DNA of 52,850 nt from a virus (IMGVR_UViG_3300020198_000024:1-52850), one strand, 5' to 3'; positions 1-52,850 are shown, counted from the stretch's first letter. Numbers and translations are program-made. The notes: generated from the sequence alone by a model not told the origin.

Positions 1-411
1 CATGTTCGGGAGGATCACCGTCTGGTCGGGCGCCGTCAGGATGTCGGCCGTCTCGGCCATGAAGTGAACACCGCAGAACACGATGAACTTCGAGTCTCGC
101 TCCCTGGCCGCCATCTGCGACAGCTTGTACGAGTCGCCCCGGAAATCGGCGTACTTGATGACGTCAGGTCTCTGGTAGTGGTGGCCCAGGACGACCACCT
201 GCTTGCCGAGCGCCCTGCGGGCCTCGGAAATGCCACAGTCGATCTCTTCGGGCGACAGCTTCAAGTACCGGATCGGGACCTTCTGCCAGCGAACGCCGGA
301 GGCGAACTCCTCTTCGAGCGTCTTGGTGCGAAGCGTTTCGGTCGTGCAGAACGCCGACTGTTCGAGTTCCGTTATGGGAACGACAATAGGCTTTCTCAGT
401 GCTGTGGTCAT
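1..411 (-). CDS. nadA: quinolinate synthase A, N-terminal part (runs off window start); host-like GC-rich gene missing from the ORF track
   Basis: Manual translation from ATG at 411: MTTALRKP...VVVLGHHYQRPDVIKYADFRGDSYKLSQMAA...IVFCGVHFMAETADILTAPDQTVILPNM. GHHYQR, GDS and FCGVHFMAE are NadA signatures. Purine-rich RBS (GGGAGAAGGGA) upstream. Confidence 0.95.
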   Translation of the reverse strand, partial: MTTALRKPIVVPITELEQSAFCTTETLRTKTLEEEFASGVRWQKVPIRYLKLSPEEIDCGISEARRALGKQVVVLGHHYQRPDVIKYADFRGDSYKLSQMAARERDSKFIVFCGVHFMAETADILTAPDQTVILPNM

Positions 412-657
412 TCCCTTCTCCCTGGCATTGCTAGATCGAGCACTCCGTTCTTTATTGAGTACTCCTATTATCTATTAGCATCTATATATTTTCTTTTTCA
501 CTGAAACAATCTTCAACAAAAATAATATTTTTATTTTTTCTATCATTTCGTTTCCATTCAAACCAAGACAAAGTTGCAAAACTAGATATCATTAATATAG
601 TAAATATTAAACCAATTACAAATACAATTATACTAAAAAAGATTAATTCAGTTAATA

Positions 658-966
658 TCATAAAACTTCAAGTGCATCAAAATTAAAAGTTTCTTTAAAC
701 AGAAACCATTTCAATTTGTCTGAAGGAGAACTAAAATACTCGAAACCAAGAGGAATTTGTGTTCTTGAGATAAAGCCATTAAGAAACATTTCGTCTAAAA
801 TGATCTTATCTTCTGCTTGAACTAAAGAAGTCACATTATTTGGAATACGTCGTGGTAATTGGTTAAGTAAAAATAATTTTAAAGCTAATTTATCCACCAT
901 TGATCTTCGCATTATCTTTTGCTTTTCTATAAGCTTCCCCGACTTTATATGATAAACTTTCTTCAT
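658..966 (-). CDS. hypothetical protein
   Basis: ORF co-oriented with and overlapping the upstream gene; true start may be a later Met. Confidence 0.5.
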   Translation of the reverse strand: MKKVYHIKSGKLIEKQKIMRRSMVDKLALKLFLLNQLPRRIPNNVTSLVQAEDKIILDEMFLNGFISRTQIPLGFEYFSSPSDKLKWFLFKETFNFDALEVL

Positions 967-3900
967 TTAAATCCTTTATTCCGGACCAAGAAGAACCAAT
1001 CATTAGCTTCTTGCCAAGATGATCCCCATATGGGGCGTTAGATGGATTAAATAGAGCAAAGTCCCAAGAATGAGTTAATTTTGGTATTTTATCATCCATT
1101 ATATCAAGTTCTTCAGGAGAAAGATGTTGACTCTTAATCCACTCTAGGATTTTTGATTTCTGCGAACTCGGTGAGTACTGCTGCAATGCTTGTTGTTCGG
1201 TTTCTGGGGATGATTCATCTCTAAAAGGAGACACCATTTCGTTTAATACAAAATTTTCACGAATAAAGTCTTCTACATCATTAAAATCTCTTGTTCTCCA
1301 AGCCCTGGAAATTGAAGAACAGAATTGTTTAAGATTAGGTCCAAGTGCAATATCAGATTCCGGGTCTGCATCTTGTAAAGCAAAATCAAATCCTTGTAAT
1401 GCCCACGCATAACCACCAACGTCATCGTTCGCTAATAACGATATACTAGGGATACCAAGTATTTTATAAGCGTGTTCTGAGTTTTGGAGAATATCTGTTC
1501 CAATACCTTGGTTCTGATATCTTGGTCCCAAGAAGAATGAAGAATGATAAACTGACGAGTCAATAACATTAGTATTACTAGGATCAGTTGTTTTACGAAA
1601 CTTCCGATGAAGCGATCCTATTTTTGCTCCAGACGCATTTCTTATGCTAGCTTCAACGTTTAAACTGTGAGAATTACTGATGTGTACGTTGTTTATATCG
1701 TACGAAGACCAATTTCTCATTGGTTCTATTGATACAATATCAATATTAATACCTTTTTTTGAAGTTCCAAATGCAATAGACAAAAGTGCGGCAGCATCTT
1801 TTCTTTCAAACCAATTATTAATCATTTCTTTGCTTCGTTCAGAAGAATACTTGGCATAATAAAATATCCCTCCTCTTGGTCCAGTTAAAATTGGTTCATT
1901 ATGTGGAGAAGTTTGCCCAGGTTCAATATATTGTTTTCTAGCTTCACCAGAATTCAAATGATTTTCTCTTTCACCGATTTCAAATCTGCTAATAGGAAAT
2001 TCTTGTTTTAACAAACCGTCCTGTTTTCTTTGTCTGATAACCAAATTTAAGGCTGCAGCTACATCTTGTGTAGGATAAGAATATAGAGATCTATGAGGAT
2101 TTTTTATTTCATCCGTCGACCAATAGAATCCAAAGTTTCTCGACCCCGGAATTTCTAATCCAGCTTTCTCTAAATCCTCAAGAAATACTAGATTCTCTCT
2201 TGGAATATGACGATTTACTGCAAATTCCGGCTTAACAAAATTCTTCCAAGATTCATGATCATGTAATTCTGCTTCTTTTACTTTAGGAACAATTAAGTGG
2301 GGAAAATCGGTCTCTGGAATTGTATCAATATTTTCAACATCAATAATTCTTTCCAAACCTCTTTCTGGTTTATATCTGAACTTTACATGATCGTTTAAGT
2401 CATAAACTTTCGTTTCTTTGGCAATTCCTGGGGAATGTATTATAAAAGCTGTTTTAAATAGGTCGCTTTTTTTAACGGTGTCTTTTTTAAAACCATAGTG
2501 TGGAAACGAATAAACCATTGGTGGTCGATCCAAAATTTTATCTAATTTTGTAGTTATTACTCCACGATCATGTCCATCTGGATGAAGACCTTCATTTTTA
2601 ATTTTATTTATAATTTCAGTTGGATTATAAATAACATGAGGTCCACTAGCAAATCCTATTTTATGCCTCCCAATTCCAGTTCCGGTAGTAGCCGGAGAAC
2701 CACCAATGCTTTCTTCTGAAACATTCAAAGGAATTTCTTGCTTATTTAAATTAAGTAACTCAGAAGCATTTTCTTTATCTTCAGAGTCAAGCTCTTCTTC
2801 GATAACTTTGTCATTGAGATTAGGTGTTTGGTTTAAAAAACTTGGTTTATCTTCTGAAGTTAAAACATTAAGAAGTGGTTTTCTTTTTCCACCTGAAACT
2901 ACATCTGGAGAAGAAAGAGGGTCTGGATCCCATTTTTCATTAACCCATTGTGTTGATTTTTGTATTGATTCTTTTTTATTTTGCATTATAAAACGAAGAA
3001 TAGGTTTAAACAAACCAAGTTTGTAATTGTCAATTTCATCTTCAGTAATCCATTCAAAACCACGATGTTCTTTAGATAATTTTGGAATCATTTCATGATC
3101 AATATTTGCTGAAAATATAAGAACCAATTTATTATTTTCACCTAGTTTTTCAAAAGAATAAGTTAAAAATTTAAGATGATCAATTCCAAGTTTAGTTTCT
3201 TCATGAACTTCTCTTTTTAACGCCTCATCAGATGATTCATCAGTATACATTTTTCCACCAGGAAGATCCCACCATTCTGAATCTGAGTCTCTTAAAATAA
3301 GGACTTTTCCTTCCGAATTAAAAATTCCAACCTTTTGTGAAATATCTTTTTTACTTTCATCGACAAACTTTTGAAGAAGTTGGTAATTTCCAGATCCTTC
3401 ATTAATTCTTTCAATAGCTGTTTTTGGATATACGCTTCCCTGACTTACCAGTGCAGTATCTTTTGTGCCGGCTTTAGCTGAATTTGGAGCGTCACCGACA
3501 TTCTGTGGAACCATTGCAGATTTCTTTTCCCCTTTCTGTATTTGTTCTGGCTTTATCTTAAATGGATGAATATCATAAGCTCCACCACCATAATGAGTAA
3601 GTTTATCAGACAAACGATTAGTTACGTCTAGAGGCTCAATATCTCCGGAATAATGAACTTCAAGATCTACGTCAGAAGCAGGAGTTGGAGAGCCTGAAGC
3701 ATAAGATCCTCCAAGTTTAACTTCATGAATTTTAACTTCTGGAACTAAGCTTTGTGCCGAAGAATGCAAAGAATCTTTTGTCCTATTAAAATGGTTGACA
3801 ACAGAAGATTTAAAATTAGAGAAATCCTCTTCTTCTTTAACTCCTGATGTAGGTGACGGTGCTGCTGCAGACGGTCTCAGTTCTGGATAGTCTGCAAGAA

Positions 3901-4411
3901 CCTCCGGTGGAACGGGCTTTCCTTCCTTAAGTGCCTGTTGCACACTATATTTGTGGATTAATCGTCTTGCATCATCCGAGGTCGAATGCTCTTCCCATTC
4001 TTCTTCTATAGGTGCTCCAAACGAGGCAGGTAAAACAGGATGCTTGGTTCCACGAGCTTTGAGTTCATTAAAAACCGCCTTGGCAGCCCTGCCACTGAGT
4101 AGTCCCCTGTTTTTATCAAGACCCATCTCTAATACTTCGTTATTTGGAGTTAAAGTTGCCGCCATGACAGGCTTACCCTTGGGGTCTCGGTAAACAATAT
4201 GAGTCATATATGAACGCATAAAGGGCTCTTCTTCAATTGACAACCCAGGCTCGCCACTCCCAACCCGACTCAACAAAATACTTACTAAGTCGATCTTTGG
4301 AGCGTCACCGACAAACCTCTCCCGAGTCACCTGCCACGGGTGCTTCAGGGGTTCTGATATCTTATCACGCCACCATGGTTCTTTTGAAATATCTTTCTTT
4401 AATGACGTCAT
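890..4411 (-). CDS. large polyvalent protein: nucleotidyltransferase + NUDIX + putative ADP-ribosyltransferase-fold + GNAT domains
   Basis: GGSYASG..SDVDL (pol-beta NTase); LPGG..DESSDEALKREVHEET (Nudix box); H..KIKNEGLHP..VYSF..EFAVNRHIP (ART-like, weaker); YQNQGIG..GGYAWALQGFDF (GNAT). Confidence 0.8.
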   Translation of the reverse strand: MTSLKKDISKEPWWRDKISEPLKHPWQVTRERFVGDAPKIDLVSILLSRVGSGEPGLSIEEEPFMRSYMTHIVYRDPKGKPVMAATLTPNNEVLEMGLDKNRGLLSGRAAKAVFNELKARGTKHPVLPASFGAPIEEEWEEHSTSDDARRLIHKYSVQQALKEGKPVPPEVLADYPELRPSAAAPSPTSGVKEEEDFSNFKSSVVNHFNRTKDSLHSSAQSLVPEVKIHEVKLGGSYASGSPTPASDVDLEVHYSGDIEPLDVTNRLSDKLTHYGGGAYDIHPFKIKPEQIQKGEKKSAMVPQNVGDAPNSAKAGTKDTALVSQGSVYPKTAIERINEGSGNYQLLQKFVDESKKDISQKVGIFNSEGKVLILRDSDSEWWDLPGGKMYTDESSDEALKREVHEETKLGIDHLKFLTYSFEKLGENNKLVLIFSANIDHEMIPKLSKEHRGFEWITEDEIDNYKLGLFKPILRFIMQNKKESIQKSTQWVNEKWDPDPLSSPDVVSGGKRKPLLNVLTSEDKPSFLNQTPNLNDKVIEEELDSEDKENASELLNLNKQEIPLNVSEESIGGSPATTGTGIGRHKIGFASGPHVIYNPTEIINKIKNEGLHPDGHDRGVITTKLDKILDRPPMVYSFPHYGFKKDTVKKSDLFKTAFIIHSPGIAKETKVYDLNDHVKFRYKPERGLERIIDVENIDTIPETDFPHLIVPKVKEAELHDHESWKNFVKPEFAVNRHIPRENLVFLEDLEKAGLEIPGSRNFGFYWSTDEIKNPHRSLYSYPTQDVAAALNLVIRQRKQDGLLKQEFPISRFEIGERENHLNSGEARKQYIEPGQTSPHNEPILTGPRGGIFYYAKYSSERSKEMINNWFERKDAAALLSIAFGTSKKGINIDIVSIEPMRNWSSYDINNVHISNSHSLNVEASIRNASGAKIGSLHRKFRKTTDPSNTNVIDSSVYHSSFFLGPRYQNQGIGTDILQNSEHAYKILGIPSISLLANDDVGGYAWALQGFDFALQDADPESDIALGPNLKQFCSSISRAWRTRDFNDVEDFIRENFVLNEMVSPFRDESSPETEQQALQQYSPSSQKSKILEWIKSQHLSPEELDIMDDKIPKLTHSWDFALFNPSNAPYGDHLGKKLMIGSSWSGIKDLNEESLSYKVGEAYRKAKDNAKINGG

Positions 4412-4422
4412 ATAACTATTAC

Positions 4423-5355
4423 CTATGCATAATCTATCTCAGGAAGGGTATGACCAAAACGACTTCGAAAATTTTCTCTCTCTTTACTGTGTTTGAAACT
4501 CCTTTTTAGCCTATCAACTCTTTCTTCTGTGAGAATTTTCCTTATCATATTTGCTGCATCTTGATGATCACGAGCAGCAGCAAGTAAACCGATAACTGTA
4601 TCATGATTTTCTTTGGGGTCGGAGTGTGGAGACGTATCAAAAGCCTCGTTAGCCTTTAATCGAAATCTATGGGCAGCCTGGGAGTGGACATCATGTAAGC
4701 TTCTTAGATTCATGGGTCTATCATTAATACTAGGATAATGATAGAATACTGTACTTATTGGTTCACCAGTATCCGGATAACTACCACTATAATGATGAAT
4801 AACTCCGTCCCCCCATTGATTCTCTCCCGAAAGTTTCTTCCTATTCACCGGATAAAACTCTGGTGGCTTCCATGATTCAGCTTCATCTGGGCTTACTCTA
4901 TGATCAAGACCATAACTGTTGTAAAAAGCCTTTCGAGCAGCTTCGGCGGCATGATGAGAGGCAGCCGCCTTGTGACTGAAATGTTCTGTCGCCTTTCTAG
5001 TACTTTCGAGATTATTTGGTGGATAAACTGAATGGGCTTCAGGGTTCCAAGCTAAATTAGCTTGATTACGATGATGCATGGCTTGAGCCATATGCTCGGC
5101 CGGAGACATCTTTTGGTTATGTTCAGAACTAACACCCCCATCATAATTGTACTTGATTCCACCAGTCGGAGTTATCTCCCTGGAAGCATAGGTTCCAGAA
5201 GCATTTCCCTCCCCCCACAGATCAGCACTATGTTGTGGATGCCACCATGTTGTCTCCATTGCATCTTTGTACAATTTTTCATTCTCTGAATGAGATAAAT
5301 TTTCCTCTTTCTTTAAAGATTTAAACCAATTTGGATACATTTTTGTTAATTTCAT
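4423..5355 (-). CDS. His-rich paralog 1 with MKLTKMYPNWFKSLKK leader (putative capsid-internal protein)
   Basis: Shares leader and body motifs (ITPTG, GGVSSEH, AAASHHAAEA, PMNLR, RFGH) with neighbours. Confidence 0.75.
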   Translation of the reverse strand: MKLTKMYPNWFKSLKKEENLSHSENEKLYKDAMETTWWHPQHSADLWGEGNASGTYASREITPTGGIKYNYDGGVSSEHNQKMSPAEHMAQAMHHRNQANLAWNPEAHSVYPPNNLESTRKATEHFSHKAAASHHAAEAARKAFYNSYGLDHRVSPDEAESWKPPEFYPVNRKKLSGENQWGDGVIHHYSGSYPDTGEPISTVFYHYPSINDRPMNLRSLHDVHSQAAHRFRLKANEAFDTSPHSDPKENHDTVIGLLAAARDHQDAANMIRKILTEERVDRLKRSFKHSKERENFRSRFGHTLPEIDYA

Positions 5356-5363
5356 AATTTTAC

Positions 5364-6266
5364 CTAATTCTTAGGAAGTTCATGACCAAAACGCCTTTGA
5401 AAATCTATTCTCTTTTTACTAGGTTTTGATGTCAGAGCTTCTTCAATACGAATTTCATTAATCAAATTTGCTACCTCTCGATGAGTACGAGAAGCACCTA
5501 TTAAACCCATAACCACGTCATGCTTTCTCTGAGGATCGTCTCGAAAAGTATCTGAATTGTGCTGTTCCACAGCCATTAATTTAAGAGCATCACGTAATTC
5601 GGTGTGGGTCTTATGTAAAGCTCTCAGATCCATAGGTTCCCCCTTATCATTAGTAAAAGGGGAGATTATAACCGAATGATTACCACTATAAGTGTGGATA
5701 ACTCCCTGGTTCTTGGCCCCAAGGTGTTGTTTACGAACAGGTTCAAACTCTGGTGGCTTCCATGATTCATATTCTTCTGGTTTCATTCTTGGATCTAAAC
5801 CATGACCAAGGTAAAAAGCCTTCCGACCAGCTTCGGCGGCATGATGAGAGGCAGCAGCTGAATGAGCTTTTGCATTATCATATATATTGTTAGCTGTCTG
5901 GACCGTGACTTGCGGGTAATCGGGTCCACGGTCGGTAATCGTATTAAAATAGTTCTGTGTTGACTGCAAAGCATCCACCCAGTGACTCAGGGCTTTATTC
6001 CAATGATCCATTGGAGTCATATCTTTTTTATGTTCAGAACTAACACCCCCACCATACTTGTAAATAGCCCCAGTCGGAGTTATCTCCCTGAAAGTGTAGG
6101 GTCCAAAATCATTTTCCTTTCCCCATGGATCACCACCATGATGTGGATTATGGAATGACATTGCCATTGCATTTTTGTAAATGTTCTCATGTGATAAGTC
6201 CTCTGGAGAATTTTCCTCTTTCTTTAAGGATTTAAACCAATTTGGATACATCTTTGTTAATTTCAT
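5364..6266 (-). CDS. His-rich paralog 2 with the same leader
   Basis: Identical first 18 aa; FHNPHHGGDP, AAASHHAAEA, GEPMDLR. Confidence 0.75.
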   Translation of the reverse strand: MKLTKMYPNWFKSLKKEENSPEDLSHENIYKNAMAMSFHNPHHGGDPWGKENDFGPYTFREITPTGAIYKYGGGVSSEHKKDMTPMDHWNKALSHWVDALQSTQNYFNTITDRGPDYPQVTVQTANNIYDNAKAHSAAASHHAAEAGRKAFYLGHGLDPRMKPEEYESWKPPEFEPVRKQHLGAKNQGVIHTYSGNHSVIISPFTNDKGEPMDLRALHKTHTELRDALKLMAVEQHNSDTFRDDPQRKHDVVMGLIGASRTHREVANLINEIRIEEALTSKPSKKRIDFQRRFGHELPKN

Positions 6267-6274
6267 AATTTTAC

Positions 6275-7156
6275 CTACTCATCAGGGAAAGGAAGTGAAA
6301 AATCAAAACGCTTCAAAAATTTTTCTCTTAGATATTTACTATTGTCACTGACGTTGCCTCCAGATTCCGCAGAGATAATTTTATCAATTATATCTGCTGC
6401 ATCTCGATGAGCACGAGAAGCAGCAATATAACTAACAACCGCTTCATGATTTTTCTGGGGATCAGAATGGTGAGGGTTCTTATAAGCATCTTCAGCCTGT
6501 GATTGAAATTGGTCACGAAACTGGGCGTTGACATCACGTAAGTTTCTCAGATTCATAGGTTCACCATTACCAAGCCAATGGGCAATTGTAGTCTTTATTG
6601 GTTCACCATCCCGTGAAGTACCCTTAAAAGTGTAGGTAGATCCCCCATTCGATCCTGGCAAGAGTTTCTCTTCATGCACAGGTTTAAACGTTTTTGGCGT
6701 CCATTTGTTGATATAAGTGAGTCTCATATGCGGTTCATTAATGTACTCAGGAGAAGACATATAAGCAGCTCTCGCAGCATGATGAGTTGCAGCTGCCCTA
6801 TGAGATAGGGCGGCGCCGGGATAATGACCAGGATAACGCTCCTTCAACTCCGCTTGATTTATATGATGCTTGGCTTGATTTAGATGATCATATGCAGACA
6901 TCATTGACCAGTCTTTATGTTCAGCAGTAACACCACCAGGATAATGATAAGTGAATCCATTCGGAGTCATCTTCTCGGAAGTGTAGGTTCCATAGGGATT
7001 TCCATTTCCCAATGGATCACCACCATGTATTGGATTATGGAATGAAAGTCCCAGTGCTTCTTGGTGAATTTTCTCATTACTTGGGAATCCAGCCGAAGGA
7101 TTTTCTTCTTTCTTTAAGGATTTAAACCAATTTGGATACATTTTTGTTAATTTCAT
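6275..7156 (-). CDS. His-rich paralog 3 with the same leader
   Basis: Identical first 18 aa; FHNPIHGGDP, AAATHHAA, GEPMNLR, HSDPQKNH. Confidence 0.75.
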   Translation of the reverse strand: MKLTKMYPNWFKSLKKEENPSAGFPSNEKIHQEALGLSFHNPIHGGDPLGNGNPYGTYTSEKMTPNGFTYHYPGGVTAEHKDWSMMSAYDHLNQAKHHINQAELKERYPGHYPGAALSHRAAATHHAARAAYMSSPEYINEPHMRLTYINKWTPKTFKPVHEEKLLPGSNGGSTYTFKGTSRDGEPIKTTIAHWLGNGEPMNLRNLRDVNAQFRDQFQSQAEDAYKNPHHSDPQKNHEAVVSYIAASRAHRDAADIIDKIISAESGGNVSDNSKYLREKFLKRFDFSLPFPDE

Positions 7157-7161
7157 TAATT

Positions 7162-8088
7162 TTACCTCTTTTTTGTTGTCTTTGGTGTCGTTGTCTTTGA
7201 TGTTGTTGTCTTTGGTGTCGTTGTCTTTGATGTTGTTGTCTTTTGTGATGTGGTCTTTTGTGATGTGGTCTTTGGTGTCGTTGTCTTTTGTGATGTGGTC
7301 TTTGGTGTTGTTGTCTTTTTTGATGTGGTCTTTGGTGTTGTTGTCTTTTTTGATGTAGTCTTTGGTGTCGTTGTCTTTTTTGATGTGGTCTTTGGTGTCG
7401 TTGTCTTAGGTGACGGTGCTGCTGCAGACGGTCTAAATGCTTCCTCGTATCGGTCGAGCAAATCTGGAGTCAGCTTTCTAAAGGGACTTTTTGAACGTAT
7501 CCACGATTCTGGATAGTCTGCAAGAACCTCCGGTGGAACGGGCTTTCCTTCCTTAAGTGCCTGTTGCACACTATATTTGTGGATTAATCGTCTTGCATCA
7601 GACGAGCTCGGCTGACCAAACCAACTAGTTAAAATCTTCTGTTCAGGATGCTTGATTCCACGAACTTTGAGCTCAGTAAAAATAGCATTGGCAGCCTTGC
7701 CACCGAGTAGTCCCCTGTTTTTATCAAGACCCATCTCTACTACTTGGCCATCTGAATCTAAAGTTGCCGCCATGACAGGCTTACCCTTGGGGTCTCGGTA
7801 AACAATATGAGTCAATGTGCTATAGCGACCATGCAGAAAGGGCTCTTCTTGAGTTGACAACCCAGGCTCGCCACTCCCAACCCGACTCAACAACTCACTT
7901 ACGTAGTCGGGGTCCGCTTCTTCAGCGTTCCCGACAAACCTCTCCCGCATCACCTGCCACGGGTGCTTCAGGGGTTCATTGACCCAGTCGTCTTCGTCGT
8001 CCTCTATACCATCACGCCACCATGGTTCTTTTGAAATATCTTTCTTTAAGGATCTAACCCAATTTGGAAACATCTTCGTTAATTTCAT
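7162..8088 (-). CDS. leader-bearing protein, paralog of the N-terminal domain of 890..4411, with Lys/Thr-rich repeat tail
   Basis: MKLTKMFPNWVRSLKK leader; near-identical blocks to 890..4411 (HIVYRDPKGKPVMAATL, QQALKEGKPVPPEVLADYPE); PKTT/SKKTT tail. Confidence 0.8.
   Translation of the reverse strand: MKLTKMFPNWVRSLKKDISKEPWWRDGIEDDEDDWVNEPLKHPWQVMRERFVGNAEEADPDYVSELLSRVGSGEPGLSTQEEPFLHGRYSTLTHIVYRDPKGKPVMAATLDSDGQVVEMGLDKNRGLLGGKAANAIFTELKVRGIKHPEQKILTSWFGQPSSSDARRLIHKYSVQQALKEGKPVPPEVLADYPESWIRSKSPFRKLTPDLLDRYEEAFRPSAAAPSPKTTTPKTTSKKTTTPKTTSKKTTTPKTTSKKTTTPKTTSQKTTTPKTTSQKTTSQKTTTSKTTTPKTTTSKTTTPKTTKKR
7172..7411. repeat. coding tandem repeat of ~15-nt units (PKTTT/SKKTT/SQKTT)
   Basis: Repeated gtctttggtgtcgtt / gtcttttttgatgtg units. 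Confidence 0.95.
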
Positions 8089-8109
8089 AATTTTACCTCT
8101 TTTTTTAAA

Positions 8110-8298
8110 TCATTCTTTAAAAGTTGTCATAGATTGATTAGAAGGTTCCAATTTATCTGTGGCTGTCTCGACTATCCCACCCAACTTTTTTTTCGCATCT
8201 AAAGCCCAAGACTTTATATAGTCATCAAGAGAAGAGCTAAATTCTTCTACGACACGACTTGGAAAAAGATTATTCTTCATATTTATAACTCCCAACAT
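8110..8298 (-). CDS. small hypothetical protein
   Basis: Fills the gap between co-oriented genes; start probably MKNNLF at 8280. Confidence 0.45.
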   Translation of the reverse strand: MLGVINMKNNLFPSRVVEEFSSSLDDYIKSWALDAKKKLGGIVETATDKLEPSNQSMTTFKE

Positions 8299-9220
8299 AC
8301 CCTTCTCGAGCTTGAGGAGAATTCCAACCTATTAAACGATGGAATCCATCAAACCAATAAATATCAGCTATATTTGTATCTAGATTCAAAATCAAAGATA
8401 TAGTAACTGGCTTCCTCTTTTTACCTAATTCACGGAAAACATGTTGTTTACGTTCCATAATAGCATCCATTTTGCGATGGCCCCATTCTTCTTTTGCTTC
8501 ATCAGAAGCATCTTTTAACCAGTTTGTCTCTTCCTCCCCTTGTTCACCTATAGTAACACGCCACTTCTGAGAGTCTGGTTGATTAAGAGATAACCCAGCC
8601 TTAACTTCGACTAACAGGTCTCCGGCAATTAAATCTACAGGATAATTACCTCGTCCAACATTTAAAAACTGAACATCCTTGTGTCCTTGATCAATCAAAA
8701 ATCTATGAGCTATACTTTCACCAAGCGTTCCAGTTTTTGAATGGGAAAGTTGACGTGTACCAGTAGGTTTACCTTCCCACGCCCTATCATTTACTGGAGT
8801 TAATCGAACTCGTGGCTCACTAATTAACTTTTTCTCTTCCTCAGTCATAGTTTCATCTTGTGGACCATAATCTCGACCGGCAGCCTCTGTTAGAGTTGAT
8901 TGGGACGGAACAGTTTCTTGTAAACTAACATTTGGTTTTAATTCAGTCGTTGTTGGTTTTACTCCAGTTAAAACTGAAATTTCAGAAGAATCTTCTTCTT
9001 TTTTAAGAAAATTATCTAAATCTTTTTTTCTCTTTCTAGTATCTCCACCATAGGTCGGAGTAAAAACTCCAGAATCAGAAGAAGTTGCTACAGTTCCTGT
9101 CCCGCCCCCATCTCCACCACCGCTTTCTTTACTAAGATTAGAACGAAGATTGGAAATGACTAACCATTCAGCAAACTGTTGAACTGCAGATTTACGCAAG
9201 ATCGAGGTTTTCAATGTCAA
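8270..9220 (-). CDS. protein with low-complexity N-terminus and C-terminal PD-(D/E)XK nuclease domain
   Basis: GTLGESIA..PVDLIAGDLLVEVK fits E..PD..ExK; directly downstream of portal. Confidence 0.7.
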   Translation of the reverse strand: MTLKTSILRKSAVQQFAEWLVISNLRSNLSKESGGGDGGGTGTVATSSDSGVFTPTYGGDTRKRKKDLDNFLKKEEDSSEISVLTGVKPTTTELKPNVSLQETVPSQSTLTEAAGRDYGPQDETMTEEEKKLISEPRVRLTPVNDRAWEGKPTGTRQLSHSKTGTLGESIAHRFLIDQGHKDVQFLNVGRGNYPVDLIAGDLLVEVKAGLSLNQPDSQKWRVTIGEQGEEETNWLKDASDEAKEEWGHRKMDAIMERKQHVFRELGKKRKPVTISLILNLDTNIADIYWFDGFHRLIGWNSPQAREGYVGSYKYEE

Positions 9221-11138
9221 GCTTCTCCGGTCTGTTTACTTGTGTTTCAAATCTACTAGCAGCAACAGTTCTTGGAAACCTAAATTCTCCCGGTTCAACT
9301 CTAAGTAATTTTGTACCAGAATATTTAGCTAAATAATTTTTGTCTCCATGTTGAAACCAAATTTCTGACATGTCTGGAGAAACTTTTTTAATGTCTGGGA
9401 AGTATCCCTGATCAATTAATTGAGACACTTGAGTTTCAGCTTTTTCCATTAAATGTACTCCAGTTCCAGTACCACTAGATGGATTAGTTAATGATCCTTT
9501 GCCTGTTCCAGGAGTTGGAATTCTTTTAGCTGGAGAACCAGACACGCTTCCAGACGCCGTTCCACCATCTTGGCCAGGAACTGCCCCACCAGCTCCAGCA
9601 GCCATACCCATCATCTGTTGTTGCTGTTCCATGAGGCTAAGAAGTTGTCCTGAAACAGTGAAATCAATTTGATCAATTCCTACTCCCTGGCTTCTTAATG
9701 AAACTTCCGCACCCATCTGTTGAAGCAATTGTGCAATTGCAATTTTCAATTGAGCAAACATTAATCTTGTCGCTTCTGCTTTTTCTTCAGGAGTTGGAAG
9801 TTGAAGTGTCCAGTCAGTTATTCCAAACGCTTCCATAATAACTGGAAATACTTTTTCATGATAAATTCTTTGATCACCCTCAACTACTCTAGACATAACA
9901 ACAAGTTGTTGAGTCGCTGTTTGCATACCACCAAAAGCTTCTGGAGATCCTTGCCAAGTCGGAGTAACACCCCACATAGCAGCAACACGCTCTCTAATTT
10001 CTTGTCTTACTGGCAAATAATCCATTTCTTGTAGAGTATGGAATAAACGAACCATATCTACTCGACCACGATTTTGTCTATTCGAGACTGCAACCATTGG
10101 TATATAGTTCGGATCTTGTCTTGTTTTAGCTGCAATATTCTCTCGTTCAACTTTCAATGATTCTGGATCGTCTGTAAAAACCATAATCATTGAAGCTGGC
10201 ATTTTTCTTTCAAAGAAATAACGATAAAGGTTTTTATCCATTGCAATTAGAGTTAATGCTTTTTCAAAGATTGTTAAGATTGGGCTCCAACCATAAGTTT
10301 CTGTTGCCCGGAACTTTGAATGGTGAATAATCTCTGAATCGAGAAGATATAAAACTCCATTTGCATGGCGGTAAACCCACATTGCTGGAACCAGGTCTAA
10401 TCCACAGTCTTCTACATCACACTTTCCGGGTTCATTTTTAGATTTTTCATCACGATGAATATAGCAAAACCAATTAGAATTTTTTGGCAATCCTTGAGAA
10501 TCAAGATCAATAGTAACAAGGGCGGGATTTAAACGACGAATTTCTTTTATTTTTGAACGTATTTTTCCATCTTCAGTTCTAGCATATTCTTTGGCCAAAT
10601 AAAGAAATCCATCGTCGACTACATTAATATCTTCATGAAACTGTCTAAGAATTTCTTCAAATGAATTATCAAATACATTAGCATCTTTAAAATATGGTTC
10701 AAATTTTGCTTTTTGAGATTCGTCTGGTTCAGAGAACTCTTTAGATTGACAAACTTTGCATACCTTTTGTACATCTTGATATTCAGTTTTACAATTTTTA
10801 CATTTCACTGCAAACTTTGCCTTCCAAAGAATTCCTCTTCGGAAAACCTCAGAGACTATATGATGAATTGGAGCTCTAACTTCTTGACAAACAACTGAAA
10901 TTGTTTGAATATCTTGAACCAAGAACTGGCGATAAGCCATTTGATGTTGAACCCACATATTAATGACTTGATCAATTCCGAGAGTCGGAAGAGCAAATCT
11001 GGAGTCAGCATTTTTATTACCTTTTTCCAAGAAAGTTCCAGTCTCATGCATTTCTGAAAGAAACTTAGTTACAAAATTAAGATCAGCTTCTCGTTTAACT
11101 AAAGCTGGAATTTCAGGAATAAAGTCTTTTAGTTTCAT
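9192..11138 (-). CDS. phage portal protein with Cys-rich insertions
   Basis: EDINVVDDGFLY, IRRLNPALV, EIIH, YGWSPI, ERVAAMWGVTP pattern of HK97-type portals; near terL. Confidence 0.85.
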   Translation of the reverse strand: MKLKDFIPEIPALVKREADLNFVTKFLSEMHETGTFLEKGNKNADSRFALPTLGIDQVINMWVQHQMAYRQFLVQDIQTISVVCQEVRAPIHHIVSEVFRRGILWKAKFAVKCKNCKTEYQDVQKVCKVCQSKEFSEPDESQKAKFEPYFKDANVFDNSFEEILRQFHEDINVVDDGFLYLAKEYARTEDGKIRSKIKEIRRLNPALVTIDLDSQGLPKNSNWFCYIHRDEKSKNEPGKCDVEDCGLDLVPAMWVYRHANGVLYLLDSEIIHHSKFRATETYGWSPILTIFEKALTLIAMDKNLYRYFFERKMPASMIMVFTDDPESLKVERENIAAKTRQDPNYIPMVAVSNRQNRGRVDMVRLFHTLQEMDYLPVRQEIRERVAAMWGVTPTWQGSPEAFGGMQTATQQLVVMSRVVEGDQRIYHEKVFPVIMEAFGITDWTLQLPTPEEKAEATRLMFAQLKIAIAQLLQQMGAEVSLRSQGVGIDQIDFTVSGQLLSLMEQQQQMMGMAAGAGGAVPGQDGGTASGSVSGSPAKRIPTPGTGKGSLTNPSSGTGTGVHLMEKAETQVSQLIDQGYFPDIKKVSPDMSEIWFQHGDKNYLAKYSGTKLLRVEPGEFRFPRTVAASRFETQVNRPEKLDIENLDLA

Positions 11139-11189
11139 AAATTATGCTCCAATATAAAATGGATAAAGATTTTGATAAATAAAAGTCAT

Positions 11190-11621
11190 TTAATTCTCCA
11201 TTGAATCAATTGCTAATACTTTCAAAATATTGTCCATAGCATGCTTTTTAAGGGCGAAAGATTCTGTCATTGGAGGTGCCTCTGGAGTTTTTGGTTTAGC
11301 TAAAAGCATTTTCTGAAGATTTTCTATTTCGGCTTTATAGGATGAATTCTTTTCTGTCAATCTCTCAACTTCCTCTGAATTTGATGCGATCATAGCATTT
11401 TCAAGAATTCCCATTCTAGTAGCAGTTTTTACTAGATCAATAAAAGCTGCTTCAGGAAGAATTGTTAATGCTGGATGATCGTCTTCAATTTCATCTTCAA
11501 TATTAACGTTCTTCAAACTTGGATGCCAGGTATCAAGAAGTCTCCAAGTGTGAGTTTTTTCATCATATTGAGAAGAAAATCTATTTTCTCTTTGCTGCAA
11601 AGTACTTCCCATAGTTGTCAT
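11190..11621 (-). CDS. hypothetical protein (C-terminal coiled coil)
   Basis: ORF with GAGGTG RBS. Confidence 0.7.
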   Translation of the reverse strand: MTTMGSTLQQRENRFSSQYDEKTHTWRLLDTWHPSLKNVNIEDEIEDDHPALTILPEAAFIDLVKTATRMGILENAMIASNSEEVERLTEKNSSYKAEIENLQKMLLAKPKTPEAPPMTESFALKKHAMDNILKVLAIDSMEN

Positions 11622-11720
11622 TTCAATTCACCTCAATTAACTTGTATAAACAACATTTCTATTCAAAGAACACATATATTTATAATAAAAATTTCTTATT
11701 CTTTATATTGTATTTCAAAT

Positions 11721-14231
11721 CTAACATTTACTCCATCCACAGCTCTTACATTTAACGCAACCTTCAACATAGATTAAACCCATTGAATCCTTACAACTCT
11801 GGCAAAAAGAATCAGACAATTGAGTTCCATCTTTAACGTATTTCTTTAAGGCTCGAGAAACTCCATTTTTCCATGAATTTAACTCATCTGTACCAAAATT
11901 TAAGCTTGAAACAAGCTGTACTGCATATTGAGTTGGCATTCCATGCCGAAGAGTAGCAGATATAAACCTTCCGTAGTTCCAAAATTCTTCATTAAACATT
12001 TCATTCAGAGCTTCAATCTGCTTTTCAACGTCTTTATCCTTATAGATAAAATTGTATTTGCTCTTTCCGTCAATTTTAATTTTCCTAATGCTACCATAAT
12101 CAACGGAATTAGGAACTACAAATTTATCTTGTTTTCCAGTAAAAATTTCATATGGTTTACCTTCATACAATCCAACAAATGCAACCCATTTTTCCCCATT
12201 ATTTATAAATCGTACTACATCAGCATCAAGAACTCTTGGACGCTTTGGAGCATGATGTTCTTCAAATAATTCTTTCTCGGCTTCTTCTTTTGCAGTTAAA
12301 ACACCACTTCTAGCACCAGATCTATAAATTGTGATTCCTTTAAGACCAGATTTCCAAGATTTAAGATAAATTTCAGCTACTTTATCGACTAGTACGTTTT
12401 CTGGAAGATTAATTGTAGACGATATAGAATGTGTCGTCCATTTTTGTACAATTGATTGCATTTCAACCCGCTTAATCCAATCAATTTCTTCGGCAGTAGA
12501 ACCAAAATAAGGGCTCTTTGTAAAGTCTGATTCTCCTGTAATTTTCATCCATTCTTTAAGCTTTGGATGAAAAACATCATATTCTTGCCACTTATCTCCG
12601 AGGCTATCGACAAAATCAACTTTTGAATTATCGTGAACTTTACGTCTTCTCTTATATGAAAGCATATAAGCTGGTTCTATGCCAGATGAGGTTTGAGATA
12701 TAATTGCAGTACTGCCGTTGGGTGCAACTGTCGAAATTGAAATATTACGTCTACCATATTTTGACATTCTATCATAAACCGACGGAAACTCTTTAGAAAA
12801 CATCTTAACAAAATCTGACTGAAGTTCAATCTCAGAATTGTAATCTGTAAATGCCCCACGTTCAATGGCCATGTCAATGGAAGATTCAAATTCAGCTAAA
12901 CATTTCATTTTCATAATTTCATTTGTTACATTCATTGCTTGGTCGGAATCGAATTTAAATCCCAAAGCTGCAATCACATCACCAAGGCCAGTAAATCCCA
13001 ACCCGGTTCGTCTTCCGAGCATACCATTTCGTCTTAATGCTATCCAAGTTTGTTTTTCAGTAGCTTTAATATGCTCCGGCTCCTTATCTGAATCTATTTT
13101 GTTGATAATTCGATCAATTGATTCGATTTCTAAATCAACAAGATCATCCATTAGCCTTTGTGCCTTATAAACCACGTCGTACCAACGTTCATAATTAAAT
13201 TTAGCTGATTTAGTAAATGGACTATCTACTGATCCAAACATATTCAACGTAATTAAACGACAACTATCATTTGGATTAAGTGGCAATTCTCCACACGGAT
13301 TTGTTGAAGAATTTTTCCAGTTAGGATATATACTAGAAGTCGAATAATGGTGATGTCGATCCCAAAAGATCAGGCCAGGTTCAGCAGTATTATGTGCGCA
13401 TTTAACAATCTTATTCCAAAGATCTTGAGCATTAATTGTCTTAACAACTTCTGGATGATTAGAATCAATTGGCCACTGTTGAACAAACTCAGTATTCTTT
13501 TCAACGGCCTCCATAAATTCATCTGATATTCTTAATGAGATGTTTGCACCAGTTATTTTCTTCAAGTCTTGCTTAATTAACGCAAATTGTTCGGCATCTG
13601 GATGTTTAATATCCATAGTTATCATCAATGCCCCTCTTCGGCCATTTTGGGCCACTTCTCTGGTAGTATTGCTAAACCTCTCCATAAAGGAAACTGCTCC
13701 AGTAGAAGTTCCAGCAGCATTTGAGACTGCTGTTCCTTGTGGTCGTAATGTGGATATATCGATTCCAACGCCGCAACGCCTCTTAAAGAGCTGTGCTAAT
13801 TGCTGATCTGAGAAGAAAATACCAGAATAAGAATCATAAGGAGAATCAACCACAACACAATTAGATAGGCTTCCAAAAACATATGGATTACCAAGAATTG
13901 CCATGACGCTTCCCTGAGGGATAATGTGGTCAAAATTTTTAAAATAACTAAAAATTTCGTCTTCACTCATTGAAAGATTTTTTGAAGAAGAAAAGTAATT
14001 TTGCCCAAATTTAGATAAAGAGCTTGCCTTATAGGAATTAGAAGAATATTTATTTTCTATTCTAGCAAATTCTTTTGCCATACGTCTATGAGTATCTTCA
14101 GGGGTTTTTTCAAGGAAGTTTCCTCCCTTGTCTTTCATTGCATATTTATTGATCCACACGTCAGAAGCAAGATCATTTCCATTAAAAAAAGAAAGGGTTG
14201 ATTTTAGTACATCTTCTAGTTCATATACCAT
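11721..14231 (-). CDS. nrdJ: class II (adenosylcobalamin-dependent) ribonucleotide reductase
   Basis: LSNC, RRGALM, TNPCGE, RRTGLG, VAPNGS, SSGIEP, KGITIYR, C-terminal CxxC..CxxC; no nrdB nearby. Confidence 0.92.
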   Translation of the reverse strand: MVYELEDVLKSTLSFFNGNDLASDVWINKYAMKDKGGNFLEKTPEDTHRRMAKEFARIENKYSSNSYKASSLSKFGQNYFSSSKNLSMSEDEIFSYFKNFDHIIPQGSVMAILGNPYVFGSLSNCVVVDSPYDSYSGIFFSDQQLAQLFKRRCGVGIDISTLRPQGTAVSNAAGTSTGAVSFMERFSNTTREVAQNGRRGALMITMDIKHPDAEQFALIKQDLKKITGANISLRISDEFMEAVEKNTEFVQQWPIDSNHPEVVKTINAQDLWNKIVKCAHNTAEPGLIFWDRHHHYSTSSIYPNWKNSSTNPCGELPLNPNDSCRLITLNMFGSVDSPFTKSAKFNYERWYDVVYKAQRLMDDLVDLEIESIDRIINKIDSDKEPEHIKATEKQTWIALRRNGMLGRRTGLGFTGLGDVIAALGFKFDSDQAMNVTNEIMKMKCLAEFESSIDMAIERGAFTDYNSEIELQSDFVKMFSKEFPSVYDRMSKYGRRNISISTVAPNGSTAIISQTSSGIEPAYMLSYKRRRKVHDNSKVDFVDSLGDKWQEYDVFHPKLKEWMKITGESDFTKSPYFGSTAEEIDWIKRVEMQSIVQKWTTHSISSTINLPENVLVDKVAEIYLKSWKSGLKGITIYRSGARSGVLTAKEEAEKELFEEHHAPKRPRVLDADVVRFINNGEKWVAFVGLYEGKPYEIFTGKQDKFVVPNSVDYGSIRKIKIDGKSKYNFIYKDKDVEKQIEALNEMFNEEFWNYGRFISATLRHGMPTQYAVQLVSSLNFGTDELNSWKNGVSRALKKYVKDGTQLSDSFCQSCKDSMGLIYVEGCVKCKSCGWSKC

Positions 14232-14237
14232 ATGAAT

Positions 14238-14699
14238 TTAGTCTCCCTTTGAATACGACATTAATAAATGATATCTACGCTCTTCTTCAGCCCCAGACCA
14301 TTTCTCAACTTTTTCAAGAGAAAGAAGCTTTCCTGTATCTGATCTAATAGCATGAGTTTTATTGGTTTTATTATCATTTTTCTTGGCAATTTCTTTTAAA
14401 GCAGAACATATATTTCGATCATATGCTTTGCAATGTCCAATTACCACAAAAAGAACATCTCCTAACTCTAACGATGCTTGATCTAATTGCCTTTTTGAAA
14501 TGGCTTCTTTAAATTCATTAATTTCTTCGTCTAAAATTTGGTGACGCTCATTTTCAAAAAGTTCTTGAGGATCTCTTAAAACAAGCCCAACAACATTTCC
14601 GTCTTTCGATTTTGAACCTTCAAAGCCCCATCTTTCATGAAAATTCCAAACAGATTCTGCAATAATTTCAATTGCAGACATAAATTCGTCTTTTGTCAT
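14238..14699 (-). CDS. MazG-like nucleotide pyrophosphohydrolase
   Basis: EEINEFKEA..ELGDVLF all-alpha NTP-PPase motif. Confidence 0.8.
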   Translation of the reverse strand: MTKDEFMSAIEIIAESVWNFHERWGFEGSKSKDGNVVGLVLRDPQELFENERHQILDEEINEFKEAISKRQLDQASLELGDVLFVVIGHCKAYDRNICSALKEIAKKNDNKTNKTHAIRSDTGKLLSLEKVEKWSGAEEERRYHLLMSYSKGD

Positions 14700-16357
14700 T
14701 AATTTCCTCGATTCATTATAAGTTTATTAAGCTGTGCTTCCATTTTATTTGATTTACAAATAATACAAATTCCAGATTCTACATCATATCCAATATGTTG
14801 ATGACAAGTTGGACAGGAAATTTTATTTTCTTTTGGCTTATCAAATGCTTGGGAACCATAGACTGAAGAAATTGGTTTAGTCTCTGAAGATTCTATAAAA
14901 AAATTCATATCACCAAGATCAGTTATTGATTTAGTATCCAGCTCTTTTAAAGCAAGACAAGCAAGAGCACAAGAAAAAAATGAATCTCCATGTCCAGCAG
15001 GAGTTTCTGCTGCTTGTAAATCTCTATTAACACAAGTTATTTGACTTTTTTGGCGACTATCTTCGATTATGAAAAACATACCAGAATGGACATAATGATC
15101 AAATGCTGAAGCCATCTGAAATTTACTTTTTAAGGTAAATGTTATTGGACGCCAAACTCTATTAAGTCCACGATCTTCTAATTCAGCTTTTGTATTATCA
15201 TAATATCCTCTAGTCACATGAAATTTTTCTGCAATTTTATTTAAATGTTCAGCTTGATTATCATATAACCATTGATCCATAAATCGACTGTAAAGTTGAT
15301 AAAATTTTTCTTCTTTCTTACCAAAGACTACAATATGAGAAGGATGCTTTTTCTTTCCAATATCAAATCCAGCTACAACATAGTCATATTTTTTGATTTC
15401 TTCCTGAAGATCTTCAGAGTCTGGGTCGTAATTTCTTAAGTTAACATCTTCACACGACGTAATTTCAGCTTCTGAAAAGTAAGAATCTGTTGAAAGCCTT
15501 GGAGCTAGTAAAAATTCAGTCTCAAATGAAGAAGGAGAACTTTTTTTAATCTTAAGAAGATCTTCTTCTGAATAAAGCTCTGGGAATAAAACTCTTTTTC
15601 CAGGAAGTGGGTCAAGAGCCGGAAGAATAACTGAATTAAATCTCTCGTCTTCTTTTAATTTTGCTAACAAATCATCGGGAAGCATTGGAGTACCAAGAAC
15701 AATAATTGGACATCCCTTGTTTGGAATGAACATAGATTCTGTTTTAAAATGCTCTTCTATTTTATAGACTTGATCTGGGGTTAATGGATTTTGAGGATCT
15801 TTTAAAAGATCGTCTGCTACCATTGCTCCAGTATGCATTCCTCGTTTGAAGGCGTATAATCCACCATGTTCAATTTGAATTTGACGACGACCAATTTGAT
15901 ACCTAAATGAATAATCTGCATCGTTAGATCTATCTGTCATTATTGGATTTAAAACTGGGTTACGTCGAATAGCATTTTTAGCTTCTTTGATATGATATTG
16001 ACTCATCTTAGCGTTATATGAAAGATAAAGAAGAGAGGCGTCGCTAGGTTGCTTTAAAAGATGCCATACAGAAAATCCATGTCCAAGAATTGTACTTTTT
16101 AAATGCATACGAGGGAGAACTGCCATAAAATATTTATCTTCGGCTAAAGCCCTTTCAAGTTCATTACAGATGTAGCCAACATGCCAAGCATCAAAGTATG
16201 ACTTCTTTTCGTATCCTAGAGACCAAATATCTCGGATAAATTCCCAAAAAGTACCAACTTTAACAAATTTTACGTCTAATAGCTTATCTACAAGAGAAGC
16301 TAAGCCGTCAGAATAAGATACTAATTTTCCGCCTGGTTCCCTGTTCGTTCGTCCCAT
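14699..16357 (-). CDS. terL: terminase large subunit
   Basis: PRMHLKST (Walker A-like), RG.H..MVADDL (Walker B), LGTP, GFDIG and HGDSF nuclease motifs. Confidence 0.9.
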   Translation of the reverse strand: MGRTNREPGGKLVSYSDGLASLVDKLLDVKFVKVGTFWEFIRDIWSLGYEKKSYFDAWHVGYICNELERALAEDKYFMAVLPRMHLKSTILGHGFSVWHLLKQPSDASLLYLSYNAKMSQYHIKEAKNAIRRNPVLNPIMTDRSNDADYSFRYQIGRRQIQIEHGGLYAFKRGMHTGAMVADDLLKDPQNPLTPDQVYKIEEHFKTESMFIPNKGCPIIVLGTPMLPDDLLAKLKEDERFNSVILPALDPLPGKRVLFPELYSEEDLLKIKKSSPSSFETEFLLAPRLSTDSYFSEAEITSCEDVNLRNYDPDSEDLQEEIKKYDYVVAGFDIGKKKHPSHIVVFGKKEEKFYQLYSRFMDQWLYDNQAEHLNKIAEKFHVTRGYYDNTKAELEDRGLNRVWRPITFTLKSKFQMASAFDHYVHSGMFFIIEDSRQKSQITCVNRDLQAAETPAGHGDSFFSCALACLALKELDTKSITDLGDMNFFIESSETKPISSVYGSQAFDKPKENKISCPTCHQHIGYDVESGICIICKSNKMEAQLNKLIMNRGN

Positions 16358-16869
16358 TTTGCTATAACCAACTTAAGACGAGACCCAATTTGACTTCTAA
16401 TGTCTTCGTCTTTAACAACTTCTACAATCGCATCAAAAATATCTTGAACAAATTCAACGTGAAGAATTCCTGCTTGAACCGTCCTTTGACCTTTAATAGC
16501 TACATCTACGACTTTAGCCGCTTCACCAGCAGATTTCCAATCTAATGTTGGATAAGCTGCTTTTGCAGTATCAAGCAATAAATCATAATCTTCTAGTTGA
16601 CGTTTGGTAGAGGCTTTTCTTCTAGCTACCTCAGAATCAATTATTGACTTATTTGTTTGAACGGCAATTTCAGCTCTAATATCTGTCCAATTATTATTGG
16701 AAATCCAAGATCTAACTGTTGTATAGGTTAAACCTAAACCTTCATGCTTCTTATTCAGCTCATCGACAATGTCTTGAATCTTCGCATCTTTTTCAAGAAA
16801 AATTCTTAGAGCCTCATCTTTTATTTCAACTGGAAAAGAAGTTTGAACAGGATTCTTTTCAGCTACCAT
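16321..16869 (-). CDS. putative terminase small subunit
   Basis: N-terminal HTH (LTYTTVRSWISNNNW) and helical body, directly upstream of terL. Confidence 0.6.
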   Translation of the reverse strand: MVAEKNPVQTSFPVEIKDEALRIFLEKDAKIQDIVDELNKKHEGLGLTYTTVRSWISNNNWTDIRAEIAVQTNKSIIDSEVARRKASTKRQLEDYDLLLDTAKAAYPTLDWKSAGEAAKVVDVAIKGQRTVQAGILHVEFVQDIFDAIVEVVKDEDIRSQIGSRLKLVIAKWDERTGNQAEN

Positions 16870-17372
16870 TAAACATATCCCCCTCCAACCGGGTCAGGAA
16901 TATTACCACCTTGCGGCATTAGCTTTGTAAAGTCTATATGATCTGTAGCTCGACCGTCCTTACCCATCGTAAAACATTCCGGAACGTCTTTTTTATAAGA
17001 ACCAGATCCAGATGGACCCATAGTAATTTTAGACTTACGAATAGCAATCACTCCTCTAGAACAAACCCCGTCGTATGCATCATCTGGAAAATTCCACGGC
17101 TTTGAAAGTTCATTTTTTGACGCAGTCATAAACTTCTTTAAACCAGAAATCTTCTTATTCCAAACACAATCAAAGAAATTACAATAAACAAGAGTTGGGT
17201 TTTCTTCTTTTAATGATTCTTCAGAAACTCCCTTTGGCCATTCGTCAATAGCCTCTTGGTTGACTCTATCTACCGCTTTAGATTGTTCATCCTTTTCATT
17301 CAACTCAATTCCAACTGAATAGATCTTGTTGTGACCAATTCTAACTTTACTCCATGGTTTTCGTTCAGCCAT
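16869..17372 (-). CDS. hypothetical Cys-containing protein
   Basis: ORF with GAGGT RBS; C-x4-C..C..C. Confidence 0.7.
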   Translation of the reverse strand: MAERKPWSKVRIGHNKIYSVGIELNEKDEQSKAVDRVNQEAIDEWPKGVSEESLKEENPTLVYCNFFDCVWNKKISGLKKFMTASKNELSKPWNFPDDAYDGVCSRGVIAIRKSKITMGPSGSGSYKKDVPECFTMGKDGRATDHIDFTKLMPQGGNIPDPVGGGYV

Positions 17373-17386
17373 AACATAACCTCTCT

Positions 17387-17569
17387 TTACGCTTCTGGAA
17401 TAACCAATCCAGACTCTGTTTTAGCCTCTTCAGATATCTTTTCCATTTCTTTTATAAACCATAAAAAAAATGCAATCACGTCTTCGTGTTTGTAGCAAAA
17501 TTCTTGAGTATTATATCTCTTTTTTTCACACGGTGGAAAACGACATTTATCTTTTATAGCTAAAGTCAT
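17387..17569 (-). CDS. small Zn-binding hypothetical protein
   Basis: CRFPPC..CYKH; translationally coupled to upstream gene. Confidence 0.6.
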   Translation of the reverse strand: MTLAIKDKCRFPPCEKKRYNTQEFCYKHEDVIAFFLWFIKEMEKISEEAKTESGLVIPEA

Positions 17570-18033
17570 ACTTTAACCCTTTCATCAAATCCAGATAAAC
17601 CAATTGTTGCAGCATCACAAAAGTTTTGATCTTTAAAGTCTTTCTTCTTGCCAAAAGTCTTAATCGCAAAAGCTTGAACTTGCTCTTTTTTAGCCCAAGG
17701 ATCTTTTATAGTTTTCTTTTTCCATGAAGTTACAGTTATTAATTCAAATGGAATCTTAAATTCAGATAAAGTCAATTGAACTCCAGCTACTACTTTTGCT
17801 ATAGCTACTGTTGTTGCTGGATTTTGAATATAAAGCTCTTTTTCTACCATAGCCTTGTTAATTATTTTAATAGAACGTTTCATTTTCTTTTTAAAAGCTG
17901 GTACAATTTCAAGAAATCTTTCATCAGAAAGTGCTGCTTTACTCTCACATTTAAATAACTTCTTTAATTTTTTATCATCATCTAAAATTGCTACATGAAT
18001 AGCTTTAGAAGAACAATCAATTCCTACTTTCAT
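17566..18033 (-). CDS. ruvC: RuvC-like Holliday junction resolvase
   Basis: VGIDCS, MVEK, SWKK, AKKEQV, CDAATIG. Confidence 0.8.
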   Translation of the reverse strand: MKVGIDCSSKAIHVAILDDDKKLKKLFKCESKAALSDERFLEIVPAFKKKMKRSIKIINKAMVEKELYIQNPATTVAIAKVVAGVQLTLSEFKIPFELITVTSWKKKTIKDPWAKKEQVQAFAIKTFGKKKDFKDQNFCDAATIGLSGFDERVKV

Positions 18034-18092
18034 TTTTTGTTTTACTCATAATATTTGATGTTAACATAATGTATCTATTTATTATATGATGA

Positions 18093-18596
18093 TTAGATGT
18101 CATTACTTATAACTCCAGTTGTTCTTAATGAAACTACTCGGGATACAGCAAAATAGGCTGTATCATAAGCATCCTTTATTCCATTTAATTTTGAAATAGT
18201 AGCTTCAAGTTCAATTTTTTGGAGTTTTATCTTTTTGAGGTCCTCAGAAGATTCCATAGCTTCACCATGTAAAACTTCCCGAAGAACTCTTTTTGCCCCA
18301 GAAGAAGTATATTTTCTGTCTAATTCAGATACTTTTCGAGACAGAGCCTCATCAAAAATTGCGTCCAATGCACCTTTTCTCGAAGTTAAATCTGCTAATT
18401 GTAGCTTAACATAAACAAGATAGCCACCAAAAACTGATATATATTCTTCTAACTGCTTATTGGTTGAAGAAGGTAGATTTCCAAGAGAAATATTTTTCTT
18501 TTGGGAAATAGTTGAAACATCAATTTCTGGAATACCAAGATCTTTTAAATATTGATTAGATTTAACAATAACTCCATCATATATTTTTTGCAACAT
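18093..18596 (-). CDS. helical protein, possible UvsY-like recombination mediator
   Basis: Coiled coil ending AVSRVVSLR; located in the RecA/exonuclease cluster. Confidence 0.45.
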   Translation of the reverse strand: MLQKIYDGVIVKSNQYLKDLGIPEIDVSTISQKKNISLGNLPSSTNKQLEEYISVFGGYLVYVKLQLADLTSRKGALDAIFDEALSRKVSELDRKYTSSGAKRVLREVLHGEAMESSEDLKKIKLQKIELEATISKLNGIKDAYDTAYFAVSRVVSLRTTGVISNDI

Positions 18597-19283
18597 TTAA
18601 GACTCATCTTTCACTAATAAACATGGGCAATATCTATCATGAATTCCTTCGACTTCATGAAGTCGAGGCATAATACCCATATTTATAATCTTCTCACACC
18701 TCTTCAATATATTTTTCCAAGCACTTTTGCTCTGCTTAAGATCAAATATCTTTATATCTTGATTATCTTTACATTCATAAAGAACTCCACCTTGTTTAAT
18801 ATCAAGCATATTGAGATAAATTTGAAGTTGAGTCGCATGATCTGATTTTGGACCAGACAAACCAGAAAATCCATCTTTATTGATTGTCTTTAATTCCACT
18901 ACATAAATTAAACCATTCATATTAAGTAAAAAGTCTGCACGACCAGATATTGGTGGAAATTGATGCTTAACTACCACTTCTTCGTCAACCAGATAACCAA
19001 GCTGTGAAAAATATTTTTTATATCTACTTTGAGTAGCATTTCCGTGATCGAATATACGATTTAACTGCGGACTTATTTCACTAGATGGCAATCCAACATG
19101 ATATGAAAGAAAAAGAGCTCGATCACAAGAATTTCCTAAAGCAGACGGATAAAAAGTACCTTTTCTTGATTCCCCTGGAGCAACATAAAGATGCTTATCA
19201 ATACTTTTAACTAATTCTTCTCCAAATAGCTCTTCTTTAAGAGTATTCTTTTTGTTTGTAGATATTTCTTTTATTCCTGGCAT
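18597..19283 (-). CDS. Cas4-like PD-(D/E)XK exonuclease
   Basis: YPSALGNSCDR, SGRADF, ELKT, QLQIYL, YCPC. Confidence 0.85.
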   Translation of the reverse strand: MPGIKEISTNKKNTLKEELFGEELVKSIDKHLYVAPGESRKGTFYPSALGNSCDRALFLSYHVGLPSSEISPQLNRIFDHGNATQSRYKKYFSQLGYLVDEEVVVKHQFPPISGRADFLLNMNGLIYVVELKTINKDGFSGLSGPKSDHATQLQIYLNMLDIKQGGVLYECKDNQDIKIFDLKQSKSAWKNILKRCEKIINMGIMPRLHEVEGIHDRYCPCLLVKDES

Positions 19284-19600
19284 TTTAATTCCTCGTCAAT
19301 ATCAAAAACCTCTCTCAATAGAATTTTTCTAATCTCATCTATTTTATTTGTTTTGATATGAATAATTTTTTTAATTCCAAACTCTTTAAGCTTTTCGTCT
19401 CTAATAGAATCTGCTTTCTTAAAATGACCATAAAGACCGTCAGCTTCAACAACATAAGGGACATCTTGAATTAAGAAGTCCACCCAGTAATTTCCGATAG
19501 TCACCTGTTCTTGAAAACGTAATCCAAGTTCCCTTAGAATATCTGATATTTTTTTCTCTTGTTTAGTCCCAGATTTAGGTGGCTTTTGAATTAATGACAT
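19271..19600 (-). CDS. DUF559/Vsr-like endonuclease
   Basis: QEK..FQEQ.IGNYWVDF..VVEADG.YGH..D..RD. Confidence 0.8.
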   Translation of the reverse strand: MSLIQKPPKSGTKQEKKISDILRELGLRFQEQVTIGNYWVDFLIQDVPYVVEADGLYGHFKKADSIRDEKLKEFGIKKIIHIKTNKIDEIRKILLREVFDIDEELKCQE

Positions 19601-19611
19601 AAGTTTATCAA

Positions 19612-20574
19612 TTAAGAAGCTACTTCTATATCATCCCCAAAAACTTCTTCTTTTAACTTGTCTAATTCATCTTGGGAAGACTTGAAATAAGTTCTTAGGC
19701 CGTTAATTCCCTGGGTTGTTTGTCCCTTAAACTTGTACCATGCCCCACTCTTTTCAATAAGCCCAAGTTCAATAGCTTTTCTAATAATTAATTCCATAAT
19801 ATCGAATCCACCGACGACCTTAAATGGAACGATTATATCGTCCCAAGCTTCTCCCCCAACTTTTGTCTTTTTCATCGATATTTTCATATCAAATCCAATC
19901 TTCTGCTTGTCTTCTTCAATCCAACCATCTCGACGAACCTGAAGAATCATATGAGCAAAATATGTTTGTCCAATTCCTCCTGGCATGTTATCCAATGCAA
20001 CTGGACCCATCGAAGACCTATTCTGATTAATGATAATTAGAGCAGATCCATGCTTTAAATGTCCCATTAATTTTGGCAACGCTGAATTAATAAATCTTGC
20101 TTGCCAAGCCATTGGGTTGTATCCGAATTTTTCATCCATGACTGAAGCAGGAACAAGACCTGCTATAGAATCTAACACAACGACAGGAACTCCCTTATCT
20201 AGAAGATAAACGGCAGTATCCATAGCTGTTTCACCTGTATAGCTTTGATGTACAGCAACAAGGTCTGTATCTACTCCACACTTTTTAACCCAATCTGGGT
20301 CCCAGGACATTTCAGCGTCTATCCAACCGGCTATTCCACCCCTTTGCTGGGCATTTTTAATTGCTTGCAAAGCAAGATATGATTTGCCAGAATTTGTTGG
20401 GCCAGTTAACAATGTAATTCTCTTGGTCGGTATTCCACCACCAATAAGTTTATCAAGAGGTGCTATACCAAAGGGAATCCTTGAATATTTTAGTTCTTCG
20501 CTTGAGCCAAGTTCAAGATCTTTCATTCCCTCGACAATATCTTGAATTGCTTCTTGTTGTGTTTTAGGAACCAT
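19612..20574 (-). CDS. recA: RecA-like recombinase
   Basis: GGGIP, GPTNSGKS, IDAE, VLDSIA, QAR, INQ, KSGAWY. Confidence 0.93.
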   Translation of the reverse strand: MVPKTQQEAIQDIVEGMKDLELGSSEELKYSRIPFGIAPLDKLIGGGIPTKRITLLTGPTNSGKSYLALQAIKNAQQRGGIAGWIDAEMSWDPDWVKKCGVDTDLVAVHQSYTGETAMDTAVYLLDKGVPVVVLDSIAGLVPASVMDEKFGYNPMAWQARFINSALPKLMGHLKHGSALIIINQNRSSMGPVALDNMPGGIGQTYFAHMILQVRRDGWIEEDKQKIGFDMKISMKKTKVGGEAWDDIIVPFKVVGGFDIMELIIRKAIELGLIEKSGAWYKFKGQTTQGINGLRTYFKSSQDELDKLKEEVFGDDIEVAS

Positions 20575-20809
20575 TGTCTTTTTCCAGTTTTGGATTAGTC
20601 ATTGCTTGGATTTTTGTAATTTCCAAATCAATTGCCTTAAGTACAAATGGCCATACTGCATTCACAGCTATCTTCGCACTGTCTAGTTGTGGTTCAATTG
20701 GAAGATCAGTATTGATATCACGAACAGTTACATCAACTCTCGCATATTGATTTGACTCAACTGGTCCAACACGTACTGTCATTCCTAAATGTTGATCAAT
20801 TGTGGGCAT
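20564..20809 (-). CDS. hypothetical protein
   Basis: ORF with AAGGAG RBS. Confidence 0.7.
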   Translation of the reverse strand: MPTIDQHLGMTVRVGPVESNQYARVDVTVRDINTDLPIEPQLDSAKIAVNAVWPFVLKAIDLEITKIQAMTNPKLEKDNGS

Positions 20810-20894
20810 AATTACATCTCCTTAATGTTGTTAAGTCGTAAATGATTATATAAATGATTATATGATTCAGTATTCCACTAATAAGCATTTAGGA

Positions 20895-22841
20895 CTAAGA
20901 AGTTTTGTCATTTTTCTCCTTAAATTTATGCTTATGCGCTACACTGGGATGGTACACTGAAATATCAGTTGGAAGATAGACACCTAATTCTTGATTTTCC
21001 ATCAACTTCTTAATTGAATAAAGAATGTCTGGGGCCTCTTTATCATCCACTTCATACACCAACTCATCGTGAATATTATTGACGATTTTGGTCGATTGTT
21101 TCAGTAAAAATTCATCAACATCATTCAGGCGATGACATACATATTCTCCAGCCGTTCCCTGGGTTAAGTAGTTAATCAGTAGATACGCCTTGTCTGGAGT
21201 TACACTGTATCTTCTTCCATATCGATTATGAACATAACCTCGATTTGTGACGCGCTTTTCAATCAATTTTGAAAATACTTTAGCTTCTGGGATCTGCGAA
21301 AAATAGATGTCCCTAAACTCTCGTGTTTCATCAATTGATTTGTCAATCTGGTTCGCGAGTTTCTTGATTCCGATTCCATAAATCAAACCAAAGTTAATTG
21401 CTTTAGCTAATGATCGATAGAAATCAAAGCGCTTGTCATCTTGCTTCAAACCCCAAACAGTTTCAACAACCCAATTATGCGCATCCCATCCCTCCCGATT
21501 AACCATTTCGGTAATCTTTGGATTGTTCAAATACGAATAGAAGATTCTCATTTCAATTTGAGAATAGTCAAATCCTATTAACGTTCTTCCTGGATCAGTA
21601 ATGAACGCTCTTCGCACTGAAATATGCTTAGATTCATCAAAATCTTCTGTTAAATGGGAAATCCAGCTCATAAAGGATCCAGTCGCCCCACCCACATTAG
21701 ATGTTTTCTTGGCTCCCATTAAATTCTTAACCATTTCAGCGGTAGCAGAATCAATAGTAATATCATCACTAAAGGTCATTTTTAGCTTAGGAATATTTTG
21801 CGTGTTAGGCTCCGCTCCAGCAAGCCTTCCAGTAACAGTTCCCCAATTCTTAAATACTGGATGAATTCGATCATTCGAATCTACCATGTTAAGGTAAGGG
21901 TCAAAATACGTATTCTTCATCTTTTGCAGGCTTCTAAGCTCTCTAACCAACGACGCAACCGGATGATCAATTACGAGTAAGGCATTTTCTGCCCAACTGT
22001 CTGCCCCAGTTTTTGTTTTGACTGACGATGCAACACCCAGTTCCTTGAATAGCTTCGATAAATCTCTAGATGCGTTGTAATTCAAATCAAGATTGACCAC
22101 CGCCTTAATGTCTGATTCAATTTTAGCACATCTAGTATCGATTTGACCTATCGCTGTTTTACAATAGTTGGTGTCAATTTTAATTCCGAAATCTTCCATT
22201 CTAAATAATGAGGCAGTCAAGCGCTGCTGATACTTCCATAAATCAGATAGCCCTCTACTAGTGATTCTCTTTGAGAGTAAATCATAGATAAGAGCCTCTG
22301 ACCTAACATCATTCATACAATAAATAGCTAGATTTCGCTCTCCGGCAGCATTAAACTTCTTCTTTACTCCAATTAGCTTTTTGAACTCAAAATCATAGAG
22401 TGCTGCAGATGGGGATATAAAACGGGCCAACAGATCCGTCAATGAGAGGTCTGGAAATCGATCATAGATGCATAATCTAGCTAAAACTAGATCATCAGAC
22501 AAAGTCTGCTTAATTGTTGGCTTAAAGCCATTATTACTTAATCCGCCAAGGTCGAATTTGATATTTTGACCGACAAGTTCTGGTACTGTATTTAGAGCGT
22601 TCCACAGATCTTGCTTATGATTCTTCCATCTGTCAAAGCTAACCCAAAACTGGTGATCGAGATTTCCAATTCCAACTCCAATAATTTTGTCTGAGCGTCG
22701 AACATCTAATCCGGTCGTTTCAATATCAACTACAACCCATGGAGACTGCTTAATAAATGCTAAGAGAGCCGCAAAGTCTTCCGGAGTTTCTACCATCGTC
22801 ATGGATGGTCTGTAAAACGATTCCATATCATAACCTTTCAA
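20895..22841 (-). CDS. polA: family A DNA polymerase with 3'-5' exonuclease domain
   Basis: DIETTG, NIKFD, YCMND (exo); TGRL, DYSQIEMR, KAINFGLIYG, IHDEL. Confidence 0.95.
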   Translation of the reverse strand: MKGYDMESFYRPSMTMVETPEDFAALLAFIKQSPWVVVDIETTGLDVRRSDKIIGVGIGNLDHQFWVSFDRWKNHKQDLWNALNTVPELVGQNIKFDLGGLSNNGFKPTIKQTLSDDLVLARLCIYDRFPDLSLTDLLARFISPSAALYDFEFKKLIGVKKKFNAAGERNLAIYCMNDVRSEALIYDLLSKRITSRGLSDLWKYQQRLTASLFRMEDFGIKIDTNYCKTAIGQIDTRCAKIESDIKAVVNLDLNYNASRDLSKLFKELGVASSVKTKTGADSWAENALLVIDHPVASLVRELRSLQKMKNTYFDPYLNMVDSNDRIHPVFKNWGTVTGRLAGAEPNTQNIPKLKMTFSDDITIDSATAEMVKNLMGAKKTSNVGGATGSFMSWISHLTEDFDESKHISVRRAFITDPGRTLIGFDYSQIEMRIFYSYLNNPKITEMVNREGWDAHNWVVETVWGLKQDDKRFDFYRSLAKAINFGLIYGIGIKKLANQIDKSIDETREFRDIYFSQIPEAKVFSKLIEKRVTNRGYVHNRYGRRYSVTPDKAYLLINYLTQGTAGEYVCHRLNDVDEFLLKQSTKIVNNIHDELVYEVDDKEAPDILYSIKKLMENQELGVYLPTDISVYHPSVAHKHKFKEKNDKTS

Positions 22842-23937
22842 TGATCGAATCTACAAAATTGATTGAAGAAAAAATGTTTGTAGATTGTTGGATAATTTGA
22901 TTTCTGAGATCTTCTCGTAATTCCTTATGATAATATATGTCGTTTGACATTAGTTTAGACAGTTCTTGCCACGAGTCAACAATCAATTGCTCAGGTAGGA
23001 CATTTTCAATTCCTCGATGTTCTTTAAAGCCAACAGGAATTGTGCCAAATAAGATTGCTTCTAACAGTCTAGCCGTAATAAATCCTGTATCAAAATATGA
23101 CTGCTTAGCCAATAGTGGGCAAAAAGCGGCCGATTGATAAATCGATCTAAAGTGAGAATGAGTTACTCTGTGATGAAACGAGATTCCAGGCCATTGTTCG
23201 ACGCATCCGCGGTACTTTTCTTCTAACCAGTTCCCATAAAAATGGATCTGCTTATTATGTCCACTTTGTAGAGGAGATATGTATCTTTCAATTATATCAT
23301 CTCGCTCGTATCTCGATCCTATGTACACAAGCTGGTTATTTCGATCGGGATCAATCATAGGAAATTGCTTGAGATCATCCATATCGAATGGGATGCCGAC
23401 CGAGATTCGGTCCATTGCCTGATGCTTTGGAAAAAATGCAGTCTCCAAAATACCCTTAAAGTTATACCTAACTTCATCATCAAGATCTAACTTATGATCT
23501 AAGTCAATACAGAATACCGGAACAGAATATTCTCTTGCCAACGTTAACACCCAGTTTTGAATAGTCAAGTCTGGATCGGTCTTTGCGGGCCCAAAATTTC
23601 TATATGTTGGGAATCTCCACTCCAGCAAGATAAGATCTAAGCTTGGAATAGTTGAGCGTAAATATTCTAACCAATTGACCGAAGGCTTAATCAATCCTTG
23701 GTATGCCGAAGCACGTTTACCAGCTGAAAATGCCACAAACAGGCTGTTTCCCAATAAGTCCCAACCAGGCTTGTCTCTATCTGGCATCAAGGAATATACA
23801 GTATGACCTCGTTTCTGAAACTCATGAATAATGCTCCAAGAATAAAAAGCATTTCCATCTGGAGAACTCATTTTAAATCCGTCAGAATCGAACTTATAAT
23901 CTCCTAAAAATCCGTAGAACTGATATCCAATTTTCAT
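22828..23937 (-). CDS. GT-B glycosyltransferase, T4 beta-glucosyltransferase-like (putative DNA glycosyltransferase)
   Basis: LVYIGSRYER, IHFYGNW and SYFDTGFITARLLEA parallel T4 BGT VIYGGSFR, FFGN and NFITLRVWE; operon context. Confidence 0.75.
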   Translation of the reverse strand: MKIGYQFYGFLGDYKFDSDGFKMSSPDGNAFYSWSIIHEFQKRGHTVYSLMPDRDKPGWDLLGNSLFVAFSAGKRASAYQGLIKPSVNWLEYLRSTIPSLDLILLEWRFPTYRNFGPAKTDPDLTIQNWVLTLAREYSVPVFCIDLDHKLDLDDEVRYNFKGILETAFFPKHQAMDRISVGIPFDMDDLKQFPMIDPDRNNQLVYIGSRYERDDIIERYISPLQSGHNKQIHFYGNWLEEKYRGCVEQWPGISFHHRVTHSHFRSIYQSAAFCPLLAKQSYFDTGFITARLLEAILFGTIPVGFKEHRGIENVLPEQLIVDSWQELSKLMSNDIYYHKELREDLRNQIIQQSTNIFSSINFVDSIIERL

Positions 23938-24686
23938 ATTACATTCTCCAACTGCATTCTTAAATGTGTTGCATAGCCGTCTGGAGTTGGCCTACGATTT
24001 TGCGCTAAATAAAAGGAAGGATGCATTACGGGAATGACAGGACACTTAATGTCTTTGAAGTTAGATAAAAATGAGCCGACACTAACACCCAACGCAATTA
24101 TGAGCTTTGGATTTAGAAGCTCAAATTCTTCCGCCAAATACCCATAGCATTCGTTAAACTCTTTGGACTTACCAGCACGATTGTTTGGGAATGAACACTT
24201 CATCAAATTTGTAAACCAACAATTTTGAATCAGTTTCATTGAATACAGCACATCTCGGATCAAATGCGAGGTCGGACCATAAACTAAAACCCTGTCAAAC
24301 CTTTCGATTTCACCATTTCCGACCCCTGGAGCCTCCCCGACCACCATAACCTCAGGATTTAAATTACCAACCCCTTCTGTGTGTCTGTAAACCATAAACG
24401 GACATTTTCGACAGGTATCAGATCTCCATAGAGTAGACAATTTGGTTCTAGCAGAATTTACGTGGTTAGATTGAACCCATGGAAGAGACGTGTACTTAAA
24501 CACCCCGAGATATGCATCAGGCTTATCAATCTCGATAAACGCAGTTTTATTCCACGCAATATTGTTCTCAAACTTAATCAAAGCATCTTGAGCGACCCAA
24601 CCATATTGAATGCATTGGTTAACTAGTCGATCCCAACCATCAACCATATCTTGTTCAATCCCATGCAATTTAATCAAACAGCCCAA
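23934..24686 (-). CDS. uracil-DNA glycosylase superfamily protein (family 4-like) with N-terminal extension
   Basis: CRKC, VGEAPG, TNLMKC, EC, IALG, HPS. Confidence 0.85.
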   Translation of the reverse strand: MGCLIKLHGIEQDMVDGWDRLVNQCIQYGWVAQDALIKFENNIAWNKTAFIEIDKPDAYLGVFKYTSLPWVQSNHVNSARTKLSTLWRSDTCRKCPFMVYRHTEGVGNLNPEVMVVGEAPGVGNGEIERFDRVLVYGPTSHLIRDVLYSMKLIQNCWFTNLMKCSFPNNRAGKSKEFNECYGYLAEEFELLNPKLIIALGVSVGSFLSNFKDIKCPVIPVMHPSFYLAQNRRPTPDGYATHLRMQLENVI

Positions 24687-25638
24687 CCCATTCTTTCATC
24701 GCGTCTGATAAAACGGCGAAATAATTAGAAGAATACTCAAATTGTCGTACACCGTCTGCTAACTCGATATAAAGTTCCTTAACCGTAGTTTTTGTCAATG
24801 GGATTTGGTCCACATGACGCCAAAACTTTTCGTGTACTCCAATACCCTTTGCTTCTTTGATTAGATTTGAGTATACATTACTGGCCCTAGAATGATAGAC
24901 CGTCGGGAAACCAGTTATGATAGACCATCCCATTTTGTCACATACACGCTTAACGAATAATCCAGCCCAGATGTCGTCAAACCTGTCAAACTCATAGAAC
25001 TTTCCTTGAAGCAAGAAATACATTGCTGGAGCAATATCTCTAGTAAACGCCAAGTTCATTCCGCACATTGGAAAATACGATCCGGTAGGAATTATTCTAG
25101 TCACCACCTCTTGACGATTAACCGTAGGAAGATCCGTATTTAATGCAAGTTGTGTTGGAGCATCATGATCAGCTACATTTTCCCATAATCCATGACTAAC
25201 GTGGACAGGGGAAGTCGCTCGTATGTCGTATGGATAACCGCGTGTTCTGAAGTTACACGACGATACCCAGCCAGGATCAGCCTTGTAGCTTAGATTCTTG
25301 ATATGGGTCGCAACAAACTTATCAGACCCAGGCAAGCAATCGTCGTCGATTGTCAAAATATAGTCAGCCCCGTCCTTATATGCTTTCCAGTACCCAAAAC
25401 TTCTAATACTGGCATTAAAGTGAGGAATGACCCACGCCTTTTTCTGAAGATGCATGGTAATTTCGTTTCTCGAAAAGATTTCAATATTTGACCAATTCGG
25501 TATCCCGATTTCTCTAGTGTCATGATCTTCACAAACATATATTCTGATGTTGGGGTCGTTAAACTCATGAGACCAAGAAGAAAGAAAATCTAGATTTCTA
25601 ATTGTCGGGATAACCAGAGCGACATTTGAACTACTCAT
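24670..25638 (-). CDS. reversibly glycosylated polypeptide / UDP-arabinopyranose mutase family (GT75)
   Basis: VIPTIRNLDFL, TIDDDC, HIKNL, RGYP, SHGLW..DHDAPTQL, FPMCGMNLAF, PAMYF, DDIWAG, HSRASN: colinear match to plant RGP/UAM. Start refined to MSSSN at 25638. Confidence 0.92.
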   Translation of the reverse strand: MSSSNVALVIPTIRNLDFLSSWSHEFNDPNIRIYVCEDHDTREIGIPNWSNIEIFSRNEITMHLQKKAWVIPHFNASIRSFGYWKAYKDGADYILTIDDDCLPGSDKFVATHIKNLSYKADPGWVSSCNFRTRGYPYDIRATSPVHVSHGLWENVADHDAPTQLALNTDLPTVNRQEVVTRIIPTGSYFPMCGMNLAFTRDIAPAMYFLLQGKFYEFDRFDDIWAGLFVKRVCDKMGWSIITGFPTVYHSRASNVYSNLIKEAKGIGVHEKFWRHVDQIPLTKTTVKELYIELADGVRQFEYSSNYFAVLSDAMKEWVGLFD

Positions 25639-25639
25639 T

Positions 25640-26131
25640 TTATAGGCCTTTCTTGCTAAGATCACTAAATAGATTTGTGACAACTTCAACTTCATTAAGA
25701 GATGGATTGTCTTTAGTCAGTCGAACGATCGTCGACTCATCTCTGATTAACCAGTCATATACTCCACGCATTGCCGCGAGATCAATGTTTGAATATGAAG
25801 AATGCGTTTGTATCGGATTATATGAATGCATGTAGATAAGAATATATTGATGATGCTTCATCAACAATTCTCTAAGTCTAAAAAACTCTTCCGTAACATC
25901 TAGATTATGTCGAACTTTAGAGAAAACGACGTCGGACCAAATGAATCGATCAAAGATCGTATCTTGAGAAAGCTGCTTGATTATATCTTCATTTTCTGGA
26001 TGAAATGATGGAAGAGCTTGAATGTTCTTTGGTCTTGCAAAAACAGACAACTGTGTTTGCTTCACTAAGCGGTTGATTAAAGTGCTTTTGCCTGATCCAG
26101 GAATACCTTCTACGATGATTAGGTTAGCCAT
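25640..26131 (-). CDS. dNMP (thymidylate-type) kinase
   Basis: IIVEGIPGSGKST P-loop, IFDRFIWSD; start refined to MANL at 26131. Confidence 0.85.
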   Translation of the reverse strand: MANLIIVEGIPGSGKSTLINRLVKQTQLSVFARPKNIQALPSFHPENEDIIKQLSQDTIFDRFIWSDVVFSKVRHNLDVTEEFFRLRELLMKHHQYILIYMHSYNPIQTHSSYSNIDLAAMRGVYDWLIRDESTIVRLTKDNPSLNEVEVVTNLFSDLSKKGL

Positions 26132-26507
26132 TTCGTAAAGCCTTAAAGTCAGAGAATTTCTTGCGCACAACGGAGGATTTCATAGTATACATGTCGACGA
26201 GGTCTTGTGGTCTCATCCCACAAATATGCATCAATCCCCAAATGAACTTTTGCACATCTATCAATTCCTCTTGCAAAGCAGGATAATCAATTTTACCAGC
26301 ATTGATTACATGAACTTTCCAATCTGCCGTATCAAGAACCTCGCTAACTTCTCTATGCAAACTTAGGACATAATGGCGAATCATGCCGATCATTTCGGCC
26401 GTCGTTAGATCTTTAATTGGCTTATTTAAAATTGTCTGAATGAAATCATCAGTAAAATCGGCTTGATCTACAAAACAATCAGTTAAGTTTTTCATGTATT
26501 TCTCCAA
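26124..26507 (-). CDS. all-alpha dimeric dUTPase/dCTPase (T4 gp56-like)
   Basis: REVSEVL..WK.H..EELIDVQKF. Confidence 0.8.
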   Translation of the reverse strand: MEKYMKNLTDCFVDQADFTDDFIQTILNKPIKDLTTAEMIGMIRHYVLSLHREVSEVLDTADWKVHVINAGKIDYPALQEELIDVQKFIWGLMHICGMRPQDLVDMYTMKSSVVRKKFSDFKALRNG

Positions 26508-27454
26508 AGCTTCAACAACCTCTGTAATACTGGATCAGATATTGAATCTATATCGCATAAGTCAAGCTTACTCCCAACAATAAGTATAAAGTCATTCCAG
26601 GGATACTCTAATCCAGTCGAGGTCGGTAGTTTTCGATCCCGAACTAAATCTACGTATTGATTGGCGATAGTCGTCAATTTTGGATCACCCAAAATAAGAT
26701 TCGACTCAAATGAATTCATTTCAGTCAGCCTGACGCTGTAATCATATGAATTTTGATGATATTCATTAACGATAGCCCTTAGCTGATCTTCTGAACGCAT
26801 ATATACATGACAATTTGACATAAAATGGCGATATTCCCCGAGTCCAACCCCTAAAGAATTAGCCATTAGTTCTTGAAATAGCGTCCAGTGAAAAATATCG
26901 TATGGGAAACCCCATAGCATATCTTGAGATCTAATAAATACAGACAAATCAAGAACCGGTAGCGAATGCTCCCCCACCTTGCGAACAGTGAACTGCAGAA
27001 CCTGGTTACAGGGAAAATCCTTTGTGTTTGCAACTAAATCAGTTTCTCTACCTATATTGATGACAGCATTTCTAGAAAATAGATTCTTTCGAAGGATTTC
27101 TCTAGCAACAAACAGCTGATTCCCAATTCTAGGTCCATATGCCCCAAAGAGAGTTTTCCCATCATCGCTAAATGTAGCCATGCGCTTATTTAGCGGAGCA
27201 ATAAGATCAACGCTACTGTCCTGCGTGATAATCCATAATGCTTCTGCCGCCAAAAAATAGGGAGAAAGTTTTCTTGACTTGTTTATAACGATTCTAGTCC
27301 GGGGATTCTTAAGAACAAAAACCCCAAAATCTTCTCTCATACGCTCTGATTTTCTCTCGATATCAACCACTGAAGAAAACTTCGAGTCAGTCAGTAGGTG
27401 ATCAATGATCTTTGCGTAGCCCTCGTCCATTGTAGAAGTTTTAACTTGAAACAT
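26492..27454 (-). CDS. thymidylate synthase homologue, dCMP hydroxymethylase/hydroxylase type
   Basis: EALW, FSDDG, GAYGPR, SRNAV, DFPCN, RSQDMLWGFPYD, HVY. Asp at the E. coli ThyA N177 position. Start refined to MFQV. Confidence 0.85.
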   Translation of the reverse strand: MFQVKTSTMDEGYAKIIDHLLTDSKFSSVVDIERKSERMREDFGVFVLKNPRTRIVINKSRKLSPYFLAAEALWIITQDSSVDLIAPLNKRMATFSDDGKTLFGAYGPRIGNQLFVAREILRKNLFSRNAVINIGRETDLVANTKDFPCNQVLQFTVRKVGEHSLPVLDLSVFIRSQDMLWGFPYDIFHWTLFQELMANSLGVGLGEYRHFMSNCHVYMRSEDQLRAIVNEYHQNSYDYSVRLTEMNSFESNLILGDPKLTTIANQYVDLVRDRKLPTSTGLEYPWNDFILIVGSKLDLCDIDSISDPVLQRLLKLWRNT

Positions 27455-27884
27455 CTTTAACCACCAATTCAATTCCAGCTTGCTGAAACAATGATTCTAC
27501 AGAGCGGTGTGCGTACCACACGCGGACAACAACTCGTTTGATGTCAGAATTGCAAATTACCTTTGTGCAATGAATGCATGGGGTACATTGAGTATACAGG
27601 GTCAATGGTTCTTTGTAAGAACGACCGGCTAGTTGCAAGAAAGCATTTAGTTCAGCATGAACAGCGATGCAATCTTCCAATCCCTCTCCTGATGGATAAT
27701 TTTCTCCACCACAAGGAGCGTCAATACAATGACTAAACCCTCGAGGAACTCCATTATAACCTATGCTAGCAATATGATTCTTTGCATCTACAATCACGCA
27801 TCCGACAGACCTTCTTTTGCAAGTCGATCTGTCAGATGCAGTATCAGCAATGTTAAGAAAATAAGAGTCCCAGTCCGGACGCAT
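27441..27884 (-). CDS. dCMP deaminase
   Basis: RPDWDSYF, RSTC, GYNG, HAELNA, PCIHC. Confidence 0.93.
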   Translation of the reverse strand: MRPDWDSYFLNIADTASDRSTCKRRSVGCVIVDAKNHIASIGYNGVPRGFSHCIDAPCGGENYPSGEGLEDCIAVHAELNAFLQLAGRSYKEPLTLYTQCTPCIHCTKVICNSDIKRVVVRVWYAHRSVESLFQQAGIELVVKDVSS

Positions 27885-28649
27885 TTAGAATAGCTTACTT
27901 TCTGCTTCGTCATCACCGCTAGAAGAAGACATTCCTCCAAAAATCTCATTATCGTCGTCTGACGACAATGAAACTGGAACTACTGTCTGTTTTGAAAGTT
28001 TTGTCTCAGCTTGATTCTTGAAAAAGTCAATAACAGTCGGCAAAGTCTTTTTCTTTTCAATAATATTATTTGGCAAGACGGAATCTGATGATTGAGTCAA
28101 AATCTGATATAGTGTGTCTGTCTGTCCAACTCCAGTTCTCTTGATTCGCACAACTTTCTTATCCAAAGAACCCATCTCCTGGAAAATATCTACTAAGAAA
28201 TTCCAAAGATAATCCTTCTGTCCAAATCCCTGACTAAACATCATAATGTCTTCGACTTTTTCTCGATAAATAGTTTGGCCACCAGCCGTCTTCTCAGCGG
28301 TCCAAGAATTTTCTTTATTCTGATTTGAATGATCGATATAGTGTACGTATGCCCAAAATCCAAATTTATGCTTTGGTCTGTTGCCATTGTCGCAAAATTC
28401 ACAAGAAGTTCCTTCGTGCTTATTCTTGCAAAGAATATCTATAAAATACTTCTTTCCAGAAGATGCAACTTTCTCTAATCCGTGTATATACACCGCACCT
28501 AGAAGATCGTCTCCTTCTTTTCCAGTGGCAAGTATAGATACATAAGCTTGATCCTTATCCTTAAGCCAAAGATTTTTAGGACCATCATTGAATGATTCTC
28601 TATTAACTTTATTTTGTTCCCTTGTTTGATTAATTGACGAAATTCCCAT
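27885..28649 (-). CDS. single-stranded DNA-binding protein (gp32-like)
   Basis: C..CEFC Zn site, IKRTG.G.TDT.Y, acidic C-terminal tail ending in F; next to primase. Confidence 0.7.
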   Translation of the reverse strand: MGISSINQTREQNKVNRESFNDGPKNLWLKDKDQAYVSILATGKEGDDLLGAVYIHGLEKVASSGKKYFIDILCKNKHEGTSCEFCDNGNRPKHKFGFWAYVHYIDHSNQNKENSWTAEKTAGGQTIYREKVEDIMMFSQGFGQKDYLWNFLVDIFQEMGSLDKKVVRIKRTGVGQTDTLYQILTQSSDSVLPNNIIEKKKTLPTVIDFFKNQAETKLSKQTVVPVSLSSDDDNEIFGGMSSSSGDDEAESKLF

Positions 28650-28650
28650 G

Positions 28651-29550
28651 TTAATCCTCCATTAGTATTGTAGTCCTTCGACTAACTATATTGATTATTT
28701 CCTTTGATTCTCTAACGTCTTGAACGTCTTTAACACTCTTTGGTAATTCTATAAAACTAATCGGAAAATAATTTGAAAGTCTGACTGAAATATTTTTTGC
28801 AGCTACTTTACCTGCATCGTCATTATCGAGGCAAAGAACTATTTCAGATGTTGGAAGTCTAGAAATAAGTTGCTCTTGATGCTTTGAAAGATTGAGTCCA
28901 AGCAAAGCAACAGATGGAATGCCGTTCTGATCAAGCCACATAGTATCGAGGGTTCCTTCAGTCAAGCAGACAAATTTTTGTTCACTCTTAATATTATATG
29001 AGCCAAACAAGACTTTTGAAGTCTTAAGACCACTTGAATATAGGTATATTTTACCTTTTGCAGGATCTGATCTAGTAACCCAACCAACTAAGCGTCCATT
29101 ATCATCTTTTATTGGTACTGCTAGAGCATTGTCGTCGCTCATTCCGCAACCCCATTTTCTAAGAGTTGCTTTATTAAATCCTCTCTTAAAAATCCAACTT
29201 GGAACCACATCTTGTTTAAATGGAAAAATAATTTCTGGTTGTTGAAAATCATCAACTTCTTCTTTTAAGAATAAGTCTTCTTTCCAAATCGATGTTTCTT
29301 CTTTTAATTTAAAACTACGTAAGAATAAATCTAATTCAAGCTGCCCATATCCAAGATAAGCTTTCAGAAAGATTCTAATTGAACCAGATCTGCAACCAGC
29401 AAAACAATGAAAAAGACCTTTATCTACGTTTATTGTAGCAGAAGGAGAAGAATCATTATGAAGGGGACACAGTATCGATAGTTCCCGCTTGTCCGTTCTT
29501 AACCCCAGTGAGCTTAAGACTGCCTTCCAGTCTACTTCTACGTCTCTCAC
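28651..29550 (-). CDS. dnaG: DNA primase
   Basis: CPLH.D..PS..HCFAGC zinc finger; TEGTLD and LDNDDAG TOPRIM motifs. Confidence 0.92.
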   Translation of the reverse strand: MRDVEVDWKAVLSSLGLRTDKRELSILCPLHNDSSPSATINVDKGLFHCFAGCRSGSIRIFLKAYLGYGQLELDLFLRSFKLKEETSIWKEDLFLKEEVDDFQQPEIIFPFKQDVVPSWIFKRGFNKATLRKWGCGMSDDNALAVPIKDDNGRLVGWVTRSDPAKGKIYLYSSGLKTSKVLFGSYNIKSEQKFVCLTEGTLDTMWLDQNGIPSVALLGLNLSKHQEQLISRLPTSEIVLCLDNDDAGKVAAKNISVRLSNYFPISFIELPKSVKDVQDVRESKEIINIVSRRTTILMED

Positions 29551-29989
29551 GCCGCTCTGCCCTCCGATCCTTTTTATTTTTAGTCACAAATTCCTTCATT
29601 TTAGTAGATGCATTTTTTGCCAATAAATTTGCAACTTCATTAAATTTGTTTCCATTATGTCCTTTAACCCAGACGAAAGAAACTTTGAACAAGTCAAGAT
29701 AAAAATCTAGTTGATCCCAAAGATCTTTATTTTTTAGTCGACTCCAATTTTTACTGACAGTATTAACTATATACTGACTATCCGAATAAACTATAATTCC
29801 TGAACTTGAAACTGGACATACTCTTAAAGCACCAATAACTGCCAATAATTCCATTCGATTATTAGTAGTTGTTAATTCTCCTCCAGACACAGTACGAATT
29901 ACACTTCCGTAGGCTAAAATAACGGCTCCCCACCCACCAATTCCCCCAGGATTTCCGAGAGCCGATCCATCTGTATATACTTCAATCAT
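29456..29989 (-). CDS. rnhA: ribonuclease HI
   Basis: YTDGSALGNPG, TNNRMEL, SDSQY, NKDLW, WVKGH. Confidence 0.93.
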   Translation of the reverse strand: MIEVYTDGSALGNPGGIGGWGAVILAYGSVIRTVSGGELTTTNNRMELLAVIGALRVCPVSSSGIIVYSDSQYIVNTVSKNWSRLKNKDLWDQLDFYLDLFKVSFVWVKGHNGNKFNEVANLLAKNASTKMKEFVTKNKKDRRAERRERRRSRLEGSLKLTGVKNGQAGTIDTVSPS

Positions 29990-31285
29990 TTAGAACAAAT
30001 CTTCTTCCTTATTATCTATAGATTTCTTTTTCTGTTGAACACCAACTTTAACATCAAGCTCTTCAATATCTCCACAATCCACATCCCATTTAAGAACGGC
30101 GTACTGAGCGGGAAGCTCATCGTCTCTCCATTTCTGAAATTGAACTAATCTATCTGAAGTCGTTTCATCTCTAATACACATTGAAAATGCTACATCAGAA
30201 GCCCTAATAAGAGCATCACCGTTTGCAACTTGAATTGCTGTAGGGGGAGTAAACAAGTCATTTCCGGCATCACGTGTAGCCTGTGTTGAAACGAATGCCG
30301 AAATATTTCTTCCAAGACAAAGATTCTTTATTTCCTGGAAAATCTTGTGGTCTTGTCTCCATCCTTCTCGAACTGATTTATCACCAGATATTAAATACAT
30401 ACCATCAATAATCAAAAGGTCCGGATAATGCTTTTTAACTAATTTAGAAATGACCGGTATAGACAATGAATCTTCATCGACATGATCGCATACGAATAAA
30501 CGCTTAGTTGAAGACTCAGAAAGAAACTTCTTATACTGATTTTCTTCTTCTTGAGTTAGATCTCCCCGCTTAAGTTTCTTATGAGAAAACTTATATCCAA
30601 GCATATGACCATAAACAATGTCTGCTCGCATATTGATTTGATCAGCAGGCATTTCTGTTGAAATAAACAAAACTCTTCTCGAATATTTCATAGCAACCAT
30701 TGCAGTCTTTATTGAAAACCACGTTTTACCAACTGTCGGTCTAGCAAAAACTGAAGTAACCTGCCCCGGCAACCAACCAACTCCTGATCTATTTATTGTT
30801 TTGAGTGGAGTTGGAATTCCAATAATTCCTAAACCTACTTTACGTAGCTCCTTCCTCTTCTCATAATCTTCAAATCTAGACAGAGTACCTTCATCATAAA
30901 CTACTACTTCTTTGTCATATTTTATCCCAATATCATCCAAGTGTGAAATTAATTTGGGTAAAGTTAGTTTAGGATTTACTTTCAAGTCTTCTTGAAGATC
31001 TTGGATTACGGCCTTTGTTTTTCTAAAAATGACCTGCTTCTCAAATTCATTCAATAAAAAATCAAGATTGTTTCCAGCAGAACTTACTTCTAAGTCTGGG
31101 AATTTCTCAAGTAAAACTTCTTTTTTCGGAGAAGATTTAAATTGATCAATATAATCTGAAACAAAATTAAAAGCTTCACTCTGTTTTGAAAAATCTTTAG
31201 AAGAGAACTTTATCTTCTCTAAATCTAAAGCTCCAGTTATAGAAAAAATTATACCAGATTCTACAAAGTTATAAGTTAAATTCAT
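29990..31285 (-). CDS. dnaB: DnaB-like replicative helicase
   Basis: ARPTVGKT, STEM, IIDG, STQATR, QKWR. Confidence 0.9.
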   Translation of the reverse strand: MNLTYNFVESGIIFSITGALDLEKIKFSSKDFSKQSEAFNFVSDYIDQFKSSPKKEVLLEKFPDLEVSSAGNNLDFLLNEFEKQVIFRKTKAVIQDLQEDLKVNPKLTLPKLISHLDDIGIKYDKEVVVYDEGTLSRFEDYEKRKELRKVGLGIIGIPTPLKTINRSGVGWLPGQVTSVFARPTVGKTWFSIKTAMVAMKYSRRVLFISTEMPADQINMRADIVYGHMLGYKFSHKKLKRGDLTQEEENQYKKFLSESSTKRLFVCDHVDEDSLSIPVISKLVKKHYPDLLIIDGMYLISGDKSVREGWRQDHKIFQEIKNLCLGRNISAFVSTQATRDAGNDLFTPPTAIQVANGDALIRASDVAFSMCIRDETTSDRLVQFQKWRDDELPAQYAVLKWDVDCGDIEELDVKVGVQQKKKSIDNKEEDLF

Positions 31286-31503
31286 ATAGAGTCATTCCGA
31301 AGATATAAAACTTTACCATCAGAATTATGAATTGTCGCCGTTAAAACTGTTGAAGCCATATTGTCAACAGACCTCTTGGCGTCAACGAACGTCGTATAAT
31401 CGTCGAGAATAAATAAATTAGATTCTTTATCTCTAAAGACTACTCTAAATTTATTGAGTGGTGCTTTCCTCGCTTTTAAGTTTTCTTGTTGAATTTGTTT
31501 CAT
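31282..31503 (-). CDS. hypothetical protein
   Basis: Co-oriented ORF coupled to helicase. Confidence 0.6.
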   Translation of the reverse strand: MKQIQQENLKARKAPLNKFRVVFRDKESNLFILDDYTTFVDAKRSVDNMASTVLTATIHNSDGKVLYLRNDSI

Positions 31504-31936
31504 CTACAATACCCCTATACCAATTTCGTAATATTTCTTCAAGAGATCTTTTCTGAATTAAATCATTAGAAGTTGGAAACCATTTAGAATCTTCTAATCT
31601 GAGTTCCATTAAAAGTTGCCTTTGCTTTTCAGAGCCATATTCTTTAACAAAGAAATCAATATCTGGATGACTGGAGTTTGGAGCAAATCTTTTAAAGTCT
31701 TTGGCAAAAAAACATATATCTTTACTACCTTCTTCGATAGCTACAATCATTGCCAACATAATTGTAAAAACATCGTAGTTATCTAAAAGACTTTTAAGGG
31801 AACTTAATTCTTTACCAATAAATGATCTAACAAAATAATCAGATTTATGTTTAACCTTAAATTTTTCTTCCCAAAATCTATGTAAATCTTTTGATGTATA
31901 CTCTTCTATTTGTTTAGCTAGCTTCCGACGTACCAA
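31451..31936 (-). CDS. hypothetical protein
   Basis: Co-oriented ORF in replication cluster. Confidence 0.7.
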   Translation of the reverse strand: MVRRKLAKQIEEYTSKDLHRFWEEKFKVKHKSDYFVRSFIGKELSSLKSLLDNYDVFTIMLAMIVAIEEGSKDICFFAKDFKRFAPNSSHPDIDFFVKEYGSEKQRQLLMELRLEDSKWFPTSNDLIQKRSLEEILRNWYRGIVDETNSTRKLKSEESTTQ

Positions 31937-33575
31937 TCATGTCCTGCCCTTCTATCATTAAATGATAATCTTCGACGGAAAGTTTAACAATACTCATTGT
32001 ATCAGACCCGCTCAAGAAATCTTTTATAGCTTTTTGCCTTCGAAGAAATACTTTCATGATACCTTCATCTATTGTATTCTTTAAAAATGGTCTATAAACA
32101 AAAACTGGATTTTTCTGGCCAATTCGATGTAAACGATCTTCTCTCTGTATCATTGTAGCTGGATTATGTACAAACCCATAATGAACAATTGTATCAGCCC
32201 CGACCAAATCCAAACCGAATTTTCCGGCATCAGTAGAGATAAGAATTGCTTTGGAAGCAGCATTAAACTTTTTTGAAATATCAAATCTATCATTAGCATC
32301 AACTTCTCCAGTTATATAAAATGGTGTCTTGAAGTATTGTATTAGTCTATTCGCACTTTCTCTAAAAAAAGTAAAAACTACTACTTTATTTGTTTGATCA
32401 TAAAGTTCAGATAACCAAGTTAATTTCGAAGGAGTATCTTTCCAAGACGGGTCGACAATGTCTGGAAATTCTGTGAACTGCCTACAGTTTACTGTACCAT
32501 CCCAAATTGCAGCAGATGAAAATCCTCCGGAAGCAGATTCTTGAATCCATTCCTTAAACTTTTTCGACAAAGATGAGTACATTTTTATTTCGGAGTCTGT
32601 CATTTCTATTGGTATATCATCTGGTGGCATTTTTTCTGGTAAATCTGAGACTATATTCTTATCTGTCTTTTCTCTCCTTAATATAAAAGGGCTTGTCAAA
32701 AGATGCAATTCCGGAAGTTTATCAGTTGTCCCAATAATTTTCTTGGTAAACTCATCTATCTCACAATATCTGTATTTAAATTGAAAGGCTGACGGAATAA
32801 TCTCCGGTCTAATCCATTCCATAATAGCTTGAAATTCCATTAAATTAGTTTCTATATAAATACCAGACAAAGCAATTCTAGCTTCACTCTTAAGTTTTCT
32901 AGCTAACTTTGTTCTTTGTGCTTTTGGATTCTTAAGATAAACTGCTTCATCAGCAATTATTGAAGACCATTCTTTAGGAATAATATCCCAATCTTTGATT
33001 AAAAGATCATAATTGCAGATTATATAAGGAGAAGGAAGACTTTCCCATATTGCTCGACGATCTTCTTTGGTACCAGATACAACACATGCTTGCAGTCCAA
33101 AATGTTTCATAAATTCGTCTTGCCACTTCCATTTAACAGAAGCTGGACAAAGAATTAAATTATATTTTCCGTTAAGACGGCAAATTGCTTCGATAGATTG
33201 AATCGTTTTTCCAAGCCCCATATCGTCAGCAAGTAAAGCTTTTTTAGCTTTTACGAGAAATTCAGCCCCCACAACTTGATATGGTCTCAAAAGTGGATGT
33301 TGAGCCCCTTTTGATAACTTCAGATTAACCAGATCTAATAATAATTTTTGTATCTTAATTGCAGCTTCTTGGGCTTCAGGACTCCAAGATAAACTAGATA
33401 ATGGTTCAAGAGTTTTAACAGATAATTGTGGAACTTCCCAAACCTTGTCCTTTTTATTCCATTTACGAACTGGTAAATTACGCACTTCTTGAAGATGGTC
33501 TTTAAATTCAGCGTTACCACATTCATAGCCAAACGACAAAGTAAAAAAAGGCTTTTTATAATTTACTTTAATCAT
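31914..33575 (-). CDS. SNF2-family helicase with N-terminal HARP-like domain
   Basis: LRPYQ, DDMGLGKT, ADEAV, QREDRLHRIGQ; RKWN..KVW N-terminus. Confidence 0.9.
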   Translation of the reverse strand: MIKVNYKKPFFTLSFGYECGNAEFKDHLQEVRNLPVRKWNKKDKVWEVPQLSVKTLEPLSSLSWSPEAQEAAIKIQKLLLDLVNLKLSKGAQHPLLRPYQVVGAEFLVKAKKALLADDMGLGKTIQSIEAICRLNGKYNLILCPASVKWKWQDEFMKHFGLQACVVSGTKEDRRAIWESLPSPYIICNYDLLIKDWDIIPKEWSSIIADEAVYLKNPKAQRTKLARKLKSEARIALSGIYIETNLMEFQAIMEWIRPEIIPSAFQFKYRYCEIDEFTKKIIGTTDKLPELHLLTSPFILRREKTDKNIVSDLPEKMPPDDIPIEMTDSEIKMYSSLSKKFKEWIQESASGGFSSAAIWDGTVNCRQFTEFPDIVDPSWKDTPSKLTWLSELYDQTNKVVVFTFFRESANRLIQYFKTPFYITGEVDANDRFDISKKFNAASKAILISTDAGKFGLDLVGADTIVHYGFVHNPATMIQREDRLHRIGQKNPVFVYRPFLKNTIDEGIMKVFLRRQKAIKDFLSGSDTMSIVKLSVEDYHLMIEGQDMIGTSEAS

Positions 33576-34138
33576 TGAATAATTTCGTCAATTAAGCCAA
33601 AAGCCAAAGCTTCTTCAGCATCAAACCAAGCGTCTCGTTTATGAATAAACTTCTTCAACTCATCGATTGGTTGACCAGACCGCTCGGAGATAATCTCTAG
33701 TAAAATATTGTTAACCCGTAACATTTCCTTAGTATTTTCTTCGGCATCAGAAACCTTTTCATTTCCAAAATAATATTGAGAAACTTCATGCAAAAGTATT
33801 CTAGTATGTTTCGTAGCAAGTCTTTTATCTCCGGCCTGAAGCAATACTGAAGCAGCCGAAGCTGCATATCCGACTGCAACAGTCGTAACAGATACTCCTT
33901 CTTTTCTCGCCAAAAGAAGATAATCGTACATACCGAATAGAGGAAGAACTGAACCACCCTGACTTGTAATATAAACCGTTATCGGGTCACGCTTAGACTT
34001 ACTGACTAACCAATTAATTGAAGAATTGAAGTTAGCTGCGTCGTAGGTTGTTATTTCATCTGAGACGTATATCTTTCTTTGCTCTAAAAGATCATGTTCT
34101 ATTTTTGTAGATATTGGATTCTCTATGAAACCACTCAC
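33572..34138 (-). CDS. clpP: ClpP protease subunit
   Basis: SQGGSV, AASAAS (Ser), LLHE (His), RDAWFDAEEALAFGLID (Asp). Confidence 0.92.
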   Translation of the reverse strand: MSGFIENPISTKIEHDLLEQRKIYVSDEITTYDAANFNSSINWLVSKSKRDPITVYITSQGGSVLPLFGMYDYLLLARKEGVSVTTVAVGYAASAASVLLQAGDKRLATKHTRILLHEVSQYYFGNEKVSDAEENTKEMLRVNNILLEIISERSGQPIDELKKFIHKRDAWFDAEEALAFGLIDEIIQ

Positions 34139-34671
34139 GTTATAATTAACCTCTTTTTTCTTTCTAGAGTCGTACCTGTTACTTCAAAATCCTCTTTTAA
34201 AAGATCAAGTACTTCTCTCTTATTAATATTTGATGTTATTTTTAATGCTTTAGATTTCAATTCATCAGTAACGTCTACTAATGGAAGTTCGATGGTTGCC
34301 GTCTTATATACAGATGGAACCTGTTCTTCGTCTAGTACCTTGCAAGACGGATTAGAATTTGCTACTGTTATATTAACCCTCCTTCCAGTTATCTTATTCA
34401 TTCCAACTGCAATAAGATTATCAAGAAGATACAATTCTAATCTATCAATAGATTTTTCAGCTCGTTTTTGTTTAGCTTCTAATCTATCAATTTCTTGTTT
34501 AAATATCGTTTTTCTAGCTTCAAGATCTCTAATTATGAGAGCAATGCTTTCTGCTTTAAATTCAATTGCATCTCCAATCTCATCTAACTTATCCTCTAAA
34601 TTAGAGGCTTCAGATTCAGATACAATATCAAGAATTGCTTCATATTGAGCGGCTAATTCATATAGTTTCAT
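34135..34671 (-). CDS. siphovirus Gp157 family protein
   Basis: MKLYEL..KAESIALIIRDLE..EIDRL pattern. Confidence 0.8.
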   Translation of the reverse strand: MKLYELAAQYEAILDIVSESEASNLEDKLDEIGDAIEFKAESIALIIRDLEARKTIFKQEIDRLEAKQKRAEKSIDRLELYLLDNLIAVGMNKITGRRVNITVANSNPSCKVLDEEQVPSVYKTATIELPLVDVTDELKSKALKITSNINKREVLDLLKEDFEVTGTTLERKKRLIIT

Positions 34672-35198
34672 CTATTATAGCTTTCAATTTTATTTCTTAT
34701 AGACTCTCTAACTTTTGCTGCTGATTTTTTTGAAGTCATTTTTGAAGTTATTTCGTCAAGACGATATCCTTCAATTCTCATTTTGATAAAAAGTTTCTCG
34801 TCATCTGTAAAGTTAAGAGTTTTTTCTAGATCTTTCAACATAATTATATCAAATTCATTTTCTTGAGATGGATCTTCAATTATATCTGCCATTTTTTTAC
34901 TATACTCATTATCTGGGCCATCTGTATAAGTTTTATCTAGGGACAAGATTACTGGAGTCTTTTTTGACCGATTAATCAATCCACGAATGACATTAAGCAT
35001 TGCCACATGAAGATATGTACCAAATTCAGCTTGTCCTCTTGTTGGATCATATTTCTTGTAAGCCCTTAAAATTGAAAGTCTTAGTTCTTGTGCAATATCT
35101 TCATAGTCATATCCTCTAATTGATGTTGACCGAAGCATTGAATGCACTTTCGGTTCCCACTTTTCTAGAATCTCTTGTTCTGAAAGATTCATTCTCAA
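34668..35198 (-). CDS. sigma-70 family phage sigma factor
   Basis: EDIAQEL..KYDPTRG..FGTYL region 2; SLD; C-terminal HTH. Confidence 0.85.
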   Translation of the reverse strand: MRMNLSEQEILEKWEPKVHSMLRSTSIRGYDYEDIAQELRLSILRAYKKYDPTRGQAEFGTYLHVAMLNVIRGLINRSKKTPVILSLDKTYTDGPDNEYSKKMADIIEDPSQENEFDIIMLKDLEKTLNFTDDEKLFIKMRIEGYRLDEITSKMTSKKSAAKVRESIRNKIESYNR

Positions 35199-35610
35199 CT
35201 CCTTCTTTAATTATGCCCAACTGTTTTCTAGCATTTAAAACTTTTTTAGTCAAAGACCATCCTAAGTCTTGTTCAAATTTTTTGCCTGATACAGCTTCTA
35301 ATATTCGAAGATATTCTTCTCCATGTCCATGCCCAGTTCTTTTTAAACGGAAATGCAAAATATGTGCCAATTCATGCCTAATCATCCGCCTAGATTCAAT
35401 TAGATCTGACAAAATCCATTCGGCAATCTTTATTTTGTTGCCTTGATCAAAAGCCATAGCCCCAGAAATTCTATATGTTCTACCCTTAGCAATTTCTATA
35501 GTTGGTTTTAAAAAAGTTAGAATCCATGGTTTTTCTTTGAATAGTTCTTTAACTTCTTTCCTATCTAGAAGTTTATAACAATATCGATATAATGTATTTT
35601 CTTTAACCAT
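35116..35610 (-). CDS. SprT-like zinc metalloprotease
   Basis: HELAH..GHG motif. Confidence 0.7.
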   Translation of the reverse strand: MVKENTLYRYCYKLLDRKEVKELFKEKPWILTFLKPTIEIAKGRTYRISGAMAFDQGNKIKIAEWILSDLIESRRMIRHELAHILHFRLKRTGHGHGEEYLRILEAVSGKKFEQDLGWSLTKKVLNARKQLGIIKEGVENESFRTRDSRKVGTESAFNASVNIN

Positions 35611-35614
35611 TATA

Positions 35615-35932
35615 TCATATATACTTGAGTAGGTCTTCTCTTATTTTTGCTTCTGATCCAGCCCCAACAATAGTATCTACATGAACTTGATTTTTAAAGA
35701 GAATCAAGGTTGGGATGCTTCTAATGTTAAAGCGTGATAAAAGTTCACCTTCTTCGTCTACATTTATCTTTTTAAGAAAAATTTTGGGATTTTCAGAAAC
35801 AATTTTGCTTAAAATTGGAAAAAATGTTTTGCATGGACCACACCAATTTGCCCAAAAATAAAGAATTACGAATTCAGAAGAATTTATAACAGATTCAATT
35901 TCACTGTTTTTATTAATTTGTGTCATAATCAT
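35615..35932 (-). CDS. trxA: thioredoxin
   Basis: WCGPC, SIPTL. Confidence 0.95.
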   Translation of the reverse strand: MIMTQINKNSEIESVINSSEFVILYFWANWCGPCKTFFPILSKIVSENPKIFLKKINVDEEGELLSRFNIRSIPTLILFKNQVHVDTIVGAGSEAKIREDLLKYI

Positions 35933-35971
35933 CTATTTTCTAGGAATACGATTCCTCTAAAAGAAAATTAA

Positions 35972-36235
35972 CTACAGGAGAAGACATTGTTGATTCCGAG
36001 GTTGTTTTTCTTTTCCCCATATTACTCTCCTGTATCTATCTTCAAATACTGAAGATTGTAAAACTGATAAGATATAAACTGTTTCATCTTTTGAAGATAA
36101 TTTTATGTCTTCAGAGATTTCAACAATGTCTGAACTATCTAATCCATATAAATATTTTGCTCTTTCTAATACATAAAGCCACGAATAACCATCCATCGTT
36201 TCCTTTTTTGAAACCCTAATTTTAAATTCAAGCAT
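35972..36235 (-). CDS. hypothetical protein
   Basis: ORF directly downstream of tmRNA. Confidence 0.55.
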   Translation of the reverse strand: MLEFKIRVSKKETMDGYSWLYVLERAKYLYGLDSSDIVEISEDIKLSSKDETVYILSVLQSSVFEDRYRRVIWGKEKQPRNQQCLLL

Positions 36236-36248
36236 AGAAGTCCTGCTT

Positions 36249-36543
36249 TGGTGGAGCGGGGGGAGAGTCGAACTCCCCGTCTCAAAATTAGCTTCAATTA
36301 ATTCTTCACAAGTTTTTCTGATTTAAAGATATCAGAATCTAATTAAACACTAGGTCTTAATCTTGTTTTATTTGTCTCCCAATCAGCTAAAACAATAAAT
36401 ACTTTAAGGGAGTCCCTTTTTTAAGGAAGAGAGAAGACTGGTTCGTTGCCAGTTACTTGTTTACCAATTAGATTAACGAGATATCTTGGCATGCTCGACT
36501 TGCATTAATTGCTGCATGATCTTGATCGAAACCACTCCGCCCC
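36249..36543 (-). ncRNA. ssrA: tmRNA
   Basis: 5' GGGGCGG pairs with 3' CCGCTCC-ACCA (G3:U70); T-arm GGGAG-TTCGACT-CTCCC; tag frame after TAACT at 36450-36421 reads GNEPVFSLP*. Confidence 0.92.
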
Positions 36544-36605
36544 ATAATCTATTTTATCGTAGACCACTTCCATATATTCTATTATATCTTTTAATGCCAA
36601 CTGAG

Positions 36606-36737
36606 TTATCCATATAAATATGAAAACTCATCTTTGACTTCACTTATTTGAATGAGTGATGAACCACATTTTAAACAAACAAAAATCTGGTTATTATCAT
36701 TAAACCAAATTTCGTTGCAGTATTGACAATGTGCCAT
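36606..36737 (-). CDS. small zinc-ribbon protein (not in ORF track)
   Basis: MAHCQYC..CLKC..YLYG*, 43 aa. Confidence 0.5.
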   Translation of the reverse strand: MAHCQYCNEIWFNDNNQIFVCLKCGSSLIQISEVKDEFSYLYG

Positions 36738-36759
36738 AAAACCAAGTGTCATATGTATT

Positions 36760-36836
36760 TGGCTCCCGAGGCAGGACTCGAACCTGCGACCCGCTGATTA
36801 ACAGTCAGCTGCTGCTACCTACTGAGCTACTCGGGA
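36760..36836 (-). tRNA. tRNA-Asn(GTT)
   Basis: Cloverleaf; loop CT-GTT-AA; CCA encoded. Confidence 0.93.
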
Positions 36837-36934
36837 ATATTTCCTCTAAATCTTTCTAGATTTCCTATCTTCTCGCATTTTTAATACTTTCCAGCTTAAC
36901 CAAATTACTCATTAACTTCTTCTATAAAATTTAT

Positions 36935-37008
36935 TGGCTCTCCAGGTTGGATTCGAACCAACGTTCTAGGTTTCAAAGACCTATGTCCTACCTTTGGACG
37001 ACCGGAGA
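36935..37008 (-). tRNA. tRNA-Gln(TTG)
   Basis: TAGGT-CTTTGAA-ACCTA; CCA encoded. Confidence 0.93.
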
Positions 37009-37072
37009 ATTGGACTAGCTAAAATTTCTAAATTATAATAAGCTACCTCTTTCTATACCATTTTATATTATG

Positions 37073-37240
37073 TTACGGCGACCCCAGAATTTTTTCCCAA
37101 AAACTGTCGTTCAACACCGACTGGGGTGACACAGGGTATTTTTTTCGGATAGATTGATGTTTCATTACATCCACCTTAACAGCTACGTAATGGTGCCCTA
37201 TCCTAGTTGTCTTTCTTAGTTTGTAGCTAAACCGCCGTAA
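37073..37240 (-). ncRNA. unassigned structured RNA candidate (~170 nt)
   Basis: Closing stem TTACGGCG/CGCCGTAA, internal ACCCCAG/CTGGGGT, further complementary segments; lies between tRNA genes; strand inferred from neighbours. Confidence 0.55.
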
Positions 37241-37246
37241 TAAATC

Positions 37247-37321
37247 TGGTAGGGTCAGGGGGATTCGAACCCCACATTCGGAGCTTGAAAGACTCCCGTC
37301 CTGCCGTTAGACGATGACCCC
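37247..37321 (-). tRNA. tRNA-Glu(TTC)
   Basis: GGAGT-CTTTCAA-GCTCC; CCA encoded. Confidence 0.93.
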
Positions 37322-37361
37322 AAAACCGCATTCAAATAACTTTTAATTCAATATCGTTTAT

Positions 37362-37390
37362 ATTATATCATAAAAAATAAAGGTTGTACA
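37362..37390 (-). promoter_or_regulatory. sigma70-type promoter upstream of tRNA-Glu
   Basis: TGTACA-17 nt-TATAAT with extended -10 TG. Confidence 0.6.
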
Positions 37391-37429
37391 TCCCCCTACC
37401 TCAATGGTTATACTCTAATAAATAAGTTG

Positions 37430-37930
37430 TCACTTTGGTGATAACACCATAAAAATAGTGTTCATTTCACGCTTTGGTTTCTCATCAATTTTAGAAATAG
37501 AAGAAACTTGCTCTACTGTTTTCTTAAGAATACTTAAACCAAGATCTAAATGAGTTTTTTCTCGACCTTTAAACTTAACAACAAGTCTGACAATATTTCC
37601 GTCTTTAAGAAACTTTTCAATTAAACGAATCTTATGTTGAAGGTCATAGGCAGCAATTGTTGGAGAAAGCTGAACTTCTTTTTTCTTTGGGATATTCAAC
37701 TTCTTTTTTATTTCTTTTTCTTTCTTAGTAGCTTCATACTTAATCTTGCCGTAATCTAAAAACTTGCATATTGCAATTCCATCTTTGTCGACGGAAACTT
37801 CAACTAGATCTAATCCTTGACTATGTGCTGACTGCAAAGCATCTGAAATTTTTAGCTTAGATAATCCAATTGGAGTTACGATTTTAACCTCGGAACCTTT
37901 AACCTGATTGTTTATCTTGAATTCTTTGAT
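37430..37930 (-). CDS. infC: translation initiation factor IF-3 with ATC start
   Basis: GLDLVEV..CKFLDYGK.KYE..KFKGRE. Frame is open upstream of the track start to ATC at 37930, 5 nt after AGGAGGT, adding the typical KINNQVKGSEVKIV N-terminus. Confidence 0.92.
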   Translation of the reverse strand: MKEFKINNQVKGSEVKIVTPIGLSKLKISDALQSAHSQGLDLVEVSVDKDGIAICKFLDYGKIKYEATKKEKEIKKKLNIPKKKEVQLSPTIAAYDLQHKIRLIEKFLKDGNIVRLVVKFKGREKTHLDLGLSILKKTVEQVSSISKIDEKPKREMNTIFMVLSPK

Positions 37931-37931
37931 A

Positions 37932-38120
37932 TTATACCTCCTTTAAAAATTGTGTTCTACAAACTGGACATTTAGCTGGAAAATACTTATCGGGAACAAA
38001 TGTAGTTGGCTTGAGACATTTTTGACAAATAAGAACATCTAACCCAAATGACTTTGAAACAAAAATTTGACACCAACGTTTACGATTGTTAAGTACAAAT
38101 TTCTCTTTAATTGAAGACAC
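37932..38120 (-). CDS. small zinc-ribbon protein
   Basis: CQKC..CPVC. Confidence 0.65.
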   Translation of the reverse strand: MSSIKEKFVLNNRKRWCQIFVSKSFGLDVLICQKCLKPTTFVPDKYFPAKCPVCRTQFLKEV

Positions 38121-38160
38121 CTTTAATCTCTTATTAACTAAAACAGCCCTATCTTGATTA

Positions 38161-38322
38161 TTACCAAGATGGGGCTGTTTGTTTGATCTTAAGAATAGCT
38201 TTCATTATTTCATCATTCGTCGGGGCTCTCTTAAATATATATTTAAACTTTTTAAGACATGAAACACAAATTTGATCAGTTTCACAAATAAGTTGAGAAC
38301 ATATAAAGCATGTCTTAATCAT
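38161..38322 (-). CDS. small Cys-rich protein
   Basis: CFIC..CVSC; start moved downstream of tRNA-Leu. Confidence 0.5.
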   Translation of the reverse strand: MIKTCFICSQLICETDQICVSCLKKFKYIFKRAPTNDEIMKAILKIKQTAPSW

Positions 38323-38351
38323 TAATATATTATATTGCCTTTCAAACATAA

Positions 38352-38436
38352 TGGTAGAGATGGAGAGGATCGAACTCTCACGCCTTTCGGCAGTGGTTTT
38401 TAAGACCACCCTGTATTCCTATTCCAGCACACCTCC
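38352..38436 (-). tRNA. tRNA-Leu(TAA)
   Basis: GTGGT-CTTAAAA-ACCAC, long variable arm, CCA. Confidence 0.92.
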
Positions 38437-38561
38437 ACTGGAATCTACAAAAAGATTCGAACTTCTAATAGCTGCTTAGTGAATAAGATAAGACTTAACT
38501 AGTCTTTCTTTCCACATTTACAATTACTGCATTTGCATCCCATATTAAAACCTCGATTTTT

Positions 38562-38638
38562 TGGTAGGCCCCGAAAGAGTTGAACTTTCGTCTTGATTTT
38601 ATAAGAATCCTGCTCTCACACCGTTGAGCTAGAGGCCC
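38562..38638 (-). tRNA. tRNA-Ile(TAT)
   Basis: Loop CT-TAT-AA; acceptor GGGCCTC/GGGGCCT; A73, CCA. Confidence 0.85.
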
Positions 38639-38722
38639 TTGAACCAATCATTAACTTACAATTATATAAACATCATCACTATTTTCATTATATTCCAGTT
38701 TACAATATAACATCAAAGAAAA

Positions 38723-38968
38723 TTACTGGCTAGATCCGTCACCTTTATCTTGTCCGTTCCCACCTCCGTTCTTACGTTCAGCAAACCAGTATCCTACCAT
38801 CATTGCAACTAAAGGGATGTAAACTTCAGTTCGTGGGGCTGTATCTGTAACGAAAAACACGCCGTATATGTAAGCTGCTGACAGAGAGAAAAATCCAACT
38901 AATGTCAATAAGCTTCGTAACGTCGTCGGGCTAAATAACTCCATTAAAGTGGCTAAGATCTTATGCAT
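38723..38968 (-). CDS. small two-TM membrane protein (holin-like)
   Basis: Two hydrophobic segments, GYWF, charged tail; strong AAGGAGGT RBS. Confidence 0.6.
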   Translation of the reverse strand: MHKILATLMELFSPTTLRSLLTLVGFFSLSAAYIYGVFFVTDTAPRTEVYIPLVAMMVGYWFAERKNGGGNGQDKGDGSSQ

Positions 38969-39023
38969 AGATTTGACTACCTCCTTTCTAAAAATGCTAA
39001 ATATAACTTAACTTTACTAATAT

Positions 39024-39539
39024 TTATTTAGCTTTTCTTACTTGATCAAAAATTTTATCGATTAAGTGACGATGAACTTGCTCCATTTCAATTGAAGAAA
39101 TACCATTAAGAATTGCTATAGTTTCAGCCGAGTAATTAGATTTAAACGGCTCATAAGCCCGGTTTAGATCAGAAACATTATTAAGGCGATCAGCAAGCTT
39201 AATAAGAAGAGCTTCAGGAGACATAAAAGACATCTTCTTAATGTAATATTCTACTCTACCATCGTCTACTTCAATCTTTGGCATATTCGTTACTTCCTTA
39301 ACAAAGGTTAAAACTGTGTTGCCAAAAATGTTTTTAATTTCATCTTCAGTAGTATTCGTATCCTCAAGGACATCATGAAGAAATGCTGCTGAAATCGTGT
39401 AATAATCATCAGTCAATGACGATACAAGAAGACCAACAGCTAACGGGTGAACAATATAGGGTCTACCACCAATTCTCTTTTGGCCACGATGCTTTTCTAA
39501 AACGAACTGAATTGCTTGTACGTAATCTTTTTCTTTCAT
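39024..39539 (-). CDS. HD-domain small alarmone ((p)ppGpp) hydrolase, SpoT/Mesh1-like
   Basis: HRGQKR..PYIVHP..LHDVLEDT..IKLADRLNN. Confidence 0.88.
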   Translation of the reverse strand: MKEKDYVQAIQFVLEKHRGQKRIGGRPYIVHPLAVGLLVSSLTDDYYTISAAFLHDVLEDTNTTEDEIKNIFGNTVLTFVKEVTNMPKIEVDDGRVEYYIKKMSFMSPEALLIKLADRLNNVSDLNRAYEPFKSNYSAETIAILNGISSIEMEQVHRHLIDKIFDQVRKAK

Positions 39540-39557
39540 TATCTCCCAATCATTTTA

Positions 39558-39633
39558 TGGACCCCCTGACGGGATTTGAACCCGCATATCCAATTACGAT
39601 TACTTGCTTAGAAGACAAGATCGATACAGGGGG
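39558..39633 (-). tRNA. atypical tRNA-like RNA, anticodon TCT (Arg), lacking a D-arm
   Basis: CCCCCTG/CAGGGGG acceptor + TCCA; CTTGT-CTTCTAA-GCAAG; intact T-arm; only 7 nt where the D-arm should be. Confidence 0.7.
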
Positions 39634-39653
39634 TTGATACATGCCACATATTG

Positions 39654-39727
39654 TACCCCCGGGAGGATTCAGACCTCCAACCTTATGGTTCAAATCCATT
39701 CGCTCTATTCTATTGAGCTACGAGGGT
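39654..39727 (-). tRNA. degenerate tRNA, TTG anticodon on an Arg-like body (possible pseudogene)
   Basis: Stems pair, but D-loop lacks GG, T-loop is TCTGAAT, no CCA; loop AT-TTG-AA. Confidence 0.55.
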
Positions 39728-39759
39728 ATTAAGCTCTTAAAACCATAAATTTAAGACTA

Positions 39760-39833
39760 TGGAGCACGCGAGGAGATTTGAACTCCTGAACTCTGCTTGG
39801 AAAACAGATATGTTGCCACTACATCACGCGTGC
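39760..39833 (-). tRNA. tRNA-Gly(TCC)
   Basis: TCTGT-TTTCCAA-GCAGA; U73, CCA. Confidence 0.93.
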
Positions 39834-39853
39834 ACATTCAATTATATTATAAA

Positions 39854-40240
39854 CTATTCGTTTGTTAGAACGACCTCATCATCTTTCTTCTTATTCTTGA
39901 GAGAAGCCTCAGAATTAAGTAATTCGACATGTTTTATAAATTTATCTGGAGTTAAGGATTTAACTCCGTTTAGCTTAATTTCTTTATTGTCAACCACTAT
40001 ATCGTCTTTAATAGCAAAATTTAAGAAGTTTTGTTTATCAGCCGGAACATGTCCGATATCTGGGAAAATAGTTCTACCCCATCCCCTAGAATAATTTTTA
40101 CCTTTATCAGACCAGAGAATTAAAGCTTCAGCCTCTACACGTAAAGACTGCTTAATTGCTTCAATTAGTGGTTGATTTAAATCATATTTAGTTTCCCCGT
40201 CCCAAAGAACTAGAGTTTCTATATCTATAAATAATCTCAA
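39854..40240 (-). CDS. HAD-fold-like hypothetical protein
   Basis: LFIDIETLV, ILWS, IVVDN resemble HAD motifs I/II/IV (degenerate). Confidence 0.55.
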   Translation of the reverse strand: MRLFIDIETLVLWDGETKYDLNQPLIEAIKQSLRVEAEALILWSDKGKNYSRGWGRTIFPDIGHVPADKQNFLNFAIKDDIVVDNKEIKLNGVKSLTPDKFIKHVELLNSEASLKNKKKDDEVVLTNE

Positions 40241-40295
40241 AATAATCTCTCCTTGATTTATTTGTGGTTAATCGAGATCCGATCTCTTTAAAAGA

Positions 40296-40631
40296 TTAAT
40301 TTTTCTTTTCTGTTAAATTAAAAGTAATTCTGACAATCTGTATAGATAGTAAAATAAACCACCATAACATAATTGATCTTGCCATATTAATTTGAGGAAT
40401 AAAAGATAGCTTGTTAGCTATAAAGTAAAAACAAAGACCAAGTGGAGTACCGCACAATAAAATACTCCAAGTAATTTCAGAAATTTTTCGACAGAATTTA
40501 TATTGTTTTTGTGGTTCTTGCGGTTTTTGCAATTTTTGTGGTTCTTGCGGTTTTTGTGGTCTTTTCGGTCTTTGTGATTTTTGTGGTCTTTTCGGTCTTT
40601 GTGATTTTTGTGGTGGTATATTAGTAGTCAT
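40296..40631 (-). CDS. membrane protein with PQK-repeat N-terminus
   Basis: PQKSQRPKR/PQKPQE repeats then two TM segments; AAAAGGA RBS. Confidence 0.7.
   Translation of the reverse strand: MTTNIPPQKSQRPKRPQKSQRPKRPQKPQEPQKLQKPQEPQKQYKFCRKISEITWSILLCGTPLGLCFYFIANKLSFIPQINMARSIMLWWFILLSIQIVRITFNLTEKKN
40506..40613. repeat. coding tandem repeat (9/27-nt periodicity)
   Basis: tttttgtggtcttttcggtctttgtga x2 and tttttgtggttcttgcgg x2. Confidence 0.9.
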
Positions 40632-40655
40632 TTTAAATCCTTTTCTTTATAAGTG

Positions 40656-40747
40656 TATCGAGGCAGGATTCCCCACTCTGCTCCATTTGGGGAGTTTCAC
40701 CCCCTCAAATCTCTTACCAGACTACCCGTATCGATAGTCCCTCGATA
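40656..40747 (-). ncRNA. unassigned multi-stem RNA candidate
   Basis: TATCGAGG/CCTCGATA closing stem with three internal hairpins; GC-rich intergenic island. Confidence 0.5.
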
Positions 40748-40756
40748 TCTATAAAT

Positions 40757-40900
40757 GAAGGGTGAACCCCACGCCCTTCTTGTTACCATTTAACCGGACC
40801 CAACTATTAAAATAATTGGGTGAATTATACCGGTTTATCTCATGTCTGGGAACTCGCGATGCTCGCCATCCGCAATGATTGTCAATTCAATCCAGGTAAC
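40757..40900 (-). ncRNA. unassigned multi-stem RNA candidate
   Basis: GTTACC/GGTAAC, AACCGG/CCGGTT, ACCCAATTATT/AATAGTTGGGT, GATTG/CAATC, GAAGGG/CCCTTC. Confidence 0.5.
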
Positions 40901-40916
40901 CTTCCAATAATTTTAT

Positions 40917-40991
40917 TGGTACACCCGACGGGAGTCGAACCCGCACCTTGCTGATTAAAAGTCAGCTGCTCTGCCTTCGAGCTACGGGTGC
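40917..40991 (-). tRNA. tRNA-Lys(TTT)
   Basis: GCTGA-CTTTTAA-TCAGC; CCA. Confidence 0.93.
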
Positions 40992-41017
40992 ATTAATGCA
41001 TTATATCAAACTTTCTA

Positions 41018-41557
41018 TTAATTAACATCCACTTTCTTTTCTAAAGATTCTCCTCTTCTCTTTGCTAACTTATGATCTGGACCAGTCCAATATATCGTAA
41101 CACCTGTTTTTTCTATGTGCCAAGAATGATCCCAACGATGAGAAGTTTTCTTTAGACATTGTATTCTCTGAGAACCAAAAATAAGAACACAACCACAGTA
41201 TTTAGGTTTTTGTTCTATATATAATGGACAACTTTTTTGATGTGCCTTCCTGACTTTTTTCAATCCAAGATTATTGCATTTGCAATTTGGATCATGCGGA
41301 ACTTGATCATACTCTTTTTTGCTCCAAGGACGTTGAGTACAGAGGCAAAATGGATGCTCACATTTTCTGTCTTCCATAACGTCTTTAAAAACATGATTAT
41401 GCTTACACTTGTAACAATAAGGAATAAATTGATCTTGACCAAGTTTAAAATCAGACTCTCTCATTGCATTTATGAGAATTCGATTTGGCCAAACTTTATT
41501 CGTCATTCGCCTCGTTTTCTTCTTCTTGTTTATGTTTACGTCTTGGTTTATCTTCAC
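41018..41557 (-). CDS. basic Cys/His-rich hypothetical protein
   Basis: Multiple CxC/CxH clusters; start probably MTNK. Confidence 0.65.
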   Translation of the reverse strand: MKINQDVNINKKKKTRRMTNKVWPNRILINAMRESDFKLGQDQFIPYCYKCKHNHVFKDVMEDRKCEHPFCLCTQRPWSKKEYDQVPHDPNCKCNNLGLKKVRKAHQKSCPLYIEQKPKYCGCVLIFGSQRIQCLKKTSHRWDHSWHIEKTGVTIYWTGPDHKLAKRRGESLEKKVDVN

Positions 41558-41729
41558 CTATTTGTTTACTTATATCTTTGATTTCTTTTTTCAAGAATTC
41601 TGTCAAAGACAGGGCTTCATTTTCTGGAAGTTTTCTTTTAAAGTCTTTCAATATCCATAAATAAATATCGTCAGTAACTGAATCACGGACTGACTGTAGA
41701 AGTAGCTTCATGGTTTCTTGAGACACCAC
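41496..41729 (-). CDS. hypothetical protein
   Basis: Co-oriented ORF. Confidence 0.55.
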   Translation of the reverse strand: MVSQETMKLLLQSVRDSVTDDIYLWILKDFKRKLPENEALSLTEFLKKEIKDISKQIGEDKPRRKHKQEEENEANDE

Positions 41730-42027
41730 CTTTTATTGCCTCCTCTATGCTTAAAATAACTGATAGTAAATTCTCATATATTTGCTTTTCAGTCATAGTC
41801 GTGTTCGATTCTAATTTCATATTAATATAATTTTTAACTTCATCTAACTTTTCAACATTAACGTTGGATAAATCTTTTTTCACATTTGAGATAATAAAAT
41901 TAAGACCGTGAGGACAAATAATTTTAAATTCGCCAGTCGGAATCAACTTCCAACCGACCCCACTAAATGGATCAACAAAGAGGCAAACACAGCCATCATT
42001 AAGAGTCGCAGTCAAAAAAGATTTCAT
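41683..42027 (-). CDS. hypothetical protein
   Basis: ORF with AAAGGA RBS. Confidence 0.65.
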   Translation of the reverse strand: MKSFLTATLNDGCVCLFVDPFSGVGWKLIPTGEFKIICPHGLNFIISNVKKDLSNVNVEKLDEVKNYINMKLESNTTMTEKQIYENLLSVILSIEEAIKGGVSRNHEATSTVSP

Positions 42028-42078
42028 AAATTCCTTTCATATTAAAGTTGTCTATCTATCATTTCATGATATGTATAT

Positions 42079-42153
42079 TGGAGCCACCGACTGGATTTGA
42101 ACCAGTGACCTGCTCATTACAAATGAGCTACTCTACCACTGAGTTACGGCGGC
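42079..42153 (-). tRNA. tRNA-Thr(TGT)
   Basis: GCTCA-TTTGTAA-TGAGC; CCA. Confidence 0.93.
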
Positions 42154-42197
42154 AATAACATTTCTTATTGTATAGAAAGCCAGTCTTATTGATTATA

Positions 42198-42701
42198 TCA
42201 TCTTTCTTGAAAATCAGTAAACAGTTTCTTGTAAATCAATTTCTTTTCTTTCTGACGGTTAGCTACAATAAGTTTTCTTCTCAAAGCTTCGAAGTAACAC
42301 GGACGCCCACAAAAGAAATTATTATATCCCCTTTTCTTAAAAACTTTAACCCTAGTGGTCTTCTTCTTAAAAATTTTGGAGCAGATTGGGCATGTAAAAA
42401 AGACAAACAAAGCTAAATCTTTACATTTATCATCACAATAACGTTGAAACTTTATTCGATCTTGTGGAAGATGAGATTTACAGTATTTACAGAATACGAT
42501 TTTCTTCTTTTTCTTTCTAATCTTTCTTGGTAATGGTGCTAAACGAGTTGAAACTCCGGAGTCTTTAAGAACCTTAAGAACCCAAGTATGATCGACTCCA
42601 AATAAATGTCCTAACCTTCTTGAAGAAAACCATGGGAATTCAATTTTTGACTTTACGATCTTTTCTTTGAGTTTTCTTGCTTGGAATCTTGATCTTCTCA
42701 T
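42198..42701 (-). CDS. basic HTH + zinc-finger DNA-binding protein
   Basis: SSRRLGHLFGVDHTWV HTH; CKYC..CDDKC; CPIC..FCGRPC. Confidence 0.7.
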   Translation of the reverse strand: MRRSRFQARKLKEKIVKSKIEFPWFSSRRLGHLFGVDHTWVLKVLKDSGVSTRLAPLPRKIRKKKKKIVFCKYCKSHLPQDRIKFQRYCDDKCKDLALFVFFTCPICSKIFKKKTTRVKVFKKRGYNNFFCGRPCYFEALRRKLIVANRQKEKKLIYKKLFTDFQER

Positions 42702-43008
42702 TTAGTAATTCTTTTCTACAGTCTTGTTCAGCCTTATAAGCTCTTTTTTCAAAAGGATGTTCATTATATTTTTTAAAAATCTTTAAAATCAGATAAGTAA
42801 CATACCACGGTATAACTCCCCATCGAAGAGCTTCATACCAATGAAAGTGTTCATGAATTTTAATACATTTATCATTTTTGTAATATTCATTTTTATAGAA
42901 GATAAATGGCCATAGTGTTATAGCCCCAAAATTGCCGGGAACAATACGAGAATTAATTATTTCAATTGGTTTCATATAATTTCCTCCGAAATTTCTTACT
43001 AATCCCAA
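42640..43008 (-). CDS. small HExxH metallopeptidase-like protein
   Basis: AITLWPFIF, HEHFH, PFEKRAY; start probably MKPI. Confidence 0.65.
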   Translation of the reverse strand: MGLVRNFGGNYMKPIEIINSRIVPGNFGAITLWPFIFYKNEYYKNDKCIKIHEHFHWYEALRWGVIPWYVTYLILKIFKKYNEHPFEKRAYKAEQDCRKELLNEKIKIPSKKTQRKDRKVKN

Positions 43009-46000
43009 TACGGGACTTTCCTGGTAGCTCCTGAAATGTCAATTGACCACCAACCGGATGGTCGAACAAAGACATCACCACCACCGTCTATTTCTGGAGC
43101 ATTCGTGGTACCAGGACGTAGTTTTGTACCCCAAGTACCAAGATCAAGAATACTACTATTAAGAGTAGCAATAGTTTGTCCATTGACTCGGAAACGGTGG
43201 AGTTTGCTATTAGCAACGTTAAAAACCATGTCTCCAGACGAGACCCCACTATCTCTCAGGATATACCACGATGAACCGCTAGGCGTATAATGATCAGTAT
43301 CTGCTTGATATGGAACTCGAGAATAGAACCCACCTCCTTGGGCGTAAAAAGATATCACACCTCCATGAGAGACAATAAAATTTTCAGCAGTAGGAGTATT
43401 AATATATAAATCAGACGAGGAATCAATATGCATGTAATATGTTGAGGGGGTCGGATAGCTAGTGGAATAAGAGTTCTGAAAGATTAATGAATTAATTCCA
43501 TTTAAAGTTATTGATGTGCCTGATATGTTCATCGACTCCAAATAAGAGCCGGACACGAGAACACCATATCCCGACTTAAATTTAAGAGACGCGCCAGGAG
43601 CAACTTGGACTACTAAAGCTGCAGCATCTCTACCAATTCCATATAAGGAAACCGGAATAGTACTATAGTAGGGAAACTCAATGCCCTCTCCGAGGCGGAG
43701 AGTTGTTTGTTCATTCTCTTTAATATTAAACCACTTCGTATCAGAAAGATTAATGGAGATATCGTCAGAAATAGCTTGACTTGAATACACATTCGTTGTA
43801 TAAACAGAGTTAGAATACAGCTCCTTCCAGACATACCTATTTAGGCCTCCATTACCTAATTGTCCAAGATTATAAGTATTATCTGCTGAAGGTAATGCCG
43901 ATGCAGTGAAGGTGGCTGAGTTACCGCCGAATGTAGAAAGACGTAGTATGGTTGTACCACTAGTAGAACCAAAGTACAAGTCGCCAGAACTGAGGGCATA
44001 AATACCATCAATGTACAGTGCGTTGCTATGAAACTTCGCAACGACACTAAGGGCTCTAACGATATAGAGACTTGCGGCGCTATTACCAACGGTAATGTTT
44101 AGATCGTTTCCTGTACGAGTAATTGCGCAATCACTGCCAATGGGCTTAAGCACAGATGTAGCACCAGTAAATCGTAAGTAGCCACTTGCGGCTTCCGAGC
44201 CACTATTTACTGAATTGTCAATAGAGATTCCAGTAGAAGATATTGTAACAGCACCACCACCACCATAAAATTTACCGTCTGAAGATCTTAACTCAGTTTG
44301 AAGATTTCCTCCATTATATCCAGCAATATGGTCACCATCAAGAGTAAATCCAGTAAATCCAGTAAAATTTCCCGAAGGCACAATCTCACTGTTGTCAATA
44401 AACTTTTTTGCGGTTGAGGGAAGTTTAATTGCTCCGGCTGTTATTTTTCCAAGATCTGCAGAAAAAGCAGAAAGTTGATTAGTCATAATAGTCGAGGCTG
44501 TAAGTTGTGGACCAGTTATGCCTACTACTACAACATCAGTTTTTCCAGTCGTATAATTGCATTTAGCGGTTGCGAAAATATGAATACTGCTTCCAAGTGC
44601 AGACGTATAACTATTAGTAACACCAATATTTGAACTACCCTTTGTTATATATATCCAATGAATATCATTAGCGTTAGTTGCTAGAGAGACTGAATTTCCA
44701 GTACTGGGGGAAGTTAACGTTTGTGTTGAACCGTCTGAAAATCTTGCTGTTGTACTATTCCATATAATTTGATCTGGAGAATCAACTGAAGCCCCACTAC
44801 TATGAGCAGCCGCCGTTGTCAGGCTGTTGTATCCTCTACTACATCCAGTAAAAGATACGCCAGTTTTACCTGTATATACAATTCTTTCTGCATCAATAAA
44901 GATTGTTCCAGAAGATGGAAATTCAGCAGTAGAACTTACTGCTATTGTAGTTGCACCACTAGTAATAGCGCTCGTAAGAGTAGTAGATGGAGCTCTTAAA
45001 TTAACAACTGAATCAAATTGAAGAAATTGGGAATTGCTTGGTATTCCACCAATTGCTGATGGAGCTTGAGCTTGACCTTCTTGTGCTATATTTAACGTAT
45101 GTTGCAGTGGATCAACAAGAATCGAGCGTCCTTGGAATGCACCAACAACTTTTATTTTGGATCCAAATGAACCCGGACTTTCATTGTAACTAATTTCAGT
45201 AACAACCATATCAGTATTGTTAACACTTGAAACATAAGAATTTTTAATTCTAATAGAATTCCCGGTTCTTATAAGTGTATAAGCCCCATTATAATAAAAG
45301 TATGGCCACTTATCGATACTAAAGTCTCCACGAATTATAGAAGCACCTTCTTTTTTTAGTACTTCAGCTACTATAGCTTGAGCTTCCGTTTCACTCGTAA
45401 CGTGGTATTTTGTTAATACTTTTTCATTATCCTGACCCAGTGTTTGTCTTGGCACAGCGTCTAAAGTTGCTGTGGCATTACTCGTTGCCCCCTGAATCGT
45501 CTGGTTAGTAGTTAGAATGTTTGACTTCCATGTAACAATCAAAAAACCATCTCCAACATATTCAATTGTTGTGCCGGAAGGTATACCGGCCGCTGCGCCG
45601 GTAAGAGATTCTCCAACTTGGAACGTGCCATTATGATTCGAAGTATCTAGAAGATGAACAATTTTAGTTTTGGGCTCTCCGTTTGAAGTTTCATATTCAA
45701 GTCTAACTTTTGTTATAATTTCTTTTCCAGAAGTCTTAAATGAATAATCTGGGAACATTGCTTTTACTTGATTTGTATCTGTAGCTAATCCATATTCAAT
45801 TGTTAAACCCTGCCCATAAGTTGGTTTTGATGCACGCTTAAAGTAGTTCATCTTTGGAGTTGGTATATTTCCATTAAAAACTGGTTCAAGATAATAATCA
45901 TATCCAAAGTTATTTACAACAGTGTTCTCCTGTGGATCCTCTTGAGCAAGTTGAAATATCGTACTCAAAGCTGATTGAACCGTTTTAGAATAATCAATAC

Positions 46001-46502
46001 TAAGCACACCAGAAGCTTCTGTTTTAGTAGAATTTGCAAATCTAGTCGAATCAGTTGTATCAATATTTATAATTGTTCCATCACTATAAGAATGATCCGC
46101 AACTATTTGTTTGATTAACGCACTTCTTGTAGTAAAAGTATAACCCGCACTTGTGGTGTAGTCTTTATCGTTAATTCGACTATTTAGTTCATGAAAATTA
46201 TCTCGAGCCCTAATTATAAGAATCTGACCAAATTGATCATCAAGCATTGGTTCAGTAGATATAATCTTACCGTAAAATAATATTTTTGCCGTGTTATTTT
46301 CAATAATTCTAACCCTTTGAAAAGTATTAGACGAATATGTACTTTCTTTAGTAGAAAGAGCATTGGCTATGCAGATTTCAGCAGACATTGGAAGTCCAAG
46401 CTTATCATTAACAATAATCCAAAACGTGTCCTCGTCTGTGTTCCACGCACTGTCGATATCAAATCCACTGTCTTGATATTGAAAAGTCATCATTGATGCC
46501 AT
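42999..46502 (-). CDS. tail tip/hub protein fused to fibre/receptor-binding region
   Basis: Position after TMP and Dit; hub-like N-terminus (LFYGKI); LSAFSADLGKITAG fibre motif; G/S/T-rich beta C-terminus. Confidence 0.75.
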   Translation of the reverse strand: MASMMTFQYQDSGFDIDSAWNTDEDTFWIIVNDKLGLPMSAEICIANALSTKESTYSSNTFQRVRIIENNTAKILFYGKIISTEPMLDDQFGQILIIRARDNFHELNSRINDKDYTTSAGYTFTTRSALIKQIVADHSYSDGTIINIDTTDSTRFANSTKTEASGVLSIDYSKTVQSALSTIFQLAQEDPQENTVVNNFGYDYYLEPVFNGNIPTPKMNYFKRASKPTYGQGLTIEYGLATDTNQVKAMFPDYSFKTSGKEIITKVRLEYETSNGEPKTKIVHLLDTSNHNGTFQVGESLTGAAAGIPSGTTIEYVGDGFLIVTWKSNILTTNQTIQGATSNATATLDAVPRQTLGQDNEKVLTKYHVTSETEAQAIVAEVLKKEGASIIRGDFSIDKWPYFYYNGAYTLIRTGNSIRIKNSYVSSVNNTDMVVTEISYNESPGSFGSKIKVVGAFQGRSILVDPLQHTLNIAQEGQAQAPSAIGGIPSNSQFLQFDSVVNLRAPSTTLTSAITSGATTIAVSSTAEFPSSGTIFIDAERIVYTGKTGVSFTGCSRGYNSLTTAAAHSSGASVDSPDQIIWNSTTARFSDGSTQTLTSPSTGNSVSLATNANDIHWIYITKGSSNIGVTNSYTSALGSSIHIFATAKCNYTTGKTDVVVVGITGPQLTASTIMTNQLSAFSADLGKITAGAIKLPSTAKKFIDNSEIVPSGNFTGFTGFTLDGDHIAGYNGGNLQTELRSSDGKFYGGGGAVTISSTGISIDNSVNSGSEAASGYLRFTGATSVLKPIGSDCAITRTGNDLNITVGNSAASLYIVRALSVVAKFHSNALYIDGIYALSSGDLYFGSTSGTTILRLSTFGGNSATFTASALPSADNTYNLGQLGNGGLNRYVWKELYSNSVYTTNVYSSQAISDDISINLSDTKWFNIKENEQTTLRLGEGIEFPYYSTIPVSLYGIGRDAAALVVQVAPGASLKFKSGYGVLVSGSYLESMNISGTSITLNGINSLIFQNSYSTSYPTPSTYYMHIDSSSDLYINTPTAENFIVSHGGVISFYAQGGGFYSRVPYQADTDHYTPSGSSWYILRDSGVSSGDMVFNVANSKLHRFRVNGQTIATLNSSILDLGTWGTKLRPGTTNAPEIDGGGDVFVRPSGWWSIDISGATRKVPYWD

Positions 46503-46506
46503 ATTA

Positions 46507-46905
46507 TTACTTTCTCTTTCCGGCCAAAAAATTCATGCTGTAAGACCAAAAATGCTCTGTTGCTGCACTAACTTCAAATCTTGCACTTTTAATCCTAACA
46601 GCATAGCGATCTCCATTAACTGTTATTTCTAAGGTATCGTTCCACCAGTCAATAATTTTGTCTTCAAGATTTTCTTTTGAAGGAATAGTGACTCCTCCGT
46701 CGGATGAAGAAGTTTCATCTATAATTCCAGAAACTGAAATAGTCCCCGAGAAAGAACCAAAATCCATAAATATTGGATCACGTCCACCTGGCACAGGAAT
46801 AGCAGAAGGCCCTCTGTCGTAAGCAATAGTTGCAGATTCAGCTTGAAGATGATATGTAGTCACATCTGCACCAGAACTGGCTAATTTTATGCTAAGTACT
46901 GACAT
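46507..46905 (-). CDS. distal tail / minor tail protein
   Basis: Beta-rich small ORF just after TMP; IPVPG, ISVSG. Confidence 0.55.
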   Translation of the reverse strand: MSVLSIKLASSGADVTTYHLQAESATIAYDRGPSAIPVPGGRDPIFMDFGSFSGTISVSGIIDETSSSDGGVTIPSKENLEDKIIDWWNDTLEITVNGDRYAVRIKSARFEVSAATEHFWSYSMNFLAGKRK

Positions 46906-46927
46906 AATAATACCTCTCTAACTGTAT

Positions 46928-48454
46928 CTACTTCATACCAAATCTTGGTGTTTGTTGTGGAATGTTCTTAATTGATATTTGAGTAGCCTCGCTTATAGTA
47001 GATGGTTGAGTCGCTATATTTATAGTGACATTAGATGTATTATTTACTACTTGCTGATTATTAGTCTTCGAACCAGAAATTTCACCAGCTTTTGTTCGTA
47101 TAGTATCCCATAATTTTGAACCTATACTAGCAATTGATTCCCCATTTTTTGATTCTATTTTTGTATTTTTTGACTCTTCTGCACTACCCATAATCATACT
47201 GAATGGCCAAATACGTTTAAGCCCGTCAAAAAGGTTGGAGAATAAACTCGTTATCCAAGTAACAACTTCAGTTTTTGCGTTATTCCAAATATTTCTAACT
47301 AATTCCACAATACTATCCTTTATGCCCATAATCGTATTCCAAAAATCTTTAAGAATATTCCAAACATCTGCAACTATACCCCAAAGATCTTTGAGCTTTG
47401 ACCAAAGGATTTTAAAACCTTCTACAACTTCTTCTACTCGATCTTTAAGAAATGCGAATGCAAGCCTGTGTGGAGTAAACGCTATCTCAAAGACGTTTAA
47501 TATAGTATGAAAAATTTCGGTTCCAGCGGCTTTAATTGGTTCCCAAACTTTATCTTTAGCCCAACTCCAAATTAAATCCCAAGTTTCACCAGCTTTTGTT
47601 AGTATAGCATCCCATAATTTTGAACCTATACTAGCAATTGGTTCCCAAACATTTGTTATGACCCATTGAACGACAGTTGACCAGGCCTTTGATACTAGTT
47701 CTGGAAATGCTTTTGTGAAGAAATCTGAAACTGCAGACCAAGCATTTGATAATAGTTCTGGAAATGTTTTTGTGAAGAAATCTTTAGCCCCTTGTACAAC
47801 ATTAGACCAAATTTCTGGGAAATTAGCAAAAATACCACTTATTTTGTCTACAAGTTTAACTACATCGGTCCACATCTTCCCAATGGCTTCAATATTTCCT
47901 CCAAAAATAAACTCAATGAGCTTCCCACCTACAAGTCTCCCCAAGAATTCCGAGATCGATAGAAAAAAGTCTATGGCTGTAGCAAGATATTCTGCCATTT
48001 TTATGAGGATTGGCATAGCTGTCGCCAGAAGGGCTGCTATTCTTGGCATTAGTGGGGCAAGAATAATGTCTACCAATGCTCCTATGACTGTGAATACTGT
48101 CCCCAGTATTTCTCTAATAAATTTAGATTGCTGAAGTAGAGCCGTAATAAGTCCTACCAGGCTAAACGAAGATTGACCCATTCCCGCAAGATTCTTAGAT
48201 ACACCTGTCATTATATTAAATAATGATTGTCCACCAATACCCATAGTCATCAACATGTCTTTTACAGCGGCTCTATTACTTTTTTCGTTTTTAAGCCAAT
48301 CCTTAAATGCTTCAGCGTTGTCCGATCCACCGCCACCGGGTCCACCACCAGGTCCACCGCCACCAGGTCCACCACCAGCTGCAGCGGCAGCTTCAAGTAT
48401 TGTTGCTTCGATCGTTATATGACCGAAAGTACTACTACTACCAAAATTAGCCAC
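46928..48454 (-). CDS. tail tape measure protein
   Basis: ~11-residue W/F periodic amphipathic repeats and hydrophobic segment; follows tail chaperone; GTG start with GAGGT RBS. Confidence 0.8.
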   Translation of the reverse strand: MANFGSSSTFGHITIEATILEAAAAAGGGPGGGGPGGGPGGGGSDNAEAFKDWLKNEKSNRAAVKDMLMTMGIGGQSLFNIMTGVSKNLAGMGQSSFSLVGLITALLQQSKFIREILGTVFTVIGALVDIILAPLMPRIAALLATAMPILIKMAEYLATAIDFFLSISEFLGRLVGGKLIEFIFGGNIEAIGKMWTDVVKLVDKISGIFANFPEIWSNVVQGAKDFFTKTFPELLSNAWSAVSDFFTKAFPELVSKAWSTVVQWVITNVWEPIASIGSKLWDAILTKAGETWDLIWSWAKDKVWEPIKAAGTEIFHTILNVFEIAFTPHRLAFAFLKDRVEEVVEGFKILWSKLKDLWGIVADVWNILKDFWNTIMGIKDSIVELVRNIWNNAKTEVVTWITSLFSNLFDGLKRIWPFSMIMGSAEESKNTKIESKNGESIASIGSKLWDTIRTKAGEISGSKTNNQQVVNNTSNVTINIATQPSTISEATQISIKNIPQQTPRFGMK

Positions 48455-48665
48455 TAGATTTTACTACCTCTGCTTGCTTTTCTTGCTTAACGTGAAGAAT
48501 AGCTAAAATAACTAAAATTGTTTCTTCCTCAAATGACCCGATGGTTTCAAAAGGAATTCCGGCTTCAAGCAATTCAAGAGTTATCAACCAATTTGAGAAT
48601 GTGAAAGATTCATAGGCGCTTATCCCGGCAGTAGACCCCCCTATGAAGCGCCGAAATCTTTTTTT
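48447..48665 (-). CDS. -1 frameshift extension of tail assembly chaperone (gpGT-like)
   Basis: A-AAA-AAA at 48665-48659; -1 frame open (RFRRFIGG...EVVKSSG*) to TAA at 48447. Confidence 0.85.
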   Translation of the reverse strand, partial: KKRFRRFIGGSTAGISAYESFTFSNWLITLELLEAGIPFETIGSFEEETILVILAILHVKQEKQAEVVKSSG

Positions 48666-49006
48666 ATTTCTTCAACACTGATCTGGCTCTGACTAAATGC
48701 TTTTGGAACCAAGGCTTCAAGTGCAGCACCAAATTCTGAACTAATTTGAGTCAAAAATACTTCTGTTGTTGGTCCCCATGGAGCTTCAACAATCATGTAC
48801 TTAAGGCATTCTTTAACATAAGAATCGCCGTCGAAGCTTGTATTACCAGAAGAATCCCACTTTATACACTGAGAAACCAGCTGATTCTTTTTGCTCCAAG
48901 ATAGATTTCTAACCTTTACTGCAAACTCATCGTTTCCAATCTTTAATTTCATTTCTTTAACATTTGAAGTCGTCAAATATTTTGACGCATCCCATTGACT
49001 TGTCAT
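48641..49006 (-). CDS. tail assembly chaperone (gpG-like)
   Basis: Between tail tube and TMP; ends EIKKD at a slippery site. Confidence 0.85.
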   Translation of the reverse strand: MTSQWDASKYLTTSNVKEMKLKIGNDEFAVKVRNLSWSKKNQLVSQCIKWDSSGNTSFDGDSYVKECLKYMIVEAPWGPTTEVFLTQISSEFGAALEALVPKAFSQSQISVEEIKKDFGAS

Positions 49007-49027
49007 TTAATTCTCCTTTCGAATCTT

Positions 49028-50671
49028 TTATGGATAAACTGCTACACTATCTGTTACAACAATTTTCAAGCTTCTGAAAAGTAATTCAAGATCGACTTGA
49101 GTTGGAGATTCTGTACCAATATTATGCTTTGCACTTAGAATCAATGCACCTTGTCCTGCTTCGTTGCTCGTATTTGGAAGACCGGCAGTCGGAGTTTCAT
49201 CGTTCGGAATAGAGAAACTTATGGTATCGTTAGTCCCACGAGTAAAATCTAACTCAACTGCGAAACCTTGGAGAGTTGAACTTGACGTTGAATAGTTGCC
49301 CTCAAGAAGAAGTTCTTTAAACAATGTTCTAGTAGAACTTGTTGCAGAGATAGAATCAGGAAGAGCTACAACGCAACCCATTCTATATTCTCGACGTTGA
49401 ACTTGAATTTCTGAAGGACCTCTTTGACTTCCAAATTGTCCACGAATGTAATATCTCGGTTGTTCGTTATTATTTATACTAATTCGGAAATTCCTAATTC
49501 TTGCAAATTCAGTGCCAAAAAATTTTATAACCCCCTGGCTGAAAAAGTATGGTTCAGTAGTCGGGTAAGAAATGGTTGGAGTGCTGAGATACTGACCATA
49601 TTTTGGAAGGTCAGCAGAAACACCATAGTTAGTTTGATATCTCTGATTATGAATCATGTCGAGGAATGGAACAGAATCCCAACTCATTGTCATAACCCCA
49701 CCTTCATCAGCAGAAATTGTAGCTTTCGAAATAAGTCCTCCAACATAACGTCGAATAATATCATTTGCCGTTGTTTCACCTGAATCTCGAAGCAAAACGC
49801 TCCAAGAAACAGTATCTAAATCTGTAGTTTCTGATATCGTATGGACGTATGTGCCTGAAACTTTAGCTACGGTTCCAGTTCCAGAAGAGTGTGTTAACAT
49901 CAATGGATAATTCAATGTAACAGTTGTGCCACTAATTGCAGCAATCTGACGAACTTCTGCGTTTGTCGTTAAGCTATTCCCACTACCGATTTGAAGAAAA
50001 TCATTGACAGACCAACCAGTGGTCGCGCTCACCGCAATGCTTACGTCGCCTTTGTCAGTGGTCGTAGATAAGTTAGCAATGTTGGAAGTATTTGAATTTG
50101 TCGTAACCACTTTCCCAATCGGAAACCTAAATGGAAATCCATTAAGAACAATAAAGTTTGAAAGACCTCCAGTAAAACTTTGTCGACCGCGATATGCCTG
50201 AGCAAAGTCTCGCTTAAATGATGTACCTAAAAACCAATGTGGAGTAACTTCAGGGGCTAAATCTGGAACTTCAATTGACTGATACGTACCAGGCCAAAAC
50301 GTAGCATAGGAATTACCTGAAGTTACTCCATTCGAATTTAATTCTTTACACGATCCACCAGTTGCCTCGGAAGTACCATGAGCAAAAGCTAACGGAATAT
50401 CAAAAGTTACAATCTTTGATGCAGTATTAATATTAACAACTTTTCGAACTTCATATTCTGCAACATAGGTTGGATCTCCAATCCTAATTTGATCTCCAGC
50501 AGCAAGATTGGTCGTATTTGCAACTGTAATTGATCTATCTCCAGGATTTGCAGCAACAGTCAAATCTGCTACAAATTCTGTTGTAGTACCAGTGCCCCTG
50601 TCAAAGGTTCCACCAGGACCTGCTTCTGCAGCAAAACCAAATTCAACTTGATCATTACGATAAATTGCCAA
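49028..50671 (-). CDS. major tail tube protein with two inserted beta domains
   Basis: FGFAAE N-terminus, YVHTI, NFRISINNN; synteny with chaperone and TMP. Confidence 0.75.
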   Translation of the reverse strand: MAIYRNDQVEFGFAAEAGPGGTFDRGTGTTTEFVADLTVAANPGDRSITVANTTNLAAGDQIRIGDPTYVAEYEVRKVVNINTASKIVTFDIPLAFAHGTSEATGGSCKELNSNGVTSGNSYATFWPGTYQSIEVPDLAPEVTPHWFLGTSFKRDFAQAYRGRQSFTGGLSNFIVLNGFPFRFPIGKVVTTNSNTSNIANLSTTTDKGDVSIAVSATTGWSVNDFLQIGSGNSLTTNAEVRQIAAISGTTVTLNYPLMLTHSSGTGTVAKVSGTYVHTISETTDLDTVSWSVLLRDSGETTANDIIRRYVGGLISKATISADEGGVMTMSWDSVPFLDMIHNQRYQTNYGVSADLPKYGQYLSTPTISYPTTEPYFFSQGVIKFFGTEFARIRNFRISINNNEQPRYYIRGQFGSQRGPSEIQVQRREYRMGCVVALPDSISATSSTRTLFKELLLEGNYSTSSSTLQGFAVELDFTRGTNDTISFSIPNDETPTAGLPNTSNEAGQGALILSAKHNIGTESPTQVDLELLFRSLKIVVTDSVAVYP

Positions 50672-50754
50672 TTTAAAAACTCCTTAAAAAAACAAAAAAG
50701 CGAGATACTTCAACTCTCGCTTTCCTTTTCTTTACTCTATTATATTATATATTT

Positions 50755-51192
50755 TTATGTATCAAGAATAATTGAAACATTTTCTAAGACAATAGATATC
50801 TGTCCATGCCATATATTGTCTTCTTCTTGAGATCTTTCAACAAAATTTCGATATAGAATTCTTTGGAAGTTAGTCATTGAATGTCTTTGATTATGACAAA
50901 TACGACGAATTTCTCCCATTAAATCATACAATTTTTGACGATTAGTCGATGTATAAATTTCTGACAAAATATTATATGATCTATTCCCATATTTATGGTT
51001 TCCAAGTGGAATTTCTTCTAGAGCTGGAGAATCCGGCCTAAAAATTACCAAATCTCCACGATTCCTAAACTCGACAAGTAGTTCTTGATTAGTATTATTA
51101 ACAATCAAAAGCTGTGGTTTAGCTACATTGCTAATATTCCACTGAGAATTAAACAATGATTGTACATCTTCTAACGGTATTACTTCAGCCAT
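50755..51192 (-). CDS. putative tail terminator / head-tail joining protein
   Basis: Size and position upstream of tail tube; SEIYT..EIRRI. Confidence 0.55.
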   Translation of the reverse strand: MAEVIPLEDVQSLFNSQWNISNVAKPQLLIVNNTNQELLVEFRNRGDLVIFRPDSPALEEIPLGNHKYGNRSYNILSEIYTSTNRQKLYDLMGEIRRICHNQRHSMTNFQRILYRNFVERSQEEDNIWHGQISIVLENVSIILDT

Positions 51193-51204
51193 AATAATAT
51201 TCCT

Positions 51205-52848
51205 CTAATCTGGAAACTCCAATTCATCTTTCGTAAAATAGCTTACTGCATGACCTTGAATAATAACTTCTTGTTCATACTCATACCCACTAGTAAAAGC
51301 CCCAAAGTAAACTAAAACATCTTCAGGTGGGATTTTTTTACGAAAAAGAACACCTGTTATAGCATTATTTAATGCAACACTACGAGTAAGACTCCATCCA
51401 GCTGCCCCACCATGCGGCATTGCAATAGGATCTTTATCTTTCGCCGCATTATACGAGTTCATTACTTGATTTCTTATAGAAGCCCCCCTTACACCTCTCC
51501 AAACAGTCAAAAGATTATTTGTAGATGAAGCTTTTGTTTTTAATAAAGCTTGAGAAGCTACTATATATGGAATAAAACTAACAGCCGCTTCTCTTCCTTC
51601 TCTATAATGTTTTTCAAATGAATCAGGAGGTATCTTTGATCGTGCTTTAGCTGAAGTAAAGTAAAACAATTCGTCTCCGTAACGATCATTCCAAACACCT
51701 AATAATTCATTACATGCCGCTCTTAATCTAACTTGGGCAGGAGTACCACCACCCTGCCAACCATCACAATAACTTTTGACGACAGTTACATCAAGTGAGT
51801 TAGCCAATCCAAATTTTTTAATTTGATCAAAGATATTTTCTCTATCGGGTTTTGCTTGGCCAGTTATAGTCCATTGTATTTTTAAAGCTTCTTCGAGTAT
51901 TGACTTGTATTTATCATTTTTTGAGGCTTTAATTCTGTCTAAAACTTTAATTGTTGCTGTTGAGCCAAATTCCTGTACTACTTTTACAGCTTCTGATTTT
52001 TGAGGTGTCGATATTTTTGCAGGAGCATAATTGTACGTTTTACTTACTGGATTATATTGATATCCAAGTATTTTTTGAACTATATCATTTCTTCGAGAAA
52101 TAAGGATCGAAATTAAATCATTTTTCTTTGCGGTACCTAATTTAGTTTCATAATTATTGACAGCATTTTCAATGTGCTTATCTGTAATTCCCATAAGTTT
52201 ATTTGCACCGAATTTTAAATTTTCTTTGGTTACAGAAGAGAACACCTTAGAAGCCATTGGAGCATAAGACGAATCCTTCATAGAGTCTAATTCTTTAACT
52301 TCATTGCCGAAAGGTTTTATACCACCAGTCCCCTTAAAATGCATTGATCCACCAGGATCAATTCTATAAAAAGTACCATTTGATTCAATAATATTGTTGG
52401 AATTATATCCGCCAAGAACATCCCAGTTTGCTAACCAAGCATCAATAACGAAGTCTTTTTTAATTTCTTCTTTTCCGACGCTAGAAACAGCTAATTCGTC
52501 TGGAGATTTGACTACTGAGTTTGGAAGCCATGAAACTTTAATTGCTGACTTATTATTAAGCATAATTGATTCTGTATTAGCAACAGGAACAGAAGCTAAT
52601 TGATATAAAGACGTCGCTAATTGCTCAACACCATGATGCTCTTCAGATTGAGGAAACTTAATATAATATTCTAATCCAGTTTTAGTATCCCTGTATTTTC
52701 CACCAGGATTATAACCCATCTTACCTTCAATTTTTTCAAGCCGTTTATCCCAATCAATATTCTCAGTTGTTACTCCATTAACATCGGGAGGAGAGTAAGT
52801 CGATGTCGGGGGTTTGACAGGACTTGATACTGTAGTAGATATAGAAGA
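51205..52848 (-). CDS. HipA/PI3K-like kinase + ADP-ribosyltransferase fusion (5' end beyond window)
   Basis: GYNPGG, YYIK, DAWLANWDVLG..NII..RIDPGG (kinase); VWRG..WS..YEQEVI (R-S-E ART). Frame has no stop from 52719 to window end. Confidence 0.8.
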   Translation of the reverse strand, partial: SSISTTVSSPVKPPTSTYSPPDVNGVTTENIDWDKRLEKIEGKMGYNPGGKYRDTKTGLEYYIKFPQSEEHHGVEQLATSLYQLASVPVANTESIMLNNKSAIKVSWLPNSVVKSPDELAVSSVGKEEIKKDFVIDAWLANWDVLGGYNSNNIIESNGTFYRIDPGGSMHFKGTGGIKPFGNEVKELDSMKDSSYAPMASKVFSSVTKENLKFGANKLMGITDKHIENAVNNYETKLGTAKKNDLISILISRRNDIVQKILGYQYNPVSKTYNYAPAKISTPQKSEAVKVVQEFGSTATIKVLDRIKASKNDKYKSILEEALKIQWTITGQAKPDRENIFDQIKKFGLANSLDVTVVKSYCDGWQGGGTPAQVRLRAACNELLGVWNDRYGDELFYFTSAKARSKIPPDSFEKHYREGREAAVSFIPYIVASQALLKTKASSTNNLLTVWRGVRGASIRNQVMNSYNAAKDKDPIAMPHGGAAGWSLTRSVALNNAITGVLFRKKIPPEDVLVYFGAFTSGYEYEQEVIIQGHAVSYFTKDELEFPD

Positions 52849-52850
52849 AG

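Follow-up and report, generated by a model that had tools for sequence, protein, structure and literature searches.

The 1173-aa open reading frame P0001, at 890..4411 on the minus strand (ATG start, stop codon included), encodes a polyvalent protein in the sense of Iyer et al. 2017. On balance it is best read as a phage polyvalent effector within a cassette of head-internal, ejected cargo proteins, comparable to those that carry the T4 CTS. The products of this cassette are probably packaged in the virus head and passed on to the host.

The window is the whole 52.85-kb phage contig (52,850 nt), in which a single strand holds all genes. These run in the order terminase, MazG-like, RNR, a 143-aa ORF, portal, a 316-aa ORF, and then ORFs of 308, 293, 300 and 310 aa followed by P0001. 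P0001 is the final member of a cassette of five genes that lies behind the portal, with the 316-aa ORF between the two, and closes a compact run of same-strand genes that opens with the portal gene; the gaps between cassette genes are 8–12 nt. The portal protein (9192..11138, minus) matches PHROG 18178 at 9e-51. Its end is overlapped by the 316-aa ORF (8270..9220, minus), which has RKKD and FLKKEED at residues 65–76 and which an earlier note on this DNA had labelled a nuclease, a label confirmed by no tool. The 308-aa protein (7162..8088, minus) has a leader variant, an N-terminal module of the P0001 type and a basic Thr/Pro/Lys repeat tail with a weak histone-H1-like match. The paralogues of 293 aa (6275..7156), 300 aa (5364..6266) and 310 aa (4423..5355; MKLTKMYPNWFKSLKK), all on the minus strand, carry the full leader. 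The presence of IF3 and sigma-70 homologues indicates that the host is probably bacterial. Capsid and scaffold genes were searched for and none is present on the contig, which counts against the cargo reading.

P0001 is made up of an N-terminal module, a minimal Pol-beta nucleotidyltransferase (NTase), a NUDIX hydrolase, a long linker, an orphan region and a C-terminal GNAT acetyltransferase; all coordinates within it refer to the minus strand. Residues 1–6 (MTSLKK, 4394..4411) are a truncated leader remnant that ends in an LKK joint before D. The N-terminal module, residues 7–177 (3881..4393), is 62–68% identical to that of the 308-aa neighbour, and is found elsewhere as a solo 183-aa protein and within proteins of 1209–7768 aa. 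It is possibly GNAT-like, because the homologue P0039 has an Acetyltransf_7 match in the aligned part; a PDB sequence search with the module gave no match. The earlier note had overlooked residues of about 7–177. A Pro/Ala/Ser/Glu linker at residues 178–199 (3815..3880), delimited by the end of the paralogue alignment and a coverage gap, leads into the NTase at residues 200–290 (3542..3814). The Pol-beta motif G[GS]-x(9-13)-D-x-[DE] is present there at 234, as GGS..DVDLE, and Pfam PF01909 matches residues 227–257 at a borderline 21.2 bits (cutoff 21), so that motif and score together place the domain in PF01909. The homologue P0046, which aligns across residues 194–292, has NTP_transf_2 at 1.3e-7.

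A linker starting with IQKGEKKS, residues 291–343 (3383..3541), separates the NTase from the NUDIX module at residues 344–482 (2966..3382). The Pfam match at 363–461 is 9.7e-16 (58.4 bits, cutoff 21.1), and the NUDIX box (Gx5Ex7REUxEExGU) at 386–408 is intact, with the last Gly replaced by Lys; both place the module in the NUDIX superfamily. The best 60 of 68 PDB sequence matches to P0001 all fall within the NUDIX region. Against the PHROGs, P0001 matches only NUDIX-type families and families of unknown function. The sequence KKDIS at residues 354–358 (3338..3352), an internal copy of the joint, lies just ahead of the NUDIX core, and a joint-like KKE at residues 479–481 (2969..2977) lies at the C-terminal edge of the module. 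A long acidic, Ser- and Pro-rich linker follows at residues 483–585 (2657..2965).

The C-terminal residues 900–1173 (893..1714) are a GNAT fold with a helical C-terminal extension, in a large family of phage proteins (PHROG 25452/27103). Pfam matches are only at 0.08–0.11 and a profile search against PDB gives 0.0033; GNAT motif A (Q/R-x-x-G-x-G/A) is present as QNQGIG at 966. The AF2 model, built from a 31-sequence alignment, has a pLDDT of 81.8, and Foldseek against PDB finds NatD, AAC(3) and Naa60 at E values of 2.5e-4 to 1e-3, so that the GNAT identity is confirmed by the predicted fold. The TM(query) of only 0.2–0.3 arises because half of the model is the extra helical part. The orphan region, residues 586–899 (1715..2656), has no family and no homologue was found. 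An ADP-ribosyltransferase identity for residues 490–900 has no support. No ART-type family matches residues 560–900 in Pfam at E≤10, the sole match being DUF2756 at 0.015, under the family cutoff; a word-index search with the same residues returned P0001 itself alone, and residues 501–820 are covered by none of the 149 representative matches listed. An Atlas lead to DarT/PARP scored 0.75, under its noise/chance level, and a single-sequence model has a pLDDT of 34, too low to give a fold. Of the enzymes named in the earlier note, the NUDIX, NTase and GNAT domains are retained, the NTase with a borderline Pfam score and a conserved motif and the GNAT through its fold model, and the ART-like domain is unsupported.

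The assignment of P0001 to the polyvalent proteins holds. At least two distinct effector-type domains are joined in one chain (NUDIX, NTase, C-terminal GNAT and the N-terminal module), the gene is phage-encoded in a packaging-gene context, sharing strand and block with the terminase and portal genes, and domains are held in common with ART-PolyVal, MuF and LPD proteins. The relatives, 2636 proteins at E≤1e-3, match P0001 module by module. Pfam matches were found in 14 of 24 relatives scanned, including GNAT (7), ART types (3), Phage_Mu_F, LPD38, Topo IB and SNF2. Thus P0062 combines ART-PolyVal with Phage_Mu_F, P0129 has LPD38, and P0018 and P0098 have ART types, and each of these aligns to a P0001 module.

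Genomic context elsewhere favours a link to the head. A giant ORF directly follows the portal gene in 4 of the 17 portal-relative loci examined. The two of these ORFs that were scanned (loci L057 and L059; lengths of over 1869 and over 3201 aa) contain NTase, HD and zincin domains, with SNF2 additionally in L059. Of 14 viral loci sampled for the C-terminal GNAT family, 10 have it among or next to genes for portal, MuF, terminase, capsid or protease, and in 4 of them it is fused to MuF-type head-morphogenesis domains; the remaining 4 of 14 loci showed no head gene. The view of the earlier note that this is a head-packaged multi-enzyme protein is thus supported as to class, by the polyvalent relatives and the post-portal slot, and is not supported as to its rule of cutting at L/I-x-K.

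For polyvalent proteins, head packaging has been proposed, as has a possible liberation of their domains by proteolysis (Iyer, Burroughs, Anand, de Souza and Aravind 2017, PMC5512222). As in the proteins described in that paper, unrelated effector-type enzymes (GNAT, Pol-beta NTase, NUDIX) are joined beside a portal–terminase packaging module, and the modules are shuffled among relatives with ART-PolyVal, MuF, LPD38, Topo IB and SNF2. Unlike those proteins, P0001 contains no embedded peptidase (Pfam) or MuF domain, and the polyvalent slot is here partly split into separate leader-sharing genes. In the same paper NTases come mainly from firmicute conjugative elements and NUDIX is named once. 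No Phage_Mu_F match was found in P0001 or its neighbours, which sets P0001 apart from MuF-type polymorphic toxins. The nearest isolate-phage match to the portal is that of the haloarchaeal virus HVTV-2, at 26.7% identity. In HVTV-2, whose host probably differs from the one here, the portal is followed by gp113–gp115. These are a protein of 1048 aa, a MuF-like protein and a protein of 1313 aa annotated as zeta toxin with ADP-ribosyltransferase; they have no detectable similarity to P0001.

The leader MKLTKM[YF]PNW[FV][KR]SLKK, of 16 aa, is common to the four genes upstream of P0001 together with their ribosome site (AGGTAAAATT), and both are also found on four genes of the related contig L082. 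Over the 28 pairs formed by these eight genes, the 48 nt of leader DNA are on average 96.5% identical (minimum 87.5%), and the bodies of the genes are 30–50% identical, with the exception of one orthologous pair at 99%. Such a leader and ribosome site common to four genes with diverged bodies are new here. SLKKD, the first motif quoted in the earlier note, is on alignment the conserved end of this leader. P0001 retains SLKK, followed by DISKEPWW, and lacks 10 of the 16 leader residues; if the leader is a targeting signal, P0001 may therefore not be targeted by it. The P0001 counterpart on L082 (a 559-aa fragment, 85% similar) carries the leader in full and also, ahead of a second copy of the N-terminal module, another joint inside the chain, EIKK before DISKEPWW.

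T4 gp21 cuts after Glu in the motif L/I-x-E. The cassette differs from the T4 system in that its leader ends in Lys-Lys rather than Glu, that the only protease candidate is of the ClpP type and not the gp21 type, that its genes form one array behind the portal, and that P0001 holds just the last leader residues. No homology to IPI–III or Alt appears in the PHROG search, in which the four paralogues have no match. The CTS on T4 IPI–III and Alt is described as about 10–20 aa long and removed by gp21 (PMC7411985, PMC3012670). In line with these accounts, the diverse proteins of the four neighbouring genes and of the four L082 genes, whose place in the head is predicted, have only a short N-terminal peptide in common and hypervariable bodies. 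One cassette member is a predicted host-modifying enzyme, and the leader finishes in a short motif that may serve as a protease site. In SPN3US the motif is A-x-E, called reminiscent of that of T4 gp21 (PMC7411985). A further parallel is P1 DarB, a very large multi-enzyme protein that is loaded into the head with helper proteins through an N-terminal signal of <30 residues, as P0001 may be; its N-terminal 30 residues suffice for capsid targeting (PMC9024508). According to that paper the Dar proteins lack a common N-terminal consensus, unlike the leader-sharing cassette, and the enzymes of DarB are a methylase and a helicase, differing from those of P0001; homology between the Dar proteins and the cassette is judged only by the absence of PHROG matches.

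For packaging, leader removal, delivery and targets we infer the following course. The leader, or the shared N-terminal module, would bring the cassette proteins into the procapsid, and the leader would probably be removed after LKK. The enzymes would then enter the host along with the DNA, where the GNAT and NTase may act on host proteins and the NUDIX enzyme on nucleotides or RNA caps.

An unlikely alternative is that the cassette is not virion cargo and that its late proteins stay in the cytoplasm, where they would serve host takeover or anti-defence. The ribosome site and 16 codons common to the 5' ends would then play no part in targeting and be a cassette for translation initiation or recombination that gene conversion keeps uniform. 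The leader DNA is nearly identical at synonymous sites too, as is the ribosome site, which suggests gene conversion or a constraint at the RNA level and would make a peptide function unnecessary. P0001 itself works with a truncated leader that is stable in a second contig, and none of the cassette proteins matches a PHROG head-protein family. Against this, the location right behind the portal is the slot of giant polyvalent ORFs in relatives, the C-terminal GNAT family is elsewhere fused to MuF or portal-type head proteins, and the joint recurs within a protein, where a translation start is needless. A further point for cargo is the basic repeat tail of the 308-aa protein.

Within the head-internal cargo reading, it is doubtful, though possible, that P0001 is cut internally, by a ClpP-type head protease acting after Lys-Lys and before Asp or Glu. 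The leader remnant would be removed and about three to four pieces released: the N-terminal module with the NTase (7–355), the NUDIX enzyme (356–480) and the rest (481–1173, or 481–643 and 644–1173). In favour of the cargo reading itself, the six post-portal genes contain 6 of the 8 LKK[DE] sites counted across all minus-strand ORFs of 40 aa or more. KK[DE], a motif defined post hoc and for which 5 of the 11 sites are homologous leader copies, is observed 11 times in these six genes against 2.74 expected; the remaining 47 proteins have 15 where 12.7 are expected. P0001 has 4 of these sites, with 1.24 expected (shuffle p 0.03), namely at residues 5, 354, 479 and 642, and three of them are at module edges. 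In favour of internal cutting, translation of the window in all six frames gives KKDIS just three times, in each case at a module's N-terminal edge (P0001 residues 5 and 354, 308-aa protein residue 15). The L082 counterpart has it twice, one copy being internal, and this 559-aa fragment has no KK[DE] sites other than those two module edges. In six distant giant relatives the N-terminal module begins with KEPW, which puts the joint exactly at the module edge. Cleaved N-terminal modules would all have one mature end.

The sites at 354 and 479, which bracket the NUDIX module, and that at 642 are the only candidate internal joints, and only these three are independent of leader homology. The 12 nt common to residues 5 and 354 are codons expected in an AT-rich genome, and no boundary motif lies between the N-terminal module and the NTase or ahead of the C-terminal GNAT. 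The only protease candidate on the contig is a ClpP-type serine protease (33572..34138, minus; Pfam CLP_protease 3.5e-36, PHROG 94 at 8.3e-33). It lies 22 kb away between Gam-like and helicase genes, among replication genes and far from the head genes, and a prohead role for it is assumed. In L115 a ClpP-type protease (PHROG 94/2976) in the head module adjoins a polyvalent ART protein, which favours internal cutting; a limited literature search found no cut site for a ClpP-type head protease. Precedents also speak against internal cutting, since such proteins enter the head almost intact or lose no more than an N-terminal piece. This holds for N4 virion RNAP. It is reported of T4 Alt (PMC7411985), and P1 DarB is reported as a 250-kDa protein in virions (PMC9024508).

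The earlier note had proposed that an HK97-type prohead protease cuts generic L/I-x-K motifs in linkers and frees every enzyme domain. This version is very improbable and is largely refuted by the counts. The seven strings that it quoted exist, at residues 3, 291, 346, 483, 555, 747 and 800, as do those quoted for the 316-aa ORF and the portal; five of the seven are at or in homology-defined linkers, and all three [IL]QK occurrences (291, 346 and 483) are at boundaries. These seven are part of 19 occurrences in P0001, and most of the 12 unmentioned ones are within domains. The expectation from composition is 14.8 (5000 shuffles, sd 3.4), with at least 19 reached in 14.3% of shuffles (p 0.14). 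The ratio of 1.28 is similar to the 1.17 of the other 52 proteins (214 against 183.1) and no higher than in replication proteins, with 12 against 8.6 in the DNA polymerase and 12 against 8.9 in RNR; the terminase has 10 against 7.1. Linkers make up 15.7% of the length and hold 4 of the 19 (binomial p 0.35), and 5 of 19 are within 8 residues of the eight boundaries (permutation p 0.078). Two of the quoted motifs were meant as edges of the unsupported ART-like domain, and PHROG scans of 53 ORFs and Pfam scans of 47 on this incomplete contig revealed no protease of the HK97/S78 type. Misassembly or false fusion of the P0001 ORF is hardly conceivable: a foreign 60%-GC NadA fragment at 1–411 does indicate some chimerism at the contig end, but the ORF is continuous with a GC content that agrees with that of the phage, a full-length 99% identical 1173-aa copy (P0002) is present on an independent 20,742-bp contig, and L082 carries the 85%-similar counterpart.

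A more far-reaching proposal, held only tentatively and thought improbable, is that this phage lineage evolved its own capsid-targeting and processing code independently of T4. It would consist of the 16-residue leader and a joint of Lys-Lys before Asp or Glu that is read by the ClpP-type head protease, with one joint both starting separate cargo genes and sitting inside multi-enzyme chains. If this is true, the polyvalent protein and the array of internal proteins would be interchangeable ways to package one cargo, and P0001 would be a genuine polyprotein from which a free NUDIX enzyme is released, either in the head or in the host.

The open reading frame at 890–4411 on the minus strand, which encodes the 1173-aa multi-enzyme protein P0001, is likely to specify a cargo protein of the polyvalent type, within a cassette whose genes share a leader and which resembles the capsid targeting sequence (CTS) system of phage T4. 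A 99% identical 1173-aa protein is encoded on a separate contig and the long ORF is therefore not an assembly accident; every motif string quoted from it in the earlier note is present in the sequence. The NUDIX assignment is certain, with a Pfam match of 9.7e-16, an intact NUDIX box and PDB sequence matches that, among those listed, all fall within residues 346–489. The NTase is at the Pfam threshold (21.2 bits against a cutoff of 21) and has the GGS..DVDLE signature; its homologue P0046, a 1609-aa protein that also has a SNF2 helicase, scores 1.3e-7 for the NTP-transferase family. The C-terminal GNAT has a weak Pfam match (0.08), and its fold is supported by an AF2 model of residues 900–1173 built on a 31-sequence alignment (pLDDT 81.8, pTM 0.78). 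The best PDB matches of this model are NatD, AAC(3), Naa60, NatC and TacT-type toxins, with nine matches at E≤0.001, and its second half is an additional helical part. The ART-like domain that had also been proposed is not backed by any of the tools used (Pfam, homologue coverage, word-index search and Atlas).

Residues from about 490 to 585 are a low-complexity linker and residues 586–899 an orphan region. A word-index search with residues 560–900 among proteins of 645–2053 aa returned P0001 itself alone, Pfam gave nothing but a sub-threshold DUF2756 for these residues, and Atlas scores for the middle region (≤0.78) were at noise level. The N-terminal module (N-module, residues about 7–177), overlooked in the first reading, is 62–68% identical to the start of the neighbouring 308-aa protein. 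It is also found solo as a 183-aa protein and within proteins of 1209–7768 aa, and it overlaps a GNAT Pfam match in the homologue P0039; its profile had no match in the PDB below E 0.2. Domain boundaries were drawn from homologue coverage and paralogue alignment, the single-sequence AF2 model of full-length P0001 (mean pLDDT 34.4) being of no use for domain edges. Full-length relatives were found neither in the isolate-phage collection nor, using six peptide patterns, in IMG/VR, and a word-index search with the full-length protein returned only the protein itself.

Polyvalent proteins are widespread, and to our knowledge there is scarcely any experimental work on them. An exhaustive representative search with P0001 found 2636 proteins at E≤1e-3 and 228 at 1e-10; these align per module and not along the full chain. 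No Pfam family was identified in 10 of 24 relatives scanned. The 14 with domains include GNAT (7 proteins), ART types (3: ADPrib_exo_Tox, ART-PolyVal and DRAT), Phage_Mu_F, LPD38, Topo IB (2), SNF2/helicase (2) and a zincin peptidase. This domain set is the polyvalent-protein repertoire (Iyer et al. 2017). Passages of PMC5512222 count GNATs and Pol-beta NTases among the protein-modifying domains of polyvalent proteins, and argue for capsid packaging of the phage versions and, perhaps, for their processing by embedded peptidases.

Relatives of the portal were found at 95 loci, of which 80 were kept and 17 read. The conventional layout of portal, scaffold and capsid is present in 13 of the 17 and a giant ORF lies immediately behind the portal in 4. 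The two giant ORFs scanned, in L057 (>1869 aa) and L059 (>3201 aa), encode DUF192, CCA/poly(A)-type NTase, HD and zincin peptidase domains, with SNF2 additionally in L059. Both ORFs are open-ended (9773–15379 in L057 and 8243–17845 in L059) and have two zincin peptidase regions each. On their predicted domains both belong to the polyvalent proteins, and neither has detectable similarity to P0001. The position behind the portal supports the assignment of P0001 to this class. When 16 window proteins were compared by tblastn with 81 loci, only two had matches, the portal in all 81 and the 143-aa protein in 72, and the cassette proteins had none.

At least 211 relatives of the C-terminal GNAT family are present in IMG/VR. 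In 14 surveyed loci, where 87 of the 130 ORFs of at least 110 aa were scanned and most below ~150 aa omitted, the GNAT domain is within or adjoins portal, MuF, terminase, capsid or head-protease genes in 10 cases, 4 of them being fusions to head-morphogenesis domains of the MuF type. The remaining 4 loci have no annotated head gene among the 87 of 130 ORFs scanned. A ClpP-type head protease adjoins a polyvalent ART protein in locus L115, and the portal is fused to a NUDIX domain in locus L090. The latter (28–4608) encodes this fusion as a 1526-aa protein, followed by a solo GNAT of the C-terminal family and a head protease/capsid gene.

The 52,850-bp contig, the whole of one assembly from an AT-rich phage (GC about 35%), has essentially all genes on the minus strand. 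Their order along transcription was derived from PHROG and Pfam scans of the window ORFs. First come the tail genes (for a tube-like protein, the tape measure and a 1167-aa protein), followed by small genes, an IF3 homologue and a thioredoxin among them; by a sigma factor, Gam-like protein, ClpP-type protease (33572–34138), helicases and primase; and by nucleotide-metabolism genes, family-A DNA polymerase, recombinase, and Cas4-like and RuvC-like nucleases. Next are the terminase (14699–16357), a MazG-like gene, ribonucleotide reductase (RNR), the 143-aa gene and the portal (9192–11138). The post-portal block consists of a 316-aa ORF (8270–9220), a 62-aa ORF, genes of 308, 293, 300 and 310 aa, and the P0001 gene. 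A 102-aa ORF at 658–966, which overlaps the final 77 nt of the P0001 gene and has no family match, is a doubtful gene. Promoter and terminator counts in 1–11700 were no different from those in shuffles.

Bases 1–411 are 60% GC, encode the N-terminus of quinolinate synthase NadA (Pfam 5.1e-27) and abut phage DNA of 25–35% GC abruptly. Foreign or chimeric DNA is therefore present at this end of the contig; of the two origins considered, a chimeric end of the assembly and a junction with the host, the jump in GC favours the former. PHROG and Pfam identified no capsid or scaffold gene on the contig, and the capsid, scaffold and other post-portal proteins of locus L054 had no match in the window; the genome is therefore probably incomplete just past the P0001 locus. 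The IF3 homologue (37430–37837; IF3_C 1.2e-23, IF3_N 1.4e-10) and the sigma-70-type factor (34668–35198) point to a bacterial host, in contrast to the closest isolate relatives of the portal, which are haloarchaeal viruses. Between 22828 and 27884 are genes for a reversibly glycosylated polypeptide-type glycosyltransferase (24670–25695, PF03214 1.2e-58), a UDG-superfamily protein (23934–24686), a thymidylate-synthase-like protein (26492–27472), a dCMP deaminase and a kinase. This suggests a possible DNA-modification cluster, by which bases may be modified and perhaps glycosylated.

All four genes upstream of P0001 open with the leader MKLTKM[YF]PNW[FV][KR]SLKK, preceded in each by AGGTAAAATT. 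The same array is present on L082, a 5.4-kb metagenome contig with one cut and three complete ~300-aa paralogues and a large gene open at the contig end. The ~300-aa paralogue family has five proteins, all from the window phage or L082, and the leader DNA pattern had no matches in IMG/VR. The first 48 nt of the eight leader-bearing genes have a mean identity of 96.5% and a minimum of 87.5% (28 pairs), and the protein bodies are 30–50% identical, except for one orthologous pair at 99%. The leader is uniform at synonymous sites too in these eight genes, which indicates gene conversion or RNA-level constraint, and either could account for the uniformity without any peptide function. The three ~300-aa paralogues of the window (4423–7156) have, close to their stop codons, the common C-terminal motif F-x-[RK]-R-F-[GD]-x-x-L-P; conservation is thus seen at this end as well as in the leader. 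The 308-aa protein (7162–8088) has Thr/Pro/Lys repeats at residues about 225–308, with units like TTTPKTTSKK and a weak histone-H1-like match (0.0017), and is possibly a DNA-binding internal head protein.

P0001 starts MTSLKK/DISKEPWW (the slash marking the joint), with the last leader residues only, and the DNA upstream is a shortened form of the shared start region. Its L082 counterpart has the full leader, N-module, an insert and NTase (54% identical to P0001 residues 3–287), then EIKK/DISKEPWW and another copy of the N-module, with 85% identity to P0001 residues 4–187. The start of P0001 therefore coincides with an internal joint of its relative. The N-module begins at KEPW, behind Pro/Ala-rich linkers, in six distant giant relatives, which places the joint at a true module edge; no joint peptide was found among the recurrent 4-mers of these six proteins. 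The NTase copy within this counterpart (L082 3749–5425) reads SGVKLE in place of SDVDLE and, since both motif aspartates are lost, may be inactive.

Six-frame translation of the window gives KKDIS at three sites (P0001 residues 5 and 354 and 308-aa protein residue 15), and L082 has two; the site at P0001 residue 354 is seven residues ahead of the NUDIX Pfam envelope. The minus-strand ORFs of 40 aa or more contain eight LKK[DE] sites in all, six of them in the six post-portal genes. KK[DE], a motif chosen after inspection of the data and with 5 of its 11 sites being homologous leader copies, occurs 11 times in these genes against 2.74 expected, and 15 times against 12.7 in the other 47 proteins. 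Its sites in P0001 are at residues 5, 354, 479 and 642 (4 against 1.24 expected, shuffle p 0.03), with 354 and 479 flanking the NUDIX module, and both sites in the 559-aa L082 fragment are N-module edges. KK/[DE] is a hypothetical cleavage joint; internal cleavage of P0001 is unlikely, and would be possible at these joints only.

The earlier note had described a head-packaged polyprotein cut at L/I-x-K motifs in its linkers by the HK97 prohead protease. The head-carried multi-enzyme class and the likely destination stand; the motif rule and the protease, like the ART domain, do not. L/I-x-K occurs 19 times in P0001 against 14.8 expected by composition, a count reached by 14.3% of 5000 shuffles. 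The ratio of 1.28 is ordinary for the window proteome, as the remaining 52 proteins have 214 against 183.1 (1.17), including the polymerase (12 against 8.6), RNR (12 against 8.9) and terminase (10 against 7.1). Linkers are 15.7% of the chain and hold 4 of the 19 motifs (p 0.35), and 5 of the 19 are at most 8 residues from one of eight boundaries (p 0.078), so that positional enrichment is essentially absent. PHROG and Pfam scans found no HK97-type protease encoded on the contig. Its sole protease is of the ClpP type (Pfam 3.5e-36, motifs containing Ser/His/Asp visible), has its gene among the replication genes and had no match in the same 81 loci. Among the genes identified on the contig there is no capsid or scaffold substrate of a head protease with which the KK/[DE] joint could be compared.

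The 316-aa ORF between the portal and the cassette had been labelled a nuclease; the one feature in favour of this is a PD-(D/E)xK-like string read by eye, no tool confirmed the label, and the ORF had no match in the PDB or Pfam. It has a TTG start 29 nt within the end of the portal gene (9192–9220) and lacks any Met over some 120 residues; where it begins is uncertain, and a frameshift fusion to the portal is conceivable. The ORF carries the leader-like strings NLSKES and NFLKKEED.

For the ejected-cargo reading of the post-portal block, we infer the functional steps as follows. The block would be a cassette of head-internal proteins that are ejected, recruited into the procapsid through the leader, the common N-module or both. 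The leader would be cleaved off after LKK, a prohead role of the ClpP-type protease being assumed. With its basic Thr/Pro/Lys tail, the 308-aa member would be suited to the role of a DNA-associated internal protein, and, as infection begins, P0001 would supply the host with an NTase, a NUDIX hydrolase and one or two GNATs. The lack of most of the leader in P0001 counts against this reading, as do the uniformity of the leader at synonymous sites, the want of a protease substrate on the contig for comparison and the merely assumed prohead role of the protease. Extracts of PMC7411985 and PMC3012670 describe a common 10–20-residue CTS, removed by gp21, in T4 IPI–III and the ADP-ribosyltransferase Alt. 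The four upstream cassette proteins likewise open with one short leader, a putative counterpart of the CTS with another sequence, another joint and another type of candidate protease. In an extract of PMC9024508, the 30 N-terminal residues of the 250-kDa P1 DarB are enough for capsid targeting; the cassette similarly has a large multi-enzyme protein and a proposed N-terminal capsid signal.

The locus is a compact and testable handle on how polyvalent proteins enter the capsid and on whether they are cut, with a 16-residue leader at the start of four small genes and, in two related phages, a joint of two residues at the edges of modules. Should the leader prove not to be a tag, the locus would speak cleanly against the generic L-x-K linker idea and would show that motif lists from Lys-rich proteins require composition controls. 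A leader that does act as a targeting tag would add a natural system for loading foreign proteins into phage heads to those of the T4 CTS and the P1 DarB N-terminus.
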